Source: a phage. Taken from it: DNA of 64,000 nt. The position numbers and the translations under genes are program-made. The DNA lies in NCBI GenBank assembly GCA_036253055.1, contig GCA_036253055.1_4124.1. The stretch is one strand, 5' to 3'. A model generated the notes under the pieces. That model did not search any database and was not told where the DNA came from. It worked only from the letters and a program-made list of their open reading frames with translations. Positions 1 through 64,000 of this stretch are shown here, piece by piece. Positions within the stretch are counted from its first letter, which is position 1, and every line of letters starts with the position of its first letter.

Positions 1-64
1 CATCCCTCACTCTGCTCGACTTTTAGTTTAGTATCGAGTTGGTCAGATATGTTAATGAAAACCA

Positions 65-289
65 TTAGTTCTTTTCCTTTCTTTCTATTTGTTTCATAAG
101 AACATTGATATACTCACCCGCAAACCTATTCTGATACTGCGTCCCCATGAATTCCAACATCCATACTTCAGCAACCTTTTCTTCAATTTCAGTCCATTGT
201 AAGTACATCATAGTGAAGTAAATGGTGTTCTCTTTTTTTCTGGCACTCTTAGCACGGGCCTCGTATTCAAAGTTATTAATGATGTTCAT
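65..289 (-). CDS. small hypothetical protein, paralog family A (LGTxYQ motif)
   Basis: ORF track 74 aa; ATG 287-289; C-terminal FMGTQYQ motif shared with six upstream paralogs. Confidence 0.5.
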   Translation of the reverse strand: MNIINNFEYEARAKSARKKENTIYFTMMYLQWTEIEEKVAEVWMLEFMGTQYQNRFAGEYINVLMKQIERKEKN

Positions 290-503
290 TACATTTGTCC
301 ATTATGTAATTAGTGAGTGCAACGATGTGCTCATGAACATAGCCTTCTTGGAAGTTAGTCCCCAGTACAGCCAACATGCGAATCTCGGTGGTGTTTATCC
401 TGTGTTCCCTTATAGATAAACATTCTTTTTGTGGAAGTGTAAAATATTTGTTTATTACAGCAATGATAATTTTATTCTTCTCTATATTACTTAAATGTTT
501 CAT
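276..503 (-). CDS. small hypothetical protein, paralog family A
   Basis: 75 aa; SD AGGAG upstream of ATG 501-503; LAVLGTNFQE motif; ATGA overlap with upstream gene. Confidence 0.55.
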   Translation of the reverse strand: MKHLSNIEKNKIIIAVINKYFTLPQKECLSIREHRINTTEIRMLAVLGTNFQEGYVHEHIVALTNYIMDKCNEHH

Positions 504-715
504 AGTTTGCTCCTGACGTATTTCTCAAGAGATGACAAATACTTTTCCTCATAATACTCCTGATAGTCTGTTCCCAAGAATGCACCCAAAAGTATTTCAT
601 TTTCCAATACCTCGGCTAAGTTTAAATCAGAAGTCTCTTCGTATATTATGAGGATTTCAAGTTGTCTGGCAGCGATGCGTTCAGTATATTGATATGATTT
701 TTCTAGAATAATCAT
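500..715 (-). CDS. small hypothetical protein, paralog family A
   Basis: 71 aa; FLGTDYQEYY motif; 4-nt overlaps both sides (translational coupling). Confidence 0.55.
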   Translation of the reverse strand: MIILEKSYQYTERIAARQLEILIIYEETSDLNLAEVLENEILLGAFLGTDYQEYYEEKYLSSLEKYVRSKL

Positions 716-924
716 AGTTTACTCTTAATGTGGTTCTGAAGTGCAATAAAGTATTCTCCTACATAATACTCCTGAAAGTCTGTATCCAAAAATGCACCCA
801 TAAGTAAATCCTTCTCCATTACCCTTGATAAGTTAAGATCTGCATTTGAAAGGTATATAAGTAATATTTCAGCCTGGACAGATTTAAAACGTTTCTTATA
901 TTCTTCAGGTGTTAATATAATCAT
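712..924 (-). CDS. small hypothetical protein, paralog family A
   Basis: 70 aa; FLDTDFQEYY motif; 4-nt overlaps. Confidence 0.55.
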   Translation of the reverse strand: MIILTPEEYKKRFKSVQAEILLIYLSNADLNLSRVMEKDLLMGAFLDTDFQEYYVGEYFIALQNHIKSKL

Positions 925-1130
925 AGTTTACTCTTAATATCTTCTATTAAAAATCGAATCCAATCTTGAACATACTCTTCCTGATGGTTTGTGTTCAGTA
1001 CAGCCAACATACGGATCTCTGCTCTTGCAACTTCAATTTCAGTTTTAGGAAGGTCTTTGCTGATATCCACCATTAAGTCCATGTATTTCAAGATAAGACC
1101 GTATGATTGGGTTCGTGTTATAGTTTTCAT
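921..1130 (-). CDS. small hypothetical protein, paralog family A
   Basis: 69 aa; LAVLNTNHQEEYV motif. Confidence 0.55.
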   Translation of the reverse strand: MKTITRTQSYGLILKYMDLMVDISKDLPKTEIEVARAEIRMLAVLNTNHQEEYVQDWIRFLIEDIKSKL

Positions 1131-1327
1131 TGTTTCCTCGTGGACAAAATTTCATTTTTCAATGTATCCACATATTTCGTTACCCATGCATCCTGATAGT
1201 TAGTTCCCAATGTAATCAAAAGGTATAACTCCATTCGTTCTACGTGTGAGTCTGTATTATAAATCTTTGTGAAGTTTTTACGTAACAGTGCTTGATATTC
1301 TTTTTCGGTTAATTTACGCATTTTCAT
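1127..1327 (-). CDS. small hypothetical protein, paralog family A
   Basis: 66 aa; ITLGTNYQDAWV motif. Confidence 0.55.
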   Translation of the reverse strand: MKMRKLTEKEYQALLRKNFTKIYNTDSHVERMELYLLITLGTNYQDAWVTKYVDTLKNEILSTRKQ

Positions 1328-1521
1328 AGTTTACTCGTTACATCTTCAATTAAATACCAAATCCAATCCTTGACATACCTTTCCTGATAGTTAGTCCCAA
1401 TGAATAGTGCCATAATTAATTCACGCTTATAGGCAATACCACGGTCATGTGACTTATACATTATCATAGCCATGTTATTGATAAGTCTTTCGTGGTGTTC
1501 TGCTTGAGTTAAAATACGCAT
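1324..1521 (-). CDS. small hypothetical protein, paralog family A (first gene of 7-gene operon)
   Basis: Start moved to ATG 1519-1521 (SD AAGGGAG 6 nt upstream); track start at 1551 lies in the promoter -10 region; FIGTNYQERYV motif. Confidence 0.5.
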   Translation of the reverse strand: MRILTQAEHHERLINNMAMIMYKSHDRGIAYKRELIMALFIGTNYQERYVKDWIWYLIEDVTSKL

Positions 1522-1770
1522 AGGGACTCCCTTGAAAATAATATCAATCATATAATATATGAATTGTATAAAAAGTCAATAACATTTTATTCGTAATACC
1601 CCTTTATCGAAGTCGCTAAGGTTACCCGCCCTTTAGCCCCCTACGCATTTTGCCATAGTCCAATCCCTTTTATTTTAAAAAAGTCAAGGGATTACCTATG
1701 CATTTTTTTAACGCATTATTTTAAAAACGCCTTGACTTTTTTCTGAATCAGTACTAGATCCCTTTACGCA

Positions 1771-1980
1771 TTAATCCTTCGTTACGCTAACGATTATCTG
1801 TGTATCCCCGTAGTCCTGCCATACTTCCACGCCATCCGTCGCCCTGGTTAGTCGTGCTGTCATCTGCTTAACAGTCTTAGGCTTTAGTGGAACCTGTTGC
1901 AGTACTGTACGCATAGCATCACTGACGTTATCATGTACGCCAGCAATAGTACCTAGAACGCTGTATACTGTATAGAACAT
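1771..1980 (-). CDS. hypothetical protein
   Basis: 69 aa; SD AGGAGGG 7 nt upstream of ATG 1978-1980. Confidence 0.5.
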   Translation of the reverse strand: MFYTVYSVLGTIAGVHDNVSDAMRTVLQQVPLKPKTVKQMTARLTRATDGVEVWQDYGDTQIIVSVTKD

Positions 1981-2048
1981 ATGTATGCCCTCCTGATATA
2001 GTTAAGGCCGCTAGAGAGCGGCCTATGATGTTTGGTGATGTGTAATGC

Positions 2049-2450
2049 TTACAGCCCTAAGATAGTGCGTGCTTCGTTACGTTCCGTCCATAGCTGCATG
2101 ATGTGAGCAAGTAAGTCCTTACTAATGTATCCGGTGTTCATAGCTTCACGGATAGATACATCATAAGCACCGAACCCCGTGCGAACGATACGCACATCAT
2201 TTAGGTTAGTGTTATAGATACCGCCAAGATCAACGGCTTCGAATACTGCATCAACTGAATACTCATTGTTACCATCGTTGAAGTTTTCTAGTGCAATAGT
2301 ATTGGATACCGCCCAACGTTTGCAGTTTCCAATGATGCGGCATTGTTCCGGTTGGAGAGTGCCATTACTTACAGCGTACTCCAGTGCATCTTTACCAAAA
2401 GTCCGAGCCAGTACTAAAACGTCAGCGAAGGAAGTGATTGAGAAGGTCAT
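2049..2450 (-). CDS. hypothetical protein
   Basis: Start moved to ATG 2448-2450 (track N-terminus is translated 5'UTR hairpin); promoter and hairpin at 2470-2532. Confidence 0.5.
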   Translation of the reverse strand: MTFSITSFADVLVLARTFGKDALEYAVSNGTLQPEQCRIIGNCKRWAVSNTIALENFNDGNNEYSVDAVFEAVDLGGIYNTNLNDVRIVRTGFGAYDVSIREAMNTGYISKDLLAHIMQLWTERNEARTILGL

Positions 2451-2504
2451 GATAAAACTCCTTAATTTAGGAGGGAGAACCATTTCCCCCTCTCTATGTA
2501 AAAC

Positions 2505-2532
2505 ATTATACTTGATTCTAAGTACAATGCAA
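2505..2532 (-). promoter_or_regulatory. sigma70-like early promoter (TTGCAT, 16 nt, TATAAT) for gene 2049..2450
   Basis: Minus strand reads TTGCAT-N16-TATAAT, then GTTTTACAT start region and GC-rich UTR hairpin 2470-2492. Confidence 0.6.
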
Positions 2533-2539
2533 GTACTTT

Positions 2540-2866
2540 TTACATTTTAATTCCTGGATTCAGGTAACGATGTGATCCGTATTCTGGATCGGTTTCGGTC
2601 CAGTACTGTAAATCGATAGTACCTTTAGCGTTAATCTTGTCTACCAGCTTATTCATCTTACTGTAGACTACTTCGCTAGGGATGTAGTGTAATCCTTTAT
2701 TATAGAAGTAGTGGTTAGCTTCACTATCGTTTAAGATATAGCGTGCACCGTTTGCGGTTTGTGCAACAATGAAAGAGTATTCTACTTCCCGATCATTACC
2801 ATCAACAGTAATGCGGTCGAAATTGGTACGGATGAAAGCTTTAACGATAGCGATTGAAGTACTCAT
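2540..2866 (-). CDS. hypothetical protein
   Basis: 108 aa; SD AGGAG upstream of ATG 2864-2866. Confidence 0.55.
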   Translation of the reverse strand: MSTSIAIVKAFIRTNFDRITVDGNDREVEYSFIVAQTANGARYILNDSEANHYFYNKGLHYIPSEVVYSKMNKLVDKINAKGTIDLQYWTETDPEYGSHRYLNPGIKM

Positions 2867-2966
2867 GGTGAATCTCCTAACTTTGTGGGCCGTCGCACCA
2901 TTGCCGCCCTACGAGATACATTATTGCAGTACTGATATACTTTGTCAATACTTTTTCTATTAAAAT

Positions 2967-3182
2967 TTATTTACAGAACTGTAGCCCGACTGTGTTCGGA
3001 TAGTACACACATCTTTCACGCTTACCGCTAAACGCAGATATCCAGGATAATTTGTATGCCACTGGTTCCGGTGCAAGAGGATTATTTGAATAATCGAGAA
3101 CTTTAACAATTAAACGGTCCCCAACATACCAGCCAGTTGACTCTTTGATACGGTCGATAATTTCTTGTTTGGTTAACGCCAT
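2967..3182 (-). CDS. hypothetical protein
   Basis: Track start 3215 is a GTG inside the UTR hairpin; ATG 3180-3182 preferred; start uncertain. Confidence 0.4.
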   Translation of the reverse strand: MALTKQEIIDRIKESTGWYVGDRLIVKVLDYSNNPLAPEPVAYKLSWISAFSGKRERCVYYPNTVGLQFCK

Positions 3183-3399
3183 TTTATATCTCGCTCTTTT
3201 GGAGGTGGGCTGCACTATTGCCGCCCTACGAGATACATTATCTCAGTACTGATATACTTTGTCAATACTTTTTTTGAAATAGTTTTGAGTACTGGCATTA
3301 CATCCACCAGCAGATAGTTACTCACCGTTATTAACTATCTTATAGATACTTCTCTGCACCCTGTGGGCTAGTTTTTGTCTATGCGTATATAATAGCAAA

Positions 3400-3429
3400 G
3401 GGACTGACCGGAGTCAATCCCTTTTTTTT
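3400..3429 (-). terminator. hairpin plus T-run (intrinsic terminator-like), overlapping a minus-strand promoter -35
   Basis: GGGACTGAC-CGGA-GTCAATCCC then TTTTTTTT; same element at 5326-5347, 8188-8209, 12213-12232. Confidence 0.5.
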
Positions 3430-3440
3430 ATTCTTTTTTG

Positions 3441-3641
3441 TTAGATGATTCTCCAATCTTCTACCAGGATTTTAATATACCGTACCAGTGATTCGAGTGA
3501 TTCCACTTCCCGATAATCGGTAGCCGTTTGCACTGTACAAGTACAGCCGATCAAGCCATTGCCAAGCTCTTTGATCTGTACATCGATGCAGTTGGCTTTT
3601 GCTTCATTCAGTACTGCAACCAATTCGTTAGCGATTGACAT
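3441..3641 (-). CDS. hypothetical protein
   Basis: 66 aa; SD AGGAG; verified by hand translation. Confidence 0.55.
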   Translation of the reverse strand: MSIANELVAVLNEAKANCIDVQIKELGNGLIGCTCTVQTATDYREVESLESLVRYIKILVEDWRII

Positions 3642-3729
3642 AATGTTTTACTCCTAAAGGTGCGGGAGAACTATTCCCCCGCTCTATGTAAAACATTATA
3701 CATTATCTTGTAGTACTGTCAAATAGTTT

Positions 3730-3987
3730 TTATGAAATATCTTCGATATAGTCGGCCCATGTCATTTGTTCAGTACTATCTAGTGCACCAGGATTATTTG
3801 GATCAAACCATTCGCCATCCCCTAAGTACATTGCAGCCGCTACCGCTTTATAGCCATTATAGGCGTTATTCCACTGCATAGCACGATAGATACGGCCTTT
3901 GATTGGTGTCTGTACTGGTAATGTTTTATGGTCTTCTACGTAGGCCATAGCTTGAGGATTTACCCGATATTGTGTGAACTGTTCCAT
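3730..3987 (-). CDS. hypothetical protein
   Basis: Track start is the promoter TTGACA read as TTG; ATG 3985-3987 used. Confidence 0.5.
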   Translation of the reverse strand: MEQFTQYRVNPQAMAYVEDHKTLPVQTPIKGRIYRAMQWNNAYNGYKAVAAAMYLGDGEWFDPNNPGALDSTEQMTWADYIEDIS

Positions 3988-4062
3988 TATGTTTCCCCTT
4001 GTAGTTAGTAAAGTTATTACATCAGTACTATCACGCATTGTCAATAGTACTGAAATAAAACT

Positions 4063-4287
4063 TTAGATTAGATTATTGATGCCGTTGATGGTAGACTCGC
4101 TTTCTTCTTTCTCCCATTGGCGGTAATACTTCCATGCTTCATGATAGGTGGCGATCAGTTCATCTTTTTGATCCTGAGTACATGCCAGTACTGAATCACT
4201 GTAAGCGGTGTTATAGATAGAATCAAATGATTTCTTCTCTTCTGCCAGGGTAGCTACTTCCCGCATCAGTTCATCAAAGTTAGCCAT
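4063..4287 (-). CDS. hypothetical protein
   Basis: 74 aa; SD AAGGAG. Confidence 0.55.
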   Translation of the reverse strand: MANFDELMREVATLAEEKKSFDSIYNTAYSDSVLACTQDQKDELIATYHEAWKYYRQWEKEESESTINGINNLI

Positions 4288-4370
4288 TTTAGTACTCCTT
4301 ATTAGTGGGGGAGGATATCTCCCCCTATGTAAAACATTATACTTTGTTTTACTTACAATGCAAGTACTTT

Positions 4371-4562
4371 TTAAATTTTATTTCCGATATAGTCCGGCCT
4401 GTTCTTTTCGGTCATACGCTTAAGCATTTTTTGCATATGGCTTATTGCTTGTAGTGTATCCTCTTCCAGCGATGAATCAAGATAATCAGGATCATTCTTC
4501 ACCTTACAATGATTATGATAGCGTAGTACTGCCAGTACTTTTTTAACTTCTTCTACTGTCAT
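4371..4562 (-). CDS. hypothetical protein
   Basis: 63 aa; ATGA overlap with upstream gene 4559..4831. Confidence 0.5.
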   Translation of the reverse strand: MTVEEVKKVLAVLRYHNHCKVKNDPDYLDSSLEEDTLQAISHMQKMLKRMTEKNRPDYIGNKI

Positions 4563-4831
4563 AATAAGTATTCCACTTCGTTTGCTTTCAGGTTAGTATC
4601 AATCATCAGTGGTTTTTTGTAGTCCACAAAACGATTAGTTTTCTCGATAGCGAAGCCCATATAATCCAGTTTGCTTACAGTACATTCATTCTTAAAAACT
4701 TCTTTCGCTGCATTGATGGCTGATTCAATTGATAACCGCCCATCTAAATTAATGTTACCAAATGATCCACCAGCAGAAGTAGGATTACCGTTCATATCTT
4801 TAATAATCATAGTAGCGGAGTAGCTGGACAT
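4559..4831 (-). CDS. hypothetical protein
   Basis: 90 aa; SD AAAGGAAAC. Confidence 0.55.
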   Translation of the reverse strand: MSSYSATMIIKDMNGNPTSAGGSFGNINLDGRLSIESAINAAKEVFKNECTVSKLDYMGFAIEKTNRFVDYKKPLMIDTNLKANEVEYLL

Positions 4832-4915
4832 AATTTTGTTTCCTTTTATTGGTGGGGAGAGCTATTCTCCCCTTGATGTAAACTATTATACAGTACTGAT
4901 ATACTTTGTCAATAC

Positions 4916-5137
4916 TTAATTACGTTTAAAATGATATGTACCGTTATCATCCTGTACGCCCCATACTGATTTACCATCAACACCAGTGAAGCCGGATTGT
5001 AATTCAATATGGAAACCGTTAGCATCAACGACGAAAACTTTTTTATTTTCATCCCGATAGCATTGATATTCTTCACCTGCTTTAAATGCTGCATCATTCA
5101 GAAGATTTGAAGCGTGAACGCAGGTCATAGTAGTCAT
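4916..5137 (-). CDS. hypothetical protein
   Basis: Track N-terminus MFYIERGK is translated promoter/hairpin; start moved to ATG 5135-5137 (SD AAGGAA). Confidence 0.5.
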   Translation of the reverse strand: MTTMTCVHASNLLNDAAFKAGEEYQCYRDENKKVFVVDANGFHIELQSGFTGVDGKSVWGVQDDNGTYHFKRN

Positions 5138-5361
5138 CGTCTTGATTCCTTTTAGTACCAGGGAGAACCATTTCCCCCTCTCGATATAAAACATTATACG
5201 CTCATTGAGATAGTTTGCAAGTACTTTTTATAAAATAGTTTTCAGTACTGAATACTTATATAATAGATACACTTCCGCACCCTATGGGTCAGTGAGTTAT
5301 CTCTCAATGAATATATAATAGCAAAGGGACTGACTGGAGTCAATCCCTTTTTTAATCTTTT

Positions 5362-5946
5362 TTATCGTGTTATAGTTATCGCGTTAACATCACGTTTTTT
5401 ATAGTACTGATTCCAGATATTGCGGGTTAAACCGTAATCAAGTACTTTAATCAAGCCGTTGCGATCCTGGCCGATATTCTGTTTTCTGATATCTCTTATC
5501 GTTAGTGTGGATAATGTATCATCAACGTGATTGAGAGCATCAGCGAAATGGTGATGGCGTTCTACCGTATTACGTTTAATATTGTACTTTAACTCATTGC
5601 ACGCGTTTACATGCTTTACACTGCCTTTGCTTGCAGTACTCAAACGATCCATAACAATAAACAGATTATCAGGATCGCATAAATGCATATGCACTTTAGC
5701 AAAGTACTGTTTAAGGTGCGGACGGTCATAATCTAAAAAATTCCATACCTTACATTCAGTTTCATTTTGTTCTACACCCGCATCACAATTCGCGACCTTA
5801 ATCACTAACCGATCATTTAAAGCGAATACAATACGGGAAGAACCCGCACCGACGATCTCCAGTCCAGCTAACCGACAAGCTGAAAGGATCTCTTTGTTGG
5901 TTTCCATTGCATGAAGTGAACGGATGAATTTAGTATAGTTACGCAT
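5362..5946 (-). CDS. protein kinase-like protein (Ser/Thr kinase fold)
   Basis: Gly-rich loop GAGSSRIVFA, VIKV lysine, catalytic-loop-like DIRKQN, DYG (DFG-like); start moved to ATG 5944-5946 (SD AAGGAG); track start was TTG. Confidence 0.6.
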   Translation of the reverse strand: MRNYTKFIRSLHAMETNKEILSACRLAGLEIVGAGSSRIVFALNDRLVIKVANCDAGVEQNETECKVWNFLDYDRPHLKQYFAKVHMHLCDPDNLFIVMDRLSTASKGSVKHVNACNELKYNIKRNTVERHHHFADALNHVDDTLSTLTIRDIRKQNIGQDRNGLIKVLDYGLTRNIWNQYYKKRDVNAITITR

Positions 5947-5977
5947 TGTGTTGACTCCTTGAGTTAATGAAACTATA

Positions 5978-6220
5978 TTACAGTACTTTACTATCAATGG
6001 CAACTACTTTTTTTACTTGAACTGCGTGGAATACTTCACTCGTATTTTTAGTACTGAATACTTTTGCCGTACCTTGTTCGACCGCAATACGATAGCGACC
6101 GTTAACGTCCACCATATTGATAAAGTCCGGTGTACTGAATGGAGTTACCCGGCATTTAAGAACGGTTAACAGTTCCACCAGCGTTGTAGTCTCTTTGATA
6201 CGTTTTTCTAAAGTAATCAT
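5978..6220 (-). CDS. hypothetical protein
   Basis: Track start is promoter TTGACA read as TTG; ATG 6218-6220 used. Confidence 0.45.
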   Translation of the reverse strand: MITLEKRIKETTTLVELLTVLKCRVTPFSTPDFINMVDVNGRYRIAVEQGTAKVFSTKNTSEVFHAVQVKKVVAIDSKVL

Positions 6221-6273
6221 TTTGTTTTCCCCGTGTTGGTATGCATTCATAGTACTAAAACATTTGAGTACTG

Positions 6274-6528
6274 TCAACGTGATATTAGTTTTATTTTTTT
6301 ATTGTATTGTTGGTGTTCATATAGATTAATTTTTCCAGTACTCTCGATCACTATTCTATTGTTAGTGTCTACATCGATAACACGTAGTTTCCCGTTGCTT
6401 AACTTCCTGGGTAATAGACTACCATTAATAAACTCATTAGCAAGCTGTACGGCCTTTGTGATGATTCTCTGTGGGGCTTTATAGTGTACCCGTAATACAT
6501 TATCGTTTGATAGTTGAACCTTAATCAT
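6274..6528 (-). CDS. hypothetical protein
   Basis: 84 aa; ATG 6526-6528. Confidence 0.5.
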   Translation of the reverse strand: MIKVQLSNDNVLRVHYKAPQRIITKAVQLANEFINGSLLPRKLSNGKLRVIDVDTNNRIVIESTGKINLYEHQQYNKKIKLISR

Positions 6529-6590
6529 TTTGTTTATCCTATAAAAAAGGCGGGAACTATTCCCGCCGTGTTGTTAGTACTGCAAAGTTA

Positions 6591-6986
6591 TTAGATAACC
6601 TGGCGGCGTTTACTGTATACTGTTACACGGTTTCCTTTACGGTCATGACGAATCTCTTTCTGGTTACGAATCAGTTCACTTGGACGCTTAAGGTTTGCCA
6701 GGTGATCCGCGTGAGTCCATGCATTTGCGTTAACTGTAACTTCAATATCAGAACCTTTCAAAAAGTCATCTTGAGCGTTCAGTACTTCAGCCAGTTCTTG
6801 AGCTTTCTTCAGTTCTGCTTCAGTAAGTACTGGTTCAGGTGAATTCACAATATCAGAGATCTCTTTGAACTGTACCGCCCAGCGTTGTCCTTTCGGTGCA
6901 TCTTTGCCCATGTCTTTAAATGTTTCACCTTCTTCACGGGCAACGATGCGAGCTTGTTCACGGGTAGCGAAGAATTTAGTAATCAT
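6591..6986 (-). CDS. hypothetical protein, paralog of 19008..19274
   Basis: Shares FATREQARIVAR..GxTFKDMG..RWAV and C-terminal HDRKGNRVTVYS with 19008..19274; start uncertain (6995 or 6986). Confidence 0.5.
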   Translation of the reverse strand: MITKFFATREQARIVAREEGETFKDMGKDAPKGQRWAVQFKEISDIVNSPEPVLTEAELKKAQELAEVLNAQDDFLKGSDIEVTVNANAWTHADHLANLKRPSELIRNQKEIRHDRKGNRVTVYSKRRQVI

Positions 6987-7085
6987 GGTGTACATCCTAT
7001 TAGTTAAGTTAATTAGTACTACAAGTTAGAGTCTATTATAAAGTACTATCTGGGCAATGTCAAATAGTACTTTAAATGGATTCTA

Positions 7086-7409
7086 TTACATGTCTTTCTT
7101 ACGTTTTACATCGTAGTAACGAACTGTAATTTCTTTGTTGATCTCTTCCTCGATGCGGTGAATAACTTTTTCTTTCGGGTTGAAACCTATTACAGTTTCT
7201 TTAATGATCTCCAAGCCCGTGTATTCGCCTTGTGTACCGTAACCGTAAGTAAAGGTTTCATGTCCCAGGTCTTCCCAGCGGTCACCAATCAATGCAGACA
7301 CGTAGCATGAGTGGTAAGTATTGCCGTGGCTATCAGTCCACCGATTAACTTTAATGTCAAAGGAGGTTACAATTTTCAATTCGACTTTCTGGGTAAGGAT
7401 CATAGTCAT
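7086..7409 (-). CDS. hypothetical protein, paralog of 14147..14470
   Basis: Shares WTDSxGNTYHSC..FTYGY motif with 14147..14470. Confidence 0.55.
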   Translation of the reverse strand: MTMILTQKVELKIVTSFDIKVNRWTDSHGNTYHSCYVSALIGDRWEDLGHETFTYGYGTQGEYTGLEIIKETVIGFNPKEKVIHRIEEEINKEITVRYYDVKRKKDM

Positions 7410-7496
7410 TTTAATTTCTCTCTTTTTGTTAGGAGGGGAACCATTCCCCTCACTTGATGTAAACTATTATACAGTACTAAGATACTTTGTCAATAC

Positions 7497-7631
7497 TTAT
7501 TTGTTTTCTTTTCGTAATTTCTTTTCAGCTTCAACTACATTACGATTTGTGCAAACCACTTCATCGGATAAATCTAACTTCCAGCCAGCCAGGGGATTGG
7601 TTGCTTTTTTAGTGTTGTTTGCTGCTTTCAT
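7497..7631 (-). CDS. small basic protein (44 aa), paralog of 13042..13188
   Basis: Not in track (<60 aa); hand-translated MKAANNTKKATNPLAGW...; SD AAGGAAAC; promoter module upstream. Confidence 0.45.
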   Translation of the reverse strand: MKAANNTKKATNPLAGWKLDLSDEVVCTNRNVVEAEKKLRKENK

Positions 7632-7698
7632 GATGTTTCCTTATTAATTAAGATGTAAACTATTATACAGTACTAAAAACTATTGTCAAACTATTTTA

Positions 7699-7899
7699 TC
7701 AAATTGTTTCCCATTTCATGTTACCCGCTTTACGCTGTGCAACAGGAATAAACATGTTATTAATGTTACTAATATAACCGACCTGTAAGTCACGCTGTGA
7801 ACCATACGCCCGACTTGCTGCATTTTTAGCACCGCGTTCTGATTTATAAACGCCGCTGGATACTGTAAATCCTACTACACCGAAAGTAAAATGTTTCAT
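7699..7899 (-). CDS. hypothetical protein
   Basis: 66 aa; SD GAGGAA. Confidence 0.5.
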   Translation of the reverse strand: MKHFTFGVVGFTVSSGVYKSERGAKNAASRAYGSQRDLQVGYISNINNMFIPVAQRKAGNMKWETI

Positions 7900-8223
7900 T
7901 TTGTATTCCTCTTTGTGGTTGATGTAAGTATTATACTCGTTTACTTGGTATTGTCAAACTATTTTATCAGGGGAGGTTTTCGTATGTCTTACTCCTGGAC
8001 TACTTAACGGGGAGTTACTTGTTTCGTTCCCCGTCCTGATGTAAAACATTATACGCTTATCATGATACTTTGCAAGTACTTTTTAAAAAATAGTTTTCAG
8101 TACTTGATAGTACTAGCCACCAGCATATAATAGATACATTTATGCACCCTGTGGGTTAGATTGTTTCTGTGCATATATAATAGCAAAGGGACTGACCGGA
8201 GTCAATCCCTTTTTTAAATCTTT

Positions 8224-8373
8224 TTAAACTTGTTTTGGGTTGCGATATGTGATAGCGTTCGGGTACATTTGTTTAATGTTATTCCATGCCTGGTTAACAT
8301 TGTAACCACTTGATCGAATCAGTTGGTTACTACCGACACCTTGAAACACTACTTCAAATAAGAATTCTTTCAT
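8224..8373 (-). CDS. small hypothetical protein (49 aa)
   Basis: Not in track; hand-translated; SD GAGGTGA; ATGA overlap with 8370..8543. Confidence 0.4.
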   Translation of the reverse strand: MKEFLFEVVFQGVGSNQLIRSSGYNVNQAWNNIKQMYPNAITYRNPKQV

Positions 8374-8543
8374 GCTTTCACCTCGCTATCTGCTTTGCCT
8401 TTACGCCAGGCCGTTGCTAATTGTTCGCGTTGCCATAAGTCGAGTGATACGTAAAGTTTTGCATTATCACCCTTCGGATATTCGCCAGTAGTACCAATCC
8501 GATAAAACAGATCTTTCAGTACTGATAATTCTACTTGGATCAT
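8370..8543 (-). CDS. small hypothetical protein (57 aa)
   Basis: Not in track; SD AGGAG; stop overlaps next start. Confidence 0.45.
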   Translation of the reverse strand: MIQVELSVLKDLFYRIGTTGEYPKGDNAKLYVSLDLWQREQLATAWRKGKADSEVKA

Positions 8544-8632
8544 TGTATTACTCCTGATTGTGTTAGTACTTCTACGATGGCATGAATGATCATAAGTACA
8601 GCTAACACAACAATCATCGGATTCATTTGCAT
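8540..8632 (-). CDS. hydrophobic micro-protein (30 aa, single TM)
   Basis: Hand-translated MQMNPMIVVLAVLMIIHAIVEVL...; SD AGGAG 8 nt upstream; coupled to downstream gene. Confidence 0.35.
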   Translation of the reverse strand: MQMNPMIVVLAVLMIIHAIVEVLTQSGVIQ

Positions 8633-8649
8633 AAGCTGTACTCCTTCTA

Positions 8650-8862
8650 TTAATCTTTCAGCCAATGATCTTGAATGAATTTTTCACAGAATCCCTGTTT
8701 CATAGATTCTAACAGGCGTTCACGGTGAGCGGCGGCATATTGCTCAGTACTATGCGTTACGCCAGGTTGATAACGTGAAACACCGTCCGGTCCGATATAT
8801 TGAACATCCCACGGTTTTTCGTTAGTATCAGACCATTTACGAACGATTAGTTGACCTTGCAT
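8650..8862 (-). CDS. hypothetical protein
   Basis: 70 aa; SD GAGGAAA; promoter and hairpin 8880-8939. Confidence 0.55.
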   Translation of the reverse strand: MQGQLIVRKWSDTNEKPWDVQYIGPDGVSRYQPGVTHSTEQYAAAHRERLLESMKQGFCEKFIQDHWLKD

Positions 8863-8879
8863 GTTTCTTTCCTCTTAGT

Positions 8880-8899
8880 GGGGAGAATCATTTCTCCCC
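8880..8899 (-). promoter_or_regulatory. conserved 5'UTR hairpin (GGGGAGAA-loop-TTCTCCCC) between promoter and SD
   Basis: Perfect 8-bp inverted repeat; recurs with small variations downstream of most early promoters. Confidence 0.55.
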
Positions 8900-8911
8900 T
8901 TCATGTAAACT

Positions 8912-8939
8912 ATTATACAGTACTAGATTACATTGTCAA
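8912..8939 (-). promoter_or_regulatory. sigma70-like early promoter (TTGACA, 16 nt, TG-extended TATAAT)
   Basis: Minus strand TTGACA..CAGTACTGTATAAT; one of about 40 near-identical modules in the window. Confidence 0.6.
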
Positions 8940-8945
8940 TAGTTT

Positions 8946-9269
8946 TTATTCACCTTGTTTGAATTTAGTTTTCTCCATTGATTCCATGATTGCAACCAAT
9001 ACAGCATGGATCTCACTTAACGCGGCATCACTAAAAGCATTAATGAATAGGCAATCATTCTCGCGAATATTTTTAATGTACTTATCAGCAGTGGTTGCGA
9101 ATTCATTCAACGGCAGATCAAATGCTTTATCCCATAATGGATGGCGTAACTGTAACAGTACTGGATTATCACGGTCACCAGGTGAGAAAGTGCCTGTAAT
9201 GAAACATACACCAGGGATACTTTCGAATTGACAACGAACTTCTTTTGTGATAGTAGTATGAATATACAT
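8946..9269 (-). CDS. hypothetical protein
   Basis: 107 aa; SD GAGGA. Confidence 0.5.
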   Translation of the reverse strand: MYIHTTITKEVRCQFESIPGVCFITGTFSPGDRDNPVLLQLRHPLWDKAFDLPLNEFATTADKYIKNIRENDCLFINAFSDAALSEIHAVLVAIMESMEKTKFKQGE

Positions 9270-9296
9270 TTATTTTTATCCTCTATTAAATTAATA

Positions 9297-9485
9297 TTAC
9301 AGTTTATGAATCAATTCTTTATCTAAGCGATAGCGAACATTATTGATTGTAACTGCATTGTTTTTAATGCTACGCTGTACAGGTCCACCAGCAATAACAA
9401 ACGTTGCCTTATTGCCCCGAACGATGATAGCACTTCCAGGATTACCAAAATCATCTTGTACTAAAATACTTGATAAGTTTTGCAT
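9297..9485 (-). CDS. hypothetical protein
   Basis: 62 aa; SD AAGGAAAG; promoter and hairpin 9503-9561. Confidence 0.5.
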   Translation of the reverse strand: MQNLSSILVQDDFGNPGSAIIVRGNKATFVIAGGPVQRSIKNNAVTINNVRYRLDKELIHKL

Positions 9486-9533
9486 TTGTCTTTCCTTGTA
9501 GTGGGGAGAACTATTCTCCCCTTCATGTAAACT

Positions 9534-9561
9534 ATTATACAGTACTTAAAACTAAATGCAA
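9534..9561 (-). promoter_or_regulatory. sigma70-like early promoter (TTGCAT, 16 nt, TATAAT) for gene 9297..9485
   Basis: Minus strand TTGCAT-N16-TATAAT; UTR hairpin GGGGAGAACTATTCTCCCC at 9503-9521. Confidence 0.6.
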
Positions 9562-9564
9562 GTA

Positions 9565-9921
9565 CTAGGATAAAATCATTATAGGATATTCACAGTTAAT
9601 CAGTACTTCAAAACCAAAACTTTCATACCATTCTTTAAGATTAAACTCGTTATCTTCTCCCGTATCGCATTCTAAGATGATACAATCTGAATCATCGGCG
9701 GCATCAATAAAGGCATTCATTAATTCAGTACCTTCACCGTTACCGCGATTATCGGGATCAACATAAAGAGAATCAATAAACGCTACACGATCATAATCAA
9801 GATCCGGTGCAACAATGCCACGTTTAACAAACCAGTACTGCAATTGTGCTACTTTGCCTTGTACTTGATAGCCAGTGATCTCACCATTGTCTGTAGTACG
9901 CGTGATATGTTGTATACCCAT
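9565..9921 (-). CDS. GNAT-family N-acetyltransferase-like protein
   Basis: Motif-A-like DNRGNGEGTELMNAFIDAA; 118 aa; SD GAGGA. Confidence 0.5.
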   Translation of the reverse strand: MGIQHITRTTDNGEITGYQVQGKVAQLQYWFVKRGIVAPDLDYDRVAFIDSLYVDPDNRGNGEGTELMNAFIDAADDSDCIILECDTGEDNEFNLKEWYESFGFEVLINCEYPIMILS

Positions 9922-9984
9922 GATTTCAATCCTCAGTTAAGATATAAAATATTATACACTAACTAACAGCACTGTCAATACTTT

Positions 9985-10242
9985 TTATCTCATAGATCTA
10001 TGCCAACAATTACGGGGATTGCGTTTGAATATGCTATCATGATCAGCCTGGCAAGTGATGCAGTACTTACACCCCTTAACGGCCAGGCGGCGATTCTCAG
10101 GGATTTTATCGCCGCAGTCGAGGCAATGTATCAGTGATTCTATTTGTGCGTTAATTTGCGTTCTAGCGTGGTTTACAGCGGCCTGAATCACTGCGTTAAT
10201 CTCGTCTTGCTCGGCCCCGTCATTCGCGAATCCAACAGCCAT
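9985..10242 (-). CDS. TraR/DksA-family C4 zinc-finger protein
   Basis: CLDCGDKIPENRRLAVKGCKYCITCQ fits the TraR/DksA C4 zinc-finger pattern. Confidence 0.6.
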   Translation of the reverse strand: MAVGFANDGAEQDEINAVIQAAVNHARTQINAQIESLIHCLDCGDKIPENRRLAVKGCKYCITCQADHDSIFKRNPRNCWHRSMR

Positions 10243-10405
10243 TATTTTAACCTCATTATAAAAATACTATAGTACTGTAATGCTACAATAATACTACTAG
10301 TACTGATTTTATTCAAACCGTATGATACTACATATTCCCCAGCATTACCACGAATGGTAACGCCTTTGTACTTTCTATATAATTTCAACTACGTTTATTG
10401 CCTTT

Positions 10406-10476
10406 GATCAAGATTTGATCAGAATTATACGCCTTATGCTAAATTGATCCAGTACTTTTTTGATCATTTATTGATC
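10406..10476. promoter_or_regulatory. cluster of five TTGATC (GATC) sites in 71 bp
   Basis: GATC at 10406, 10417, 10446, 10462, 10473, each preceded by TT. Confidence 0.45.
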
Positions 10477-10571
10477 GATATTATATAGTTACATTTGTGC
10501 ACCCTATGGGTTAGTGACGTTCTCGTCTTGATGTAAGTATTATGCCAGTACTGGCATAATTTGTCAATAGA

Positions 10572-10769
10572 TTATTTTAACTTTTTTCTGTCATTGATTA
10601 ATGCTTTCAGTACTATACTAATGATCTGCAATGATTCATCAATGACTATAAAATTATTTTCTTTCATTAGATGATAGTTACCATTGATTGTATATTCTAA
10701 GGAGTACTGTTTACGTTTAATTTTTGATAATGTTTCTATTTGTTTTTGTACTGATTTCATGCTAATCAT
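10572..10769 (-). CDS. hypothetical protein
   Basis: 65 aa ORF. Confidence 0.45.
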   Translation of the reverse strand: MISMKSVQKQIETLSKIKRKQYSLEYTINGNYHLMKENNFIVIDESLQIISIVLKALINDRKKLK

Positions 10770-10874
10770 TGTTAAACGTCCTGTAACGCATTCTAACGAG
10801 TTAAACGGTTTAGTACTGGCATTGTATAGGGTAAAGGATTAAAGCCCACCAGCGTTAACCAGTGGGCTATAATC

Positions 10875-11018
10875 TTACATCTTGCGGATAATCTTAACAG
10901 TATCTTTCACCGATTTACCGTCTTGCTGACATTGTTCGATCATCGCGTATTGTTCTGCGGTCAGATCCTCGCCAGTTTTTGCCAGTACTGCGTCGATGAA
11001 TGAATCCAGTGCGATCAT
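10875..11018 (-). CDS. small hypothetical protein (47 aa)
   Basis: Not in track; hand-translated MIALDSFIDAVLAKTGEDL... Confidence 0.4.
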   Translation of the reverse strand: MIALDSFIDAVLAKTGEDLTAEQYAMIEQCQQDGKSVKDTVKIIRKM

Positions 11019-11117
11019 TTTGTTTCTCTCTTAGGTTAAGTTAACTACTGTTTATAAAACTTATTATACAGTACTATCAAACTATGTCAATATCTTTAAT
11101 AGTACTGGTAATATATT

Positions 11118-11297
11118 TTAGCGGTAGTCGTCGTATGCTTTATTCACCTGGCGAATGTAACTTTCAAAGGCTTCGTCTACCGTTTCATACTCCCGAACAT
11201 AATCACCATAGGAAACTACATACATCCCTTTTTGATCTTCAAACGTCATGATGATAGAATCCAGGCCGATGATTTCAGTTTTTGCGATAATAGCCAT
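11118..11297 (-). CDS. small hypothetical protein (59 aa)
   Basis: Not in track (59 aa); SD AAGGAA; hand-translated MAIIAKTEIIG... Confidence 0.45.
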   Translation of the reverse strand: MAIIAKTEIIGLDSIIMTFEDQKGMYVVSYGDYVREYETVDEAFESYIRQVNKAYDDYR

Positions 11298-11380
11298 TTT
11301 AGTATTCCTTAGTAGTGTAGTTGATAAAAGTTATTATGCCAGTACTATCAATCATTGTCAATAGTACTGTGATAATATTT

Positions 11381-11593
11381 TTAGTTAATGATAGTCAGTG
11401 TAAAATTGTAATCCCCTGCCTGGTATAGTACTTTGTCGCCGAATGTACCAACACGTTTCATATTGCAATAGATACCCATAACACTTTTTACATCTTTGAT
11501 ATTCCGAACGCCTGTGATATCCTTGTTGAAATTTTCATGTTCAGAAAATAAAACTTGTTTTGCATTTTTCAGTACAGTGCAGATATTAGCCAT
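11381..11593 (-). CDS. hypothetical protein
   Basis: 70 aa. Confidence 0.5.
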   Translation of the reverse strand: MANICTVLKNAKQVLFSEHENFNKDITGVRNIKDVKSVMGIYCNMKRVGTFGDKVLYQAGDYNFTLTIIN

Positions 11594-11686
11594 TTTGATT
11601 TCTCTCTGTTTGTGGGGAGAACTATTCTCCCCTTGATGTAACTTATTATACAGTACTATAATCTATTGTCAAACTATTTTTTAATA

Positions 11687-12028
11687 TTATTCAAAATCTT
11701 CTGGACCGGACTGATAATCATCTTCACCGTATGCACTTTCTAACTTCTCGCCAGTGTGATCATCAGTTAGTGAGTCATCCTCATAGTTCACGTCTACGCC
11801 TACAATGTAAAACTGGCTATCGTCTGGATCATTGAAATTAATTTTCTGAATGTTTACAATAACGGTATTGATGCCCAGGACACCGCCATCAGCAGTTACA
11901 AAGTACTGATATTTTTCACAACCGCCTGAATTGAAACCGTAATTAATTTCGGCCCGACCATCATTTAAACGCAGTGCCTGGGCGATGATTTCATTTTCAA
12001 AGTTAGATTGAGCAATTGAGATAGTCAT
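11687..12028 (-). CDS. highly acidic hypothetical protein (candidate DNA mimic)
   Basis: 113 aa; D/E-rich C-terminus DDSLTDDHTGEKLESAYGEDDYQSGPEDFE; SD AAGGAAAC. Confidence 0.5.
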   Translation of the reverse strand: MTISIAQSNFENEIIAQALRLNDGRAEINYGFNSGGCEKYQYFVTADGGVLGINTVIVNIQKINFNDPDDSQFYIVGVDVNYEDDSLTDDHTGEKLESAYGEDDYQSGPEDFE

Positions 12029-12238
12029 GATTTGTTTCCTTATTACCAGGGGAAACCGTTTCCCCTTTCGATGTAAAACATTATACGCTTATTGAGATAG
12101 TTTGCAAGTACTTTTTAAAAATAGTTTTCAGTACTCAAACATTATATAATAGATACACTTATGCACCCTGTGGGCTAGTGAGCTATCTCTCAATGAATAT
12201 ATAATAGCAAAATGGCTGACCGGAGTCAACCACTTTTT

Positions 12239-12382
12239 TCATTTATTTTTAGCTTTTAGAATCGCCGCCTTTCGCGTCATGCCTTGCTTGATGTATTCCT
12301 GTACTTTCGCTTTACGTGCATTCGCTTTATTTGCTTTCGTAAACGCCGAACAACTTTTATAATTTAAGCCTGTTGGATTCAT
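12239..12382 (-). CDS. small basic protein (47 aa)
   Basis: Not in track; K/A-rich; hand-translated. Confidence 0.35.
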   Translation of the reverse strand: MNPTGLNYKSCSAFTKANKANARKAKVQEYIKQGMTRKAAILKAKNK

Positions 12383-12472
12383 TTAAATCACCATAAAGAA
12401 TAGATAGGTTACTAACAATGCCGCGATCAATGCACCGACCAGGGCCGAACTATAGTAAGCTAATGATTTCAT
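12383..12472 (-). CDS. hydrophobic micro-protein (29 aa, single TM)
   Basis: Hand-translated MKSLAYYSSALVGALIAALLVTYLFFMVI; ATGA overlap with upstream gene. Confidence 0.3.
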   Translation of the reverse strand: MKSLAYYSSALVGALIAALLVTYLFFMVI

Positions 12473-12621
12473 TTTTTAGCCTGAAAGTAATGTTTAATTT
12501 GTGCGGCGGTCAGTGCACAATTACGCAGGAAGTTTTCTGTATAACTGCGGCGAGTACTGAAAGAGAATTGACCTTTGCCGTTACCGATAGTAACATCAAA
12601 CCGAGCGTTGTATTGTTTCAT
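12469..12621 (-). CDS. small hypothetical protein
   Basis: Start moved to ATG 12619-12621; track N-terminus is translated UTR hairpin. Confidence 0.45.
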   Translation of the reverse strand: MKQYNARFDVTIGNGKGQFSFSTRRSYTENFLRNCALTAAQIKHYFQAKK

Positions 12622-12707
12622 TTTGATTCTCCTGTTATTGGGGAGAACCATTTCTCCCCTCTATGTAAAACATTATACGCGTTTAAAAACTAATTGCAAG
12701 TATTATT

Positions 12708-12959
12708 TTAAACTTTGTATTTTAAACTTTGTGCGACTAATTTCGCACGGTCAATCATATTCTGCCATTTTTGGATCTCTTCTGGTAGAAAACGATATTC
12801 ACCAATTACAATAGTGATACACTGGTCAGCCTTGTCGATGTATGTGGTATCAATCTCTACTTGAACGGGTACACGTTCGCCGTACTCAGTCCCTGGGATA
12901 ATGCAATCATTATCATAAGTTACAGTAGTAGCAGTGTCTTTGATTAAAATTGTTTCCAT
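12708..12959 (-). CDS. hypothetical protein
   Basis: 83 aa; SD GAGGAAAG. Confidence 0.55.
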   Translation of the reverse strand: METILIKDTATTVTYDNDCIIPGTEYGERVPVQVEIDTTYIDKADQCITIVIGEYRFLPEEIQKWQNMIDRAKLVAQSLKYKV

Positions 12960-13041
12960 TATACTTTCCTCGTTAGGTGTAAGGGGAACGTTTTCCCCTT
13001 CATGTAAACTATTATACAGTACTAAAAACTAATTGCAAGTA

Positions 13042-13188
13042 CTATTTTTTAGATTTACGCAAACTTTCTACCATCTCAGGAGTAAGGCCAGGCGGGTAGG
13101 AAACCACTTCATCAACGAAACGTAAAGGGAATACCCCAGCGAAAGGTGAACGTGCTTTCTTAGTATTACTCTTTTTTGATGCTTTCAT
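13042..13188 (-). CDS. small basic protein (48 aa), paralog of 7497..7631
   Basis: Not in track; hand-translated MKASKKSNTKKARSPFAGV...; shares MKA..N.KKA..P.AG N-terminus with 7497..7631. Confidence 0.45.
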   Translation of the reverse strand: MKASKKSNTKKARSPFAGVFPLRFVDEVVSYPPGLTPEMVESLRKSKK

Positions 13189-13257
13189 TTCATATTCCTT
13201 AATTAGTGGGGAGAATCATTTCTCCCCTTCATGTAAAACATTATACGCGTTTAAAAA

Positions 13258-13467
13258 CTAATTGCAAGTACTATTTGAAAGTAAATGCTCATACGCTGCA
13301 TTAACTACGTTTTCAATAACCGACTGTACAGAAAGATCCCCCACGTCCTGGCTATAGTAGAAATCGCTTACAGTGGTGTCATCGTATGCAAATACTTTAC
13401 CAGGTACTGCATCAATCACATACATATTAACCTTTAAGATGTCGATCTTATCCTGTACAGTAAGCAT
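13258..13467 (-). CDS. hypothetical protein
   Basis: 69 aa; 5-nt gap from upstream gene. Confidence 0.5.
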   Translation of the reverse strand: MLTVQDKIDILKVNMYVIDAVPGKVFAYDDTTVSDFYYSQDVGDLSVQSVIENVVNAAYEHLLSNSTCN

Positions 13468-13472
13468 ATTAA

Positions 13473-13745
13473 TTAACCTTTTAAGTACTGGCTTAAGTAG
13501 TCTTGTTGATCTTCGGTGATTGCAGCCATCTTCCCTAGTACTGGATTGATGATATAATCCCCTGTAACGTCCTGTAACGCATTCTCAGGCGGTTTAACGG
13601 CTGGGGTAGCCATAGCCATTGCCTGGACTTGTTCGACGCTGTAACGCTCATAAAGGCGGCATTCTTCCGGTGTTAACATAGCATCAGTACGCTTCATCGG
13701 TTTAATGATGCTTTCGATCTCATTCAGTACTTGATTAACGTTCAT
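13473..13745 (-). CDS. hypothetical protein
   Basis: 90 aa; SD GGGGA. Confidence 0.5.
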   Translation of the reverse strand: MNVNQVLNEIESIIKPMKRTDAMLTPEECRLYERYSVEQVQAMAMATPAVKPPENALQDVTGDYIINPVLGKMAAITEDQQDYLSQYLKG

Positions 13746-13796
13746 GGTATAATCCCCAATATAAGCGGCCTAAATCGACCGCTAACGATGTTTTGA

Positions 13797-14066
13797 TTAA
13801 TAGGTGTATGGTTGACGCTCAAACAATGAATAGACGTTATACGCCCCGCTTATGGGCTTCGCTGGTAAATCAATTTTATATTGTTCACGCTTAAAGATAA
13901 TAAAACGGCAATTGTTTTTAACATCAAAATTGATTGAACGTTCCAGGAGTTTACCATCGTGCACAAATACAAGATAACCGCTTGGTACTTGTTTTGTAGA
14001 ACTGGTTGCAACCATAGACCGACGAACATGTGTACCTGCATCGATTAAAGTACTGATATTTTTCAT
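13797..14066 (-). CDS. hypothetical protein
   Basis: 89 aa; SD AGAGGA. Confidence 0.5.
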   Translation of the reverse strand: MKNISTLIDAGTHVRRSMVATSSTKQVPSGYLVFVHDGKLLERSINFDVKNNCRFIIFKREQYKIDLPAKPISGAYNVYSLFERQPYTY

Positions 14067-14146
14067 TTTACTATCCTCTTAAGTTGATTTAATTTCTTTC
14101 TCCTATGCAGACACTATATCAAAGTATCTGCATAAAGTAAAGCTAA

Positions 14147-14470
14147 TTAAAGATCTTTTTTGCGTTTAACATTCTGTACAGTACAATGCAACGGGATATT
14201 AAGATCATTGCACAAACGATAGAGGGAGGTTTCAACAGTATCAAGCCCGTCTACTGATTCCTTTAAGAGTGATACCGCCGTTTGTTGATATGCATCCTCA
14301 TAGCCATAAGTAAATGATTCAACCGCCAGATCATTCAAGCCGTTATCCAGTTCAACGCTTACATGACAAGAATGATAAGTATTGCCATATGAATCAGTCC
14401 AACGTTTACCGTCAACATTGATTGCATGGATTGCAGCCAGGGAAACGGTGTTGATGATAGTTTTAGCCAT
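14147..14470 (-). CDS. hypothetical protein, paralog of 7086..7409
   Basis: WTDSYGNTYHSC..FTYGY motif; SD AAGGAA. Confidence 0.55.
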   Translation of the reverse strand: MAKTIINTVSLAAIHAINVDGKRWTDSYGNTYHSCHVSVELDNGLNDLAVESFTYGYEDAYQQTAVSLLKESVDGLDTVETSLYRLCNDLNIPLHCTVQNVKRKKDL

Positions 14471-14561
14471 TTTAGTATTCCTTAAATTAATATGTGTCGT
14501 CTTGATAAAATCTATTATGCCAGTACTATCAAACTATGTCAATAGTACTGTGATAATATTT

Positions 14562-14774
14562 TTACTTACTTTCTTTCGCTGCTTTATATGTTGCCACTGC
14601 CATAACCACATCAGCACGAACAAAGTTTTTAACCGTGTCACTGTAATAATTGATCGCATCATCTATATCTGCGAACGTCCGATACATACCGCACCAAGAT
14701 ACTTTATAACCTTCTTTCACTTCTACCAGTTTAACGATAGTCTTGTTAACTTTGATTTTAGTAATGATAGCCAT
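14562..14774 (-). CDS. hypothetical protein
   Basis: Start moved to ATG 14772-14774; track N-terminus is translated UTR hairpin. Confidence 0.5.
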   Translation of the reverse strand: MAIITKIKVNKTIVKLVEVKEGYKVSWCGMYRTFADIDDAINYYSDTVKNFVRADVVMAVATYKAAKESK

Positions 14775-14861
14775 TTTAGTTTCCTCATTATCAGGGAGAA
14801 CCATTTCTCCCCTTGATGTAATGTATTATACTTTATTCGATTTACTTTGCAAGTACTTTTT

Positions 14862-15089
14862 TTAATTTAATTCATCCAGGCAAAGGATACGCTCAACGCC
14901 CAAATCAGTTAAACTAATCGACGGCACTTGATAGGTTTCAATGTATGCTACACTTGCCCACTGACCGAACTCATTAACGGCCCAGGTATTCATTGCATTT
15001 TGCAATTCCGCACCTGCCTTGTTAGTAATGACTGCAACTACTTGTTCGTTGCCAGTAGTACCAGATACGCGAGTAATGATAATAGCCAT
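14862..15089 (-). CDS. hypothetical protein
   Basis: Track N-terminus MFYIERGK is translated promoter; start moved to ATG 15087-15089. Confidence 0.5.
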   Translation of the reverse strand: MAIIITRVSGTTGNEQVVAVITNKAGAELQNAMNTWAVNEFGQWASVAYIETYQVPSISLTDLGVERILCLDELN

Positions 15090-15319
15090 TGTTTTGATTC
15101 CTTTGATTTGGAAGGAGAACCGTTTCCCCCTCTCGATGTAAAACATTATACGCTAATCTCTTAATCGTGCAAGTACTTTTTATTACTTTTTGCAAAATAC
15201 TTTAAACGCTCTCAATCGCATTCTAACGACCTTAACGCCACCAGCTAGGGCGATGTATCAGATAATCAGTTTAATGCGTTAGAATCGATTCTAGGCGGTG
15301 CTGGTGGACTGGAATACTA

Positions 15320-15350
15320 CAGACACAAAAAAGCCCACTGTTTAAGGTGG
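15320..15350 (-). terminator. rho-independent terminator after gene 15375..15857
   Basis: Minus strand AGCCCACC-loop-GGTGGGCT followed by TTTTTTGTGT. Confidence 0.6.
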
Positions 15351-15374
15351 GCTAGTGATTCAGTACTTTAATTG

Positions 15375-15857
15375 TTATGCTTCAACTTTGCGATGAGCTT
15401 CGATCCATTCCTCGCGAGTCATACCGCTTTCTTTGATAGCGTCCAGTACTACCGCAATGCAGTTACCGCGTACAGGAATCAAATGTTCTTCCCCGTTATC
15501 AAGGACAACAGTAACACGTTCTTGAATCCATTTTTTAGGCTTAGATTCCGGCTTATCTTCACCGTACTTAACCGCCAGGGCTTTATGTGCCATTTCAATA
15601 ACCACTTCCAGATCTAAACCAGACACCGCCGCCTGAATACTTTCTATTGTTGCTTGCAGTTCTGCTTCACGGGCTTTTTTCTGTTCTTCCAGTTCTGCTA
15701 CCTTTTTGGCTTGTAGTTCTTTCGCTTCACTGTAAGCAATGTTAAAATTGTTGCGTACTGCTTTCATGGTATCATTATCCAGGTCAGCCAGCAATTCAGC
15801 AGCAATCACAGTATCGTTAGAAATCAGTGCTTTCAGAAATGATTTTACATTAGCCAT
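15375..15857 (-). CDS. possible H-NS-like nucleoid-associated protein
   Basis: N-terminal coiled coil (ELQAKKVAELEEQKKAREAELQ); C-terminus IPVRGNCIAVVLDAIKESGMTREEWI loosely resembles the H-NS DNA-binding region; start at ATG 15855-15857 (SD GAGGA). Confidence 0.35.
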   Translation of the reverse strand: MANVKSFLKALISNDTVIAAELLADLDNDTMKAVRNNFNIAYSEAKELQAKKVAELEEQKKAREAELQATIESIQAAVSGLDLEVVIEMAHKALAVKYGEDKPESKPKKWIQERVTVVLDNGEEHLIPVRGNCIAVVLDAIKESGMTREEWIEAHRKVEA

Positions 15858-16049
15858 TTTATAAATCCTCAATTAAAGTTTAAGTTAGTTTATCAAAGTT
15901 TGTTTGACGTGTCCAGTTTTTCATTCGACTTACTGGCGGTCTACTTAATGTTCCCCGTCTTGATGTAATACATTCTACGCTTTTCCCTGGTAATGTCAAC
16001 TACTTTTTTAAAACTATTTTCAAAGTATACCAGTACTACGATACTACAA

Positions 16050-16085
16050 AAACAAAAAAGCCCACTGTATAAGTGGGCTAGTGAT
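16050..16085 (-). terminator. rho-independent terminator after gene 16097..16396
   Basis: Minus strand AGCCCAC-loop-GTGGGCT followed by TTTTTTGTTTTTG. Confidence 0.6.
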
Positions 16086-16096
16086 TCAGTACTATA

Positions 16097-16396
16097 TTAT
16101 AAACAATTAATTACGCCAGTGAATGTAACTTTCTCTGTATCCATTACAGTAACCGAACCGCGTTTACTTTTTGCATCGTAATAGATGGTCGTGCTACCCT
16201 GATCATCTTCTTCATGGTACGGGCCATTAGCAAACATTGCAGGGGCCAGTTCCAGGGATTTGGTAACGATCTCAGCCGTTTCCTCGTTAGTCATTGCAAC
16301 AGTGCACTGAATGAATTTTTCTTTCTGTACATCAACGGAAGCGTTAACAGCGAAAGAGGAAACAGATAAAGCCAGGGCGATGATTGCAGTTTTCAT
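16097..16396 (-). CDS. secreted protein (signal peptide)
   Basis: N-terminus MKTAIIALALSVSSFAVNA; SD AAGGA; terminator downstream at 16050-16085. Confidence 0.55.
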   Translation of the reverse strand: MKTAIIALALSVSSFAVNASVDVQKEKFIQCTVAMTNEETAEIVTKSLELAPAMFANGPYHEEDDQGSTTIYYDAKSKRGSVTVMDTEKVTFTGVINCL

Positions 16397-16506
16397 TTGT
16401 ATATCCTTTGTTAGTACTAGGGAGTATTCCCGATTAGATGTAAAACATTATACGCGTTTAAAAACTATTATCAAGTACTTTAATATAAAAGTATTTGAAA
16501 AAAAGT

Positions 16507-16535
16507 CTTGACAACTGCATCCAGTACTGGCATAA
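16507..16535 (+). promoter_or_regulatory. plus-strand sigma70-like promoter (TTGACA, 17 nt, CATAAT) driving a short non-coding transcript
   Basis: TTGACA 16507-16512, CATAAT 16530-16535; followed by CCCACAGGGTGC motif and hairpin 16610-16640; no ORF. Confidence 0.45.
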
Positions 16536-16641
16536 TATCTACATAAAGACGAGATAGTCACTAACCCACAGGGTGCATAGATCCGTCTATTAAATGATTC
16601 AGTACTGCAAAATAAAGGGGATCGTTTGATCCCCCTGATTA

Positions 16642-16863
16642 TTACTTAGTAAGATATAAACAAAAATCACCTTTCTTTGATACTCCGCAAGTGTAACGCG
16701 ATGAATAGTTAGAAACGTCTTGTACTTCTGCAATGACGAGCGTATCATCATTTAACTCATCGCAAAAACATACTGCGGGATCTTCTACGCCGATATTGTC
16801 GGCATGTTCCCGCATAGATTTAACCAGTGCTTCAAGCTGGGAAAGAGTAGTGATATTAGCCAT
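16642..16863 (-). CDS. hypothetical protein
   Basis: 73 aa; SD TAAGGAG. Confidence 0.55.
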   Translation of the reverse strand: MANITTLSQLEALVKSMREHADNIGVEDPAVCFCDELNDDTLVIAEVQDVSNYSSRYTCGVSKKGDFCLYLTK

Positions 16864-16947
16864 TGTAAAACTCCTTATTAGTGGGGAGAACCATTTCCCC
16901 CTTGATGTAAACTATTATATAGTACTGGAAACTATTTGCAAGTACTT

Positions 16948-17136
16948 TTAATTAAATTCCATAAAATCATTTTCAACGTGCACAACAATCTGATTATTTT
17001 TAAAGGACGCAGAAAACTCTATACAATCATAAACCGCTTTTTCTGTTACCAGACTATGAGCACCAATCGGATTAATTGGGGATTGAATTGTTTCAATCTC
17101 GTTACCCTGCTCATTTACAATTAAAATATTAAACAT
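16948..17136 (-). CDS. hypothetical protein
   Basis: 62 aa; SD AGGAG. Confidence 0.5.
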   Translation of the reverse strand: MFNILIVNEQGNEIETIQSPINPIGAHSLVTEKAVYDCIEFSASFKNNQIVVHVENDFMEFN

Positions 17137-17210
17137 TGTCGTTACTCCTGGATAGTGTTAACTCGATGTAAACAATTATACAGTACTGGAAACTAATTGC
17201 AAGTACTTTT

Positions 17211-17414
17211 TTAATTTAATTGCTTTAAAACAAAATCAAAGACACCACGCACATCATTGATCATCGCCTGGCGGTTAGCAGGTAACGCATCAGGATCGCC
17301 ACTATCCCAGGCATTAATGAAGCCACTTAAATCATGGAATACTTTATTCCGTAACCCGATCAACTGCAATTCTTTTTCTTCAAGCTCTTTGATACGTTCA
17401 ATTAAATCACTCAT
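17211..17414 (-). CDS. hypothetical protein
   Basis: Start moved to ATG 17412-17414 (SD GAGGA). Confidence 0.45.
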   Translation of the reverse strand: MSDLIERIKELEEKELQLIGLRNKVFHDLSGFINAWDSGDPDALPANRQAMINDVRGVFDFVLKQLN

Positions 17415-17431
17415 TAGATAATCCTCAGTAC

Positions 17432-17716
17432 TCAATTGTAAGATCCACATCGTTCGCAGTAGTGTTCATCTTCCTCATCTTCTACCACTTGCCCGATGAA
17501 ATGATCTACTTTCGCTTTCAGGTTATTATAATCGTTTTCTACTTCCTGTAAACGTTCCTGGTAGTATTCCAGGGCTTCAACAAATGCAGCTTCCTCTGAT
17601 TTTGCTTGCATCGATAAATTCATCCCGCGTGTTTCATCATATAGCCAAAAACCATCGGTGCATTCAGTTATAGATAACGTGTTAGTCAGTACTTTACTAT
17701 TAATTACTTTGCTCAT
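17432..17716 (-). CDS. hypothetical protein
   Basis: 94 aa; C-terminal CERCGSY; SD GAGGA. Confidence 0.5.
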   Translation of the reverse strand: MSKVINSKVLTNTLSITECTDGFWLYDETRGMNLSMQAKSEEAAFVEALEYYQERLQEVENDYNNLKAKVDHFIGQVVEDEEDEHYCERCGSYN

Positions 17717-17801
17717 TAGATAATCCTCATTAAAGGCGGGAACTATTCCCGCTCTCGATATAAAGTATTATACGTTAATCTAATTACTTTGCAAGTACTT
17801 T

Positions 17802-18038
17802 TTAGTGCTTTTTATAAAACATCTCAGCGGTGATATTTTTACCCGTTGGTTGTACTTTATCCAGGATCTTTTGGTGTGCACTACGCCCGAAAGAATAAGA
17901 ACCGTAAACCGTTAGCCAGTAGTCGCCATTTTGGTTTACATGTACCGCACAATAAGGAACGCCCCGCGAATCGTCACCAATGAAGTGTGATACTGTACCC
18001 GTTACGTTTGGCGTTGTAGTTTTGATTTGTTCGATCAT
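17802..18038 (-). CDS. hypothetical protein
   Basis: Start moved to ATG 18036-18038 (SD AGGAG); track start lies in the UTR hairpin. Confidence 0.5.
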   Translation of the reverse strand: MIEQIKTTTPNVTGTVSHFIGDDSRGVPYCAVHVNQNGDYWLTVYGSYSFGRSAHQKILDKVQPTGKNITAEMFYKKH

Positions 18039-18096
18039 TTCTCTTACTCCTGGGATATAGGCGGGAACCATTCCCCGCCATTGATTCAGTACTGAA

Positions 18097-18708
18097 TTAA
18101 TATTCGATAGATTCTACTACATCGTCGATAACGTTAAATTGATATTCGTTACCCTCAATCAGTCCTACAATGTTTTCAGTAGTAAACTGGTCTTCATAAG
18201 CATTTTCTAAATCACGGTACAGCTTACAAGATAATTCTCGGATAGTATCAGTCAGTAAGTTTTCCAGATCCTCAGCCAATGCAGCCTGTTTTACAGTTAA
18301 ATCAGTGTAGCGAGTATCAACGCAACCGCCTACCGTGTTTTCGTGAGCGTAGCGTGATTGGGAACGTTCTACACTCATTTCCAAATCATCTTCGTTCAAC
18401 AGGTGACGGATGGAACGATATTTCGTTAACGCCTTAACCTTGCGTAAAAACTTCTCAGCGTCAACGTGGTCAGTACTGATTGATGCACCGTCACCTTGCG
18501 ACCAAAAACCACTGTATTGCAATTCAGCTTCATCTATGCCGTATTCTGGCAGTACTGTTTCTTTATAGTATTCCAGTACTGATTCAGCAAAGAAATTATC
18601 CTCACTTGCACGTTCCCGATCCCGAACCAGTTCGATAGCCGCCGCTTGTTGTTCTGCGTTCAGTTCAGAAAAATCCATAACGAAAGTAGTAGTAGTGATA
18701 GTTTTCAT
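18097..18708 (-). CDS. acidic hypothetical protein
   Basis: 203 aa; acidic; SD GAGGG. Confidence 0.5.
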   Translation of the reverse strand: MKTITTTTFVMDFSELNAEQQAAAIELVRDRERASEDNFFAESVLEYYKETVLPEYGIDEAELQYSGFWSQGDGASISTDHVDAEKFLRKVKALTKYRSIRHLLNEDDLEMSVERSQSRYAHENTVGGCVDTRYTDLTVKQAALAEDLENLLTDTIRELSCKLYRDLENAYEDQFTTENIVGLIEGNEYQFNVIDDVVESIEY

Positions 18709-19007
18709 TTTGTAACCCTCATTCAGTAGTTGATGTAAGTATTATACGCTTTTAAAAACAATTGTCAAACTATTTTATCAGGGGAGTTTTTCGTGTGCCT
18801 TACTCCTGGGCTACTTAACGGGAAGTTACTTATTTCGTTCCCCGTCCTGATGTAAAACATTATACGCCTTTAAACATAGTTTGCAAGTACTTTTTGAAAA
18901 TAGTTTTTATCTCTTTCATATAGATACATTCCCGCACCCTATGGGCTATCGCCTTGTGTCCGGCTTGTAAGTATTATCTCACTAAGCCGGATAACGGTCA
19001 AGTACTT

Positions 19008-19274
19008 TTATTCAAGTACTGCAATCTTTTTAGTACTGTACACAGTAACGCGGTTGCCCTTGCGGTCGTGCTTTATTTCTACCACGCGACGCGATACACT
19101 ATCAGGACGCTTTAAAGCAGATAGCCAGTACTGAATTGATCGGGCTGTACTTTGCTTTACTACGGCCCAACGTTTACCACGTTCAGATTGTACGCCCATA
19201 TCTTTAAACGTTGCCCCGTCCTGGCGTGCTGCAATCCGAGCTAGTTCACGCGTCGCAAAATATGTAATAGTCAT
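19008..19274 (-). CDS. hypothetical protein, paralog of 6591..6986
   Basis: Start moved to ATG 19272-19274 (SD AGGGG); shared FATRELARIAAR and HDRKGNRVTVYS motifs. Confidence 0.5.
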   Translation of the reverse strand: MTITYFATRELARIAARQDGATFKDMGVQSERGKRWAVVKQSTARSIQYWLSALKRPDSVSRRVVEIKHDRKGNRVTVYSTKKIAVLE

Positions 19275-19357
19275 GCTGTTACCCCTATCGTTGATGTACA
19301 AAAAGAACTTTATTATAAAGTACTATCACCGTGCAATAGTACTTTTAATCTATTCTC

Positions 19358-19597
19358 TTACATTCCAACCATCGCCGCACGGATCGCAGTAGTACTATAC
19401 TTAAAGCCGTCCGGTGTTTTATCTTGTCCAGTCTGTTCTAAAAATAGCATCATATGACGGGCCGCATCATTACGATTAGTGTTAGCGGCAATAAAGTCCT
19501 GGGCCAACCGGTATAATGATTCGTCGTTATTAATCCAAAGGCTTACATTCCATTGAGTTTTGTTTTTGTGTCCTAAGAACATTTTTGATTTAGCCAT
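19358..19597 (-). CDS. hypothetical protein
   Basis: Start moved to ATG 19595-19597; track N-terminus is translated promoter. Confidence 0.45.
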   Translation of the reverse strand: MAKSKMFLGHKNKTQWNVSLWINNDESLYRLAQDFIAANTNRNDAARHMMLFLEQTGQDKTPDGFKYSTTAIRAAMVGM

Positions 19598-19691
19598 TTT
19601 TAAATCCTCTTTATTATAGTGGGGAACTATTCCCCACCTGATGTAAAACATTATACGCTTTTAAACTTAGTTTGCAAGTACTTTATTAAAC

Positions 19692-20054
19692 TTATTCGTA
19701 AATCTTGCCACTGTCAGCCCATACCAGGAAACGAGGCATATTATCCCATGCATCTTGTTTTAAGTTTAAGCCGTGTAATACTTCTGTACTTTCCATTCCT
19801 GGTACTGGCTTGCTATACACTGCAAACATTTCGCCCATGTACTGATAAGCCATCGTTAAATCAGTCTGGATCATCTTATGGATCATTGCATCCAGCATTG
19901 CAGTAGCGGCATACTGTTCACGCTTAAGCGGCAGCATTGCAATCAATTCCCGATAAGCTGCAATGTGAATCCGTACAGTCTCAGCGGGAAGATCTTTCAT
20001 CTCTTCACGGAAAGAAACCAGGTTAAGCATGATAGTATTGATTTGAGTCGCCAT
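19692..20054 (-). CDS. hypothetical protein
   Basis: Start moved to ATG 20052-20054; track N-terminus MFYIESGN is translated promoter. Confidence 0.5.
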   Translation of the reverse strand: MATQINTIMLNLVSFREEMKDLPAETVRIHIAAYRELIAMLPLKREQYAATAMLDAMIHKMIQTDLTMAYQYMGEMFAVYSKPVPGMESTEVLHGLNLKQDAWDNMPRFLVWADSGKIYE

Positions 20055-20417
20055 CGTTTTAATCTCTTTTAAAGTGTAGCGGGAAGTGTTCCCGCTCTCG
20101 ATGTAAAACATTCTACACCTTTCCCAATACTTTGCAAGTACTTTCTACAAATACTTTTAAAATAGTTTTCTTTCTATATAGGGGAACTATCTTTCAGTAC
20201 TGCAACCATCCAGGGGAACTATCTTTCTATATAGTAGTACTATGATTCAGTACTGAATCAATCCACCAAATCATCCCGATACCCCGTAAAACGGCCTCAG
20301 ACGCATTCTAACGCATTAATACACCTAAGCTATACATTTGCACCATTCCAATCATTCCAGGGCTTTACAGGCCGTTTAAACGCGTTAAATTATTTTCAAT
20401 TATTTTGTTTTTAGCTA

Positions 20418-20445
20418 TTGACTCAGTACTAAAAAAGCGTATAAT
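20418..20445 (+). promoter_or_regulatory. plus-strand sigma70 consensus promoter (TTGACT, 16 nt, TATAAT) in ORF-free region
   Basis: Perfect -10 TATAAT 20440-20445; no ORF downstream. Confidence 0.45.
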
Positions 20446-20880
20446 TACTACATAGACGCGAGAAAGCGGATACCCCAGGGGGTGGGAAGATCCGTCCAAA
20501 ATTCAAGATATAAAAAAAGGATACACTCCCGCACCCTAGCAGGTTAACGCACTTTCTCAGTACTGAATTATAGTACCATAGTCCGGCCCAGGATGGCAAG
20601 CAAATTAATTAAAACTTTTTTCATCCAGGGTATTGCTTTATTTTTCCAGTACTGTATAATAGTTCCATCAAGTCGAGAAAGACTCAAGCCCACCGGGTGC
20701 ATAGTTACGCCCAAAATTCAGTACTGAAAAAATTTTTAAAAATATCCGTCCAGGCCGTTGACATTGCCCCCAGTTTATAAGATAATGATTCCAGATTCAG
20801 AAAAATCTAACTCCAGATACTGCGGGGAAACTATCCCCACGCGGTAGGGGAACTATTGGAAAAAACAAAATAAAATTTTG

Positions 20881-21030
20881 ATTTAGCCGTCTATACTTCC
20901 AGACGTGTAACCATCTAGCCGTTTAGCCGTCCAAACGTCTAGCAATCCAGCCATCCAGAAATCTAGCCGTTTAGCCGTCTAGATGGATAGCCATCTTTAC
21001 TTCCAGACTTCTGGAGGGCTAGACATATCT
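20881..21030. repeat. iteron-like direct repeats (TAGCCGT units; 17-mer CTAGCCGTTTAGCCGTC twice)
   Basis: TAGCCGT at 20884, 20916, 20924, 20964, 20972; ACTTCCAGAC twice; in ORF-free region. Confidence 0.5.
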
Positions 21031-21701
21031 ACGTCCAAAATCCACCCAGGGTAACTACGCCCAAAATCCGTCAGTACTATACCATAGATCTATCTTTTGA
21101 AAGGGAGTATTCAGTACTGTCATCATAGCCCTCACTATGTTACCCTAGGAGGATGAAGACTATCATGTAGTACTGAATACTGTTAGAGGGAATCCACCAG
21201 CACAAGCTGGTGGCATAATGCTTTAGATTAAAATCAGTACTGACACCATTCTGTTAATATCAGTACTGTTATTACGATTTTCATATGAGGTTCAAAAAGA
21301 TGTACCACCACAGGAGGAACTATCTTTTCTGTACTGTCTCACGACAGGAGGTAGAGTAAATGAATTGTTCGCAGCAACTCATCACCCTATGTAGAACATT
21401 ATACAGTACTGAATCATAATGTCAATAGCTTTCTTTCATTATTCAGTACTGAAATCGTATAATCTGTATCGCTACAAAACTCATTATATCCCACAAATCC
21501 TATATGTCCCAACGTAAATTTCAACTTTCGAAGATCCAACTTTTATTTCATAGGTACTCCAAAATTTTTAGGATCGAGATTTAGGATGGAGTACTAACCA
21601 ACTTTTTGCTGGAGCCTCAAGGGGTAATTGAATTTTACCCCGAAGGGTAAAAGGGTAATTGAAATTAAGGTGAAAGTAATAATTCAGTACTAATCATTGC
21701 G

Positions 21702-21928
21702 TGATTACTTTTGATTACATTTGATGTAATTTGCAAAATGGAAAAGGAGCTTGGAAACTACAAAGTACGGCAGACTTCCTCTGCCTACTTAGTGGCATAT
21801 CAGTACTGCTACGTTCTTGATTAAACGTGAACATTCCTGTACTCTAGTACTCACTACTGATCACTACAGTGATTATAAATGATTACTTAAATGTTTATAT
21901 ATGATTACTTATGACTACCTATGATTAC
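21702..21928. repeat. cluster of TGATTAC direct repeats
   Basis: TGATTAC at about 21702, 21713, 21880, 21902, 21922, plus variant ATGACTAC. Confidence 0.4.
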
Positions 21929-21968
21929 GGGGTTTAGCCTGGGGAGAATCCTAGTGATCGCATTTGTC

Positions 21969-22008
21969 CAGGCTGAATTTTAACATATGCAACATATGTT
22001 AAAGCCTG
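21969..22008. repeat. large imperfect palindrome centred on TTAACATATG-CAA-CATATGTTAA
   Basis: Perfect 10-bp arms 21980-21989 and 21993-22002, flanked by CAGGCT/AGCCTG. Confidence 0.55.
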
Positions 22009-22044
22009 TATAATGCTTCCACTACGGAGCTTCCCCTAGCTATA

Positions 22045-22236
22045 TTACTTCCTATATATAATCATTAAGATATAGTAGTACTGATTATACTGTACATTCT
22101 CTTTAATATTATAAGGGTCTATAGCAATCTCGGTACATCTGTTAAATGCATATCTATTAAATGCCAGTGGAATTATAGATCTAATCCATACTTGTTCATT
22201 TTCTTTTAGTTTACTTATATAGAAGTTTTTATACAT
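22045..22236 (-). CDS. small protein, paralog family B (about 60 aa)
   Basis: 63 aa; C-terminal YYYILMIIYRK. Confidence 0.5.
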   Translation of the reverse strand: MYKNFYISKLKENEQVWIRSIIPLAFNRYAFNRCTEIAIDPYNIKENVQYNQYYYILMIIYRK

Positions 22237-22251
22237 AGTATTCTCTATTAA

Positions 22252-22434
22252 TTAATATGATAGTACTAGTGTTAGTACTGAGCACAATTGTTCTTTGTAG
22301 TTCTTAGGGTATATAGAATCTTTTATGCACTCATTGAAGTGCCATAGGTATAATCTTGGGTCGCATTCTTTATATATTCTTACGGGGACGAATGTTAGTT
22401 TTCTTATATAGAATTCTTTATGTTCTTTATTCAT
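22252..22434 (-). CDS. small protein, paralog family B
   Basis: MNKEHKEFYIRKL N-terminus. Confidence 0.5.
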   Translation of the reverse strand: MNKEHKEFYIRKLTFVPVRIYKECDPRLYLWHFNECIKDSIYPKNYKEQLCSVLTLVLSY

Positions 22435-22439
22435 ATTAG

Positions 22440-22625
22440 TTAGTGTCTGTATATAAGTAATAGTAAGAATACGTACTGCACATCTTCATCTTTAGTATTG
22501 AGTACTGTACGTATTGCGTCATTAAACAAGAATATAGTACTTGGGTCATGAGAATTTAAAGGGGTTCTGGGTACGGCATGTTTGTAGTTCCCTTTAACAA
22601 ATTGTGTGTAGTATTCTCTATGCAT
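22440..22625 (-). CDS. small protein, paralog family B
   Basis: MHREYYTQF...LLLLIYRH. Confidence 0.5.
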   Translation of the reverse strand: MHREYYTQFVKGNYKHAVPRTPLNSHDPSTIFLFNDAIRTVLNTKDEDVQYVFLLLLIYRH

Positions 22626-22626
22626 A

Positions 22627-22812
22627 TTAGTACCTATATATTAGGGCGAGAATGTAGTACAATTCATATGGAATGTAATTTGGGGTGATCGCACACTGTG
22701 TATGGTAAATGAATTGTTCGGTATTTTTCTTATCCTTGATATCTATTGGGATTAGTGGTATAAGCATTTGGGAGTTTAGATCCAGATGGCTTAAGTAGAA
22801 TTCTTTATGCAT
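22627..22812 (-). CDS. small protein, paralog family B
   Basis: MHKEFYLSHL...YYILALIYRY. Confidence 0.5.
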   Translation of the reverse strand: MHKEFYLSHLDLNSQMLIPLIPIDIKDKKNTEQFIYHTQCAITPNYIPYELYYILALIYRY

Positions 22813-22821
22813 ATTGTTCTC

Positions 22822-23010
22822 TTAGAATACGAAAGCTAGGTACAGGGTATGATACAGTACTCGATGGTAGCTGTCAAAATCTAGTATACATGCTTTAGTG
22901 CACATAGTAAAATACACTTTATCATTTTGTGCATTGATACCGCGAGGTTTATCTAATAGATTAGTTCTGAGGTACATTGGGAAATATTTTGTGTAGTATT
23001 CTTTATGCAT
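22822..23010 (-). CDS. small protein, paralog family B
   Basis: Start moved to internal MHKEYY (ATG 23008-23010) to match family length. Confidence 0.45.
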   Translation of the reverse strand: MHKEYYTKYFPMYLRTNLLDKPRGINAQNDKVYFTMCTKACILDFDSYHRVLYHTLYLAFVF

Positions 23011-23011
23011 G

Positions 23012-23194
23012 TTAGTACCTGAATATAAGTAGGATAGTGTTATATAGCTGGTCATAACTACTACTATTTTCTATACTTCGTTCTATGCAGTTATTGAATC
23101 CCAGTACTGCCAAATCGTTATCCAGAGGGACTTTATATCTGGCGTAGTGTTCAAAAATGCTGGGGAGAAATTGTGTGTAGTATTCTTTGTGCAT
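23012..23194 (-). CDS. small protein, paralog family B
   Basis: MHKEYYTQF...ILLIFRY. Confidence 0.5.
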   Translation of the reverse strand: MHKEYYTQFLPSIFEHYARYKVPLDNDLAVLGFNNCIERSIENSSSYDQLYNTILLIFRY

Positions 23195-23195
23195 A

Positions 23196-23381
23196 TTAGT
23201 ACCTATATATTAGTAAAAGGATGTGATACAGTACTCGATTATAGTCTTCAATATATATCGAGGATTTAGTGCACTGAATGAAGTAGTCTTTTTCGTAGTT
23301 TTTTTCTATACCCAATGGTTCTGTTGGTACAAGGTGTTGGAGATACATTGGGAGTTTCTCTATGTAGTATTCTTTATGCAT
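23196..23381 (-). CDS. small protein, paralog family B
   Basis: MHKEYYIEKLPMYLQ...LLLIYRY. Confidence 0.5.
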   Translation of the reverse strand: MHKEYYIEKLPMYLQHLVPTEPLGIEKNYEKDYFIQCTKSSIYIEDYNRVLYHILLLIYRY

Positions 23382-23382
23382 G

Positions 23383-23571
23383 TTAGTACTTAAATGTTAG
23401 GGCGAGGATGTAATACAGTTTATATGTTCTATCCTCATACATTAGGGTGTACTTAGTACATTCCTGGAACATTGTTTTTGCGTCATCTTTTATGCCCAAT
23501 GCAACGTTTGGTATATGGCTCTGTAGATACATTGGGAGTTTCTCTATGTAGTATTCTTTGTGGTTATTCAT
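23383..23571 (-). CDS. small protein, paralog family B
   Basis: MNNHKEYYIEKLPMYLQ...ILALTFKY. Confidence 0.5.
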   Translation of the reverse strand: MNNHKEYYIEKLPMYLQSHIPNVALGIKDDAKTMFQECTKYTLMYEDRTYKLYYILALTFKY

Positions 23572-23572
23572 A

Positions 23573-23755
23573 TTAGTACCTGAATGTTAGCATTACTACG
23601 TAGTACAGCATATATGGATTATCATCGTATATGAGCGTGTACTTAGTACATTGTTGGAACATTATCTTTGCGTGATCTTTTATTCCTATTGGTTCTGTTG
23701 GTATATGGTGCTGGAGATGCATAGGGATTTTATCCCTGTAGTATTCTTTGTGCAT
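23573..23755 (-). CDS. small protein, paralog family B
   Basis: MHKEYYRDKIPMHLQ...VVMLTFRY. Confidence 0.5.
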   Translation of the reverse strand: MHKEYYRDKIPMHLQHHIPTEPIGIKDHAKIMFQQCTKYTLIYDDNPYMLYYVVMLTFRY

Positions 23756-23765
23756 GTTGTTCTCT

Positions 23766-23948
23766 TTAGTACTTATATATTAGGAGTAAAATGTTATAGT
23801 ACTGGTTCATTGCGTCATCATTTTCTATAGCACGTTTTACGCTATTCATGTAGTTAGATCGAGCGGCACGAGTTATGAGAAGAACTTTGTATGCAGCAAA
23901 GTATTTTTGCTGCACGGGTAGTTTAGAGATATAGTATTCTTTATACAT
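23766..23948 (-). CDS. small protein, paralog family B
   Basis: Start moved to internal MYKEYY (ATG 23946-23948). Confidence 0.45.
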   Translation of the reverse strand: MYKEYYISKLPVQQKYFAAYKVLLITRAARSNYMNSVKRAIENDDAMNQYYNILLLIYKY

Positions 23949-24612
23949 AGTTTGTAATATACGTAATGAGGTGATGCATTTTCTTATTAGTACTGATAAT
24001 TTCCTGTACATGTTTTGTCAGATTGTACGCGTTTTTATAGAGTACTGGATTATCGATTACAGTACTGTACATGAATAGTTCTTCTTCCTGTAGTTCTTTG
24101 TGTTCTAGTTCTTTGAGGAAATCTACAATTGATTTAGTTTCTTCTGTACGTTGTGCTTGCCAGAAGTGCATATTCTCGTGTACTTTTTTTGAACCCATAT
24201 TGTATATGCCACCCATTTGGAATTGTGCTGTATTGACATCGTGGGAGGTGTTACAATTCCCGAAGAAGTATGTATTCCCGAAGTATAGCATTAAAGTGCA
24301 CGGGGTATTATCCAACTGCATATGGATGATGAAGGATGCGTTCTTTAGTACCTTTGTGCTCGTATTAGTACTCAATACTTTTAAATCAGTATTATAGATA
24401 TTCATATAATGAACAGCTATATTATTTTTTTTCATATACAAATCAAGGTTCTTTGATACGTTAACACCATTTGTACTGGATTTTTCCTTTTTATTTCGTT
24501 TCTTTAGTACATTCGGGTGATACGTATATGCAGATGTAACTGATTCTGCCTGAATACTATTGAGGTACTTAAAGTGCTTAAGGTATTGTTTGCTGTGTGC
24601 ATTAAGTTTCAT
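23941..24612 (-). CDS. hypothetical protein (223 aa) inside the family-B array
   Basis: ORF track; AT-rich; no motif recognised; overlaps next gene start by 8 nt. Confidence 0.45.
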   Translation of the reverse strand: MKLNAHSKQYLKHFKYLNSIQAESVTSAYTYHPNVLKKRNKKEKSSTNGVNVSKNLDLYMKKNNIAVHYMNIYNTDLKVLSTNTSTKVLKNASFIIHMQLDNTPCTLMLYFGNTYFFGNCNTSHDVNTAQFQMGGIYNMGSKKVHENMHFWQAQRTEETKSIVDFLKELEHKELQEEELFMYSTVIDNPVLYKNAYNLTKHVQEIISTNKKMHHLITYITNYV

Positions 24613-24622
24613 TTGGTTTCCT

Positions 24623-24802
24623 TTATATAGATGCCAGGGCGAGGATTTCCCTGTAGGGATTATCTTGTGTTAGTACAGCATAAATGCAGCTATTGAGATT
24701 AATATTTTTAGTACTTTTTGTTCCTAGGTTGTAGTAATCAACGAAGGTGTCGTACATGAAACGGTCTTTTATGGTTATACGTTCTATATAGAATTGTTGC
24801 AT
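24623..24802 (-). CDS. small protein, paralog family B (59 aa)
   Basis: Not in track (<60 aa); hand-translated MQQFYIERITIKD...YREILALASI; SD AAGGAA. Confidence 0.45.
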   Translation of the reverse strand: MQQFYIERITIKDRFMYDTFVDYYNLGTKSTKNINLNSCIYAVLTQDNPYREILALASI

Positions 24803-24810
24803 AGTATTCC

Positions 24811-24993
24811 TTAAATAGCGATTAGTTTCATTACTTCTCTGTATGTGTACTTTTCGTTTTGTGCATCTCTTGTGACGACATATAGGAAGGTGTGTTTATC
24901 TTTTTTGTTCCCGCAATTGTAGAAAATATTGAACTTATTGAAGTTGAATCTTTCGGCGTGTTGTAGTTTAGTTAAATAGAATTCTATGTTCAT
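24811..24993 (-). CDS. small protein, paralog family B (subfamily 2)
   Basis: MNIEFYLTKL...YTYREVMKLIAI. Confidence 0.5.
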   Translation of the reverse strand: MNIEFYLTKLQHAERFNFNKFNIFYNCGNKKDKHTFLYVVTRDAQNEKYTYREVMKLIAI

Positions 24994-25001
24994 TTTCTTC
25001 C

Positions 25002-25187
25002 TTACATTTCAATAAGTTTAAGTACTGCTCGGTACGTGTACTTAGTTGTTAGTGCTTCTTTAATAGAAATACAGAAGTAATGTTGTTTGTCTCTTATACT
25101 GCCGCGTTTGTAGTACCACACATGGGAGTTGTGACTGTACTTGTCTCTGTCGGATAGTTGTTGGTAGTAGTAGCTTATATGATTCAT
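25002..25187 (-). CDS. small protein, paralog family B (subfamily 2)
   Basis: ...YTYRAVLKLIEM. Confidence 0.5.
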   Translation of the reverse strand: MNHISYYYQQLSDRDKYSHNSHVWYYKRGSIRDKQHYFCISIKEALTTKYTYRAVLKLIEM

Positions 25188-25239
25188 TATAATGTAATTA
25201 GCCTTACTATATTAAAGTACTCGGTCCCTGGTGTACCTT

Positions 25240-25434
25240 TTAGAACTTAAAGATGAGGTTCAGGATAGAGCGGTACTTAGTTGCAGGGAACGTATGTTCT
25301 ATTGCATCACGTGTCTCCATCCTGAAATCGTAATTGTAATATAGATTATTCTTTCTCATAGGTCGTGCTAAAGAGAATGATAGCTGTTCTTGCTTGTGTA
25401 GTTTACTACAATAGAAATCTTTATGATTATTCAT
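25240..25434 (-). CDS. small protein, paralog family B (subfamily 2)
   Basis: MNNHKDFYCSKL... Confidence 0.45.
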   Translation of the reverse strand: MNNHKDFYCSKLHKQEQLSFSLARPMRKNNLYYNYDFRMETRDAIEHTFPATKYRSILNLIFKF

Positions 25435-25636
25435 AGAAATATATTAGTCCTATTAAACCTGAGTACTGAATATTTTTGTTATTGCATTCGATTGCTTCTA
25501 GAGTACTACGTATACAATTATTAAAGCAATCTCTGGCGTGTGGTGTATCTATACTTAAAGGTGATACACTCCTTAGAAACAATTGTTCTTCGTTGCTAAG
25601 GTATTTGGTGTAGAATTCTTTATGTTCAGTATTCAT
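25427..25636 (-). CDS. small protein, paralog family B
   Basis: MNTEHKEFYTKYL... Confidence 0.45.
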   Translation of the reverse strand: MNTEHKEFYTKYLSNEEQLFLRSVSPLSIDTPHARDCFNNCIRSTLEAIECNNKNIQYSGLIGLIYFYE

Positions 25637-25637
25637 A

Positions 25638-25847
25638 TTAGTACTCGATTAATAGTGTTAAGATGAAATAGTACTGCATAGACTCGTTACCTTCAAGGAA
25701 ATTCCTTATGAGGTTATTTCTGACTGAGTTAAGCAGAAGTGCCGAACGTTTTGCATTTGCAAGTATAATTTGTTGATGCTCTATGCTATTCTGTTCACCT
25801 TTTGACAGAGCACATAGGTAGTACTGCATAATTTGTTCTTGGGTCAT
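25638..25847 (-). CDS. small protein, paralog family B (divergent)
   Basis: 69 aa; ...YYFILTLLIEY. Confidence 0.4.
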   Translation of the reverse strand: MTQEQIMQYYLCALSKGEQNSIEHQQIILANAKRSALLLNSVRNNLIRNFLEGNESMQYYFILTLLIEY

Positions 25848-26089
25848 ATAGATGCCAGTACTAAAAGGTTAATGAATCGTTTACTTTCGTCAGGGTTTTG
25901 AAGTCCCTCAAAGATGTCCTCTATAAAGCAATTCAACATAAGTGCATTTGTTGGGGTAGTACTTTTTTTGAGGGTATTGATTGCACAGAATTTTGAGAGG
26001 AAGAATGCGAAGTCTTCTGCGTTCATGTAGCTCATATAGTTCTTAGTACTTTGGCTAAGTGCTTGGTAGTGATCTATTACATTGTTCAT
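25844..26089 (-). CDS. small hypothetical protein (first gene of array)
   Basis: 81 aa; 4-nt overlap with downstream gene. Confidence 0.4.
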   Translation of the reverse strand: MNNVIDHYQALSQSTKNYMSYMNAEDFAFFLSKFCAINTLKKSTTPTNALMLNCFIEDIFEGLQNPDESKRFINLLVLASI

Positions 26090-46158: not shown

Positions 46159-46353
46159 CTAATCCTCGCTGAAGACAACAATAAGGAATGACACGAATAA
46201 TGCCGCATAACAAGGAGCTATCTTCATGTACCACGGGACTTCATAATACCATGTACCCAATTCATCCCACGAAAAGAGTATACTCAAACCGAAGCCGATT
46301 AGCGATAGTACAATAAAAGAAATCCAGAAACGCGTTGAATATACTAATAACAT
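46159..46353 (-). CDS. small membrane protein
   Basis: 64 aa hydrophobic; SD AAAGGAAC. Confidence 0.45.
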   Translation of the reverse strand: MLLVYSTRFWISFIVLSLIGFGLSILFSWDELGTWYYEVPWYMKIAPCYAALFVSFLIVVFSED

Positions 46354-46391
46354 GTTATGTTCCTTTGTGTAACCGAAGTCAACCCTTTCCT

Positions 46392-46907
46392 TTAATAATT
46401 ATTCATTTCATCTTTGATTTGTTCTTCAATTTCGTCGAACATATCAGTACTAGATTCGTTCTTACTACTTACGTTCTGCATATCTTTAACGTACTGTGGA
46501 CATTCAACATCAGTAAACTTATACCACGTAGGCTTCATCTGGAGCTTCTCAATCAAACGATCACGAGACATTTTAATCTCTGACTCCGTTGGTACGTAGT
46601 CATTACAAAACTCAGCAGGGAAGCCGCTAATGTCGTTTACTTCAGTGTTTTGAATCTTCATACCACGACGCAGACATTCGTTGACAATATCAATATGACG
46701 CTTCTGTAAGTACAATAACTTGTCGTAAAAGAATGTCACATGACCTGAACCTAACAGATAAGTACTATTAATTTTGAAATCACGTACACGCTTACGTGCT
46801 TGAACGTGTTTTTGTACAGCACCAAATACACGTGGGAGTTCACGATATTCAGCCATCAGATGTTGGTCAGCAAGTTCTTTAACGTGTACTAAGTTAATGC
46901 GTGTCAT
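46392..46907 (-). CDS. denV: pyrimidine-dimer DNA glycosylase (T4 endonuclease V-like) with C-terminal extension
   Basis: N-terminus [34 protein letters not shown]...RVRDFKI...[10 protein letters not shown] closely matches T4 DenV as recalled; about 30 extra acidic C-terminal residues. Confidence 0.85.
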
Positions 46908-46974
46908 GTATTCATCCTCTCGTCTTGATGAAATAATTATAGCAAAAAGGGCTGACCGAAGTCAACCCTTTTCT

Positions 46975-47244
46975 TTATTCAATGATCCCCAACTTCACAA
47001 TCTCATACCCGTCCAGATAGCCGTAGGAACACTCAGGTGTTTCATAAGATGAACCATCATGGATGCCCTGGCATTGACTTTTGGAATTCTCAAGCAATCG
47101 TTGCAGTACTGATACGTCATCAAGAACGTAATACAAGTTAGCATATAGGTCAGTTACAATACAGTACTCCAACATATCAAATGTATCAATCGAAATTTCA
47201 ACCTTAGCAAATCGTTTCTTTTCTTTATTATACAGTGCGTACAT
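46975..47244 (-). CDS. hypothetical protein
   Basis: Start moved to ATG 47242-47244 (SD GGAGA); track start was TTG. Confidence 0.4.
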   Translation of the reverse strand: MYALYNKEKKRFAKVEISIDTFDMLEYCIVTDLYANLYYVLDDVSVLQRLLENSKSQCQGIHDGSSYETPECSYGYLDGYEIVKLGIIE

Positions 47245-47245
47245 A

Positions 47246-47617
47246 TTAATCTCCATAATCAAGTTTAACTAACTTACCACCCAGATACCCAAAGTTTTCT
47301 GGCTTCGCATCTGAATAGAAGAAGTCAGTACTCAACTCTGATTTAGATGCTAATGCACACAACTCCACCCAAAATAAACCCCTATGTTGCACTGGCTTAC
47401 AACGTTTCTGTACAGTTACTAGTCCAGTACATGATGACCACAACGTAGGACAGATACTACTATCACTACGATTGGAGTACTGCATCCACGAACGTTCATT
47501 GAGGTTAGCTATCATCCCTGTTAAGAATAGCTTCCAACTTTTAAAGGTTGGAATCTTGATAGCATATTCCCCAATGAGGATAACAGTTCGTGTTGCACCT
47601 TTCAAATCTATATTCAT
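47246..47617 (-). CDS. minimal or truncated protein kinase-like protein
   Basis: YAIKIP (VAIK-like), DAKPENFG (HRDLKPEN-like), KLDYGD (DFG-like) then stop; start uncertain (ATG 47615-47617 or GTG 47662). Confidence 0.35.
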   Translation of the reverse strand: MNIDLKGATRTVILIGEYAIKIPTFKSWKLFLTGMIANLNERSWMQYSNRSDSSICPTLWSSCTGLVTVQKRCKPVQHRGLFWVELCALASKSELSTDFFYSDAKPENFGYLGGKLVKLDYGD

Positions 47618-47625
47618 ATTTTTAA

Positions 47626-47877
47626 TTAGAAGAACACAAACCAAGTCCAGAACAAATTCCACATTACAAATAAAGACATAGTGGTTTTATGTACAATATC
47701 AGCAGTACTGGTCCATCCTCCACCGTGTCCTATTCCATTTATGAATAGAACTAAGAACAAGATACCATTTACTACAATAGTACATACTAAGTACACAAAT
47801 ACATTCCATGCAAGTCCAGGGGATACTAAAGTAAATGGTAAAACTATTAGTAGTATTAGAACTAATAATATTTTCAT
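47626..47877 (-). CDS. small membrane protein
   Basis: 83 aa hydrophobic; SD GAGG. Confidence 0.45.
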   Translation of the reverse strand: MKILLVLILLIVLPFTLVSPGLAWNVFVYLVCTIVVNGILFLVLFINGIGHGGGWTSTADIVHKTTMSLFVMWNLFWTWFVFF

Positions 47878-47916
47878 TTATCGCCTCACTTAATTAACGT
47901 GACATATCACGTAATA

Positions 47917-48093
47917 TTAGTACGAATCAGATTCCCAGTACTCGATTGCTTCTTTCAGCAATTCTTTAGCACGTTGTTTTGCAATGCGAGCGGGAAACTG
48001 ATATGTGTACATTAACTGACGCTTCACTTCATTCAGTGAAAGCTGTTCATGGTACAGTGCATCCATCAGTCGATTACGAGTACGTAGTTTCAT
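47917..48093 (-). CDS. small hypothetical protein (58 aa)
   Basis: Not in track; hand-translated MKLRTRNRLMDALYHEQLSLNEV...; SD AAGGATAA. Confidence 0.4.
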   Translation of the reverse strand: MKLRTRNRLMDALYHEQLSLNEVKRQLMYTYQFPARIAKQRAKELLKEAIEYWESDSY

Positions 48094-48104
48094 ATAAGTT
48101 ATCC

Positions 48105-48659
48105 TTATTTCAAAGAATCATAGTAAGCAGTGTCAAAGATTGGAGTCATAATAACATAGTCAATACGGTCAATGTAAGTTGAACTCCACATTTCTGGTTT
48201 GTCATATAACTGACGCTCGCGTTCATTCATACGAGTCAGTACTTCTTCCAATTTACTACGTGAATCCATCAATGTATTACTCGAACCATAAGTGAAGTAC
48301 TCAGTCCAATGATATTCATATTCAGTACTGATAGATTGAATAGTACCATCTTTGAAATGAGCTAAGGCATAACCTTTCTCTACAAAGTTATCAGGTGGAA
48401 GAACACCATCTGGATTAGTTTTCAATGCTTGTGCTAACTTTTCTTTAATTTCAGTTAACGTGCATACTGAACGAATGTTCTTCAGGTTTGATACTTGAAA
48501 ATCACTGTACTTTCCAAAGAAAAAGACACGCCAATCTTTAGGTTCATTATCAGATACGGTAGCATCAGGGTGATGGGCGAGTAAACGAAGAAGGCCAGCT
48601 TTATGACCGTTAATGTAGATTTCATGGATGTGGTTAGCAGTTTTCTTAAAAGTAATCAT
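48105..48659 (-). CDS. hypothetical protein
   Basis: 184 aa; SD GAGGAA; early-type promoter and hairpin at about 48670-48730. Confidence 0.55.
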   Translation of the reverse strand: MITFKKTANHIHEIYINGHKAGLLRLLAHHPDATVSDNEPKDWRVFFFGKYSDFQVSNLKNIRSVCTLTEIKEKLAQALKTNPDGVLPPDNFVEKGYALAHFKDGTIQSISTEYEYHWTEYFTYGSSNTLMDSRSKLEEVLTRMNERERQLYDKPEMWSSTYIDRIDYVIMTPIFDTAYYDSLK

Positions 48660-48735
48660 GGTAGTTCCTCGATTGTAGGGATGAGAAGTTCATCCCCTTG
48701 ATAAGCATTATACAGTACTGAATGTGTTTGTCAAC

Positions 48736-49116
48736 TCAAAATAAATTCATTTCATGTGCGTATTGTGGTTCAAGATAAGATAAGTTTTTGAAACTGTCTT
48801 TCAATTCCGCATCATCTACGTACACAGTACCAGGTACATTCCCCATAGTGAAGCCAACCCAAACAGTCATGTTTCCAGTTCCTAAGCGGGGCATTGATAG
48901 CGTCCCATCAGGTGAAACATCAAACGCTACACTAAAGTCATCCGTTACAACTTCCGAACCATTTTCCAGAATAATACAACCACGTTCTTTAAGCTTCTGA
49001 ATGTGGATAGCAGCCTCTACAGCACGTTTAAAGTTATAGTAAGACTCTTTATCCTCAAACATAGATTGTTTAACCAGACGCTTGTTTAGCTCGGTTACTT
49101 TGTACATTTGTCGCAT
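48736..49116 (-). CDS. hypothetical protein
   Basis: Start moved to ATG 49114-49116 (TAATG overlap); uncertain. Confidence 0.4.
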   Translation of the reverse strand: MRQMYKVTELNKRLVKQSMFEDKESYYNFKRAVEAAIHIQKLKERGCIILENGSEVVTDDFSVAFDVSPDGTLSMPRLGTGNMTVWVGFTMGNVPGTVYVDDAELKDSFKNLSYLEPQYAHEMNLF

Positions 49117-49370
49117 TATTTCAACACCCATAGTGGTAGGATTTCATATGAACCTGGAGGTGCTGGATTGATAATCTCAGGGTATTCAGTACTGTTAGGA
49201 TTACCACCAGCATTGAACTCAGCAAGTAATAATTCGAGTTCATTCCTATCATGTACAACAAACACGCAATATCCAGTTCCTTCTTCAAGAACTGTAGTTG
49301 AACCCGCACAATCCCATACGGTATCAATACATAATAATTCTTTAGTGTTTTTATTACGCAACGCAAACAT
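49116..49370 (-). CDS. hypothetical protein
   Basis: 84 aa; SD AGGAGA. Confidence 0.5.
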   Translation of the reverse strand: MFALRNKNTKELLCIDTVWDCAGSTTVLEEGTGYCVFVVHDRNELELLLAEFNAGGNPNSTEYPEIINPAPPGSYEILPLWVLK

Positions 49371-49379
49371 ATATGTCTC

Positions 49380-49724
49380 CTATCGATTCGGCATATTCTT
49401 TCGTAGTCGCAAGAGAAATTCAACCACTGACCATGTTGTAATGAAGGCAATATAAGTTGCAAGGAATCCAGTAAGAATAAATGCAACCAGCGTACTACCA
49501 TTTGGGGAATCAGTTTTAATGCCGATGACACCATCGGCTACAGTGAAACATGTAGCCATTAATGTGTAACCTACGTACAACACAAAGAAAAACTCATTCT
49601 CCATTGAAGGATAGAAACGGTTAAACACTTTATAAAATTTAAAGTACAGTAGGATTATACCAACAAAGGCATAGAATGTAAACAGTGTTGTTATAATATA
49701 TGAGATTAGGTTCAAATTATACAT
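49380..49724 (-). CDS. small multi-pass membrane protein, paralog family C (second cluster)
   Basis: Start moved to ATG 49722-49724 (SD GGAG); C-terminal RKNMPNR as in the 39.8-42.6 kb array. Confidence 0.45.
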   Translation of the reverse strand: MYNLNLISYIITTLFTFYAFVGIILLYFKFYKVFNRFYPSMENEFFFVLYVGYTLMATCFTVADGVIGIKTDSPNGSTLVAFILTGFLATYIAFITTWSVVEFLLRLRKNMPNR

Positions 49725-49725
49725 A

Positions 49726-50067
49726 TCAACGCTCCGGTAGATTATCACGTAATGTTTTAATTCGATGATACATTTTCATACCAATATTACCAAAGATACC
49801 ATATCCAAGTACTAAAATGTATGCAATAAGCATAGTAATAATTACTATAGTACCAAAACTATAATGTACACTACTGATACCCATTGTAGTTTCAACGATT
49901 ATTTGAGAAACTGAAAGAATCAAAAGTACAACTACAATTGGATGATTTGGGTACATTCGGTTGAACAACGTTTTGTACTTAAAGAAGCACAGTACTCCAC
50001 CGAATAAGAAGTAAACAATGTAAATGCAAGCAACAGCATAGGCAAACATGTTAGTGTAATAAATCAT
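49726..50067 (-). CDS. small multi-pass membrane protein, paralog family C
   Basis: Start moved to ATG 50065-50067 (SD AAGGA); C-terminal RDNLPER. Confidence 0.45.
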   Translation of the reverse strand: MIYYTNMFAYAVACIYIVYFLFGGVLCFFKYKTLFNRMYPNHPIVVVLLILSVSQIIVETTMGISSVHYSFGTIVIITMLIAYILVLGYGIFGNIGMKMYHRIKTLRDNLPER

Positions 50068-50076
50068 TACCAATCC

Positions 50077-50415
50077 TTACTTTTCAGGGATATTAGAACG
50101 CCATATATCAATGCGATGAACTAGTCCAAAGAACAACCATACTGGAACGGCAGCTATCATAACAACAAATGAAAACCCAGTCAACACCGATACCAGATTT
50201 AATTCATCAGTACTATACCCACATATCAGTACTTCTAATATTCCCCACGTACAGGCACAAAACATCAAGAATGAAATTGGGGCATCATAGTAGATACGTT
50301 CATATAAAGTAGTATATCGGAAGAATGCAATAATATAGCAAAACATATAATACACCCAAACCAAAGATACTACATAAAATGATACTTTGTTTATTAATTC
50401 AAAATATTGTTCCAT
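50077..50415 (-). CDS. small multi-pass membrane protein, paralog family C
   Basis: 112 aa; C-terminal RSNIPEK. Confidence 0.5.
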   Translation of the reverse strand: MEQYFELINKVSFYVVSLVWVYYMFCYIIAFFRYTTLYERIYYDAPISFLMFCACTWGILEVLICGYSTDELNLVSVLTGFSFVVMIAAVPVWLFFGLVHRIDIWRSNIPEK

Positions 50416-50417
50416 TT

Positions 50418-50699
50418 TTACCCCAATATATATTCAGAGAGTAATGTATTAGCTTCATCTTTGTTCTTAAGGTAATACATGTAATATAGATTCGGTTCAC
50501 CATCTTTAGTACTCAAATCGAAGTACTTTAAACTATGTACTTTCATAGTAAAAACAAATAATGACTTAAAACCAATCTCACCGTACTTAATAAACAGTTC
50601 ATCCAAATGAATGTAACTTTTTGATTTGGATAATTCTTTAACGTCTGCATCAATTTCAGATAAAAGATGCTTACCTATTAAGTTTTCAAATGAACGCAT
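50418..50699 (-). CDS. hypothetical protein
   Basis: 93 aa; SD AAAGGA. Confidence 0.5.
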   Translation of the reverse strand: MRSFENLIGKHLLSEIDADVKELSKSKSYIHLDELFIKYGEIGFKSLFVFTMKVHSLKYFDLSTKDGEPNLYYMYYLKNKDEANTLLSEYILG

Positions 50700-50760
50700 G
50701 ATTTTATCCTTTACCGCAATTTTTATGGTTTATTAAGAATACACCAGAACATCAGTTCTG

Positions 50761-51402
50761 TCAATAAAAAACTGGATCTTCTTCAGTAATTGGTATTTCT
50801 CTACGCACATCACACGAAAGAGGATCAGTAATGAATACATTCCCATCTTTATCCATCATTACATTACTTGAATGAATGTCTGGTACAAAACGCCCGTGAA
50901 ACTCTTTCATGATGTTAGCAGCGACCGTTGCAATAGCAATCTCTTCAGAATTACCACGCATATCATTCACTGAAGTAGCGTACTGACCAGCATGTGCATA
51001 AGAATATAAATCTCCAATTTTAGTACTAACAAAGTCATCATAATTATTTTTTTGTTTAATTATAGGATAGTACTTGTCCATCTCATACCATCCAAAGTTT
51101 CCTTGTTCGTTGGCACTGTAGATCACTGGAAGAAACTTGGTTCCTGCGTTTTCAATGCAGTACTTTGCATAAGCACGAAAACCATCCCAGCGTGAAGTGG
51201 TTACTTTAAATGCACGCCCAGGATAGTTTTTATGTTCAACTACTACAGAGTACATCCCCATTCCAAGCAAAGTAAGTCCAGCAGCTTTAACTTGTGGAAA
51301 GATTACGCGTTCAGCATAAGGAATATCAAACTCCATCGCACAACGAGTTTTTGATGGACGCAAAATGTCAATTAAAGTTTTGAATATTTCTTGCTTAGTC
51401 AT
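50761..51402 (-). CDS. protein kinase-like / phosphotransferase-like protein
   Basis: Start moved to ATG 51400-51402 (SD GAGGA); catalytic-loop-like DIHSSNVMM and ITDP (DFG-position). Confidence 0.45.
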   Translation of the reverse strand: MTKQEIFKTLIDILRPSKTRCAMEFDIPYAERVIFPQVKAAGLTLLGMGMYSVVVEHKNYPGRAFKVTTSRWDGFRAYAKYCIENAGTKFLPVIYSANEQGNFGWYEMDKYYPIIKQKNNYDDFVSTKIGDLYSYAHAGQYATSVNDMRGNSEEIAIATVAANIMKEFHGRFVPDIHSSNVMMDKDGNVFITDPLSCDVRREIPITEEDPVFY

Positions 51403-51471
51403 TACTTTATCCTCTGTAGTTAATATCAACATCATAACAAAAAAGGCTGACCGAAGTCAACCCTTTTATTA

Positions 51472-51891
51472 TCATTTACAGTTTTCTATAACTATTGCAC
51501 GTTTTAGTATTTTACTTTCATAAACATACTTAAGATGACCTTCTTCACGAATACGATTGAACACATATCCTAGTTTATCTTTTAGTACTGAAGCGGTATC
51601 AATGTCAAGATTAACTTCAACCCCTCCTGTTAATTTAACTTTATATGTAAAGCTAAAAGCATCACCAGATTCAACCAATGGGACTACTTGTTCATACGTA
51701 TTCAACATAACTCGTTCATCATTAACTAAATTATATATTACAATATCACAAGTTTTTACCCCAATTTCCTCTAATGTAGGAGCATTATCTACTATAACAT
51801 CTTTTACTGTATTTGCAACCTGTTTAGCATCTGCTGCATATACATTAAAACTAAAAAGTACTAAAATAATACTTAAAAAAATCTTTTTCAT
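51472..51891 (-). CDS. secreted protein (signal peptide)
   Basis: N-terminus MKKIFLSIILVLFSFNVYA; SD AAGGA. Confidence 0.55.
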   Translation of the reverse strand: MKKIFLSIILVLFSFNVYAADAKQVANTVKDVIVDNAPTLEEIGVKTCDIVIYNLVNDERVMLNTYEQVVPLVESGDAFSFTYKVKLTGGVEVNLDIDTASVLKDKLGYVFNRIREEGHLKYVYESKILKRAIVIENCK

Positions 51892-51900
51892 TATATATCC

Positions 51901-52224
51901 TTATTTTATTTTACACGTCATATCGGGTTGTGCTGGTTTATTATTTTTAAACGGATTAGGTTTTTTATCTTTCTTTTTATCTTTTAAAGGTTTTTTGTCT
52001 TCTTTTTTATCTTTATCTTTGTCTTTTTTATTGTTATCAGGTTCAGATTGAGTATTACATTGTGCTGGTGATGGGTTCGTCGGGTTACAGCTATTGTCGG
52101 GTGGGAGTTTTACTTCTTTACAATTGTAAAATAGTAAACTTTTATTTGTGGTTAAATTATGAAAACGATAATTACGTTCATTATTATAATAAATTGTTTT
52201 AGTACTTTCAATGTCATTGCACAT
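51901..52224 (-). CDS. Lys-rich, Cys-containing hypothetical protein
   Basis: 107 aa; KKDKDKDKKEDKK tract; weak SD. Confidence 0.4.
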   Translation of the reverse strand: MCNDIESTKTIYYNNERNYRFHNLTTNKSLLFYNCKEVKLPPDNSCNPTNPSPAQCNTQSEPDNNKKDKDKDKKEDKKPLKDKKKDKKPNPFKNNKPAQPDMTCKIK

Positions 52225-52234
52225 TGCTACTGAA

Positions 52235-52486
52235 TCACCGGAACTCTTTTTCTATTCCCATTACATCAGTCTTACGCTCAGATAGTATACCTGAAGTATA
52301 TGAATCTTTGTTATCAAATGCATTAAATCCAATAGTTGTGTCGATGTCGTGTATTATTCCTTTTGTGTATGAAGTGGTATAGAAATCCCCATTTCTGAAA
52401 TCCTGTCTTGCTACGGAGCAATGATAATCTGCACCATAACTAGTACTGGAAAATAATACAATTCCAAATATAATATATTTTTTCAT
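52235..52486 (-). CDS. small secreted protein (signal peptide)
   Basis: Start moved to ATG 52484-52486 (SD GAGGG); N-terminus MKKYIIFGIVLFSSTSYG. Confidence 0.5.
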   Translation of the reverse strand: MKKYIIFGIVLFSSTSYGADYHCSVARQDFRNGDFYTTSYTKGIIHDIDTTIGFNAFDNKDSYTSGILSERKTDVMGIEKEFR

Positions 52487-52558
52487 TGTAATCCCTCTTC
52501 TTAATTCCTCTTTTATATTTACAAAAAAAAGGTTGACCGAAGTCAACCTTTTAAATGT

Positions 52559-54046
52559 TTATTTTTTATCCTTTCCAACACCACTGTCGTACTCTTTGAA
52601 TGAGTTATCAAGTGTAGTTAGTGCATACTCATATGCTTCTGGTGATTCAATGTCAACATCATCTGCACCATTTACTAAATCAGCCCACGCCTTTTGAAGT
52701 TTACGAGCATTGTTACCAACATTATCTTTAATCCAACTAATGTTTTTGTTGATACTTTTACGATCAGCACCTGCTTTTTTGCCAATCTCGGATATCCACA
52801 TCATTAGCTTTTGAAGTTCATGAATTGATTTATCGGTCATTTCAAGATGTTCTTCTTCCATACCTTCGGAATCAGATGAACCAACGTCAATTCCATGTTT
52901 AGCTAATAGTTTACCAAGTTCAAAGAATGCAGCTTCAGCAGGGAAGTCATAACCTTTCTCTTTGTAGTTATTCCATGCACTATCAAACTCGTCAACAAAA
53001 CGGTTAGCATAATCTGGATTTTTAACTAATGCTTTATATACTGCCATTGCATGTTCAAAACCTTCTTTATCTGACCCAAACTCTTCCATCTCAGGACGAT
53101 GAATGTATCCATCCATATCAACGGTATCAGGTATTTCTTCTTGCTCAGGCTCAACATCTTTCTGTTCAACTGCACCCTCTTCATCTGCACGCTTTAGATA
53201 ACCATCTGGTGTTACCTTCTCACCATGTTCTGCTTCATACTTTTTCATAGTGTTGAATGCAGCATCCATAGCTGTTACGAAGCGACTTTTCTCACCTTGT
53301 ACATAAGATTTAAGTGCACTGTTAACTGCATCTGATACGAGCTTAACCTTATCGTCTTTACCTTCTAAACGGTTTTCAAGTTTAGCCAGTACATTCTTGA
53401 CTTGCTGGGCATTAGCACGGTCTGCTTTACCAATATTATCAAAAGTTTTAAGAATACCATCAAGACTTGCTTCACCCTGTTCAGGTTCTTTGGAATCTTC
53501 TTTGTGTGTACCTTCAAGTGCACGCATGATAGTACTGAATACTTCAGTTGGTTCAGTGCTCTTATTACCTTTCATTACATCAAGTACAGCTTGTGCTTTA
53601 CCTTTGAGTTCTTCTTTAGGAACTGCCTGTAGTGCTTTGACAATACCCTGAATCAACTGTGGTTTGTTAGCAAAGATCTTACCTAAGTTATCTGATAACT
53701 CTTTAACAGGGTTAGCAGCTTTAGGTACTTCTGCTTTTGGTTCTTCTTTAGGAACTGCTTGTTCTTTCTCAGCACGTTCCATATCAGCAAGGCGTTGTTT
53801 TTGTGTTGCGTTAAGAAGACCTAATGAGTTAACATAACGTAGCTTTTCTAGCTCAGTCATGTTCTCAGTACTCTTAACTTCACCTGCTTCTGCGTTTGCT
53901 TTACCAGCTAGACCAGTTCCTTGGTTACGTGACCCACGTGAACCTTGACCTGCTTGATAACTATTTGGACGGCGGTTGCGTTCACTCCATTTATCAGAGT
54001 GACCAGCCATGTTACCACCATTTTTATCAGTAAAATTACTTGGCAT
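52559..54046 (-). CDS. large K/E-rich hypothetical protein, paralog of 54316..54699
   Basis: About 495 aa; start uncertain (ATG 54046, 54061 or 54070); shares YxxSLGLL and KALQxVPKEE-like segments with 54316..54699. Confidence 0.5.
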   Translation of the reverse strand: MPSNFTDKNGGNMAGHSDKWSERNRRPNSYQAGQGSRGSRNQGTGLAGKANAEAGEVKSTENMTELEKLRYVNSLGLLNATQKQRLADMERAEKEQAVPKEEPKAEVPKAANPVKELSDNLGKIFANKPQLIQGIVKALQAVPKEELKGKAQAVLDVMKGNKSTEPTEVFSTIMRALEGTHKEDSKEPEQGEASLDGILKTFDNIGKADRANAQQVKNVLAKLENRLEGKDDKVKLVSDAVNSALKSYVQGEKSRFVTAMDAAFNTMKKYEAEHGEKVTPDGYLKRADEEGAVEQKDVEPEQEEIPDTVDMDGYIHRPEMEEFGSDKEGFEHAMAVYKALVKNPDYANRFVDEFDSAWNNYKEKGYDFPAEAAFFELGKLLAKHGIDVGSSDSEGMEEEHLEMTDKSIHELQKLMMWISEIGKKAGADRKSINKNISWIKDNVGNNARKLQKAWADLVNGADDVDIESPEAYEYALTTLDNSFKEYDSGVGKDKK

Positions 54047-54133
54047 TTGATTTCTCTCCATAGATTTCATTTTTTTCTCTATGTCTATATTTATAGTATA
54101 AAGAAAAGGCTGACCGAAGTCAACCTTATTTTG

Positions 54134-54247
54134 TTACTTAGATTGTTCTTGTGCAGGTGGATTTACTTTTTGATCCACTACATAGAATACACCACCAACC
54201 AGTACTGCGGCGATGAGTGCAGCAACTACAAATTTTAAACCTTGCAT
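54134..54247 (-). CDS. hydrophobic micro-protein (37 aa, single TM)
   Basis: Hand-translated MQGLKFVVAALIAAVLVGGVFYVVDQK...; SD GAGGT. Confidence 0.35.
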   Translation of the reverse strand: MQGLKFVVAALIAAVLVGGVFYVVDQKVNPPAQEQSK

Positions 54248-54315
54248 ATATGATACCTCAGTTATATTGAGAAGTTATGATACAACAAAGGGCTGACCTT
54301 AGTCAACCCTTTTTA

Positions 54316-54699
54316 TTACTTCTTGAACTTATGTTTTTCACTTTCGATTGCATTCACGATTTCATCATGAATTTTACGAAGATTGTGAGTTTTCTTTAGA
54401 GATTCATGTAATGCACGGAATGCAGAGTGTACAGTTGCTTTAAAGTGCTCTTTAGGAGTTACTTTAAGTTTCTCGATAATATCACGTACATAGATTGGGT
54501 GATCCTCAAACACACGATTAAGCTCATGACCTAGTGATTCTAGGCTAAATGCTTTTTCACGGGATGGACGATCATGTGCAAGACTTTGGTCTGGTTTTAG
54601 AAGACCTAGTGAATCTAGATACTTGTTCTTATGTGCATTGTCTAGACCAGAAATATCAACATCATGTGATGGATCTTTCTTATTCCATTTATCAACCAT
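54316..54699 (-). CDS. hypothetical protein, paralog of N-terminal part of 52559..54046
   Basis: 127 aa; SD AGGAG. Confidence 0.5.
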   Translation of the reverse strand: MVDKWNKKDPSHDVDISGLDNAHKNKYLDSLGLLKPDQSLAHDRPSREKAFSLESLGHELNRVFEDHPIYVRDIIEKLKVTPKEHFKATVHSAFRALHESLKKTHNLRKIHDEIVNAIESEKHKFKK

Positions 54700-54814
54700 T
54701 TTTATAACTCCTATAAGAGATAAATTTTACTATAATATTTATAGTTCCGTTGTCATTTATATAGAATGACATAAAACATTATATCATAATAAGAATGGTT
54801 GTCCCAAAGTTAAA

Positions 54815-55258
54815 TTAGTACTGATCAAGTTCAGATGTAAAAATGAATGCATCCATGTCTTCCAACGTAAGTTTTAAGTCTGGTACGTACTTAAGAATAA
54901 CGCACTCTGGCTTCTTAATAGCAGCTTGATAAGCAGCAATGGCAAGGGATTCCAACTGCTGTGCTGTATAATTTTTACGTTCTGCATTAAAAACTTTGTT
55001 TTTGATATCACCACCTGGGAGTTTTTCAAACTCACGCATAACTGCGGTAAGAACATCGTCAGCAGTGTTACTATATACCCATTGGGGTAATTGCATTACA
55101 TTATAAATCACACCACTATCATCCATCAAAGAGATCCATTTATATCCATCACTCGCACTAAACAAACGCCCTTTTAGTACTGTGTTATTAGTTAAATTTA
55201 CAAATGCAAAAATATCTTGTTCGTTAAGTTCAATACTATTAACATTTACCCAACTCAT
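54815..55258 (-). CDS. hypothetical protein
   Basis: Start moved to ATG 55256-55258. Confidence 0.45.
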   Translation of the reverse strand: MSWVNVNSIELNEQDIFAFVNLTNNTVLKGRLFSASDGYKWISLMDDSGVIYNVMQLPQWVYSNTADDVLTAVMREFEKLPGGDIKNKVFNAERKNYTAQQLESLAIAAYQAAIKKPECVILKYVPDLKLTLEDMDAFIFTSELDQY

Positions 55259-55271
55259 TACGATTCCCCAT

Positions 55272-55844
55272 TCATAAATCACGAACAATATTCATTAAAC
55301 ACAATTTAGGTTTTATAGCATTCAACACCCATATGCATTCTTTGTAAGTAGCTATTATATCATCTAAATGCTCAGTTACAATGCTTTCTTGAAAATATTC
55401 TTCATCATTGAGCTTTGCTAATTTAGTAACATCACACGTAGGCACTATAGGTCTGGATTGTACACCCATTCCATTATTGATATTAGTGAAATGTACAAAA
55501 TGGTACTTCACAACACCTTTATCTAGATTTACTATACATGACAAGTTTTCCAACTCAGTTAGTTCTTTACTACAAGTAACATTAATGAAACCAGTATTAT
55601 AGGCTCTATAATCATCTACTGATATCTCAAAATCATTACGCTGAAATATAAGTGAAATGAGTTTGTCCAGTGGTTTTACATTCATATATTTTAATGAATT
55701 TACGTATGATACTTCAATCTTAGATGAAATTATTTTTTTACTAAGTGCAGTCAATTCTTTATTAGATTTACCTGTTAATACTATAGGTTTAAACCTAGAA
55801 CTCTTATTTTTCTTTGATACTTTAAAACGACCTTTACGATTCAT
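55272..55844 (-). CDS. hypothetical protein
   Basis: Start moved to ATG 55842-55844 (SD GAGGAAA); track start was GTG. Confidence 0.45.
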   Translation of the reverse strand: MNRKGRFKVSKKNKSSRFKPIVLTGKSNKELTALSKKIISSKIEVSYVNSLKYMNVKPLDKLISLIFQRNDFEISVDDYRAYNTGFINVTCSKELTELENLSCIVNLDKGVVKYHFVHFTNINNGMGVQSRPIVPTCDVTKLAKLNDEEYFQESIVTEHLDDIIATYKECIWVLNAIKPKLCLMNIVRDL

Positions 55845-55851
55845 ATTTTCC

Positions 55852-56073
55852 TCAATTAATAATTTCACATTTAACGTGTGGTTTATATAACATAATTAAC
55901 CCATTTTTAAGTACAATGATTGTTCCTCGGTCAGTAATAGAAACGTTTTTAATTATACTTTTTTTATATGTTTCAACATATTTCTCTTCGTAATTTATAC
56001 ATTTAACATATTCTTTTTGTTTAGCACTTACAACAGTACTGAATAATATCAGTACAAGTACTATATATTTCAT
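55852..56073 (-). CDS. small secreted protein (signal peptide)
   Basis: N-terminus MKYIVLVLILFSTVVSA. Confidence 0.5.
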   Translation of the reverse strand: MKYIVLVLILFSTVVSAKQKEYVKCINYEEKYVETYKKSIIKNVSITDRGTIIVLKNGLIMLYKPHVKCEIIN

Positions 56074-56125
56074 TACTATACCTTATAAACAAAAAGGAAT
56101 TCATTTAAGAATTCCTATTTTACAA

Positions 56126-56419
56126 TCATTTATCTAACATACCATTGTGTAAACGTTCATATACTTCAGTTCGACGCAAATTCACAATATCTTCTGCGTA
56201 TTTTAATGTAAATGCCCATGCTTTTGGATGTACGTTAAGCTTCATACGAATTCGATTTTTCATCAACTCTCCACTTAAACGAATAAATTCGTGTACACCA
56301 CGACTACCGTATTCAGTAATTAAATCATTAATGTACATATCACGAAGAGTTTCATCTGCACATTCTTTAACCATTTCTACGTCAGCGACGATGCTTTCAT
56401 TAACTGAAGTACTGATCAT
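56126..56419 (-). CDS. hypothetical protein
   Basis: 97 aa; SD AAGGT. Confidence 0.5.
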   Translation of the reverse strand: MISTSVNESIVADVEMVKECADETLRDMYINDLITEYGSRGVHEFIRLSGELMKNRIRMKLNVHPKAWAFTLKYAEDIVNLRRTEVYERLHNGMLDK

Positions 56420-56430
56420 TTTAATTTACC

Positions 56431-56697
56431 TTATTTAAATTCGACTGTAATTTTATCACCTTCAACTACGAACTTACAGTTGTAGCGACGTGCCATATCC
56501 ATGTACATATGCTCAGAGTACCAGGGAACATCAATAATCGGATGCTCTGCGTATTGTAGAACTTCACGGTCGCCAACTGTAGTGATGACGAAAGAAATGT
56601 TCATCTCTCGTAAAAACAGTTCAGCACCAGGAGAACGATTAATAAATTCAGTATCATTACGTAAAGTAAATCCATTATATTGTAATTTAAGCTTCAT
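56431..56697 (-). CDS. hypothetical protein
   Basis: 88 aa; SD GAGGA. Confidence 0.5.
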   Translation of the reverse strand: MKLKLQYNGFTLRNDTEFINRSPGAELFLREMNISFVITTVGDREVLQYAEHPIIDVPWYSEHMYMDMARRYNCKFVVEGDKITVEFK

Positions 56698-56711
56698 ATG
56701 TTATCCTCTAT

Positions 56712-57056
56712 TCAATACCATTCTTTAAAACCATTAAGTTCGGCTATGTGAGTAATTATAACACATATAACATTCAGGTCAAGTATAATTTGATCATAAT
56801 TTAATTTTATACGATCATCATTATATGCCCTAAAGACTACATCGTAATCAAAGAAATTTGCGTTTTCATCATTCATTGAAACGATTCGGTATCTACGTCT
56901 TCCATCTGTATTGAATATTGTTAAACACTGTTGAAACTTTCTCATTAACTGTTTAGATAGGATATTATAATATTCAATATCTTTTTGTGAATTACGTGGG
57001 TCATCAGGAAGATAGAATGAAACAAATTTCTTTAATTCTATTTGAGTTTTATCCAT
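56712..57056 (-). CDS. hypothetical protein
   Basis: 114 aa; SD GAGGT. Confidence 0.5.
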   Translation of the reverse strand: MDKTQIELKKFVSFYLPDDPRNSQKDIEYYNILSKQLMRKFQQCLTIFNTDGRRRYRIVSMNDENANFFDYDVVFRAYNDDRIKLNYDQIILDLNVICVIITHIAELNGFKEWY

Positions 57057-57489
57057 ATATTACCTCATGTGTTTCTCTTTTACTTTGTCGGAACTCATCC
57101 TTTGCTTCCTTAACTGACATGATACGAACTAATTTAGCACTACCGCAATAGTACTGAACCTGATTACGACCAATGTCTACATGGTGGTCTGGAACTTCAT
57201 ATACAGATATAGCAAACCCAGCACGATGCAATTTACCTAAGTCCATAGTGAAGAATCTGAACAAATCTTTCAAACTTTGACAGCCAAATACCCATCCACT
57301 TTTGATTGAATAGATCCCATCCTCAGTTGGTTCAGGTTGGAATTGAGAAGGTGTAGTCATGAGCAAACGGTCAAATCCATTTTTAGTACTGTATCTGGTT
57401 GAATACCGTGCAAACGGACCTACAGTTCGTGCAGGATCTAAGTTAGGTTCAATGTAACTAAATTTAAGTTCAAAACGATATACATACAT
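57049..57489 (-). CDS. hypothetical protein
   Basis: 146 aa; SD AGAGGA. Confidence 0.5.
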   Translation of the reverse strand: MYVYRFELKFSYIEPNLDPARTVGPFARYSTRYSTKNGFDRLLMTTPSQFQPEPTEDGIYSIKSGWVFGCQSLKDLFRFFTMDLGKLHRAGFAISVYEVPDHHVDIGRNQVQYYCGSAKLVRIMSVKEAKDEFRQSKRETHEVIYG

Positions 57490-57543
57490 AATTAAAATCC
57501 TCTAATTTATTAAGAGAATTATAACAAAAAAGGCTGACCGAAG

Positions 57544-57735
57544 TCAACCTTTGTTTTGAAGTTCTTGAACTAATTGTCGTACTTCGTTAATATTTTTACA
57601 CTGCTTTACAGTGAAGTAATCATACTTACGACCATAGGTTCTTGGGTCATCACCTTCCATATACTGCTGCACATCAAAGATTTGTAAGTAGGGATGCTGC
57701 ATAACACGAATATTATCACCTTGATAAATCAACAT
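57544..57735 (-). CDS. small hypothetical protein
   Basis: Start moved to ATG 57733-57735 (SD AAGGA). Confidence 0.4.
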   Translation of the reverse strand: MLIYQGDNIRVMQHPYLQIFDVQQYMEGDDPRTYGRKYDYFTVKQCKNINEVRQLVQELQNKG

Positions 57736-57739
57736 AATA

Positions 57740-58090
57740 TCAATCCTTATATTTACACAAGCCACCAAAACTAGTTTCTTTAGCACCACGACGCATCATA
57801 ACTAATTTAGCATATTGTGTACCATTACTATCTTCATATACATCTACTTCAATAAACGCTAAGAAGTTAGGGTCTGTGTCGTTAGAAAACTCAGTGAAGC
57901 TAATGTCGCCTACTGTATGCTCTTTAACAAACGTATATGATTGTCCATCAATATATACAATATCTCTATCGTCACTATCACCTTGATAGATATGTTTAAT
58001 ATTACCATCTGTACAAACTAAACCTTCCAATGGTTCAGCATATGACAATCCACACATTAACATACATACAAAAAATAAAATAATTTTCAT
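57740..58090 (-). CDS. secreted protein (signal peptide)
   Basis: N-terminus MKIILFFVCMLMCGLSYA; SD GGAGGAAA. Confidence 0.55.
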   Translation of the reverse strand: MKIILFFVCMLMCGLSYAEPLEGLVCTDGNIKHIYQGDSDDRDIVYIDGQSYTFVKEHTVGDISFTEFSNDTDPNFLAFIEVDVYEDSNGTQYAKLVMMRRGAKETSFGGLCKYKD

Positions 58091-58092
58091 GA

Positions 58093-58470
58093 TTATTTTC
58101 CTCCAACGTTAAGTGATTTCTTGTACTGATATTCTTTATAAGTACTATACCATATATCACCAACGTAAATCAAGTACCACGTAGCAGGATAAAGAGCCAA
58201 TCCAGTACTGATATATACGAACTTTTGGTCAAGGACATCAAATACATACAGAAGGAAAGTTACTCCCATAATGCAAGAACAAATTAACCACAAGTTATAA
58301 GCAATCGAATCGCAAGCAAAAATAGAATCAAGCTTAGAAATTAGGACATATTTGTTTGTTAAAATGAAATGAATTACTGCAACTAAACAATATCCTGCCA
58401 TAAAAATAGAAATTAAAAAAGACAGAATAATTGGAATATTCAACAACAAAAGTAAAATAGTGTTTACCAT
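58093..58470 (-). CDS. multi-pass membrane protein
   Basis: 125 aa hydrophobic. Confidence 0.45.
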   Translation of the reverse strand: MVNTILLLLLNIPIILSFLISIFMAGYCLVAVIHFILTNKYVLISKLDSIFACDSIAYNLWLICSCIMGVTFLLYVFDVLDQKFVYISTGLALYPATWYLIYVGDIWYSTYKEYQYKKSLNVGGK

Positions 58471-58481
58471 TTTTTTAAGTC

Positions 58482-58841
58482 CTATATTTCACAGTGTAAG
58501 TTCAATTTATCTATATCTAGGTCACGGCGTACCGATGAGTCCAAGTAAATTACTATATAGATATCACCATTACCAGTTCTTGGGTCTACAATTAATATTA
58601 CGTTTGCTAATGTACCAGAATCATCTCTATAAGTCGAGATTTTTTTATTACCGATAATACTTTCTACTTTAAAACGATAAATCACACCATCAACAACTAT
58701 ATTTTTACCATTTCTAGGGTCGTTAGTCAATACATGCCACGTTCCCTTAGTACTACGACAATATGTTTCTGCTGCTGCACCATAACTAAAACATGAAAAT
58801 AATGCACACACAAGTGCTATTAATTTTATATAACTCTTCAT
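58482..58841 (-). CDS. secreted protein (signal peptide)
   Basis: N-terminus MKSYIKLIALVCALFSCFSYGAAA. Confidence 0.5.
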   Translation of the reverse strand: MKSYIKLIALVCALFSCFSYGAAAETYCRSTKGTWHVLTNDPRNGKNIVVDGVIYRFKVESIIGNKKISTYRDDSGTLANVILIVDPRTGNGDIYIVIYLDSSVRRDLDIDKLNLHCEI

Positions 58842-58919
58842 AACAAACCTCTAACGAGAAATACTTCTGTACTATATATATGTACAGAAGTATTTAATAC
58901 TATAGAGATATTTTCACTG

Positions 58920-59246
58920 TTACATCTTATTCGTGAACTTGAATTTGATAATATCAATCCAAATTTTAACATTTCCTGCAAATAGTGCTTTGATTAGCCA
59001 CATAATTGCAACAAAGTTCTCAACTAAATCCAAAGTTTTAACTACTGCACCGAGTGGGAAGATAAAACTCAAAACCCATACAATTACTGAAACCACAACG
59101 ACTGTATAGAAAATACGCACAATCGGTGAATCAAGCATAAACAACTCAGAGAACTCTTTTTTATCATTATCATCAGTAATAAAGCATTCGTAAACCAGAA
59201 GCCAAATCAGAATTAAAGACGGAATTGAAATTAGTACTGATAGCAT
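58920..59246 (-). CDS. membrane protein
   Basis: 108 aa; SD GAGGT; early-type promoter at about 59270-59310. Confidence 0.5.
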   Translation of the reverse strand: MLSVLISIPSLILIWLLVYECFITDDNDKKEFSELFMLDSPIVRIFYTVVVVSVIVWVLSFIFPLGAVVKTLDLVENFVAIMWLIKALFAGNVKIWIDIIKFKFTNKM

Positions 59247-59303
59247 ATTTTTTACCTCAAGTTTAAGTGTTAAGTTTCAGACTACAGGAACCATTATACA
59301 GTA

Positions 59304-59546
59304 CTACGAACGTTTGTCAACATTTGTTTCTTCAATAAGCATAAGATAACTTAACACGAAGAGTAATACCGAAATAATATCAATAACTGTAAAGCTCACT
59401 GGAATGATAATAGACACCAGTACTAATGCCACGTTTAGCAAGAATACAGTAGTGAGATCTACCATCGTTCGTCTAGTGGCTAATGCCACTAGTGTAGGAT
59501 AGAACATAAACAATAGTGCAACAACAAAACTTAGTACTAGATACAT
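59304..59546 (-). CDS. membrane protein
   Basis: 80 aa hydrophobic; SD AAGGTGA. Confidence 0.5.
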   Translation of the reverse strand: MYLVLSFVVALLFMFYPTLVALATRRTMVDLTTVFLLNVALVLVSIIIPVSFTVIDIISVLLFVLSYLMLIEETNVDKRS

Positions 59547-60199
59547 TTCTTTTTCACCTTAATAAAATTATAACACAAAACCACATCAACATCTGGTTCA
59601 TCATACAAGTACTCAAAACGTTCTTTACTTCGTTTAGTACCGATATACTCACCATTCTTATGCCAACGCCATCCACCATCCTTTGGTTGTTCAGACTTAA
59701 GTACTGGGTGATAGCACAGGACAATTTCTTCTGGACCTTCAATTAGGTTCTTGTACTTATTCATAATCTGTTCAAGCGTATCTGCTACACCATAAGATGG
59801 ATGCATAAGATAAGACTCAGGACGTGGACGTCCACTTGGTAGAATATCATCAGTACTATTAAAGATAGCACGGAAGTCTTCAGATGTGTATAGACTTCCA
59901 TCTTCATGGATCATTGGGTATTCATCCACTACATCGTAATCAGTGAAGTGTTCAATTGCATGTCCAGGTCGATAACCTGCAAGGATACCTGCATGTTTAG
60001 TCTGGACAATAGTCATAACAGATGTATTGTTGTTTACAGTTGGATCATGAATTTCAGCCCAGAACGGATGATTTGGGTCAAAAGTTGCATTTACCAATGT
60101 ACACTCACCAATGTAATCAAACATAGTTTCCTTGAAGTTTAAAGAAACCCCACGTAATGCCCAGTCAGGTGAAGTGATGAAATTAAGATTAACTAACAT
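59537..60199 (-). CDS. hypothetical protein
   Basis: Start moved to ATG 60197-60199 (SD GAGGA); track start was TTG. Confidence 0.45.
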   Translation of the reverse strand: MLVNLNFITSPDWALRGVSLNFKETMFDYIGECTLVNATFDPNHPFWAEIHDPTVNNNTSVMTIVQTKHAGILAGYRPGHAIEHFTDYDVVDEYPMIHEDGSLYTSEDFRAIFNSTDDILPSGRPRPESYLMHPSYGVADTLEQIMNKYKNLIEGPEEIVLCYHPVLKSEQPKDGGWRWHKNGEYIGTKRSKERFEYLYDEPDVDVVLCYNFIKVKKKCI

Positions 60200-60230
60200 A
60201 AGTATCCTCAGATGCAATTTTTTGATGTGG

Positions 60231-60446
60231 TTATTGTATCAAAGATGTATCTATTTGTACAACATTTATTGTAACTATTTCGTACATATAGTCAGGTGCA
60301 TTGAACTCAGCATACCACTCAATGATCTCACAGGCAGCATCAACTTGGTTGTTCGCATTAACACGTCTTGCATAGGTACTAGACATTTTATATCTACCAT
60401 TTACATACACGTTATATACACCATGACACCACCACATCTTAGTCAT
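60231..60446 (-). CDS. hypothetical protein
   Basis: 71 aa; start uncertain. Confidence 0.4.
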   Translation of the reverse strand: MTKMWWCHGVYNVYVNGRYKMSSTYARRVNANNQVDAACEIIEWYAEFNAPDYMYEIVTINVVQIDTSLIQ

Positions 60447-60657
60447 TTATGCTAGGCCATACTTTGTATTGTAAGTTCTGGTATTGAAATTTACCAATTT
60501 CATTTTTCTTACGGAATGATTCATCTACTTGAATTTCCGCATCGTACTGACCATCAGCCTGTACAACGTACTTAAATTCTTCTACGTGTGAAAAACGTTG
60601 ACCTTCACCTTCTGGTTTATAGACTTGTACTAAACCTTCAACTAGATATAAATTCAT
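60439..60657 (-). CDS. hypothetical protein
   Basis: 72 aa. Confidence 0.45.
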   Translation of the reverse strand: MNLYLVEGLVQVYKPEGEGQRFSHVEEFKYVVQADGQYDAEIQVDESFRKKNEIGKFQYQNLQYKVWPSIND

Positions 60658-60660
60658 TTA

Positions 60661-60882
60661 TCATTCCTCATCACTTTCAGTTAGCATAATGCTATGTACA
60701 GTTTCCACATAGCGGTGTGTTTTGGGTGTGTTATACTTTGTAATTTCATCAAACAATTTAAACAGTGCATCTACTTCACTAAGAGCACGAATGAATACAT
60801 CCATCTTGGTGACTACTCTGGAAAACCCGCGTATGTTATTAAATTCAGAGACGTGTTCATACACAACATAGTATCTATTCAT
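60661..60882 (-). CDS. hypothetical protein
   Basis: 73 aa. Confidence 0.45.
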   Translation of the reverse strand: MNRYYVVYEHVSEFNNIRGFSRVVTKMDVFIRALSEVDALFKLFDEITKYNTPKTHRYVETVHSIMLTESDEE

Positions 60883-61397
60883 ATATTAAAAAGTTCCATG
60901 AATTCATTGAATAAAGAAGTTCTAATGCACATAACAAATTCAAAGTCAACATCGATGGTGTCAAGTAGTTTGAACAACTTTGGTACTAATGGATCATTCA
61001 CCTCAAAGTTATGAATCAAACTTTGTTGAAACACATTTTCTTCAGTACTATAATCAATAACAAAATATTCAGCAATACCAGGTGGTGTGTAAACATCATA
61101 TAAAATATGGCGGTGATGATTTGTTTTAGAACTAGGGGAATATATAAGTTCTATTTCATAAGATTTATCAGCACTGCGTGCGTAACAAACAATATCAGTA
61201 CTTGTTATTTCTGAACCATCACTTCTCTCTGAAAAACAAACATCAGCATAGCGTTTTCCAGAGAGATTCAAAAGATCATGAGTTGTTTTACCATAACAGA
61301 AATCAGTTTCAATGCGTATCACATCTTGATATTCAATTGGTCTTGTATCGCGGCGTTCACGATTAAACACTAATTTCAACAACTCATTAATATCCAT
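60879..61397 (-). CDS. hypothetical protein
   Basis: 172 aa; TAATG coupling with upstream gene. Confidence 0.5.
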   Translation of the reverse strand: MDINELLKLVFNRERRDTRPIEYQDVIRIETDFCYGKTTHDLLNLSGKRYADVCFSERSDGSEITSTDIVCYARSADKSYEIELIYSPSSKTNHHRHILYDVYTPPGIAEYFVIDYSTEENVFQQSLIHNFEVNDPLVPKLFKLLDTIDVDFEFVMCIRTSLFNEFMELFNI

Positions 61398-61597
61398 TAC
61401 TTAGTCTCAATAACCTTTAGATTTACAAAGTCACCTTTAACCTTCATACATTTGTATTCAGTGCGAGTTTCATCACCAGCATCACGAGGCCAATGAGTTG
61501 CAGAGTAACACTGATCAGGTGTTTTATATACACCTTCACCAACGGTGCGAGTGATTTCACCATTAGTTAGTACTACTGCAAGATATAAAGTAAACAT
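61397..61597 (-). CDS. hypothetical protein
   Basis: 66 aa; SD TAAGGA. Confidence 0.5.
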   Translation of the reverse strand: MFTLYLAVVLTNGEITRTVGEGVYKTPDQCYSATHWPRDAGDETRTEYKCMKVKGDFVNLKVIETK

Positions 61598-61605
61598 ATT
61601 AGTCC

Positions 61606-61752
61606 TTAGAATAATTTATTAATAATAATAGCACCCAAACCAAGTACTGCAATAATTGCAGATACCCACATTACCGCGTTCACTGCACCTGTGAGTTCTT
61701 TATCAAACTCTCGGCACTTCTTGCGGTAATCTTCCCACTCTTTGTTATTCAC
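61606..61752 (-). CDS. small protein with C-terminal TM helix (48 aa), GTG start
   Basis: Not in track; SD AGGAG 7 nt upstream of GTG 61750-61752, which overlaps the upstream TGA (GTGA coupling). Confidence 0.35.
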   Translation of the reverse strand: MNNKEWEDYRKKCREFDKELTGAVNAVMWVSAIIAVLGLGAIIINKLF

Positions 61753-61964
61753 ACTACCACTCCTAATAGGTCGGTAGCTTTCTTGAGAACTACATCAATC
61801 GTTTCCAGTACTGCACCTTTGTGTTCAATTGATACAATATTATTATAAGTATCAAGGTCCAAGTACTCCATATATTCTGTTTTGAATACACGAACTTCAG
61901 TACTGGTGATTTTAATATCACAACCTTTATCCCAAATAACCTGCATCATTTCATTGGTAGTCAT
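61749..61964 (-). CDS. hypothetical protein
   Basis: 71 aa; SD AAGGT. Confidence 0.5.
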   Translation of the reverse strand: MTTNEMMQVIWDKGCDIKITSTEVRVFKTEYMEYLDLDTYNNIVSIEHKGAVLETIDVVLKKATDLLGVVV

Positions 61965-62239
61965 TATTCAACCTTATCATAAACAAGTTTGTGTGTGCTT
62001 AGTACTTTGTTGTGATGTCCAGGGCATTCATATACATACAATCGCTCCTGACGTTTTTCCCAACCACCACAGATACGACCTGATTGTGTACATATTTCAT
62101 ACTCGTTAATAAAAGACTTGCCTGTGAATGTACAATCCTGACGAACTAAGTCTTTTGCACTAAACCTGCCGTCATCATTACATGCTGTAAGAAACATTGT
62201 ACAGAATACAAAGACAACTGTCAATAGTTTTTTAATCAT
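61964..62239 (-). CDS. putative lipoprotein
   Basis: N-terminus MIKKLLTVVFVFCTMFLTAC with lipobox-like LTAC. Confidence 0.5.
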   Translation of the reverse strand: MIKKLLTVVFVFCTMFLTACNDDGRFSAKDLVRQDCTFTGKSFINEYEICTQSGRICGGWEKRQERLYVYECPGHHNKVLSTHKLVYDKVE

Positions 62240-62604
62240 TGAATATCACCCCAACGGAAACCTTTCATATAATTCAAATTCACCTCAACTAGTTCATGTG
62301 TTTTTGTACACCAAATGGAGAGAGTTTTTGTAACATCACCAGGTTCAGATTCATAATTCACACAATAACCTTCAATGCGTAGAGTTTTGTTAGTCCAATG
62401 TTCCCACTCAATCCAAATTTCATTTGGATAATAAACCATATCTTCTTTGAACGTATGGAATTGATCCATTGGTAAATGACCTTTAACTTCAATTACTTCA
62501 GCACTTCGAGCCAGTTTTTCAAGCTTGTACTTTATTTCAGCAAGATATTCTTCATCATTCAGACGAGTGAATAAATCTGTTGCACGGGTTGTATCAAGGC
62601 TCAT
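62236..62604 (-). CDS. hypothetical protein
   Basis: 122 aa; ATGA overlaps both sides. Confidence 0.5.
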   Translation of the reverse strand: MSLDTTRATDLFTRLNDEEYLAEIKYKLEKLARSAEVIEVKGHLPMDQFHTFKEDMVYYPNEIWIEWEHWTNKTLRIEGYCVNYESEPGDVTKTLSIWCTKTHELVEVNLNYMKGFRWGDIQ

Positions 62605-62852
62605 TGTTGTACTCCATTAATCACTGAAGTGTTGATTCGTGTTTTTCCGCTAGTGTATCCAGTACTGGTGTTTGCATTAGGACAATAAACTGTATACAAC
62701 GTTGCACCAGCACCTTCCTGTTGCATACGATAAATCTTACATCCTGCTTCTTTTAATTCAGTAGGGAGTTCAAAATCACTTGTGCGTTCTTTGGTTGAAG
62801 CATCACATGCAGTGAGTAAAAATGCGACGAGTACTGCTACAATGTATTTCAT
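62601..62852 (-). CDS. putative lipoprotein
   Basis: N-terminus MKYIVAVLVAFLLTAC (lipobox-like LLTAC); SD GGAGGT. Confidence 0.5.
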   Translation of the reverse strand: MKYIVAVLVAFLLTACDASTKERTSDFELPTELKEAGCKIYRMQQEGAGATLYTVYCPNANTSTGYTSGKTRINTSVINGVQQ

Positions 62853-63160
62853 TAACGAACCTCCACTTCTTGAGAAAGAGCATGAGTCAGTGCATTTGAG
62901 TTCGAACCATTCATTTCACGCTGACATACAAACATAATGGCATCTTGTACTGAACCTGCGATTTCATACTCACGACCTTCTGGATCAGTTACCAGATGTT
63001 CAACGATACAACCACCTCTCAGTACAGAAGCACCAGTACTTACACTAATTCTGTAACCTAAGAAATCAAACTGCATACATGCGTCAGTAGGTTTCATCCA
63101 ATAACCGCTGTTTTGATTCAAATCGATGATTACAAAACCTTGAGTGTTAGTTTGAAACAT
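62852..63160 (-). CDS. hypothetical protein
   Basis: 102 aa; SD GAGGAA; early-type promoter and hairpin at 63170-63290. Confidence 0.5.
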   Translation of the reverse strand: MFQTNTQGFVIIDLNQNSGYWMKPTDACMQFDFLGYRISVSTGASVLRGGCIVEHLVTDPEGREYEIAGSVQDAIMFVCQREMNGSNSNALTHALSQEVEVR

Positions 63161-63278
63161 AGTTAATTCCTCATTTAATTTAAAAGGGCGGGAACGCAGT
63201 GACGAGTACGATTATGCTGTCTTTCCTTTCACTGCATTCCCTTTGATATAAACATTATACTGCTATTATTCAGTACTG

Positions 63279-63557
63279 TTAATCGATATAAGTACCTTTT
63301 TTAACATCACAGACTTCTTCCATCCAATGTGGATTTTCGTTTTTATCAGTGAAGATTTGTTCTGCTTCTTCTTTTGTTTCAGCTAGGACAATACGATCCC
63401 CTTCATCCAAATCACGGATACGATACACTTTCAGTTCTTGTTTCTTCTCAAGGATATTACACAGTTCACGTGCTTTTTCTTCATCGCACTTCCCTTCATT
63501 AGCATAAAACCAAATTGCTTTTTTAATAAGGTCACGTTCTTCTTTAGAAAAAGACAT
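63279..63557 (-). CDS. hypothetical protein
   Basis: Start moved to ATG 63555-63557 (SD AGGAAA); promoter at about 63590-63640. Confidence 0.45.
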   Translation of the reverse strand: MSFSKEERDLIKKAIWFYANEGKCDEEKARELCNILEKKQELKVYRIRDLDEGDRIVLAETKEEAEQIFTDKNENPHWMEEVCDVKKGTYID

Positions 63558-63727
63558 AATATTTCCTATCATTTGTTAAAGTGGATTTCGTTTGATATAA
63601 ACATTATACAGTACTGATATCTTCTGTCAAGTATTAATCACCAAAAATCATCATATACCCAAAGCAAGCAACACAGATGACTAAAACTAACAATACCAAC
63701 GATAGCCTCTAACATCATTTTATATCC

Positions 63728-63928
63728 TTAATCGATAATTTTATATTCACGATGACCATAGAAGCCAGCTTCAAGGATGCGATTACCATCAGCATCTTCC
63801 AAGTCCCAACCACGGGATGTTTCGGCAATAATAGTCATGATGTGACCTCTTGGGAAAATTCCACTCAGAGTGGATACATCCTCAAGTAATTGAACTTTCT
63901 TTCCAACATTGGAATTCGGTTTAAACAT
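63728..63928 (-). CDS. hypothetical protein
   Basis: Start moved to ATG 63926-63928 (SD AAGGG); uncertain. Confidence 0.4.
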   Translation of the reverse strand: MFKPNSNVGKKVQLLEDVSTLSGIFPRGHIMTIIAETSRGWDLEDADGNRILEAGFYGHREYKIID

Positions 63929-64000
63929 TTTATGGCCCTTATTCATTGATCACATCAAGTACTTTGTCCAGCTTTTTACCAATACTTTCCTTTGGTTTCT

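Follow-up and report, generated by a model that had tools for sequence, protein, structure and literature searches.

The DNA analysed here, a stretch of 64,000 nucleotides referred to throughout as the window, evidently derives from an Asteriusvirus jumbo phage of the 121Q type: the 1.2 kb surrounding the locus described below is 98.6% identical to Escherichia phage 121Q and has matches in 37 jumbo phages of Asteriusvirus type that infect E. coli and Salmonella. Its counterpart in phage vB_Ec-M-J is situated approximately 12 kb into an annotated direct terminal repeat of 21.5 kb; direct repeats of about 20–21.5 kb have been determined in five such jumbo phages, and that of fEgEco12 has been confirmed by restriction mapping (PMC13070987). 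The terminal-repeat neighbourhood consists of very small genes that all read from the minus strand, most of them having a promoter of their own. Within it, five TTGATC sites stand in front of a 48-aa protein gene (gp293 of 121Q) and a gene for a TraR/DksA-type protein (Table 1).

Table 1. Features at and around the GATC array (positions in the window, unless given relative to P3)
Feature	Position	Strand	Basis or remark
TraR/DksA-type C4 zinc-finger gene, 85 aa	9985..10242	-	Pfam PF01258, E=2e-11; annotations in relatives
48-aa protein gene (121Q gp293, phrog_38664), TTG start	10242..10388	-	PHROG, E=9e-34
Left 11-bp direct repeat ATTATTTTAAC (GTTAAAATAAT on minus strand)	10241..10251	.	identical 11-mer at 10571-10581
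Cassette body (P1, leader, GATC array/P3, gp293, in that order)	10252..10570	-	comparison with relatives
Right 11-bp direct repeat ATTATTTTAAC	10571..10581	.	includes stop codon of 65-aa gene
Upstream 65-aa gene (phrog_36844)	10572..10769	-	adjoins traR directly in phages without the cassette
Promoter P1: TTGACA (10567..10562), 17-nt spacer, CATAAT (10544..10539)	10539..10567	-	consensus scan, 11 of 12 matches
Leader: short hairpin, then CTAACCCAYAGGGTGCAC	10484..10532	-	common to the multi-copy promoter-leader family
Predicted P3, -35 hexamer TGGATC	10451..10446	-	comparison with relatives
Predicted P3, -10 hexamer TATAAT	10424..10429	-	16 nt downstream of -35; from Hallingskeid-group comparison
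TTGATC sites 1 to 3 (TTGATCA, TTGATCA, TTGATCC)	10404-10409, 10415-10420, 10444-10449	+	sequence
TTGATC sites 4 and 5 (TTGATCA, TTGATCG)	10460-10465, 10471-10476	+	sequence
Dyad 1 (sites 4 and 5), GATCAATAAATGATC	10462..10476	-	sequence and comparison with relatives; GATCs at about -59 and -48 from predicted P3 start
Site 3 (TTGATCC on plus strand)	10444..10451	-	overlaps P3 -35 hexamer TGGATC; singleton in 121Q clade
Dyad 2 (sites 1 and 2), GATCAAATCTTGATC	10406..10420	-	about -3 and +9 relative to P3
Promoter-leader copies	3356, 5277, 8144, 10499, 12163, 18934, 20531	-	
Promoter-leader copies	16571, 20695	+	
GATC positions relative to P3 (approximate), 121Q clade	-59, -48, -32, -3, +9		
GATC positions relative to P3 (approximate), PBECO4 clade	-59, -48, -43, -32		
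GATC positions relative to P3 (approximate), Hallingskeid	-59, -48, -16, -5		

The accessory cassette and the gp293 gene

The sites are carried on a 330-bp segment that is a mobile accessory cassette between 11-bp direct repeats, the left of which includes the gp293 stop codon and overlaps the ATG of the traR/dksA-like gene. The cassette occurs in 28 asteriusvirus records but not in phages phAPEC6, ph0011 and UE-S1, which in an alignment of twelve relatives lack exactly this segment; these three carry one copy of the 11-mer, and their 65-aa gene overlaps the traR/dksA-like gene directly by TAATG. Since the cassette is missing from sister phages, and no copy of the gp293 gene was found elsewhere in them, the unit is dispensable. 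In Erwinia phage Hallingskeid, an HNH endonuclease gene (2515-2943) is inserted directly upstream of the cassette promoter P1, and this insertion is missing at that place in the metagenomic relatives L110, L112 and L114.

The original prediction described the segment as a 330-bp intergenic region and set the sites upstream of the TraR/DksA-like gene. Both statements need amending, since gp293 occupies part of the segment, leaving 10389-10571 as its true non-coding portion, and is itself the gene directly downstream of the array. The traR/dksA-like gene follows behind it, and the overlap of stop and start codons (TAATG) predicts that it is translationally coupled to gp293. In the 5' half of gp293 approximately 40% of bases differ between the 121Q and PBECO4 clades, with the frame intact and the replacements conservative; conservation as a protein despite such divergence of the DNA indicates a real gene. 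It is annotated in 121Q and omitted or shortened in several other annotation records, from which our analysis rescues it. A 60-aa Hallingskeid product (CDS9) matches phrog_38664 at 5.8e-7, and homologues also occur in six metagenomic relatives.

An AF2 model of gp293 (pLDDT 91.8) has four strands and a helix and would amount to an AP2-like fold. The AP2/integrase-arm class is defined by a three- to four-stranded antiparallel sheet on a C-terminal helix together with sequence or profile similarity to AP2, and Foldseek searches of gp293 against the PDB, Pfam searches and PDB-sequence profile searches returned nothing significant, while its viral structural neighbours are uncharacterised proteins. 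In view of these uninformative matches, DNA binding by gp293 is only suggested. Weak tblastn matches to T7-like 'endonuclease' genes were spurious, the matched region being the Endonuclease VII domain, with an hhalign probability of 0.5%. A YVVSYG motif is common to gp293 and to a 59-aa gene nearby (11118-11297, minus strand; phrog_9374), a family that the Hallingskeid homologue also matches weakly (E 0.056), and the two genes may be paralogues among the small sheet-plus-helix early proteins. Pectobacterium phage CBB carries an unannotated 49-aa homologue of gp293 (MRVLKSHNDIIFATYGDCYMVKKG...) at 590-737 in its terminal repeat, with a 10-bp inverted repeat (ACTCGCATAG ... CTATGCGAGT) that spans the 5' UTR and the start codon.

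Promoters and a repeated leader

Promoter P1 has a TG upstream of its -10 hexamer and a predicted start near 10532, and its -35, its -10 and CCAGTACTGG are conserved in relatives. The spacer is filled by a 20-bp perfect palindrome (TTATGCCAGTACTGGCATAA, 10540-10559) that extends into the -10; since 121Q and other relatives have a different right arm, the full palindrome is specific to the window phage. The leader behind P1 is nearly invariant between the 121Q and PBECO4 clades and includes CTAACCCATAGGGTGCAC, which reads GCACCC on the opposite strand. The copy of GCACCC that had been reported from this region is genuine; it lies at 10499 and belongs to a multi-copy element, a leader with a strong promoter that recurs at about nine places in the window.

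In this element a strong promoter, often within a terminator-like hairpin, is followed by a short first hairpin and by CTARCCCAYAGGGTGC, and the arms of the first hairpin change in compensation among copies (GAC/GTC, GTC/GAC, GCC/GGC, TGAG/CTCA, GGC/GCC, AGCA/TGCT). Matches extend to 116 phage records of RaK2-like and other jumbo phages, each genome having several copies, and the hosts are Escherichia, Klebsiella, Yersinia, Pectobacterium, Cronobacter, Erwinia and others. The element has no match in Rfam. RNAalifold applied to 13 leader copies recovered only an invariant CCC/GGG hairpin, its recovery being limited because MAFFT misaligns the variable first hairpin. In phage 7t3 a copy of the leader runs directly into a ribosome-binding site. 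The element may represent an RNA motif conserved in 5' leaders, or else a shuffling module. Shuffling modules are known in T4-type phages as PeSL cassettes, in which small early genes each stand behind a repeated promoter and stem-loop. The likeness is that here too a promoter-leader unit, itself repeated, stands before a gene that phages either have or lack as an exact 330-bp cassette, but this cassette is bounded by an 11-bp repeat across a stop/start overlap and not by two PeSLs, and the leader motif CCCAYAGGGTGC is unrelated in sequence.

One plus-strand copy, with a P1-type promoter and leader at 16500-16650, is directed against all neighbouring genes. About 90 nt later this copy (16.50-16.64 kb) ends in the hairpin GGGGATCgtttGATCCCC (GGGGATC-N4-GATCCCC), the stem of which is invariant in RaK2, Muenster and phAPEC6 and is annotated in Muenster as a terminator. 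The segment resembles a gene for a conserved small RNA, about 85-105 nt in length.

Between the leader and gp293 we predict a further promoter, P3, starting near 10417. Its -35 hexamer is weak in the 121Q clade, with three of six consensus positions, and the consensus scan missed it; the prediction comes from comparison with relatives. The sequence GTATAATTCT is invariant in both asteriusvirus clades while the adjoining bases vary, and in the PBECO4 clade site 3 is a TTGATC with a partner GATC 11 bp upstream, giving a P3 of the form TTGATC-N16-TATAAT. Hallingskeid and six relatives share the same P1 and leader ahead of their gp293 homologue; after these come GATCAA-N5-GATCAA, 6-8 nt, TTGACW, 13 variable nt and a palindrome GATCAATAATTGATC, then a good Shine-Dalgarno sequence and an ATG. 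P3 in this group comprises TTGACW, a spacer of constant length (17 bp) and variable sequence, and AATAAT, the -10 being bracketed as GATC-AATAAT-T-GATC; a conserved -35 and a constant-length but variable spacer before AATAAT form the signature of a real promoter. The Hallingskeid group has a further GATC one base past the -10 of P1. A terminator scan found none.

The GATC array across lineages

Five copies of TTGATC in 71 bp are indeed present, as originally reported. The even spacing then attributed to them is not what the sequence holds: their starts are 11, 29, 16 and 11 bp apart, making two pairs and a singleton. Both pairs are dyads of the form GATCAA-N4-TGATC, with the GATCs 11 bp, or one helical turn, apart. 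Across the window, four or five GATC inside 75 bp occur only at this locus, and the dyad pattern was found at no second place in the 64 kb, which fits a local cis element. A comparison of GATC density had been proposed as the check on the prediction, and it bears the cluster out: the array has about 70 GATC per kb against a window average of 2.2. When the sequence was shuffled with dinucleotides preserved (800 shuffles of the whole window and 2000 of the first 24 kb), at least five GATC in 71 bp arose in 2/800 and 2/2000 shuffles respectively; five co-oriented TTGATC arose in none, the maximum being three (5/800 and 2/2000). Positions 1-22000 contain 4.05 GATC per kb (observed/expected 0.85) and positions 22001-64000 contain 1.26 per kb (0.48), and this step at 22 kb is a sharp compositional boundary for the Dam site. 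The depletion of GATC elsewhere (22-64 kb) makes a retained cluster the more notable. Recent tandem duplication of an 11-mer was rejected as the source of the pairs, the five bases outside TTGATC agreeing, by eye, at only one to three positions.

Dyad 1 is identically placed in seven Hallingskeid-group sequences and in both the 121Q and the PBECO4 clade, its GATCs falling 28 and 39 nt after GGGTGCAC in every lineage. Among nine distinct sequences none of the 8 GATC-core columns of dyad 1 varies, compared with 6 of the 13 flank and spacer columns (one-sided p=0.03), and between groups the leader and dyad are about 87% identical, against 36-40% or so for the encoded protein. Dyads of the form GATCAA-N4-TGATC are kept in the PBECO4-clade and Hallingskeid-relative cassettes. 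Dyad 2 is restricted to the 121Q clade, and phage Turkey5 has lost site 1 from it. Two 11-bp GATC pairs are nonetheless found in every lineage, the second having been rebuilt at differing places (Table 1) but always upon predicted P3, and at least one GATC falls on a core element of this promoter; in the window, site 3 lies in the -35 and site 2 at about -3 to +1. The core is followed by AA at 7 of the 8 sites that arose independently, giving a flank consensus of tGATCAA. Within the Hallingskeid group dyad 1 is not at a constant distance from the P3 -35, the variation being 6-8 nt. Pattern scans of IMG/VR for the dyad arrangement yielded no further family members; their matches were 121Q itself, collagen-like coding repeats (GSKGDQG) and unrelated 11-bp tandem arrays.

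Such turnover bears on whether the array does anything at all. It could be functionless, a by-product of promoter-like, AT-rich sequence and of the shared descent of related cassettes: TTGATC agrees with TTGACA at four of six positions, several of the sequences compared are close relatives and hence not independent, and a promoter match TTGATC-N18-TATAGT can be found on the plus strand. That match was rejected as a promoter because it is not conserved, reading TACAGT in PBECO4 and being absent from the Hallingskeid group. The absence of five co-oriented copies from every shuffle, and the persistence or replacement of sites while flanking DNA and protein diverge strongly, further weaken this explanation, which we consider improbable.

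The array lies within the predicted P1 transcript, and GAUCA...UGAUC hairpins in the leader could act at the RNA level, tuning mRNA stability, processing or translation of gp293. A fold places hairpins of 5 and 7 bp exactly on the two dyads, and the 28 nt between leader motif and dyad 1 are constant in all lineages. The stems are short and AU-rich, however, and the fold is no stabler than shuffled sequence (z = -0.59; 53/200 shuffles at least as stable); there is no Rfam match (E<=1, 9000-12000) and no terminator. In PBECO4 the second pair overlaps differently, so that turnover preserves 11-bp phasing of the DNA and not particular stems, and a palindromic 4-mer core with one-turn spacing is a feature of double-stranded DNA recognition. 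An RNA-level role thus seems to us still more doubtful than the absence of any function.

GATC clusters also mark oriC and the P1 oriR, and an origin core of either type, or a pac-like packaging site, was considered in turn. The region is AT-rich (GC 0.30-0.33), and the P1 pac hexamer TGATC(A/G), methylation of which controls protein binding and cleavage in P1 (PMC10028697), is matched at four of the five sites. The likeness to P1 pac extends to the arrangement of such repeated hexamers as two groups and to a Dam-type methylase encoded by the phage itself. P1 pac, though, extends over 161 bp of pacA and combines seven hexamers (4+3) with sites for IHF binding and cleavage, while the array has five sites in 71 bp around a promoter in a dispensable cassette. 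The IHF consensus WATCAANNNNTTR has no exact match in the array, where the dyads read GATCAANNNNTGA, two mismatches off. A P1-type pac site was rejected for want of that consensus, because viable relatives lack the cassette and because the locus is 12 kb from the repeat boundary, inside a terminal repeat of about 21 kb and away from the genome ends. A Dam-dependent origin was likewise rejected: 10243-10571 contains no DnaA box, box counts are at chance, and neither a GC-skew inflection nor iterons are present. As the cassette is absent from viable sister phages, it is very unlikely to hold an essential origin or pac site, and we regard this explanation as the least probable of all.

Proposed control of transcription by the array

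Taken together, the observations describe an array that is non-random, conserved and situated in a transcription-control region; it is real and functional-looking, and the original prediction of an operator or methylation-sensitive control region was broadly right, with the reservation that the AA flank points to more than a bare GATC being read. Tentatively, and ahead of the other readings, we favour the array as a DNA-level, Dam-methylation-sensitive operator/promoter at P3, serving gp293 and the traR/dksA-like gene. On this proposal, two dyads and an orphan Dam site would surround a weak internal promoter of sigma-70 type and lie across the route of transcription from the strong early promoter P1, so governing transcription into gp293 and the gene coupled to it. 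Their methylation state would be set by host Dam and by a phage methylase of the Dam family (PF05869), and would shift with replication of the phage DNA. Methylation could act directly, given that the -35 and the start site each overlap a GATC; alternatively, a protein might bind the paired GATCs on one face of the helix, SeqA on hemimethylated DNA being the obvious candidate. By either route, expression of the cassette would be tied to replication and methylation status of the genome. We infer methylation or SeqA as the reader, and likewise the direction of the effect.

Several observations make GATC (Dam/SeqA) logic a serious candidate. All the hosts are Dam+ Enterobacterales. The asteriusvirus methylase is represented by Sharanji gp542 (PF05869 'Dam', E=7e-32), with a 100% identical gene in 121Q; no homologue of E. 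coli Dam occurs within the 64-kb window, the phage methylase gene being situated elsewhere in the genome. Lactococcal and staphylococcal phage genes are 43-47% identical to the asteriusvirus enzyme. A methylase of a lactococcal phage, described as a short DAM enzyme with a single motif, makes G6mATC (PMC4190342), and may or may not be among those genes; family membership suggests GATC specificity for the asteriusvirus enzyme as well. By ChIP, SeqA prefers GATC pairs that lie on one face of the helix at intervals of about 10 or 20 bp, its targets having at least two GATC separated by less than about 50 bp (PMC2912659), and the spacings of 11, 29, 16 and 11 bp agree with this geometry, the 11-bp pairs being conserved in three lineages. 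Against the proposal count the start of P3, which is predicted by comparison, and its weak -35 in the 121Q clade, as well as the variable distance from dyad 1 to P3 and the CBB homologue of gp293, which has a plain promoter without any GATC array.

The closest described architecture is the gtr control region of phage P22 and Salmonella, in which GATC pairs at -110/-97 and -46/-33 are read by OxyR and Dam (PMC2909390). There too, four GATC form two pairs in a control region of about 115 bp just upstream of a phage accessory operon, and one pair lies over the promoter -35; the pairs are spaced 13 bp in gtr and 11 bp here, where the flank consensus is tGATCAA. A phase-variation switch of the OxyR/Dam kind (gtr, agn43, opvAB) was rejected both on this spacing and on OxyR half-sites (ATAGnTnnnAnCTAT), which match the array only with three mismatches and are at chance in the window (523 against 512 expected). 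Since the phage is strictly lytic, heritable phase variation is not the purpose of the array. In lambda, SeqA regulates pR through GATC sites, and pR also responds to DksA (PMC2777414); the likeness would be that GATC pairs spaced by roughly one turn are read by a host protein (PMC2912659), which modulates a phage promoter, and the difference is that the relevant GATCs are downstream of that promoter, with no dense dyad array.

Promoters with GATC in the -35, the -10 or the start are familiar from IS10 pIN, IS50, dnaA P2 and P1 cre, where methylation alters promoter strength after passage of the replication fork; these have one to three GATC, without a conserved paired dyad upstream. We know of no such Dam-sensitive promoters in the early-gene cassettes of jumbo phages. 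The papers found on RaK2/121Q-like jumbo phages give only consensus promoter motifs and do not mention GATC arrays, and methylation data were not found in them.

To our knowledge neither Dam nor SeqA needs an AA flank, and its conservation (GATCAA) makes a sequence-specific protein a strong rival. The array could then be a methylation-independent operator, in which such a protein reads tGATCAA heptamers one helical turn apart, a possibility that we rank second to methylation-dependent control and consider somewhat unlikely. GATCAA at 7 of 8 independently arisen sites, with every pair as GATCAA-N4-TGATC, goes beyond what Dam and SeqA need, and dyads placed over a promoter, with their small gene immediately behind and always accompanying them, are the typical layout of an autoregulator. 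The natural candidate is gp293, which as autoregulator would repress P3 and block read-through from P1. The two possibilities are not mutually exclusive. In all the Dam switches known to us, a specific protein competes with Dam at a GATC within its own site.

The cassette might even be a self-contained epigenetic timer, in which gp293, with its modelled AP2-like fold, would be a new small methylation-dependent reader of tGATCAA Dam sites. We give this little credence; if true, SeqA and the Dam methylase of the phage itself would be competitors of gp293, and the cassette genes, including a TraR/DksA-like modulator of RNA polymerase, would switch when genome replication starts. How RaK2/121Q-like jumbo phages time the expression of their genes has hardly been studied, and GATC-type control logic has so far been described chiefly in temperate phages (P1, Mu, P22 gtr) and transposons, so that the early region of a strictly lytic jumbo phage would be an unusual setting for it. 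Conserved Dam-site dyads on a promoter, a Dam-family methylase of the phage's own and avoidance of GATC elsewhere together make a cheaply testable candidate for methylation-coupled early control, for which the sister phages that precisely lack the 330-bp cassette are a natural control, effects on infection being directly comparable.

Two further short palindromes depart from expectation in the window. GCGC is absent from all 64 kb, where about 53 copies are expected from a second-order Markov estimate; such complete avoidance of this 4-bp palindrome (an HhaI/HinP1I-type site) suggests strong restriction avoidance. AGTACT is present in 267 copies (for example at 10271, 10299, 10451, 10547 and 10609), with GTAC at 1.49 times expectation; in the terminal repeat it stands directly upstream of the -35 (AAAGTACTTGACA) and the -10 (AGTACTGTATAAT) of early promoters, a placement by which it is apparently part of early-promoter architecture.

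What the first reader, a model, noticed from the sequence alone, without database searches (positions are those of the whole stretch)
11687..12028. Highly acidic small proteins as candidate DNA mimics
11687..12028 ends in a long D/E-rich tail and 18097..18708 is also strongly acidic. Both are early-region genes with their own strong promoter. Acidic DNA-mimic proteins are a known phage strategy against restriction or nucleoid proteins.
Basis: inference. Interest (0 to 1): 0.4.

Follow-up and report, generated by a model that had tools for sequence, protein, structure and literature searches.

The report
Acidic early proteins in jumbo-phage terminal repeat
Two unrelated, very acidic small proteins of unknown function sit in the first-entering terminal repeat of a 350-kb E. 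coli jumbo phage; one belongs to a large undescribed family, so they are reasonable but untested candidates for inhibitors of host proteins, and nothing links them to known DNA mimics.

Summary
11687..12028(-) encodes a 113-aa protein (23 D/E, 5 K/R, net -18, pI about 3.6). 18097..18708(-) encodes a 203-aa protein (43 D/E, net -24, pI about 4.05). They rank 1st and 4th of 136 window ORFs for negative charge per residue. Each has its own sigma70-type promoter.

The window is an Asteriusvirus (PBECO4/121Q/G17-like) jumbo coliphage. Both genes lie in the roughly 20.7-kb direct terminal repeat, which is packed with strong host-type promoters. "Early" is therefore well inferred but not measured.

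The DNA-mimic reading is neither confirmed nor refuted. Neither protein has sequence or fold similarity to Ocr, ArdA or any solved structure. Charge density is about two-thirds (p1) or half (p2) that of Ocr.

The 113-aa protein is a Cys-less member of a large family with no Pfam or NCBIfam model (4,455 clusters). The family is built on a ~65-residue CxxC...CxxC-type mini-domain with position-specific conserved acidic residues and a variable acidic tail. It occurs in phage early or accessory gene arrays and in the terminal repeat of unrelated Caulobacter phages.

My best reading is an early electrostatic decoy or stoichiometric inhibitor of a host protein (confidence about 0.35). A strict Ocr-like DNA mimic has probability about 0.12.

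The parts
11687..12028 (-). p1 CDS, 113 aa, net charge -18, pI ~3.6. Member of PHROG 18238 and of a large family with no Pfam or NCBIfam model.
   Evidence: ORF; composition; PHROG E=3.9e-57; 22 close homologue clusters; 401 representatives and 4,455 clusters by profile.
11720..11908 (-). p1 residues 41-103: the conserved ~63-residue domain (YF.T.DGG.L...V..N...DP.D.QW.V.G..VNYED..L..DH.GE.IESAY), net -12. It is a Cys-less version of a CxxC...CxxC mini-domain.
   Evidence: Profile hits mostly cover profile positions 41-104. Column statistics: D47 97%, E83 98%, D90 92%, N81 and H91 near-invariant. Positions 52, 55 and 92 are Cys in 36% of members and position 89 in 75%; p1 has G, T, D, T there.
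11690..11719 (-). p1 residues 104-113 (DYQSGPEDFE): disordered acidic tail, net -4, variable in length and sequence among close homologues.
   Evidence: pLDDT <50. In alignment A1 the stretch after SAY(G/A) ranges from 0 to about 20 residues, is acidic and often carries an aromatic or hydrophobic residue.
12080..12107 (-). p1 promoter, TTGCAA-16-TATAAT (10 of 12 consensus matches).
12048..12066 (-). 5'-UTR hairpin AGGGGAAA-CGG-TTTCCCCT, starting 14 nt after the -10 hexamer. The Shine-Dalgarno AAGGAAA follows at 12035..12041.
   Evidence: Sequence read directly; module scan.
18097..18708 (-). p2 CDS, 203 aa, net -24, pI ~4.05. PHROG 5162; unrelated to p1. Invariant motifs SGFWSQGDGA (66-75), Y120-x-H122-E-N-T, Y164..L167.
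   Evidence: AF2 model pLDDT 91.9.
18741..18768 (-). p2 promoter, perfect TTGACA-16-TATAAT, 32 nt upstream of the ATG, with no UTR hairpin.
1619..21789 (.). Region equivalent to the ~20.7-kb direct terminal repeat of Asteriusvirus phages. It holds 29 of the window's 35 strong sigma70-type promoters and the eight most acidic ORFs.
   Evidence: Phage G17 has an exact 20,668-bp repeat at both ends, and it aligns to window 1619..21789. A 20,993-bp repeat was confirmed experimentally in fEgEco12 (PMC13070987). Promoters; acidity ranking.

Best explanation
p1 is an immediate-early protein of an Asteriusvirus jumbo coliphage. It is transcribed by host sigma70 RNA polymerase from its own promoter inside the direct terminal repeat, so there are two gene copies per genome on the DNA expected to enter the cell first.

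It folds into a small alpha/beta domain. The C-terminal 63 residues are a Cys-less derivative of a widespread CxxC...CxxC mini-domain. Conserved acidic residues (D47, D67, D70, D79, E83, D84, D90, E97, E102), with N81, H91 and Y100, plus a floppy acidic tail, give it a strongly negative face.

I infer that it acts stoichiometrically as an electrostatic decoy. It would dock on a basic, probably nucleic-acid-binding, surface of a host defence or DNA-metabolism protein and block it at the start of infection. That is functionally akin to an anti-restriction or anti-defence inhibitor, but it is not a rigid B-DNA look-alike of the Ocr/ArdA type.

p2 is an unrelated acidic early protein from a different family. 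Its invariant polar motif cluster suggests a specific pocket (enzyme or specific binder) rather than a charge mimic.

Shown: gene, composition, promoters, terminal-repeat position, family membership, family-wide acidity, predicted folds, lack of known relatives. Inferred: early timing, protein binding, nature of the target.
For: Real, conserved genes:
- p1 homologues are 47-98% identical in Asteriusvirus, Rak2/K64-1, Erwinia/Serratia/Yersinia jumbo phages, 142-kb coliphages and Vibrio Mardecavirus, 114 phage records in all.
- p2 has 186 homologues.

Early, first-entering location:
- Both genes lie inside the exact 20,668-bp terminal repeat of G17. The repeat was verified experimentally in fEgEco12.
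- 29 of 35 strong sigma70 promoters in the window lie there.
- Literature on related phages treats such RpoD-promoter regions of short ORFs as early, host-takeover regions (PMC5259590).
- An unrelated lineage, Caulobacter phage CcrBL9, also carries a p1-domain gene inside its annotated 22,260-bp terminal repeat.

Acidity looks selected:
- Family medians are -0.11 (p1) and -0.10 (p2) net charge per residue across homologues down to about 30% identity.
- The p1 domain alone is typically -8 to -15.
- Acidic residues after the SAY motif recur family-wide: position 102 is acidic in 87% of members and position 104 in 84% of those that extend that far.

Fold: p1 is modelled confidently as a compact domain plus a disordered tail (pLDDT 83.8, pTM 0.74).

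Contexts of distant family members: arrays of small genes in phages and mobile elements. ArdC lies 2.6 kb away. DUF932 is adjacent or near in 3 of 9 contexts. An Acb2/Tad1-type gene lies 6.5 kb away.
Against: - No binding partner, no expression data and no phenotype exist.
- The surface charge geometry could not be computed.
- The conserved D/E/N/H positions replace or flank former zinc ligands (C89 to D, C92 to T). They may serve folding or metal binding rather than partner recognition.
- The domain also occurs inside 300-800-aa multidomain proteins. That fits a generic adaptor or structural module as well as an inhibitor.
- The extreme tail is absent in some close homologues, so it cannot be essential.
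- The neighbourhood associations (ArdC, DUF932, Acb2/Tad1) come from nine hand-picked contigs and are not statistics.
- Acidic small proteins are common in phage early regions for many reasons.
Confidence: 0.35

Rival explanations
1. [quoted passage not shown]
For: - Very low pI: p1 3.58 against Ocr 3.64 by the same method.
- First-entering, host-promoter-driven position, analogous to T7 gene 0.3, the first gene after the E. coli promoters A1-A3.
- Family-wide conserved acidity.
- ArdC in the neighbourhood of a family member.
- DNA mimics are known to have unrelated folds and sequences (PMC3902945), so lack of homology does not exclude this.
Against: - Charge density is two-thirds (p1) or half (p2) that of Ocr: 20-21% acidic against 29%, and -0.16 or -0.12 against -0.24 per residue.
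- In p1, 16 of the 18 net negative charges sit in the C-terminal 73 residues. Four of them are on a disordered tail that is variable or absent in homologues.
- The acidic residues are position-specific motif residues.
- p2 has an invariant polar motif cluster typical of a pocket.
Confidence: 0.12
2. p1 is a zinc-ribbon-derived regulatory or adaptor module acting on the host or phage gene-expression or replication machinery, for example an RNA-polymerase or replisome binder. In this reading acidity is secondary.
For: - A third of family members keep CxxC...CxxC, with weak sub-threshold similarity to zinc ribbons, treble clefs and RING domains.
- A DksA-like zinc-finger gene lies in the same region at 9985..10242.
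- The domain is fused to diverse extensions in larger proteins.
- T7 gp2, an RNA-polymerase inhibitor, is also a small acidic early protein.
Against: p1 has lost all four Cys. No similarity to any characterised RNAP- or replisome-binding protein was found in Pfam, NCBIfam or the PDB.
Confidence: 0.18
3. The acidity has no specific inhibitory role. p1 and p2 are ordinary accessory proteins (metal-binding, structural, enzymatic or dispensable), and their low pI reflects fold or solubility requirements.
For: - 13 of 145 window ORFs have pI below 4.5 by the Biopython estimate, so acidic small ORFs are not rare.
- The terminal repeat as a whole is not more acidic than the rest of the window (Mann-Whitney p=0.37).
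- p1's conserved D, N, E, D, H could be a metal site.
Against: Net charge is conserved across homologues that share only about 30% identity in both families. The eight most acidic ORFs of the window all cluster in the first-entering repeat.
Confidence: 0.25
4. The p1 tail acts as an SSB-C-terminus-like short linear motif (an acidic run plus an aromatic residue). It would compete with host SSB, or with a phage single-strand-binding protein tail, for partner proteins such as exonucleases and helicases.
For: Tails in close homologues combine acidic runs with an aromatic or hydrophobic residue...EDFE...DDDRLDFFPNG...DEHLIFDEDSE...EEAAIWEDE. The T7 gp2.5 tail ends ...EEADEDGDF.
Against: The tail is not conserved and is missing in several homologues. 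No defined terminal motif is shared. This reading is purely by analogy.
Confidence: 0.07

Closest known systems
T7 Ocr (gp0.3), DNA-mimic anti-restriction and anti-BREX protein
   Same: Similar size (117 against 113 aa). Equally low pI (3.64 against 3.58). Encoded on the first-entering DNA and transcribed by host RNA polymerase from strong promoters.
ArdA (PF07275), plasmid and transposon DNA-mimic anti-restriction protein
   Same: An acidic protein of mobile elements expressed at entry. A distant p1-family member lies in a small-gene array with another anti-restriction-type gene, ArdC.
   Different: No Pfam ArdA hit for p1, p2 or their homologues. No fold match.
Zinc-ribbon / treble-clef mini-domains (CxxC...CxxC)
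   Same: 36% of p1-family members have Cys at all of positions 52, 55 and 92, and 75% at position 89. Weak sub-threshold hits to zinc-ribbon Pfam models occur in those members.
   Different: p1 has G52, T55, D89 and T92, so it has no zinc site. No Pfam or NCBIfam model reaches threshold for any member tested.
Colicin-type immunity proteins and other small acidic nuclease inhibitors (from my own knowledge, not tested)
   Same: Small acidic proteins that use a few conserved Asp and Tyr residues plus overall negative charge to block a nucleic-acid-binding protein stoichiometrically. p1 has near-invariant D47, E83, D90, H91 and Y100.
   Different: No sequence or fold relation was detected. The resemblance is conceptual only.

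Membership tests
Ocr (T7 gp0.3) family | Sequence homology to Ocr | tested here: not met
   No Pfam hit. The p1 and p2 family profiles score below 5 bits against T7 Ocr, and BLASTP gives E>0.3 in a 4-sequence database.
Ocr (T7 gp0.3) family | Elongated fold resembling bent DNA (PMC4872106), recoverable as a structural neighbour | tested here: not met
ArdA (PF07275) | Match to the ArdA profile or fold | tested here: not met
DNA mimic proteins (functional class) | High density of negative charge | tested here: inconclusive
   p1 is -0.16 per residue (20% D/E) and p2 -0.12 (21%), against Ocr at -0.24 (29%) by the same script. The pI values are comparable.
DNA mimic proteins (functional class) | [quoted passage not shown] | not testable with these tools
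DNA mimic proteins (functional class) | Binds the DNA-binding site of a target protein and competes with DNA | not testable with these tools
   Requires biochemistry or complex prediction.
p1 family (PHROG 18238; GGYP / NWED / CDH.G / SAY domain, no Pfam or NCBIfam model) | Significant match to the family profile over the ~63-residue domain | tested here: met
   PHROG 18238 E=3.9e-57. The A1 profile finds 401 representatives. The A3 profile finds 4,455 clusters. The window ORF scores 110 bits against A3, though it is itself the first row of A3.
Zinc ribbon (CxxC...CxxC) | Four zinc-ligand cysteines | tested here: not met
   p1 has G52, T55, D89 and T92 at the positions that are Cys in 36%, 36%, 75% and 36% of family members.
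PHROG 5162 (p2 family, function unknown) | Full-length match and the invariant SGFWSQGDGA / Y.HENT motifs | tested here: met
   E=7e-80 over residues 4-198. Invariant columns G57, Q71-A75, Y120, H122, Y164, L167 are present.
Phage 'DNA ligase' (label on PHROG 18452, on CcrPW and on phiK7A1 homologues) | A ligase-sized protein | tested here: not met
   The labelled relatives are small: the PHROG 18452 profile is 98 positions and the phiK7A1 entry is 93 aa. They match only the p1 domain. T7 DNA ligase is encoded by 1,080 nt, about 359 aa. I treat the label as an annotation error.

The most novel reading that the evidence does not exclude
p1 is the Cys-less phage branch of a very large family (over 4,000 clusters, no Pfam or NCBIfam model) of acidic mini-domain proteins. 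Phages and other mobile elements would place these on their first-entering DNA (terminal repeats, early small-gene arrays) as a new class of anti-defence or host-takeover inhibitor. It might be a new fold of nucleic-acid mimic, with rapidly changing acidic tails tuning target specificity.
Probability: 0.2. Interest if true: 0.65.

Novelty: new variant of a known kind. Interest (0 to 1): 0.4.

Why it matters
Most genes of jumbo phages are unannotated. The first-entering terminal repeat is the natural place to look for host-takeover and anti-defence functions.

This analysis turns a vague "acidic protein" flag into two concrete, testable candidates.

It also shows that one of them belongs to a large, widely distributed family for which I found no Pfam, NCBIfam or PDB relative and no informative source annotation. 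That family recurs in early or accessory regions, and in the terminal repeats of two unrelated jumbo-phage lineages.

If either protein proves to inhibit a defence system, it would add a new inhibitor family usable for phage engineering and defence-system mapping. If not, the result is still useful as a caution that low pI alone is a weak predictor of DNA mimicry.

Tried and rejected
- Pfam, NCBIfam and PHROGs on p1, p2 and about 80 homologues gave no functional family, only PHROGs of unknown function.
- PDB sequence searches with profiles A1, A2 and A3 gave only chance hits, E>0.07.
- Foldseek against BFVD returned only uncharacterised family members.
- The AFDB50 fold library was not available.
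- I rejected the 'DNA ligase' label on relatives on size grounds.
- The genome-collection scan with A3 failed for lack of a conserved stretch. The A4 scan gave only 14 loci in 185k species genomes, mostly MAGs.
- Cluster member names were uninformative.
- No paralogues of p1 or p2 exist in the window.
- Literature searches for transcriptomics of Asteriusvirus or phAPEC6 found none.
- The terminal-repeat region is not globally more acidic than the rest of the window (p=0.37).

Full report
WHAT THE WINDOW IS

A 2-kb stretch around the finding matches 76 phage records. The best is Escherichia phage WPEC5 (96.6% identity), followed by PBECO4, phAPEC6 and related phages. These are 350-380-kb jumbo myoviruses; G17, one of them, is filed under the genus Asteriusvirus in its record. 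In every annotated record the genes under the match are 'hypothetical protein'.

THE OBSERVATION

Both ORFs exist exactly as stated, on the minus strand.

- p1 (11687..12028) is 113 aa with 23 D/E and 5 K/R, net -18.
- p2 (18097..18708) is 203 aa with 43 D/E and 19 K/R, net -24.
- With EMBOSS pKa values the pI is 3.58 for p1 and 4.05 for p2. T7 Ocr gives 3.64 by the same script.
- The 4.05 that Biopython printed for p1 is that routine's floor.

In p1 the charge is concentrated at the C-terminus. Residues 1-40 are net -2, residues 41-103 net -12, and residues 104-113 net -4. In p2 it is spread along the chain.

Among 136 plausible ORFs of the window, p1 ranks 1st and p2 4th for negative charge per residue.

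Each gene has its own sigma70-type promoter:
- p2 has a perfect TTGACA-16-TATAAT at 18768..18741.
- p1 has TTGCAA-16-TATAAT at 12107..12080. An 8-bp GC-rich hairpin (12048..12066) and a Shine-Dalgarno AAGGAAA follow it.

GENOMIC SETTING: THE DIRECT TERMINAL REPEAT

Phage G17 (MK327931.1), deposited as a 370,817-bp linear record, carries an exact 20,668-bp repeat at both ends. That repeat aligns to window 1619..21789.

The G17 homologues of p1 (G17_00031 and G17_00644) and of p2 (G17_00049 and G17_00662) are therefore present twice, once in each repeat copy. For a sister phage, fEgEco12, a 20,993-bp repeat was found with PhageTerm and confirmed by restriction digests (PMC13070987).

Of the 35 strong TTGACA/TTGCAA-N16-TATAAT promoters in the window, 29 lie at 3.7-21.4 kb. 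Most are followed by a conserved (G/A)TTTACATC, and many by a GGGGAGAA...TTCTCCCC hairpin.

For the related phage CBB, the authors regard RpoD-like-promoter regions full of short hypothetical ORFs as the early, host-takeover region. They note that it may continue into the terminal repeat (PMC5259590).

So 'early genes with their own strong promoter' is well supported by inference. I found no transcript data for this phage group.

The eight most acidic ORFs of the window all fall in this repeat. By my arithmetic the chance is about 1.6e-4, but the test is post hoc. The repeat as a whole is not more acidic than the rest of the window (p=0.37).

WHAT p1 IS

Pfam and NCBIfam give nothing. PHROGs places p1 in phrog_18238, of unknown function.

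Close homologues (22 clusters, 47-98% identity) come from assemblies that include ~360-kb contigs, and tblastn finds the protein in 114 phage records. Those records cover:
- Asteriusvirus and Rak2/K64-1;
- Erwinia, Serratia and Yersinia jumbo phages;
- ~142-kb coliphages;
- 76-kb Vibrio Mardecavirus;
- Caulobacter giant phages.

Alignment A1 shows a conserved core (GFNSGG, NFNDPDD, VNYEDD.LTDDHTGE.LESAY). The stretch after SAY(G/A) varies from zero to about 20 residues. It is always acidic and often holds an aromatic or hydrophobic residue.

AlphaFold2 with this alignment gives a confident compact alpha/beta model (pLDDT 83.8, pTM 0.74). Only residues 104-113 are disordered.

A profile search of 1.84 billion representatives found 401 relatives. 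Most match only profile positions ~41-104, a domain of about 63 residues usually at the C-terminus of 80-140-aa proteins. Some are 300-800-aa multidomain proteins.

A search with the domain alignment A3 found 4,455 clusters. Among the 120 best listed, none has a Pfam domain or an informative name.

Column statistics over 280 members show:
- near-invariant D47, N81, E83, D90, H91 and Y100;
- frequently acidic positions 67, 70, 79, 84, 97 and 102-104;
- a CxxC...CxxC signature: Cys at positions 52, 55 and 92 in 36% of members and at position 89 in 75%.

p1 has G, T, D and T at those four positions. p1 is therefore a zinc-less derivative of a zinc-ribbon-like mini-domain. Its acidic residues are largely position-specific motif residues.

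Acidity is a family trait. The median net charge is -0.11 per residue in 220 short members, and the domain alone is typically -8 to -15.

The 'DNA ligase' label on a few small relatives (a 98-position PHROG profile and a 93-aa protein) is not credible on size grounds.

WHERE THE p1 FAMILY OCCURS

In Caulobacter phage CcrBL9, an unrelated lineage, a protein with the domain (gp005) lies inside the annotated 22,260-bp terminal repeat. In the Erwinia, Serratia and Yersinia jumbo phages the gene lies 5-6 kb from the record start.

Nine metagenomic or genomic contexts of distant members are all arrays of small genes in phages or mobile elements:
- ArdC lies 2.6 kb downstream in one.
- DUF932 is adjacent in two and near in a third.
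- PF27050 is adjacent or near in three.
- An Acb2/Tad1-type gene lies 6.5 kb away in one.

These fit an accessory or counter-defence neighbourhood, but they are anecdotes, not statistics. Only 14 loci were found in one genome per 185,579 species using one motif pattern, and most are MAG contigs. That is compatible with a family carried mainly by phages and mobile elements, but the scan was too narrow to establish it.

WHAT p2 IS

p2 is unrelated to p1. It belongs to PHROG 5162, of unknown function. It has 186 homologues in Asteriusvirus, ~135-kb coliphages, Erwinia and Yersinia jumbo phages and many metagenomic phage contigs.

The AF2 model is very confident (pLDDT 91.9). It is an alpha/beta globule with a 36-residue helix.

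Invariant columns (G57, S66-G-F-W-S-Q-G-D-G-A75, Y120, H122, Y164, L167) point to a specific pocket or interface. Acidity is again family-wide, with a median of -0.10 per residue.

THE DNA-MIMIC HYPOTHESIS

Points in favour:
- very low pI;
- a first-entering, host-transcribed position analogous to T7 gene 0.3;
- acidity conserved across each family;
- mimics are known to have unrelated folds and sequences, so lack of homology is not decisive.

Points against:
- Charge density is two-thirds (p1) or half (p2) that of Ocr. The values are 20-21% acidic against 29%, and -0.16 or -0.12 against -0.24 per residue. Ocr has 34 acidic and 6 basic residues (PMC4872106).
- p1's charge sits in a small motif-bearing domain plus a dispensable floppy tail.
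- Conserved acidic positions are specific rather than diffuse.
- Neither model resembles any known mimic.

The decisive test, surface electrostatics on coordinates, could not be run because coordinates are not exposed. The hypothesis is neither confirmed nor refuted.

MOST LIKELY MECHANISM (INFERENCE)

p1 is made immediately after DNA entry. It acts as a stoichiometric electrostatic decoy that docks on a basic, probably nucleic-acid-binding, surface of a host defence or DNA-metabolism protein. Binding would use its conserved acidic face and be helped by the acidic tail. This works like an anti-restriction or anti-defence inhibitor without being an Ocr-type rigid DNA look-alike. My confidence is about 0.35.

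Rivals and rough confidences:
- strict DNA mimic, 0.12;
- zinc-ribbon-derived regulator or adaptor for transcription or replication, 0.18;
- acidity incidental to another role, including metal binding or, for p2, enzymatic activity, 0.25;
- SSB-tail-like linear motif, 0.07.

NOVELTY AND VERDICT

Small acidic early phage proteins that inhibit host factors are a known kind. Neither protein belongs to any characterised family. The p1 domain family has no Pfam or NCBIfam model despite thousands of members.

I rate this as a new variant of a known kind, conditional on function, with interest 0.4. It is a sound experimental lead rather than a surprise.

Noticed in passing
window 3695..21425, minus strand: There is a repeated promoter/5'-UTR module in front of nearly every small gene. 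It reads TTGACA or TTGCAA-N16-TATAAT, then a conserved (G/A)TTTACATC, then often a GGGGAGAA-loop-TTCTCCCC hairpin starting about 11-15 nt after the -10 hexamer, then the SD. 29 of the window's 35 such promoters lie here. The hairpins may stabilise the mRNAs or be a regulatory site. G17 annotators labelled some hairpins in this region as terminators.
   Followed up: partly
window 1619..21789: This stretch corresponds to the ~20.7-kb direct terminal repeat of Asteriusvirus. The window runs straight through its left boundary (1..1618 aligns to the unique DNA left of G17's right-hand repeat copy), so the source assembly has the repeat collapsed or permuted.
   Followed up: yes
window 9565..9921 (-): A third very acidic protein (118 aa, net -16). 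It matches PHROG 'acetyltransferase' families only over residues 40-106, so it may be a truncated GNAT-like protein.
   Followed up: partly
window 17432..17716 (-): A fourth acidic early protein (94 aa, net -12, PHROG 19040 of unknown function) ending in ...HYCERCGSYN. Together with p1, p2 and 9565..9921 it makes the four most acidic ORFs of the window, all in the terminal repeat.
   Followed up: no
window 26191..39155 (+): An array of ten paralogous ORFs (about 74-433 aa, 24-88% identity). G17 annotates predicted terminators after some of the corresponding genes, and its record notes weak similarity of one to a 'putative DNA condensation protein' of 121Q.
   Followed up: no
window 65..1551 (-), 22627..23755 (-), 24623..25187 (-): Tandem arrays of small paralogous genes: six of ~70 aa, five of ~61 aa and three of ~60 aa, flanking the terminal-repeat region.
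   Followed up: no
L003 8782..9831; L032 5779..6924; L022 7374..8459: A DUF932 (PF06067) gene lies adjacent to or within about 1.2 kb of distant p1-family genes in three independent contigs. PF27050 (Phage_P22_Y8K6) is adjacent or near in three others. This may be a conserved gene neighbourhood worth a proper statistical test.
   Followed up: partly
L028 2902..3558 (Caulobacter phage CcrBL9 gp005): A 218-aa protein with the p1 domain at its C-terminus lies inside the annotated 22,260-bp terminal repeat of an unrelated giant siphovirus. This parallels the position in Asteriusvirus.
   Followed up: partly
window 9985..10242 (-): A DksA/TraR-like C4 zinc-finger protein (PHROG 54) is encoded in the early terminal-repeat region. 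It is a plausible modulator of host RNA polymerase.
   Followed up: no

Follow-up and report, generated by a model that had tools for sequence, protein, structure and literature searches.

The sequence GCATTCTAACG is the core of a bipartite non-coding DNA module of 27-36 bp. Four to five copies of this module were present in the window (the whole stretch of 64,000 nucleotides that was analysed), and each of them lay within a direct terminal repeat of about 20 kb. On the transcribed, genome-forward strand the module reads [TTAAACG]-CGTTAGAATGCG-WTNNAGRN-CGTTTWA, with CGTTAGAATGCG-N8-CGTTTWA as its short form. With the exception of one degenerate copy located in a gene, the copies occupied spacers that follow a terminator or precede an early promoter. 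The same module was found in the T5-like phages, and it is most likely a sequence-specific protein-binding site, here put forward as a candidate, on the DNA that enters the cell first. The pair of Chi sites adjacent to the motif is a feature separate from the module and is part of a polar cluster. Taken as a whole, this account (a shared module, a protein-binding site on first-entering DNA, and a Chi pair as a separate feature) is offered tentatively, as a possibility that falls somewhat short of probable.

The window derives from an Asteriusvirus jumbo coliphage. Its terminal repeat is represented by a single collapsed copy, the boundaries of which were inferred by homology, from a blastn comparison with vB_Ec-M-J (annotated DTR 1-21525) and from comparison of the boundary sequences. 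For relatives of this phage, DTRs of 20.7-21.5 kb have been reported, and one of these was confirmed by restriction digests. The genome-forward strand corresponds to the minus strand of the window; on it the repeat runs from the left physical end of the genome, near 21789, to an inner boundary near 1620. Measured from that left end, the module copies lie at 1.5, 6.5, 8.2 and 11 kb. The coordinates of these and the neighbouring features are presented in Table 1. The repeat consists of duplicated cassettes arranged as a mosaic, and the early promoter downstream of the 15.2-kb site is a member of a stereotyped promoter cassette family (families D1-D6). Similar cassettes, termed promoter-early stem-loop (PeSL) cassettes, were reportedly described in T4-type phages by Arbiol, Comeau and Krisch in 2010. 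In these, small early genes are said to be flanked by a stereotyped promoter and a stem-loop, and the breakpoint of gene replacement between relatives is said to fall at the cassette, as in the window phage; the comparison applies to the surrounding promoter cassettes and not to the GCATTCTAACG module. No tRNA or Rfam family was detected in the window, and the only small ORF in the spacer was a 30-aa ORF starting with TTG, for which there was no support.

Table 1. Features of the terminal repeat and of the module copies in the window
Feature	Position	Strand	Sequence or remark
Direct terminal repeat, single collapsed copy, ~20 kb	1620..21789	-	assigned by homology
ACGCATT cluster, n=3	1643..1772	+	AATGCGT on forward strand = module centre
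Module copy S1	10769..10804	-	TTAACT-CGTTAGAATGCG-TTACAGGA-CGTTTAA; 11-mer 10788-10798 (+); 34.7 bits
Module copy S4, degenerate, S1-like	13560..13595	-	CCTGAGAATGCG-TTACAGGA-CGTTACA; in ORF 13473..13745; 34.9 bits
Sigma70-type early promoter	15145..15172	-	TTGCAC-N16-TATAAT; serves gene with ATG at 15089
Module copy S2a	15199..15234	-	TAAGGT-CGTTAGAATGCG-ATTGAGAG-CGTTTAA; 11-mer 15218-15228 (+); 34.1 bits
Chi	15238..15245	-	5'-GCTGGTGG-3' on genome-forward strand; orientation for RecBCD from right end
Module copy S2b, partial, inverted	15273..15294	+	AATGCGTTAGAATCGATTCTAG, including palindrome TAGAATCGATTCTA
Chi, opposite orientation	15300..15307	+	for RecBCD entering left end, 6.5 kb away
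Intrinsic terminator of upstream gene 15375..15872	15332..15353	-	AGCCCACCTTAAACAGTGGGCT then TTTTTTG
Promoters either side of S3, divergent	20137-20110 and 20418-20445	- and +	
Module copy S3	20284..20319	-	TTAATG-CGTTAGAATGCG-TCTGAGGC-CGTTTTA; 11-mer 20303-20313 (+); 37.6 bits
Seven further Chi, co-oriented with that at 15238	3304, 4767, 6175, 8117, 9385, 10846, 21194		
Back-to-back Chi pair	21194..21213	.	CCACCAGC-ttgt-GCTGGTGG; ~0.58 kb from left end

The exact 11-mer was present at three sites on the plus strand when the window was scanned (Table 1), as stated in the original prediction, although the coordinates given there were off by 2-9 nt. The reverse complement noted at 15277 was a partial copy with 9/11 bases only, in which CGTTAGAAT (15277-15285) is followed by CG where a full inverted copy needs GC. 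The count of the motif alone was weakly significant, because three sites with at most one mismatch were found compared with 0.79 expected, and at least three were also present in 4 of 100 shuffled sequences. The true signal of the motif is its position and not its count. In a complete 352-kb relative, all five copies of the 9-mer (both strands) were located inside the terminal repeat, which accounts for 6% of that genome (P about 8e-7). All the sites had been placed in the interval from a terminator to the early promoter that follows. This arrangement was found for the 15.2-kb site and not for the other two: the 10.8-kb site has a terminator-like hairpin on one side and a gene start on the other with no promoter between them, and the 20.3-kb site has divergent promoters on both sides.

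A cluster of ACGCATT variants at 1640-1780 was also confirmed, with copies at 1643, 1711 and 1766. Across the whole window, three such copies within 130 bp would arise by chance with a probability of about 1e-4. The first copy lies within the repeat, 24 nt from its inner boundary, and two of the three copies are kept in both vB_Ec-M-J and ECO103. No copy in the cluster scored as a full module with the weight matrix described below, for which reason a link between the cluster and the module is conjectural.

The conservation of the module copies was compared among the Asteriusvirus relatives. S3 forms an island of about 63 nt that was invariant in 7/8 genomes, whereas its flanks were variable and rich in indels, and this pattern favours the reading as a protein-binding site. 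The 11-mer was intact in 8/8 relatives at S1 and also at S3. The core of S2a was mutated in three of the eight, and that of S2b, whose likeness to S3 extends over about 30 nt, was intact in seven and deleted in G17. Within Asteriusvirus, the flanks of S1 and S2 were conserved as well as the motif itself, and there was therefore no footprint contrast at these sites. S2a is situated about 45 nt upstream of the -35 hexamer of the early promoter (TTGCAC, 15172-15167). S1 is 47 nt downstream of a Chi-containing hairpin (10845-10868), and its linker includes AGGA 9 nt before the ATG at 10769. S4 was detected by a second route, as a match to the 12-mer with two mismatches.

A weight matrix was built from 12 T5-like sites alone and then run on the window, where four sites scored 34-38 bits and the next best match scored less than 12 bits. 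The same matrix detected three sites in the whole 352-kb relative, all of them in the repeat. Among 2.9 million viral contigs, the pattern CGTTAGAATGCG-N8-CGTTT was found in 34 stretches, 32 of which belonged to T5-like contigs or to phage 121Q, with two others elsewhere. One phage contig that carried the module was L180. A scan of the collection with GATAAGTCTGTKGATAA, which was intended to give an unbiased T5-like sample, returned mostly chance matches. The module was not found in E. coli chromosomes at the sensitivity of BLAST, and only a weak plasmid match was obtained.

In the left terminal repeat of T5, the copy at 9344-9379 (T5 st0) lies within the annotated 'injection stop signal' (9140-10144). 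More than 300 T5-like phages carried the module, once in each terminal repeat and at the left-hand margin of 'Repeat Region 3', a conserved untranslated stretch annotated as the injection stop signal (Heusterspreute 1987; bioRxiv 10.1101/866236). At least 80% of the 105-nt T5 block was present in 313 phage records. The left half of the module was invariant across Tequintavirus and Epseptimavirus, with flanks that were only about 75% identical, and the conservation of the T5 module region was stronger than that of the neighbouring genes. The fixed positions and the variable linker positions of the module coincide in the two phage families, and its orientation relative to the left genome end is equal for T5, S1, S2a, S3 and S4. 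A second non-coding element, of 20 nt, was common to the T5-like phages and Asteriusvirus only.

T5 and the window phage are alike in that the same module of 27-36 bp is located in non-coding DNA after a terminator, in the same orientation, and within a long direct terminal repeat holding the first-expressed genes, with repeat boundaries that were assigned by homology in the window phage. They differ in the arrangement of the copies. In T5, palindromes and paired DnaA boxes come after the one full copy, which is close to the repeat's inner end, and there are two shortened copies at 5282 and 6278. In contrast, the window phage has four to five dispersed copies at 1.5-11 kb from the end, this combination of inner repeat end, palindromes and paired DnaA boxes was not found, and no DnaA box (TTWTNCACA) occurred within 1 kb of any window copy. 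In T5 the module is located 9.35 kb into a repeat of about 10 kb, and the corresponding distance is 2.5 kb for fENko-Kae01 and 11.2 kb for Muenster. Owing to this variation between phages, the module is a poor fit to a single stop where the repeat ends. Two-step injection has been demonstrated in T5 only, and the arrest has been assigned there to the region and not at the nucleotide level.

The sites had originally been suggested to bind a phage regulator. Protein binding remains the best reading of the module, which is long, bipartite and conserved in sequence rather than in structure, but a phage origin of the regulator is not required, because the site is shared by two unrelated families with no proteins in common in these regions. 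No protein common to the T5 repeat and the window repeat was detected by tblastx, in a comparison that covered the longer and recognisably similar proteins encoded within the repeats. As the families share no proteins in these regions, the putative binding protein is probably host-encoded. We know of no convincing match of the module to the sites of IHF, Fis, CpxR, ArcA, PurR and the LacI family or RcsB, or to an H-NS nucleation site. In both Asteriusvirus and T5, the module would act as double-stranded DNA, presenting three CGT-centred 10-bp units along one face of the helix to a protein that recognises the sequence. It may be part of a cis-acting apparatus for handling the DNA that arrives first in the cell, and could serve to pause or anchor this DNA in the manner proposed for the T5 stop signal. 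Alternatively, the module might insulate the early transcription units. Some observations speak against the protein-binding reading: at the sensitivity of BLAST the module is missing from E. coli chromosomes, DnaA boxes like those flanking the T5 copy are lacking in the window phage, S2a is mutated in three relatives and S2b deleted in one, the flanks of S1 and S2 show no footprint contrast, and one copy is located in a gene.

Two further genera of jumbo phages have, in their terminal repeats, palindromic variants of the module that form hairpins. These intrinsic terminators of a bidirectional type, in Alcyoneusvirus (Muenster) and Munch-like phages, resemble the module in their outer arms (TAAAACG and CGTTTTA), in their location in the terminal repeat after the end of one gene and before the following promoter and, in one variant, in the linker TCCTGTAA, which is the same as that of S1. 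Unlike the window and T5 copies, which do not fold and follow a separate canonical terminator, they are almost perfect palindromes with a strong fold on the transcribed strand. A stable hairpin with a U-tract, as in an intrinsic terminator, was present in the fENko-Kae01 and Muenster variants and absent from the window and T5 copies. As the element resembles an RNA terminator hairpin in two other genera, an origin of the module as a relic is possible. A palindromic terminator hairpin would then have been spread by duplication, gene conversion and cassette exchange among co-infecting phages, and would persist in Asteriusvirus as a functionless, decaying relic or recombination scar. This is considered unlikely. 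The perfect hairpin versions in Muenster and fENko-Kae01, located exactly between the end of one gene and the promoter that follows, have a folding energy of -18 kcal/mol (z -5 to -6) and fold more strongly on the transcribed strand, the S3 flank of 121Q looks converted to S2a-like sequence, and the mosaic of cassettes, the degradation of S2a in three relatives, the deletion of S2b in G17 and the burial of S4 in a gene would all be in keeping with decay. A relic does not account for the invariant left half in Tequintavirus and Epseptimavirus, in which the hairpin is not maintained, nor for the identical pattern of fixed and free positions in both families, the conserved S3 island amid variable flanks or the intact 11-mer of S1 and S3 in every relative. 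These observations favour the protein-binding site.

A second inverted repeat had been noted next to the motif. Its arms, CCACCAGC (15238-15245) and GCTGGTGG (15300-15307), were present, but they are not a partner structure of the motif; on the basis of sequence, they are a pair of E. coli Chi sites. No compensatory change maintaining the inverted arrangement was seen in relatives, and the Chi at 15300 was lost in ph0011, 121Q and G17, where it is replaced by GCTAGTGG or GCTGACGG. The exact Chi octamer was over-represented in the repeat, with 10 copies compared with 0.13 expected (P about 4e-16) and a density of 0.52 per kb compared with 0.05 per kb elsewhere (about 10-fold), and it was the commonest GC-rich octamer of the repeat. 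The orientation of the copies was consistent with RecBCD entry from the DNA ends, eight facing the right end and two, at 15300 and 21206, the left end. The polarity in fENko-Kae01, which belongs to another genus, was 12+2, the two reverse copies being located at 0.5 and 7 kb, and the back-to-back Chi pair of the window phage has a counterpart at 484-503 of the fENko-Kae01 terminal repeat. With such a cluster, RecA-dependent recombination between the two repeat copies could be initiated by RecBCD whichever genome end it enters.

For phage P1 and its relatives, Chi clusters have been described in the terminal redundancy (Subramaniam and Smith). The window phage resembles P1 in its Chi density (about 0.5 per kb, which is two to three times that of E. 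coli) and in the concentration of Chi, in both orientations, at the ends of the injected linear DNA; in P1 as well, the proposed role is RecBCD/RecA recombination between the terminal repeats. P1 differs in its headful packaging and variable ends, whereas the ends of the window phage are fixed, its Chi polarity is strong (8 to 2), and the back-to-back pair near its left end (about 0.5 kb away) is kept in another genus. The module might act together with Chi in processing the terminal repeat, either in its duplication during packaging, in the resolution of concatemers or in recombination between copies. The restriction of the module to terminal repeats in four phage groups would fit such a role, as would the proximity of Chi to S1 (47 nt), S2a (9 nt), S2b (15 nt) and, in 121Q, also S3, and the position of the ACGCATT cluster 24-150 nt inside the inner boundary. 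However, no Chi adjoins the T5 copy, the nearest being 660 and 1220 bp away, and no module copy is located at the repeat ends themselves, and this role is judged improbable.

The motif had also been proposed as a class of promoters for a non-sigma70 polymerase or sigma factor, with a distinct temporal class of downstream genes. This proposal was not upheld. The module is not a promoter class, because it has no copy outside the repeat (five 9-mers and three matrix matches in the 352-kb relative, all inside) and no -35 element, and the T5 copy has no downstream gene. For sigma70, TAGAAT was present, but the hexamers 16-18 nt upstream matched TTGACA at 3/6 positions at most; as an extended -10 element, the TG was 3 nt and not 1 nt upstream of TAGAAT; and no site was listed at the motifs in a promoter consensus scan. 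An unconventional promoter may be envisaged, in which TAGAAT in CGTTAGAATGCG serves as the -10 element, followed by a GC-rich discriminator, and in which host polymerase with a phage or host co-factor makes a few delayed transcripts from the repeat. TAGAAT on the transcribed strand is the -10 variant of two cassette promoters in the window, and the gene at 10572..10769, downstream of S1, lacks a cassette promoter of its own. There is nevertheless little chance that the module works in this manner: neither a -35 element nor a TGn extension is at the proper distance, copies beyond the repeat are lacking, S2b would fire antisense into the upstream gene, the T5 module is followed by no gene for about 1.5 kb with the next gene on the other strand, and the genes that follow S2a and S3 are already served by ordinary sigma70 promoters immediately downstream of these copies.

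One possible host protein is DeoR. The E. coli DeoR operator is TGTTAGAA-TTCTAACA or TGTTAGAA-TACTAACA, DeoR forms loops between distant sites, and its effector is deoxyribose-5-phosphate. If GTTAGAAT were a half operator, DeoR loops could hold the entering repeat DNA until breakdown of the host DNA yields deoxyribose-5-phosphate as the inducer. The motif core and the half-site are equal at 8/9 positions (CGTTAGAAT compared with TGTTAGAAT), DeoR uses several distant sites, S2b is a split palindrome (CGTTAGAA-TCGA-TTCTAGG), and host DNA is degraded by pre-early functions of T5. Against this, only half-sites were found: the complete 16-bp palindrome (TGTTAGAA-TWCTAACA) was absent, and no TTAGAA-N0-6-TTCTAA occurred in the window, the T5 repeat or fENko-Kae01. 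The full operator was accordingly rejected for the window. The GTTAGAA part is exactly the part that is lost in fENko-Kae01 and Muenster, so that variants from other genera lack the bases that match, and the likeness was found after many regulators had been considered, with a chance probability estimated at roughly 0.1-0.2. Control by DeoR is therefore regarded as very unlikely.

That the inverted pairs at 15218-15308 fold into a structured RNA or a DNA cruciform is hardly credible, and this reading was rejected: the arms are ordered A-B-A'-B', which would permit a pseudoknot, and the minimum-free-energy fold pairs both motif copies, but the fold of the 141-nt spacer was no better than that of shuffled sequences (z = -0.38), one arm is altered by 2-4 bases without compensation in TH47 and CMSTMSU, the Chi pair is broken in 121Q, ph0011 and G17, and there is no Rfam match. 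For single modules, z ranged from -0.1 to -2.2, and one-sided changes in relatives break the predicted module pairs.

The Chi cluster would extend to virulent jumbo phages the idea developed for P1, namely that Chi is selected in the terminal redundancy for RecBCD-dependent end joining, and it may be relevant to how phages considered for therapy survive RecBCD and exchange gene cassettes. The nature of the T5 stop signal, which together with Repeat Region 3 was reportedly reviewed by Davison in 2015, is a question that goes back decades, and the region is dense with repeats. The recurrence of a block of about 30 bp and of the 20-nt element without the DnaA boxes and palindromes of T5 provides a short candidate sequence, and recurrence of the block is confined to the terminal repeats of unrelated jumbo phages. 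It might be supposed that entering DNA is held or handed over at the module in a stepwise delivery, by means of a single enterobacterial host protein, DeoR being one candidate, that is exploited by both T5-like siphoviruses and Rak2-like jumbo myoviruses. This is a speculation in which we place little confidence; if it were true, Asteriusvirus would deliver its 350-kb genomes in stages, and comparison across the families would pinpoint the long-sought T5 stop signal. The module shared with T5 suggests that jumbo coliphages with 20-kb repeats rich in small early genes may share a T5-like control of the DNA that enters first.

The stretch is from an Asteriusvirus jumbo coliphage, a relative of PBECO4, 121Q and G17. 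Direct terminal repeats of 20.7-21.5 kb are present in relatives (that of one relative was verified by restriction digests), and the annotated repeat of vB_Ec-M-J was mapped by homology onto the window. On this mapping, the physical left end of the genome would fall near 21789, with the repeat reaching inward to about 1620. The minus strand of the window is the genome-forward, transcribed strand, and the repeat is dense with small genes on this strand. The original prediction of a recurrent 11-mer with an inverted copy held for three exact copies of GCATTCTAACG on the plus strand, but only the 9-mer ATTCTAACG is matched at 15277; the second inverted repeat (CCACCAGC at 15238, GCTGGTGG at 15300) and the ACGCATT variants (1643, 1711 and 1766) were present as described. 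The 11-mer count was marginally unusual (three matches against 0.79 expected, equalled in 4 of 100 shuffles). In ECO103 4-12-1, a relative assembled as a complete 352-kb genome, all five occurrences of the 9-mer over both strands were in the repeat, a region that makes up 6% of the sequence (P ~8e-7). The motif is thus non-random because of its position, not its count, and chance occurrence without positional bias was not what was found. Every copy in the window is likewise confined to the terminal repeat. The proposed promoter function is unsupported, and a general promoter was rejected for this phage.

Forward-strand alignment of the copies spans ~36 nt, comprising a TTAAACG-like box, CGTTAGAATGCG, an 8-nt linker (WTNNAGRN) and CGTTTWA, with three CGT-centred units spaced 10 bp. 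We refer to this element as the module, with copies S1, S2a, S3 and S4 and a partial copy, S2b. Across eight Asteriusvirus genomes, the 11-mer was intact in all eight at both S1 and S3; S2a was mutated in three and S2b deleted in one. At S1 and S2, conservation extends into the flanks to the same degree as in the motif, leaving no footprint contrast there. S3 is an invariant 63-nt island with variable, indel-rich flanks. The entire S2 spacer was 95-100% identical in most relatives, above its flanking genes, and a switch of downstream gene between two phage groups falls within it. No credible ORF was found in this spacer. It folded no better than shuffled sequence (z = -0.38), and no compensatory change maintaining the inverted arrangement at 15218-15308 was found in the eight genomes, so a structured RNA was rejected in this phage. 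No Rfam or tRNA model matched anywhere in the window.

Coordinates of the module copies and associated features (window positions unless T5 st0 is named)
Feature	Position	Strand	Remark	Basis
11-mer GCATTCTAACG, exact	10788-10798, 15218-15228, 20303-20313	+		sequence
S1	10769-10804		same subtype as S2a	alignment
S2a	15199-15234		same subtype as S1	alignment
S3	20284-20319		same subtype as S2b	alignment
S2b, partial, inverted	15273-15294		same subtype as S3	alignment
S4, degenerate, S1-like	13560-13595		inside a gene	alignment and weight matrix
T5 st0 105-nt block	9302-9406			BLAST
T5 st0 module	9344-9379		inside left terminal repeat (first-step-transfer DNA)	
ATCTCGTAGGGCGGCAATG, 19-20 nt	2899-2918, 3217-3235	-	start of early transcripts, directly 3' of -10 element	
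Back-to-back Chi pair, one site reversed	21194-21213		0.58 kb from left end	
Reversed Chi	15300		faces left end; lost in three relatives	
Perfect TTGACA-N16-TATAAT	21425-21398	-	leftmost ~1.7 kb	
Conserved TTGACT-N16-TATAAT	20418-20445	+	leftmost ~1.7 kb	
GATACA-core repeat starts	3336, 5257, 8124, 10479, 12143, 18914, 20511	+		

In 2.9 million viral contigs, CGCATTCTAACG-N2-3-TTAA matched mostly T5-like contigs (103-122 kb), plus 121Q. With the stricter CGTTAGAATGCG-N8-CGTTT, 34 stretches matched. These were T5-like or 121Q except for one in L184, where the match is probably due to chance, and one in the phage contig L180. In the latter (IMGVR_UViG_3300012983_000486; 11.6 kb, GC 43%), CGTTAGAATGCG-TTGTATGA-CGTTTTCA was observed at ~6037-6061, intergenic and 5' of a gene; a BLAST search of the phage collection returned no informative relative. 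The 105-nt T5-like block was found by BLAST in 356 phage records of Tequintavirus and Epseptimavirus, with Escherichia, Salmonella, Klebsiella and others as hosts. The T5 module lies within the annotated 'injection stop signal' (9140-10144), ~65 nt past the terminator that closes the last rightward pre-early gene; the DnaA box cluster follows ~75 nt after the module. Davison described this part of T5, the untranslated 'Repeat Region 3', as conserved above its neighbouring genes, with many sub-elements of unknown function and a DnaA-membrane model offered as a proposal only; the stop signal is still called undefined in papers from 2023 and 2026.

Among T5-like phages, neither the left half (AAA-TWAAACGCGTTAGAATGCG) nor the CGTTTTA box varies; the linker does, with variants such as ATTGAGAG and TTACAGGA common to T5-like phages and the jumbo phage. 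Scanned with a weight matrix derived solely from 12 T5-like sites, the window gave exactly S3, S4, S1 and S2a (34-38 bits), everything else being at or below 12 bits, and the whole of ECO103 4-12-1 gave three sites, all in the repeat. The T5 module and these four copies have the same orientation relative to the left genome end. Shortened relatives of the module, CGT(C/T)AGAAAGCG-TTTTAGGC(G/C)GCTTATTTT, were observed in T5 st0 at 5282 (+) and 6278 (-), mutually inverted and bordering the divergent pre-early promoter region on both sides; they are probably the published IRB/IRB' repeats.

A second sequence, ATCTCGTAGGGCGGCAATG, is identical to T5 st0 5020-5039 in Repeat Region 1, and there too a promoter-like TTGCGC-N17-TATTAT precedes it. 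Its occurrences among the 2.9 million viral contigs were limited to contigs of T5-like size (103-124 kb), to 121Q and to one contig of 17.9 kb. With the module, at least two short non-coding terminal-repeat elements are therefore common to both families, either exchanged between them or under the same constraint.

The exact motif was absent from the Klebsiella jumbo phage fENko-Kae01, of another genus, but the T5-only matrix detected a 35-bit variant in its terminal repeat (2465-2500). BLAST relatives of this region were Munch-like Salmonella jumbo phages, the Alcyoneusvirus phages RaK2, K64-1 and Muenster (with the Muenster hit inside the PhageTerm-predicted terminal repeat) and several T5-like phages. 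A gene end and the next promoter enclose the element in fENko-Kae01 and Muenster, where it is a near-perfect palindrome, and its RNA folds strongly on the transcribed strand (-18 kcal/mol, z -5 to -6), the other strand being clearly weaker. This strand bias and placement suggest an RNA terminator hairpin. The T5 and window copies had no stable fold (z -0.1 to -2.2) and sit after separate canonical terminators with their sequence retained, which indicates that what is constrained in T5-like phages and Asteriusvirus is the sequence and not its pairing.

The second inverted repeat consists of Chi sites, GCTGGTGG being the Chi octamer of E. coli. The terminal repeat contains 10 of them where 0.13 would be expected (P ~4e-16), half in coding sequence and half in spacers. 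Chi is its most frequent GC-rich octamer, with a density of 0.52 per kb; outside the repeat, the genome of a relative has 0.05 per kb. Eight of the ten read GCTGGTGG on the forward strand, which under the Chi orientation rule is the one active for RecBCD arriving from the right genome end; the two reversed sites, being opposite, face the left end. The same design was observed in fENko-Kae01 (12 forward sites, and two reversed at 0.48 and 7.0 kb), where the 0.48-kb site is likewise in a back-to-back pair. A parallel is phage P1, whose 50 Chi sites cluster in the terminally redundant regions and have been proposed to drive circularisation that depends on RecBCD. Three further GCTGGTGG (32431, 32686 and 32944), in a glycine-rich coding region of GGT-GGT-GCT-GGT repeats, are probably a codon by-product, not selected Chi.

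Each small minus-strand gene of the repeat carries a stereotyped sigma70 early cassette, AAAAAGTAC-TTGCAA/TTGACA-N16-TATAAT-GTTTTACATC, after which come a 5' hairpin (GGGGAGAAnnnTTCTCCCC) and a ribosome-binding site. About 25 copies were found between 2468 and 20150 (e.g. 12635-12712 and 15099-15182), and it is at the cassette that gene replacements among relatives have their breakpoint, as seen at 15091-15130. These cassettes recall the promoter-early stem-loop cassettes known in T4-type phages. The palindrome AGTACT occurred 267 times in the 64 kb (~22 expected; e.g. 20195, 20248, 20558, 21235 and 21261) and CAGTACTG 56 times (0.7 expected). A relative had 919 AGTACT in 352 kb, with 6.6 per kb inside its terminal repeat and 2.4 per kb outside, and fENko-Kae01 had 126 in 23 kb; the T5 terminal repeat had none over 3.1 kb (7802-10906). 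Some overlap the -35 element (AGTAC-TTGCAA) or provide an extended -10 TG (AGTACTG-TATAAT), but promoters account for the excess only in part, because many copies are inside genes. AGTACT is similar to the central part of the SlmA binding site. A seven-copy repeat of ~30-100 nt, with the core GATACAnTTnnGCACCCTRTGGG, could be a small RNA or terminator family; on the transcribed strand, some copies come after a hairpin that includes a TTGACT -35 element, and Chi abuts two of them (3304 and 8117). The leftmost ~1.7 kb of the genome (within 20112-22045) had no ORF of at least 60 aa, several strong promoter-like sites on both strands and no Rfam match, and may encode non-coding RNAs. In this ORF-free stretch, ~0.8 kb from the left end, a tandem array of ~19 8-bp units, CGTCTAGC/CGTTTAGC (forward strand GCTAAACG), was observed at 20888-21039.

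The module is a specific, conserved cis element limited to terminal repeats and common to two unrelated phage families. Its 27-36 bp of bipartite, helically phased units would most simply be a protein-binding site, the best available reading. The observations of the original prediction were largely right. No protein common to the T5 and window repeats was detected by tblastx and both families infect Enterobacterales, which makes a candidate host protein more economical. No chromosomal copy of the module was found in E. coli at BLAST sensitivity, and no DnaA boxes lie beside the window copies. Such a binding site might serve to pause or anchor entering DNA, as proposed for the T5 signal, and the scattering of the copies argues against a single stop at the repeat end; alternatively, the module might insulate early transcription units. 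As binder, DeoR is only a lead: the core matches eight of nine positions of one operator half (TGTTAGAA-TTCTAACA), but there is no full palindrome and the matching half is not retained in the other genera. No prior description of the T5 tie or the Chi architecture was found in open-access papers and preprints, and the interest lies in this unforeseen tie to the T5 stop-signal region, together with the Chi architecture of the terminal repeat.

Follow-up and report, generated by a model that had tools for sequence, protein, structure and literature searches.

A diverged H-NS-like protein encoded in the terminal repeat of a 121Q-like jumbo coliphage

H-NS silences AT-rich foreign DNA, and the locus studied here raises the question whether an AT-rich phage carries a relative of this protein and what such a relative would do. 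An earlier note, made from the sequence alone, had proposed a possible H-NS-like nucleoid protein at positions 15375-15857 of a 64,000-nucleotide stretch of phage DNA (contig GCA_036253055.1_4124.1 of assembly GCA_036253055.1, hereafter the window), and had suggested that such a mimic could redirect host silencing. The proposal was followed up here by computational analysis of the gene, its family, its predicted structure and its surroundings.

The open reading frame itself was borne out. It lies on the minus strand, runs from an ATG at 15857 to a stop codon at 15375-15377 and encodes 160 amino acids; the coding sequence, stop included, occupies 15375-15857 and is the orthologue of 121Q gp277, phAPEC6 gp528c and Muenster_011. 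The longest mechanical open reading frame at this gene starts with the TTG at 15872. Because a Shine-Dalgarno sequence, GAGGA, is situated 8 nt 5' of the ATG (15866-15870, minus strand) and all homologues of the protein have MANVKS as their N-terminus, we take ATG 15857 to be the true start. The Shine-Dalgarno assignment was read from the sequence, and the motif is kept in phage Turkey5. Comparison with the Turkey5 orthologue, 84% identical, gave a dN/dS of 0.15, and the gene is under purifying selection. A word-seeded search returned 22 close homologues, and tblastn, used to map the distribution of the family, gave matches in 51 phage records. The homologues, the tblastn matches and the dN/dS ratio taken together led us to conclude that the open reading frame is a real gene.

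The window belongs to a 121Q/PBECO4-like jumbo coliphage of the genus Asteriusvirus, with a GC content of 0.32-0.41 along its length, and the protein shares 98-99% identity with 121Q gp277 and with the counterparts in PBECO4 and slurp01, all of which are annotated 'hypothetical protein'. Scans of the window for tRNA genes and Rfam families came back empty. In records spanning both terminal repeats the gene is present twice, and in vB_Ec-M-J and Klebsiella phage Muenster it falls under the annotated terminal-repeat feature. Phage fEgEco12, which has a GC content of 35.8%, carries a direct terminal repeat of 20,993 bp (PMC13070987), and its copy of the gene is found at 6069-6548. When the region from 18 to 26 kb of the window was mapped onto fEgEco12, the repeat boundary came to lie near window position 21.5 kb, and the GC skew switches sign near the same position. 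From this mapping, the gene is situated about 6 kb from the physical genome end, within a direct terminal repeat of roughly 21 kb. Its neighbours form a run of small co-directional genes of early type, which are without known domains. The text of the paper on the phAPEC6 virion proteome does not contain the orthologue, gp528.

The family extends well beyond Asteriusvirus. By tblastn it was found in Alcyoneusvirus (RaK2, K64-1 and Muenster), in the Salmonella phages Munch, 7t3, SE_PL and PHA46, in Escherichia phage EJP2, Pectobacterium phage CBB, Yersinia phages fHe-Yen9-03/04 (gene g001) and Cronobacter phage GAP32, and in Erwinia phages pEa_SNUABM_12/19/49, Serratia phage BF and Xanthomonas phage XaC1. 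The hosts of the RaK2-like jumbo phages comprise Escherichia, Klebsiella, Salmonella, Yersinia, Erwinia, Pectobacterium, Cronobacter, Serratia and Xanthomonas. In several records the gene is found 1.4-8 kb from the start of the record; among these are fEgEco12, vB_Ec-M-J, Muenster and CBB, whose termini were determined or annotated. This spread, together with the terminal position, marks it as a core gene that keeps its position throughout the RaK2-like jumbo-phage clade. When 1.84 billion representatives were searched exhaustively with an HMM, 20 matches with E<=0.001 were obtained, down to 20-30% identity; the metagenomic members among the family sit in similar small-gene arrays on contigs of roughly 350 kb. 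Searching once more for homologues, this time from the family profile, brought in further jumbo-phage members only, and no Pfam domain was present in any of them.

Outside its invariant residues the family is 20-35% identical. Met1, G131 and N132 are the sole invariant residues, R114, G122, G145 and R148 are near-invariant, and the long helix described below differs in length by 30-40 residues among members. The true family of the window protein is PHROG 27871, which carries no assigned function, and almost all of the more than 50 genomes with the gene have it annotated as 'hypothetical protein'. The K64-1 orthologue is annotated 'DNA-binding protein', and the Muenster orthologue, 38% identical to the window protein over its full length, bears the GenBank note 'HHpred hit to NP_417155.1 97.2%', a probability that stems from a third-party run; NP_417155.1 is StpA, the H-NS paralogue. 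The resemblance has therefore in part been on record before.

Standard domain searches gave a negative answer. Neither PF00816 nor PF22470 matched the window protein at E<=10 in Pfam, for which E. coli H-NS served as positive control with 57.8 bits on PF00816, and PF00816 was not among the 25 most-shared of the 52 Pfam families matched by 20 family members. Searches of Pfam, NCBIfam and PDB sequences with the single protein and with family profiles yielded nothing significant for H-NS, the C-terminal domain of H-NS (2L93) appearing at E 0.99 among the PDB sequences. A domain-level signal came from a Klebsiella-phage relative of the Alcyoneusvirus type, P0027, which matches Pfam Histone_HNS_N with 21.5 bits (E 2e-4) and thereby stays below the PF22470 gathering cut-off of 24.5 bits; the window protein has no match to this model.

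Comparisons at the level of single sequences and of profiles gave a different picture. In BLASTP, residues 88-152 aligned with residues 74-134 of E. coli H-NS at E 0.001. For profile-profile comparison by hhalign, the phage family profile was set against an alignment of the H-NS family (A3), which holds chromosomal and nine plasmid homologues with 34-100% identity to E. coli H-NS. This gave a probability of 94.8% with P 5.3e-8 and a score of 52.5, and overall the family-to-family comparison had a probability of 92-95% and P between 5e-8 and 5e-7. With match columns defined by the first sequence, 115 collinear columns joined residues 26-153 to H-NS 21-135. The best of 400 column shuffles scored 18.6 and the reversed template 22.7, as compared to the observed 52.5. 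The C-terminal domains compared alone gave P 1.6e-5, and the N-terminal part alone (residues 26-88 vs H-NS 21-77) gave a weak signal of P 1.2e-3 and a probability of 19%; cross-domain control pairs fell at P 0.05-0.15. The similarity was found with subsets of the family as well, with P 2.2e-5 for the close members, 5.2e-7 for the distant members and 1.1e-4 for the single sequence. Furthermore, G122, G131 and G145 are spaced exactly like G104, G113 and G127 of H-NS.

The likeness of the C-terminal region to the H-NS DNA-binding region, described as loose in the earlier note, is thus upheld by the BLASTP match, the glycine spacing and hhalign scores far above those of the shuffles. The refuting condition set in that note, the lack of a profile match to H-NS-family domains, had a divided outcome: the Pfam, NCBIfam and PDB sequence searches went against the proposal, and the profile-profile and fold comparisons spoke for it. 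As judged from the alignments, the similarity of the profile to that of the H-NS family is statistically supported along most of the protein length. We consider the protein very probably a remote, phage-specific and highly diverged relative within the H-NS superfamily. It stands outside the H-NS family in the strict sense, since the canonical TWTGQGRTP motif and the basic linker are missing.

The resemblance could also be convergent or spurious and the protein an unrelated helical one, for example scaffolding-like or an adaptor. Such a reading can draw on the lack of a significant HMM-versus-sequence match to H-NS, on a Foldseek E value of 1.0, on weak matches to PHROG head-scaffolding families (E 0.0023 and 0.38) and on a match to the ApeA defence protein (E 0.012), which shows that marginal profile matches do arise. 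The head-scaffolding matches were rejected as helical or compositional, the gene lying in the early terminal repeat and in no structural module, and the ApeA match, a weak profile match of 19 bits, was treated as chance. We regard a spurious resemblance as very improbable.

The AlphaFold model of the full-length protein, with a pLDDT of 75, divides it into three parts. The N-terminal helical domain, residues 1-97 (15567-15857, minus strand), is the presumed oligomerisation domain and contains helices at residues 2-12, 16-24, 28-77 and 83-97. The third of these is long, with roughly 50 residues. Lysine, glutamate and alanine make up 54% of residues 40-80, so that the Lys/Glu/Ala-rich helical N-terminal half seen in the earlier note has its counterpart in the single long helix of the model. 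A GLDLE turn at residues 80-84 aligns with G69-IDPNE of H-NS in the second dimerisation site (site 2). The linker follows with residues 98-113 (YGEDKPESKPKKWIQE; 15519-15566, minus strand), of which residues 103-110 have a pLDDT <50, and K109-W110 within it aligns with the invariant K96-Y97 of H-NS. The C-terminal domain, residues 114-160 (15378-15518, minus strand), is modelled as a beta-hairpin, a loop and two helices, with strands at 114-118 and 124-128 and helices at 135-144 and 148-154. We take the order of these elements to be that of the published H-NS structures. In the model, a helical N-terminal domain, a flexible linker and a C-terminal domain follow one another in H-NS/MvaT order (architecture as described in PMC6936261). 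The predicted fold of the C-terminal domain is that which the DNA-binding domain has in H-NS, MvaT and Ler, and these three are also its closest matches. Among 350,542 chains, Foldseek put the H-NS DNA-binding domain (1HNR) in first place, yet with the E value of 1.0 mentioned above.

The loop that would contact DNA departs from that of H-NS. R130-G131-N132 (15462-15470, minus strand) sits between strand 2 and the helix and aligns without gaps with Q112-G113-R114 of H-NS, the DNA minor-groove loop. The sequence TWTGQGRTP of H-NS is replaced by LIPVRGNCI, in which R114 has become N132 and W109 isoleucine, with the equivalent of G113 retained; the core motif T-W-[TS]-G-[QR]-G-R-x-P with its minor-groove R114 is absent from the window protein. 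Across the family, the residue before the invariant G-N varies and is for the most part polar or basic (R, N, T, S, K or H). MvaT is likewise without Q/RGR, and its N100, structurally equivalent to R114 of H-NS, is required for DNA binding and silencing (PMC4466236). N132 corresponds to this N100 of the 'AT-pincer', the minor-groove motif of MvaT, and G131-N132 to G99-N100. Given the MvaT precedent, an asparagine at the R114 position is compatible with recognition of the AT-rich minor groove. In the comparison with the AT-pincer, which is alignment-based and made without side-chain superposition, the phage protein has a nearly invariant R114, and its R130 occupies the Q112 position. No kinship with MvaT in sequence was found: when the C-terminal profile and the C-terminal domain of MvaT were compared by hhalign, P was 0.17.

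The distribution of charge departs from H-NS as well. In the window protein the N-terminal domain carries a net charge of -4, the linker 0 and the C-terminal domain -4; linkers of the H-NS family carry +4 to +8 and the C-terminal domain of MvaT +5. Linker and C-terminal domain combined amount to -4, compared to about +3 to +4 in H-NS. Only one lysine (K142) is found in residues 114-154, and the lysine network of MvaT (K81, K83, K97, K102, K105 and K108) is missing. Asymmetric charge with a basic linker is conserved in H-NS, MvaT and Lsr2, with Rok and its neutral linker as an exception, and positive linker residues matter for DNA binding and recruitment by H-NS (PMC6936261). The asymmetric pattern of an acidic N-terminal domain followed by a basic linker and DNA-binding region was not found in the window protein. 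With an uncharged linker and an acidic C-terminal domain, its affinity for DNA may be weak or absent. In other branches of the phage family the acidity is lower, and some distant members have linkers of +2 to +3. DNA binding by the window protein appears slightly favoured.

The same departures could be read as the marks of a poison subunit or decoy, which would have host H-NS/StpA and not DNA as its target: the N-terminal domain would co-oligomerise with host H-NS, and the acidic, Arg-less C-terminal domain and uncharged linker would hold DNA poorly, so that the mixed filaments fall apart or fail to bridge. This would be a dominant-negative form of anti-silencing, with a function like that of H-NST or T7 gp5.5 exerted from a full-length H-NS scaffold. 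The net charge of -4 in linker and C-terminal domain and the loss of the Q/R-G-R motif would fit, as would the collinearity of the N-terminal domain with sites 1 and 2 of H-NS, G-[IL]-D-x-x-E turn included, the Histone_HNS_N match of the Klebsiella-phage relative, and the early position of the gene, which suits a takeover function. Truncated H-NS homologues and T7 5.5 antagonise H-NS via its oligomerisation domain (PMC6606824, PMC6936261). However, the N-terminal identity to H-NS is about 20%, and the H-NS-invariant residues I11, R15, K32 and E39 are without conserved counterparts. The variation of 30-40 residues in the long helix fits self-assembly better than a fixed host partner, and a degenerate C-terminal domain would be unlikely to keep an invariant G-N together with the near-invariant R114, G122, G145 and R148. 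In addition, linkers and C-terminal domains are more basic in other subfamilies, and a Xanthomonas phage is among the carriers of the family; its host may have another H-NS-type protein. On balance we consider a poison subunit unlikely.

The surroundings of the gene provide information on its expression. Upstream, on the minus strand, a sigma-70-like promoter TTGACA-16-TAGAAT is preceded by the A-rich motif AAAGTAGTTGAC (15972-16006 in all, with the -35/-10 block at 15999-15972). The promoter block is kept upstream of the orthologues in Turkey5, in Muenster and on a metagenomic 349-kb contig, and four copies of the promoter motif are found on the same strand within the repeat region, compared to 0.6 expected. 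Downstream, 22 nt past the stop codon, an intrinsic-terminator-like hairpin, AGCCCACC...GTGGGCT, occupies 15353-15332 and is followed by a T run (15322-15353 in all, minus strand). With a promoter and a terminator of its own, the H-NS-like gene would form a monocistronic unit. The intergenic regions on either side measure about 230-480 bp in several genera, which is unusually long. For PA5oct, a related phage, the majority of the genes in the terminal repeat are early, and its infection cycle depends on host RNA polymerase (PMC7318152). From the conserved promoter, the position in the terminal repeat and the PA5oct precedent we reasonably infer that the gene is expressed early, as a monocistronic unit and by the host polymerase.

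A stand-alone unit with long flanking intergenic regions is also what would be expected of an autoregulated gene, and the H-NS fold may serve the phage's own purposes, such as organisation and compaction of its DNA, promoter repression that times the switch from early to middle expression, or an RNA chaperone activity like that of StpA. Such a role would need no relation to host H-NS. It shares the evidence from fold and architecture with the interpretation preferred below, and it would suit a gene that is clade-wide and positionally conserved and thus no sporadic accessory. StpA, the best HHpred match on record for an orthologue, also acts as an RNA chaperone. Against this, the acidic C-terminal domain speaks just as much against a strong hold on nucleic acids, and no repeated operator-like sites were found. 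The evidence does not discriminate between this reading and the preferred one, and a phage-internal role appears improbable to us, to the same degree as the poison subunit.

We favour, with a probability of roughly 45%, the composite interpretation that the gene product belongs, in diverged form, to the H-NS/MvaT superfamily, whose proteins oligomerise and bridge DNA, and that it acts in counter-silencing on phage DNA. Right after injection, host RNA polymerase would produce the H-NS-like protein, which would self-associate via its N-terminal domain. The loop R130-G131-N132 would then contact AT-rich DNA, with the asparagine in the role of MvaT N100 or H-NS R114 and R130 at the Q112 position. 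On a phage genome of 36% GC, the protein would compete with or replace filaments of host H-NS/StpA. In this way it would be a counter-silencer comparable to Ler or to the 'stealth' H-NS homologues of plasmids, and the early phage promoters would stay active. The anti-silencing role as such is tentative, at somewhat less than even odds.

Jumbo phages of this kind have about 36% GC, and in view of the reliance of PA5oct on host RNA polymerase the incoming genome should be a prime target of H-NS. To our knowledge, none of the known phage countermeasures, T7 gp5.5, T4 MotB and Arn and LUZ24 Mip, is an H-NS homologue. A wider and rather doubtful generalisation would be that an ancient branch of the H-NS superfamily, private to the RaK2-like jumbo phages, is encoded in all of them among the first genes of the terminus, as a dedicated early counter-silencer or 'poison' subunit that shields a genome of 36% GC and 350 kb. 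In such a branch, a scaffold of H-NS type would be joined to an Asn loop of MvaT type and a linker that is not basic. If this were true, evasion of silencing by molecular mimicry would be a core function of virulent jumbo phages, and the family would be a candidate determinant of host takeover by them. It would also serve as a natural experiment to tell those features of the H-NS scaffold that DNA binding needs from those that filament poisoning needs. Standard domain libraries overlook this H-NS-like branch.

Among known systems, H-NS/StpA of the Enterobacterales (PF22470 and PF00816) share with the phage protein the three-part architecture, the order of secondary-structure elements and about 115 collinear columns. 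Also common to both are the site-2 turn G-[IL]-D-x-x-E, the K-aromatic pair that precedes strand 1 and the C-terminal helix with the pattern x-x-[FW]-[LI]. The phage protein differs from them in that the identity is about 20%, its strand 1 is about 4 residues longer and the Pfam models are blind to it. Among the MvaT/MvaU proteins of Pseudomonas (2MXE, 2MXF), MvaT has a loop that falls two residues short of the H-NS loop, whereas the phage loop is as long as that of H-NS; unlike MvaT, the phage protein lacks the charge of +5 and the lysine network. For R80, the N-terminal arginine with which the AT-pincer of MvaT enters the minor groove, no clear counterpart could be assigned. Ler, the LEE-encoded regulator (2LEV), is a counter-silencer with an H-NS-type C-terminal domain. 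Ler is basic and retains the arginine of the G-R loop.

Homologues of xenogeneic silencers are known from phages, with the canonical H-NS of the metagenomic phage EPV1 (PMC7074111) and the Lsr2-like proteins carried by actinophages (PMC3097231). A tblastn search with E. coli H-NS against 50,697 phage records gave no match in a true phage, only one in a misfiled Salmonella contig, and the literature search returned no paper that ties H-NS/StpA to 121Q, PBECO4, RaK2, Asteriusvirus or Alcyoneusvirus. Like the phage protein, Sfh, Acr2 and Sfx of plasmids and the H-NS of EPV1 are full-length H-NS-type proteins on mobile elements, and such homologues are thought to manage silencing of the element or host defences (PMC7074111, PMC6936261). 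In contrast to the phage protein, they are canonical, with 34-68% identity to E. coli H-NS (set A3), basic linkers and either Q/R-G-R or a close variant of it; the phage family has diverged from H-NS much further than they have.

T7 gp5.5, T4 MotB and LUZ24 Mip, which interfere with silencing by the H-NS family (PMC7827196, PMC8501957, PMC6606824), resemble the proposed function in being early phage proteins directed against H-NS-family silencing of AT-rich phage DNA. By their descriptions they differ from the window protein in their origin, being no H-NS homologues, and they bind H-NS/MvaT, or DNA non-specifically. Finally, truncated antagonists of the H-NST type consist of the oligomerisation domain only, whereas the phage protein keeps a folded and conserved C-terminal domain.

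The genes of the direct terminal repeat probably share a common early-promoter consensus. The motif AAAGTAGTTGAC, which joins an A-rich element to a -35 hexamer, occurs at 5999-6010, 12225-12236, 15995-16006 and 18997-19008, with all four copies (0.6 expected) on the minus strand, and its conservation extends across genera. Near-identical terminator hairpins (AGCCCAC...GTGGGCT, followed by a T run) were found on the minus strand at 15332-15353 and 16059-16079, 3' of two adjacent genes, and the same hairpin with its T run is kept in phage Turkey5, which carries an orthologue of the H-NS-like gene. The two hairpins appear to be a repeated terminator cassette between small early genes.

The sign of the GC skew flips twice, at about 22 kb (approximately 21,500-22,000) and near 40 kb. 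The flip at about 22 kb lies where mapping onto phage fEgEco12 places the edge of the direct terminal repeat, and the window therefore takes in the point at which the unique right end meets that repeat.

The top PDB sequence match of the profile of the jumbo-phage H-NS-like family was to residues 252-337 of the antiviral defence protein Ec2ApeA (E 0.012, 19 bits), spanning site-2, the linker and the C-terminal region of the family; we attribute this match, probably, to chance. When E. coli H-NS was compared with the phage collection (tblastn, 50,697 records), a single record matched, AGRM01000002.1. This record is a 691-kb contig of Salmonella enterica subsp. houtenae, that is, bacterial DNA misfiled among phages.

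Directly upstream of the H-NS-like gene, a minus-strand ORF of 99 aa (16097-16396) gave no match in a Pfam search and begins with the signal-peptide-like segment MKTAIIALALSVSSFAVNA, which would be atypical of early phage genes. A 94-aa ORF at 17432-17716, likewise on the minus strand, matched Pfam DUF1033 with 25.5 bits, barely above the gathering score of 25. In two metagenomic relatives, L014 and L016, genes with Phage_T4_Y00F and ParE-like toxin domains (9580-10071 and 10426-10662 in L014; 9892-10332 and 10684-10920 in L016) belong to the same early array as the H-NS-like gene and were observed 3-4 kb downstream from it. Finally, the 203-aa product of 18097-18708 (minus strand), for which Pfam returned no match at E<=0.01, is 45% identical to Muenster_006 of the Klebsiella phage Muenster, annotated as 'YeeU-like antitoxin'. 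This gene and the H-NS-like gene are syntenic in both genera, an arrangement from which an antitoxin-like or anti-defence early role may be proposed for it.

Follow-up and report, generated by a model that had tools for sequence, protein, structure and literature searches.

A conserved non-coding region at the probable end of the long direct terminal repeat of a Rak2-like jumbo coliphage and its candidate array of MetJ boxes

The DNA analysed here, a stretch of 64,000 nucleotides hereafter referred to as the window, belongs to a Rak2-like jumbo coliphage (giant E. coli phage) of the genus Asteriusvirus. Positions 20112 to 22044 contain no open reading frame (ORF) of 60 amino acids or more on either strand. 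This 1,933-nt region had been singled out in an earlier note made from the sequence alone, and it is indeed the longest such gap in the window, the runner-up measuring 750 nt. The absence of ORFs of this size is not statistically special for non-coding DNA, as 47 of 300 shuffled versions of the region were equally ORF-free. In most related records the equivalent region carries no annotation. Its identity to the related genome G17 was found to be 95%, compared with 86–92% for the flanking genes, and the conservation profile ranged between 88 and 100% over positions 20300–21620. The ORF-free stretch is thus under stronger constraint than the early genes beside it.

The exact repeat of G17 (20,668 bp) was mapped onto window positions 1619–21789, delimiting a putative direct terminal repeat of approximately 20.2 kb; its small early genes are all encoded on the minus strand. 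The ends of three related genomes, G17, fEgEco12 and vB_Ec-M-J, were established separately and share a terminal base corresponding to window position 21789. All three finish with the terminal sequence ...GGCAGACTTCCTCTGCCTACT, and the window sequence at this position is identical to these determined termini. The ends of fEgEco12 were obtained from PhageTerm plus restriction digests (PMC13070987), while the record of vB_Ec-M-J has an annotated terminal repeat and starts at the same base as that of fEgEco12; phage Sharanji has a repeat of the same length according to PhageTerm. Terminal repeats of approximately 20–21 kb have been established in relatives from PhageTerm, restriction digests and read coverage (PMC13070987, PMC11895373, PMC6563267). 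Placed from these termini, the end of the packaged genome would be at window position 21789. Since the three relatives end at this base, the ORF-free stretch would comprise the last 1,678 bp (1.68 kb) of the repeat followed by 255 bp of unique DNA. Read on the minus strand, the genome would start with 5'-AGTAGGCAGAGGAAGTCTGCCGTACT, in which a hairpin opens at nucleotide 1. This terminal hairpin, at the putative genome end and terminase cut site (21764–21789, minus strand), has a folding energy of −8.7 kcal/mol (z = −4.0).

Every repeat listed in the earlier note could be located in the sequence, and several of them lie close to this end. TGATTAC repeats with a phasing of approximately 10 bp are present on the plus strand both inside the terminal repeat (21702–21725, 65–90 bp from the end) and, as TGATTAC/TGATTAT, on the unique side of the boundary (21870–21928), with a period of about 10 in Tandem Repeats Finder. 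The GGGTAATTGAA / AAGGGTAA direct repeats were found near 21620–21660. A large imperfect palindrome (21969–22008, no strand assigned) occupies the unique overrun just downstream of the last minus-strand gene of 60 amino acids and folds with −13.7 kcal/mol (z = −5.1); its Rfam match to a miRNA precursor was judged to be due to chance. Further inside the repeat, block B (21546–21614, no strand assigned) was identified as a candidate packaging or end-recognition element. It contains an inverted repeat conserved across genera, with arms GTACTCCA (21554–21561) and TGGAGTAC (21587–21594) and two ATCCTAAA-type repeats between them, and shows 82–93% identity in Munch, XbC2 and GAP32. In fEgEco12, Munch, XbC2 and Serratia BF the distance between this block and the record start is about 50–240 nt; for fEgEco12 this start is a determined end. 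At the other extremity of the region, upstream of the first early gene, duplicated AGGGGAACTATCTTTC units are present on the plus strand (20180–20227); the two copies of GGGGAACTATCTTTC (20180–20195 and 20212–20227) are 100% identical and each stands beside a CAGTACTG palindrome. The latter occurs 11 times in the region and 56 times in the window, where 0.8 copies would be expected; a literature search for this motif returned primer sequences only. SlmA was considered as a reader of the abundant AGTACT motif and rejected, as its sites require G1, T2, a purine at position 3, A4 and G5 (PMC3020112), whereas position 3 is C in the phage motif and the window contains no GAGTACTC.

Promoter-like sequences of the sigma70 type are dense on both strands of the region. 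On the minus strand, a perfect promoter (TTGACA-16-TATAAT, 12/12) was identified at 21425–21398; it has CAGTACTG in its spacer, is 96% conserved, lies 365–392 nt from the genome end and is directed at the early genes. Three further promoters were assigned to the plus strand. The P1 promoter-leader module (20418–20517) starts with TTGACT-16-TATAAT (20418–20445, 11/12). The P2 module (20633–20700) starts with TTGCTT-16-TATAAT (20633–20660), in which the −35 element is weaker and the spacer again contains CAGTACTG. P3 (TTGACA-17-GATAAT, 20758–20786, 11/12) is directed into the array described below, towards the genome end. P1 and P2 correspond to the two plus-strand promoters that had been proposed at 20418–20445 and around 20650, and both lead into variants of the CCCACAGGGTGC motif as had been claimed. 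Their conserved leaders contain a covarying hairpin, CGC-GAGAAA-GCG (20457–20468) followed by CCCCAGGGGGTGGG (20473–20486) for P1, and AGTC-GAGAAA-GACT (20671–20684) followed by CCCACCGGGTGC (20689–20700) for P2. The covariation score of 0.218 compares with 0.084 in shuffled sequences, none of 500 shuffles reaching the former value. The same leader also precedes ordinary early genes elsewhere in the terminal repeat. The P1 module (block A) is the most widely conserved block, with 87–92% identity in Munch, XbC2, Serratia BF and fHe-Yen9-04.

No clear intrinsic terminators were found after P1–P3 in a scan of the region. Two terminator-like hairpins were noted on the minus strand: a weak site downstream of the inward promoter, where two copies of CAGTACTG pair and are followed by ATTTTAATCT (21235–21268, z = −2.8), and the G+C-rich hairpin CCACCAGC-TTGT-GCTGGTGG (21192–21211, −9.8 kcal/mol, z = −5.2), which the G17 annotation gives as a terminator (ARNOLD). 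A further candidate on this strand (20537–20518) was discarded as it folds no better than shuffled sequences (z = −0.8). Phage RNA polymerase promoters are absent from the stretch. The perfect minus-strand promoter had been overlooked in the earlier note, as had the repeat boundary at 21789 and the 11 copies of CAGTACTG in the region.

Between P3 and the inward promoter lie the TAGCCGT repeats that had initially been described as iteron-like. Tandem Repeats Finder returned a period of 8 with 12.4 copies (20884–20982), and in register the array extends to 19 contiguous 8-bp units (20885–21036, no strand assigned), among them AGCCGTCT, AGACGTGT and AAACGTCT. Comparison with the met-box consensus AGACGTCT gave 109 matches over 152 positions; the best 10-unit run had 59 of 80, compared with at most 40 of 80 in shuffles. 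We therefore describe the units as a candidate met-box array. Under the published rule for the repressor MetJ, a site consists of at least two adjacent 8-bp boxes, each scoring at least one quarter of the consensus score, with a total of at least the consensus score, 12.58 bits (PMC3228920). With the published matrix, 15 of the 19 units were above the single-box threshold, for a total of 117.5 bits. Only two MetJ sites were predicted in the entire 64 kb, both in the array, one of 7 boxes and 53.2 bits and the other of 6 boxes and 43.8 bits; shuffled sequences gave at most 21.7 bits. The same matrix gave 31.2 bits for the E. coli metJ/B operator and 24.9 bits for that of metF, and the match to consensus per unit was 72% in the array, 75% in metJ/B and 69% in metF. 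By sequence, the array matches MetJ binding sites and is a predicted operator.

The repressor itself would be provided by the host, metJ being encoded in E. coli K-12. Enterobacterales, Vibrionales and Aeromonadales all have MetJ, and its motif is conserved among these orders (PMC4239095). No phage-encoded MetJ homologue was found in 50,697 phage records, the three matches obtained being misfiled host contigs or fragments. The array does not lie in a methionine or S-adenosylmethionine (SAM) gene control region: there is no methionine gene nearby, and its setting is the terminal repeat of a phage. Searches of 5,426 E. coli genomes and 72,556 plasmids yielded no comparable array. In one respect the units depart from host sites, as C is about as frequent as A at position 3, whereas in natural met boxes C occupies this position in only approximately 10% of half-sites (PMC3228920).

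Arrays of 8–25 units with the consensus A-G-(A/C)-C-(G/A)-T-C-T were also found in Mimasvirus, Eneladusvirus, Demerecviridae infecting Aeromonas, Vibrio and Providencia, and Ermolevavirus PGT2. They are thus carried by three unrelated phage lineages, the Rak2-like jumbo myoviruses, T5-family siphoviruses and Ermolevavirus podoviruses, and lie near the termini wherever these are defined or can be deduced. In PGT2, a T7-like podovirus, the array is 40–114 nt from the left end; in the T5-family phages AhSzw-1 and Pontus it is in the equivalent untranslated region, and in PSTCR5 in an ORF-free gap. Across Rak2-like genera the order of elements is kept: first early gene, P1 module, 8-bp array, block B and genome end. 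Within Asteriusvirus the array varies in length by −16, −8 or +8 bp, so that its register is kept. All named hosts but one belong to MetJ-encoding orders; the exception is the array-bearing phage XbC2, which was recorded on Xanthomonas, an organism without MetJ, and whose genus-mate GAP32 infects Cronobacter. Munch, Muenster and T5 were found to have no array, which is therefore not essential for phages with long repeats.

Taken together, these observations make it fairly probable that the stretch is the cis-acting non-coding end of the ~20-kb direct terminal repeat, with proposed roles in packaging, promoter activity and MetJ binding. We infer the functions of the individual elements from their sequence and position. 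Within about 250 bp of the end, the terminal hairpin, phased TGATTAC repeats and block B may act as signals by which terminase and end-processing proteins direct cutting and packaging. Host RNA polymerase would initiate at the genome end from the promoter at 21425–21398 and proceed towards the early genes, while P1, P2 and P3 would drive transcription through the array and over the repeat boundary. The 19-unit array itself would act as a 'super-operator' to which MetJ, the SAM-dependent repressor of the host, would bind cooperatively, covering approximately 150 bp and forming a nucleoprotein block about 750–900 bp from the end. Such a block could serve as a roadblock to transcription or nucleases, as a landmark during packaging or the entry of DNA, or as a sink for MetJ which would derepress methionine and SAM synthesis. 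The MetJ part of this scheme has to be weighed against the departure at position 3, the record of XbC2 on a host devoid of MetJ, and the possibility that the array is bound instead by a ribbon-helix-helix (RHH) protein encoded outside the window or too divergent for Pfam. We advance only as a tentative proposal, somewhat less likely than not to hold, that three unrelated lineages recruit the SAM-sensing MetJ of their hosts to their genome ends. It would there be either a sink or a cap; in the latter version, we propose a protective or regulatory nucleoprotein linking DNA entry, early transcription or packaging to the SAM status of the host.

A phage-encoded RHH protein of the ParG/omega type, coating the array as part of a centromere-like or packaging complex, could account for some of these features. 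Such proteins generally cover arrays of short repeats, and ParG sites, made of 4-bp boxes and 4-bp spacers, have the same 8-bp period (PMC3413123); the systematic difference from host met boxes at position 3 also favours a reader other than MetJ. However, of the 75 ORFs on the minus strand of the repeat and flanking DNA, none encodes an RHH domain (the fold of MetJ) detectable with Pfam, and neither do the genes beside the arrays in five other phages. The families recovered from the repeat ORFs and array neighbours were limited to ParE-like, GNAT, DksA/TraR and DUF families, 'Serglycin' matches having been dismissed as an artefact of Gly-Ser linkers added in the analysis. The same protein would moreover be needed in three unrelated phage families, no similar array was found in plasmids, and the scores of the units under the MetJ matrix are far above chance, all of which makes this alternative unlikely. 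Even less probable is the replication origin that the earlier note had proposed, in which a phage initiator would use the array as iterons and transcripts from the flanking promoters would act as primers or activators, as at T4 oriF and oriG or the primary origin of T7. The dense repeats beside strong promoters in a conserved non-coding block are in keeping with an origin, and P1 seems to be opposed by a weaker, non-canonical start on the minus strand near 20562–20577, seen by eye and missed by the promoter scan, which if real would form a convergent pair with it. A local minimum of cumulative GC skew at 21.4–22.4 kb points the same way, but the sign change at about 22 kb in the 64-kb window could be traced to a tandem family of 60-amino-acid (MHKEYY) genes of unusual composition at 22045–24993, whose coding-strand skew at codon position 3 is −0.37 compared with about 0 in other genes. 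The block of opposite skew ends at a second change at approximately 40 kb, where gene orientation switches, and after this codon-position analysis the skew within the window was no longer taken as a sign of an origin. No DnaA boxes (TTWTNCACA) occur in 20112–22044 and their number in the whole window equals chance; no initiator-like gene or domain was found in neighbouring ORFs; the 8-bp units are contiguous, unlike spaced iterons of ~17–22 bp, and satisfy the operator rule of a host repressor; and one common initiator would not be expected in three unrelated phage families. The origin reading accordingly gained no support.

Strong promoters without a downstream ORF, a conserved leader with a covarying hairpin and terminator-like hairpins on the minus strand could also belong to a small-RNA locus, in which P1, P2, P3 and the inward promoter would mainly yield short regulatory non-coding RNAs acting on host or phage genes. 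Such a locus appears rather unlikely, if less so than the preceding alternatives: no Rfam family was matched at gathering and E-value thresholds, no tRNA or tmRNA was detected by scanning, P1–P3 are not followed by clear terminators, and the occurrence of the leader before ordinary early genes suggests that it marks early transcripts rather than small RNAs. The region might alternatively be an injection stop of the T5 type, the end at ~1619 entering first, transfer pausing here, and P1–P3 or early proteins then pulling in the rest. As in T5, the minus-strand early genes are followed by a large untranslated, repeat-rich region, located at the inner end of the left repeat and overrunning its boundary by 255 bp compared with 270 bp in T5; arrays occupy the corresponding regions of AhSzw-1 and Pontus and an ORF-free gap in PSTCR5; and the three tandem host promoters would be aimed at DNA still outside the cell. 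On the other hand, the paired DnaA boxes that are the defining feature of the T5 region are missing, and the repeat has no homologues of A1, A2 or dmp, a tblastn comparison of T5 dmp, A1, A2 and ORF 007 with the window giving no match better than E = 0.2. T5 itself has no array, and a perfect inward promoter 370 nt from the end would suit entry from the 21789 end, as in T7. We consider a stop of this kind about as doubtful as an RHH-coated array.

Our preferred reading thus remains a non-coding terminal-repeat end with packaging, promoter and candidate MetJ-array elements. It retains the 'regulatory hub' of the earlier note, which is borne out by conservation above that of the flanking genes and by the density of sigma70 promoters on both strands, and abandons its replication origin; that the region holds a physical genome end had gone unrecognised. 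Many large lytic phages have long terminal repeats, whose non-coding ends are almost never annotated, and the function of the equivalent T5 region has been argued over since 1987. For Rak2-like phages this region now has an anatomy, consisting of a predicted cut site, candidate packaging signals, host promoters facing both inwards and outwards and a candidate repressor-box array, and annotators can be told where these genomes start. We found no description of MetJ recruitment to phage genome ends in the searchable literature, and no Asteriusvirus transcriptome data. Should such recruitment occur, as it may in at least three phage families, it would constitute a new phage-host interface, in which a host transcription factor serves as a structural or sensing component or as a titrated decoy, and would offer a new handle on the control of DNA entry or packaging in terminal-repeat phages.

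Several known systems invite comparison. Host MetJ operators have 2–5 met boxes that are cooperatively bound. As in those of E. coli, the 8-bp units of the array follow one another without gaps, keep strict register and share a conserved TCT|AG junction; the array differs in having 19 units (8–25 in relatives) instead of the 4 present in each of the scanned operators (metJ/B and metF), in its location in a phage terminal repeat and in the frequent C at position 3. Long fixed-period arrays of short degenerate repeats that are cooperatively coated are likewise found in the ParG sites parH and OF and in the omega heptads (PMC3413123), but here there is no cognate RHH gene and no plasmid similarity, and the consensus is of the MetJ type. 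The P1 and P2 leaders were also compared with nut leaders of the lambda type (boxA plus boxB), which combine a promoter-proximal hairpin having a purine-rich loop with a conserved linear box and a cognate antiterminator; in the P1 and P2 leaders the hairpin covaries and a conserved 12-mer comes after it, and this 12-mer appears unlike boxA. Repeat Region 3 of T5 (the injection stop signal, iss) is likewise an untranslated block, rich in repeats and palindromes, that ends a long direct terminal repeat, with pre-early or early genes transcribed away from it and conservation above that of neighbouring ORFs; our region differs in having neither DnaA boxes nor A1/A2 genes, and no T5 record was among the BLAST matches listed for the stretch. 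In T7, the tandem host promoters A1–A3 lie near the entering end, repeat arrays adjoin the terminal repeat, and DNA maturation is connected with transcription that enters the concatemer junction, transcription and pausing there being linked to packaging. The region analysed here resembles T7 in its strong host-type promoters within a few hundred bp of a defined end, in the short-period arrays flanking the repeat and in the direction of transcription across the repeat boundary, although its terminal repeat measures 20 kb compared with 160 bp in T7.

At 92-97% identity, the ORF-free stretch at 20112-22044 had matches in 42 phage records. Almost all were Asteriusvirus jumbo phages of Escherichia or Salmonella (PBECO4, 121Q, G17, slurp01, fEgEco12 and others), a genus that belongs to the Rak2-like group, and most annotators of the related records had left the stretch blank. 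At 1,933 nt it was the longest stretch in the window without an ORF of at least 60 aa on either strand, against 750 nt for the runner-up. A tRNA scan of the window found none, and an Rfam search of it returned no family at gathering thresholds. The repeats listed in the earlier note were all recovered, including an array of 8-bp period at about 20884-21036, the duplicated AGGGGAACTATCTTTC and phased TGATTAC repeats at 21702-21725 and 21870-21928. Shuffles folded far less well than the palindrome at 21969-22008, and plus-strand promoters were confirmed at 20418-20445 (P1) and 20758-20786 (each 11/12), with a weaker one at 20633-20660 (P2). The label of regulatory hub given to the stretch stands. 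The minus strand also carries a perfect TTGACA-16-TATAAT promoter (21425-21398), which had been overlooked, as had the palindrome CAGTACTG, with 11 copies inside the stretch, and the end of the genome.

Phage G17 was deposited as a linear sequence of 370,817 bp, whose ends are an exact 20,668-bp direct repeat that maps onto window 1619-21789. The G17 repeat was detected as doubled read coverage (PMC6563267), and that of Sharanji was set at 20,668 bp by PhageTerm (PMC11895373). The records of fEgEco12 and vB_Ec-M-J have the opposite orientation and start with AGTAGGCAGAGGAAGTCTGCC, the reverse complement of the window from 21789 downwards; for fEgEco12 the ends come from PhageTerm, with confirmation by restriction digests (PMC13070987). 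Three separately deposited records hence share the same terminal base, with ends fixed by reads or digests for at least two of the three, and we regard the boundary at 21789 as near certain. The ORF-free stretch thus combines the final 1,678 bp of the repeat with 255 bp of unique sequence. At the very start of the genome, nucleotides 1-26 fold into a hairpin (z = -4.0). The flanking genes on both sides are all on the minus strand, and the layout in genome orientation is the end, 1.7 kb of non-coding DNA, and about 19 kb of small early genes reading away from the end.

The records of Munch, XbC2 and Serratia BF, from three other Rak2-like genera, start with TATCT(T/G)(T/C)TC, and in Munch the first 23 nt (TATCTTCT...AGAAGATA) form a nucleotide-1 hairpin that parallels the terminal hairpin at 21764-21789. 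The opposite boundary of the repeat, at window 1619 (position 1 of G17), falls within a 220-bp gap (1560-1780) in which ACGCATT-type repeats occur four times and AAAAAGTCAAGGGATTAC/CGCCTTGAC-like elements twice; two further copies of ACGCATT were found at 20303-20325, and no similarity was seen between the boundary at 1619 and the cut-site hairpin at 21789. Early genes of the repeat with Pfam matches, all on the minus strand, lie at 6274-6528, 9565-9921, 9985-10242 and 5362-6003. Their matches are, in that order, to a ParE-like toxin domain (E = 1e-8), a GNAT acetyltransferase (3e-8) and a DksA/TraR C4 zinc finger (1e-9), with a weak protein-kinase-like match (0.04) for the last, and they are candidates for host-takeover functions.

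Identity to G17 was 95% over 20236-23562 versus 86-92% in the genes of the repeat, and an alignment of nine genomes (the window and eight relatives) showed 88-100% identity over 20300-21620. In more distant Rak2-like genera similarity was restricted to islands: block A (20438-20517), comprising the P1 promoter and its leader, for which Munch, XbC2, Serratia BF and fHe-Yen9-04 show 87-92% identity; the array plus its left flank; and block B (21546-21614), an inverted repeat GTACTCCA...TGGAGTAC around two ATCCTAAA-type repeats, with 82-93% identity in Munch, XbC2 and GAP32. In fEgEco12, Munch, XbC2 and Serratia BF, about 50-240 nt separate block B from the start of the record. XbC2, Serratia BF and the window all have the elements in the order P1 module, array, block B, end, and this shared order points to a cis-acting architecture linked to the terminus. 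Position, conservation and synteny together make a terminal cis-acting control region a well supported assignment, with the hairpin, block B and the TGATTAC repeats as candidate signals for cutting and packaging.

The array comprises 19 contiguous 8-bp units (20885-21036) reading, in register from 20885, AGCCGTCT ATACTTCC AGACGTGT AACCATCT AGCCGTTT AGCCGTCC AAACGTCT AGCAATCC AGCCATCC AGAAATCT AGCCGTTT AGCCGTCT AGATGGAT AGCCATCT TTACTTCC AGACTTCT GGAGGGCT AGACATAT CTACGTCC. These repeats had been called iteron-like; they are indeed present, but in register they are contiguous 8-mers that obey the site rule of MetJ, the SAM-dependent methionine repressor of the host, whose operators are by definition tandem 8-bp met boxes of consensus AGACGTCT (PMC4239095; PMC3413123). 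The array matched this consensus at 109 of 152 positions, and its best 10-unit run scored 59/80, compared to at most 40/80 in shuffles. When the consensus scan was calibrated on 8 kb of E. coli K-12, the known metJ/metB (75% match) and metF (69%) operators ranked as the top two. With the position matrix that Augustus and Spicer published, together with their site rule (PMC3228920), in which a single consensus box is worth 12.58 bits, 15 of the 19 units passed the single-box threshold and the array totalled 117.5 bits. Exactly two sites were returned for the 64-kb window, both in the array (seven boxes, 53.2 bits; six boxes, 43.8 bits), while the operators of E. coli itself scored 31.2 and 24.9 bits and shuffled windows 21.7 bits at most. 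Counting against MetJ, position 3 is C in about half of the units versus about 10% of natural half-sites. Overall, we judge binding of MetJ to the array in vitro to be reasonably likely. No phage-encoded MetJ homologue was found among phage records, and neither the 75 minus-strand ORFs from the repeat with its flanking DNA nor the genes adjoining the arrays of other phages had a detectable ribbon-helix-helix domain (the fold of MetJ). Similar arrays were absent from 72,556 plasmids and 5,426 E. coli genomes.

BLAST searches with the array alone as query identified related arrays in other Rak2-like genera (Mimasvirus GAP32 and XbC2, Eneladusvirus Serratia BF and fHe-Yen9, and Erwinia phages), in Demerecviridae (the T5 family) of Aeromonas, Vibrio and Providencia, and in the Ermolevavirus podoviruses PGT2, phiKT and KPV811; none was present in Munch, Muenster or T5. 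Read in register they contain 8-25 units of common consensus A-G-(A/C)-C-(G/A)-T-C-T, almost all above the PMC3228920 threshold (9/9 in PSTCR5, 16/16 in AhSzw-1). Within Asteriusvirus, array length varies by -16, -8 or +8 bp, so that the register is kept. The arrays lie near termini wherever these are defined or inferable: the distance to the end is 763-914 nt for fEgEco12, about 650-800 nt for XbC2 and Serratia BF and 40-114 nt for PGT2, and in AhSzw-1 and Pontus the array lies in the untranslated block equivalent to the T5 injection-stop region. The named hosts belong to orders encoding MetJ, the sole exception being the XbC2 record (Mimasvirus, listed on Xanthomonas), and the MetJ motif is conserved across those orders (PMC4239095). 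The most parsimonious reading is a host factor common to three unrelated families of phages, and, judged by sequence, MetJ is the factor whose site rule the array follows. In CMSTMSU (an 'UNVERIFIED_ORG' record, 1476-1586) the array forms two 7-unit runs overlapping by one base, implying a 1-nt frame slip, for which an assembly error is a more probable cause than biology.

Early promoters within the repeat follow one pattern, namely an UP-like A-tract, TTGACA, N8, CAGTACTG and (T)ATAAT. At least nine copies in the window carry a common leader, which starts near ACAT, continues with a 3-4-bp hairpin whose purine-rich hexaloop (GAGAAA, AGATAA or similar) is closed by a stem of variable sequence, and has CCCAYAGGGTGC(GG) 2-4 nt past the hairpin. 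These modules lie near 3367, 5288, 8155, 10510, 12174 and 18945 on the minus strand and near 16565, 20474 and 20689 on the plus strand. They were also found in Munch, Muenster, Serratia BF, XbC2 and GAP32, the family being conserved across Asteriusvirus, Mimasvirus, Eneladusvirus, Alcyoneusvirus and Munch-like phages. In a fixed-register alignment of 22 copies, double changes occurred at all four stem pairs, and the covariation score of 0.218, versus 0.084 in shuffles, was reached by none of 500 shuffles and exceeded all slid controls. The leader could be an antitermination, stability or processing signal of early transcripts, and a likeness to the lambda nut leaders may serve as a lead. P1 and P2 are two such modules which, unlike most others, are directed at the genome end, an orientation kept in other genera; they would drive early transcription units running through the array and across the repeat boundary. 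In T7, transcription runs into the concatemer junction, and the direction of P1 and P2 may be comparable, again as a lead.

The hexamer AGTACT occurs 267 times in the 64 kb, about 12-fold over the base-composition estimate of about 22 (for example at 20195, 20248, 20558, 20647, 20719, 21112, 21235, 21261, 21404, 21444 and 21801), and CAGTACTG is the commonest 8-mer of the window (56 sites versus 0.8 expected). Both are found in coding and non-coding DNA alike. AGTACT density per kb is 10 in the non-coding end of the repeat, 5.9 in its genes, about 3 elsewhere and zero in 1-1618; GAGTACTC does not occur in the 64-kb window. In promoters CAGTACTG sits within the spacer, its 3' TG touching the -10 element, and Munch, XbC2 and Serratia BF have several AGTACT copies in their first 300 nt. 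SlmA does not fit as a reader of the motif.

The alternative raised in the earlier note, a replication origin, was to be checked by GC skew. An inflection is seen near the stretch, the plus-strand skew going from -0.1 to +0.2 at 21.4-22.2 kb, and with the genes at 22045-24993 on the same strand as those of the repeat this change was origin-like at first look. This minus-strand set consists of paralogues in tandem, at least 12 in number and about 60 aa long (MHKEYY...LLLIYRY; 26 pairs at E < 1e-3), that match nothing in Pfam and have an anomalous composition: Tyr-rich, with a C-rich coding strand whose skew is -0.04, -0.21 and -0.37 by codon position. They are anomalous at all three positions, whereas in every other gene set of the window position 1 gives +0.3 to +0.5 and position 3 about 0. 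The composition of these paralogues alone produces the local flip at the repeat boundary, and the block of opposite skew ends at about 40 kb, at a change of gene orientation; the skew therefore reflects gene content. With no DnaA boxes in the stretch and no initiator gene near it, the proposal of an origin has no positive support and seems unlikely.

The terminal control region can be compared with Repeat Region 3 of T5, the injection stop signal. It occupies 1.2 kb of untranslated, repeat-rich DNA where the left terminal repeat of T5 has its inner end, overruns the boundary by 270 bp and is conserved above neighbouring ORFs. DnaA boxes (TTATCCACA) stand beside CTGTATA(N)TATACAG palindromes, which resemble the LexA-box consensus, in AhSzw-1 (3300-3440, Aeromonas), Pontus (600-800, Vibrio) and T5 (9400-9520); both adjoin met-box arrays in AhSzw-1 and Pontus, and T5 has both without an array. 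The untranslated repeat regions of these T5-family phages seem to cluster sites for several host factors. The layout of Repeat Region 3 is the same as that of the ORF-free stretch, and some members of the T5 family have a met-box array of the same kind; however, the paired DnaA boxes that define Repeat Region 3 are absent from the stretch, as are the T5 A1/A2 genes here. In architecture the ORF-free stretch is analogous to the T5 region, but it does not belong to that family.
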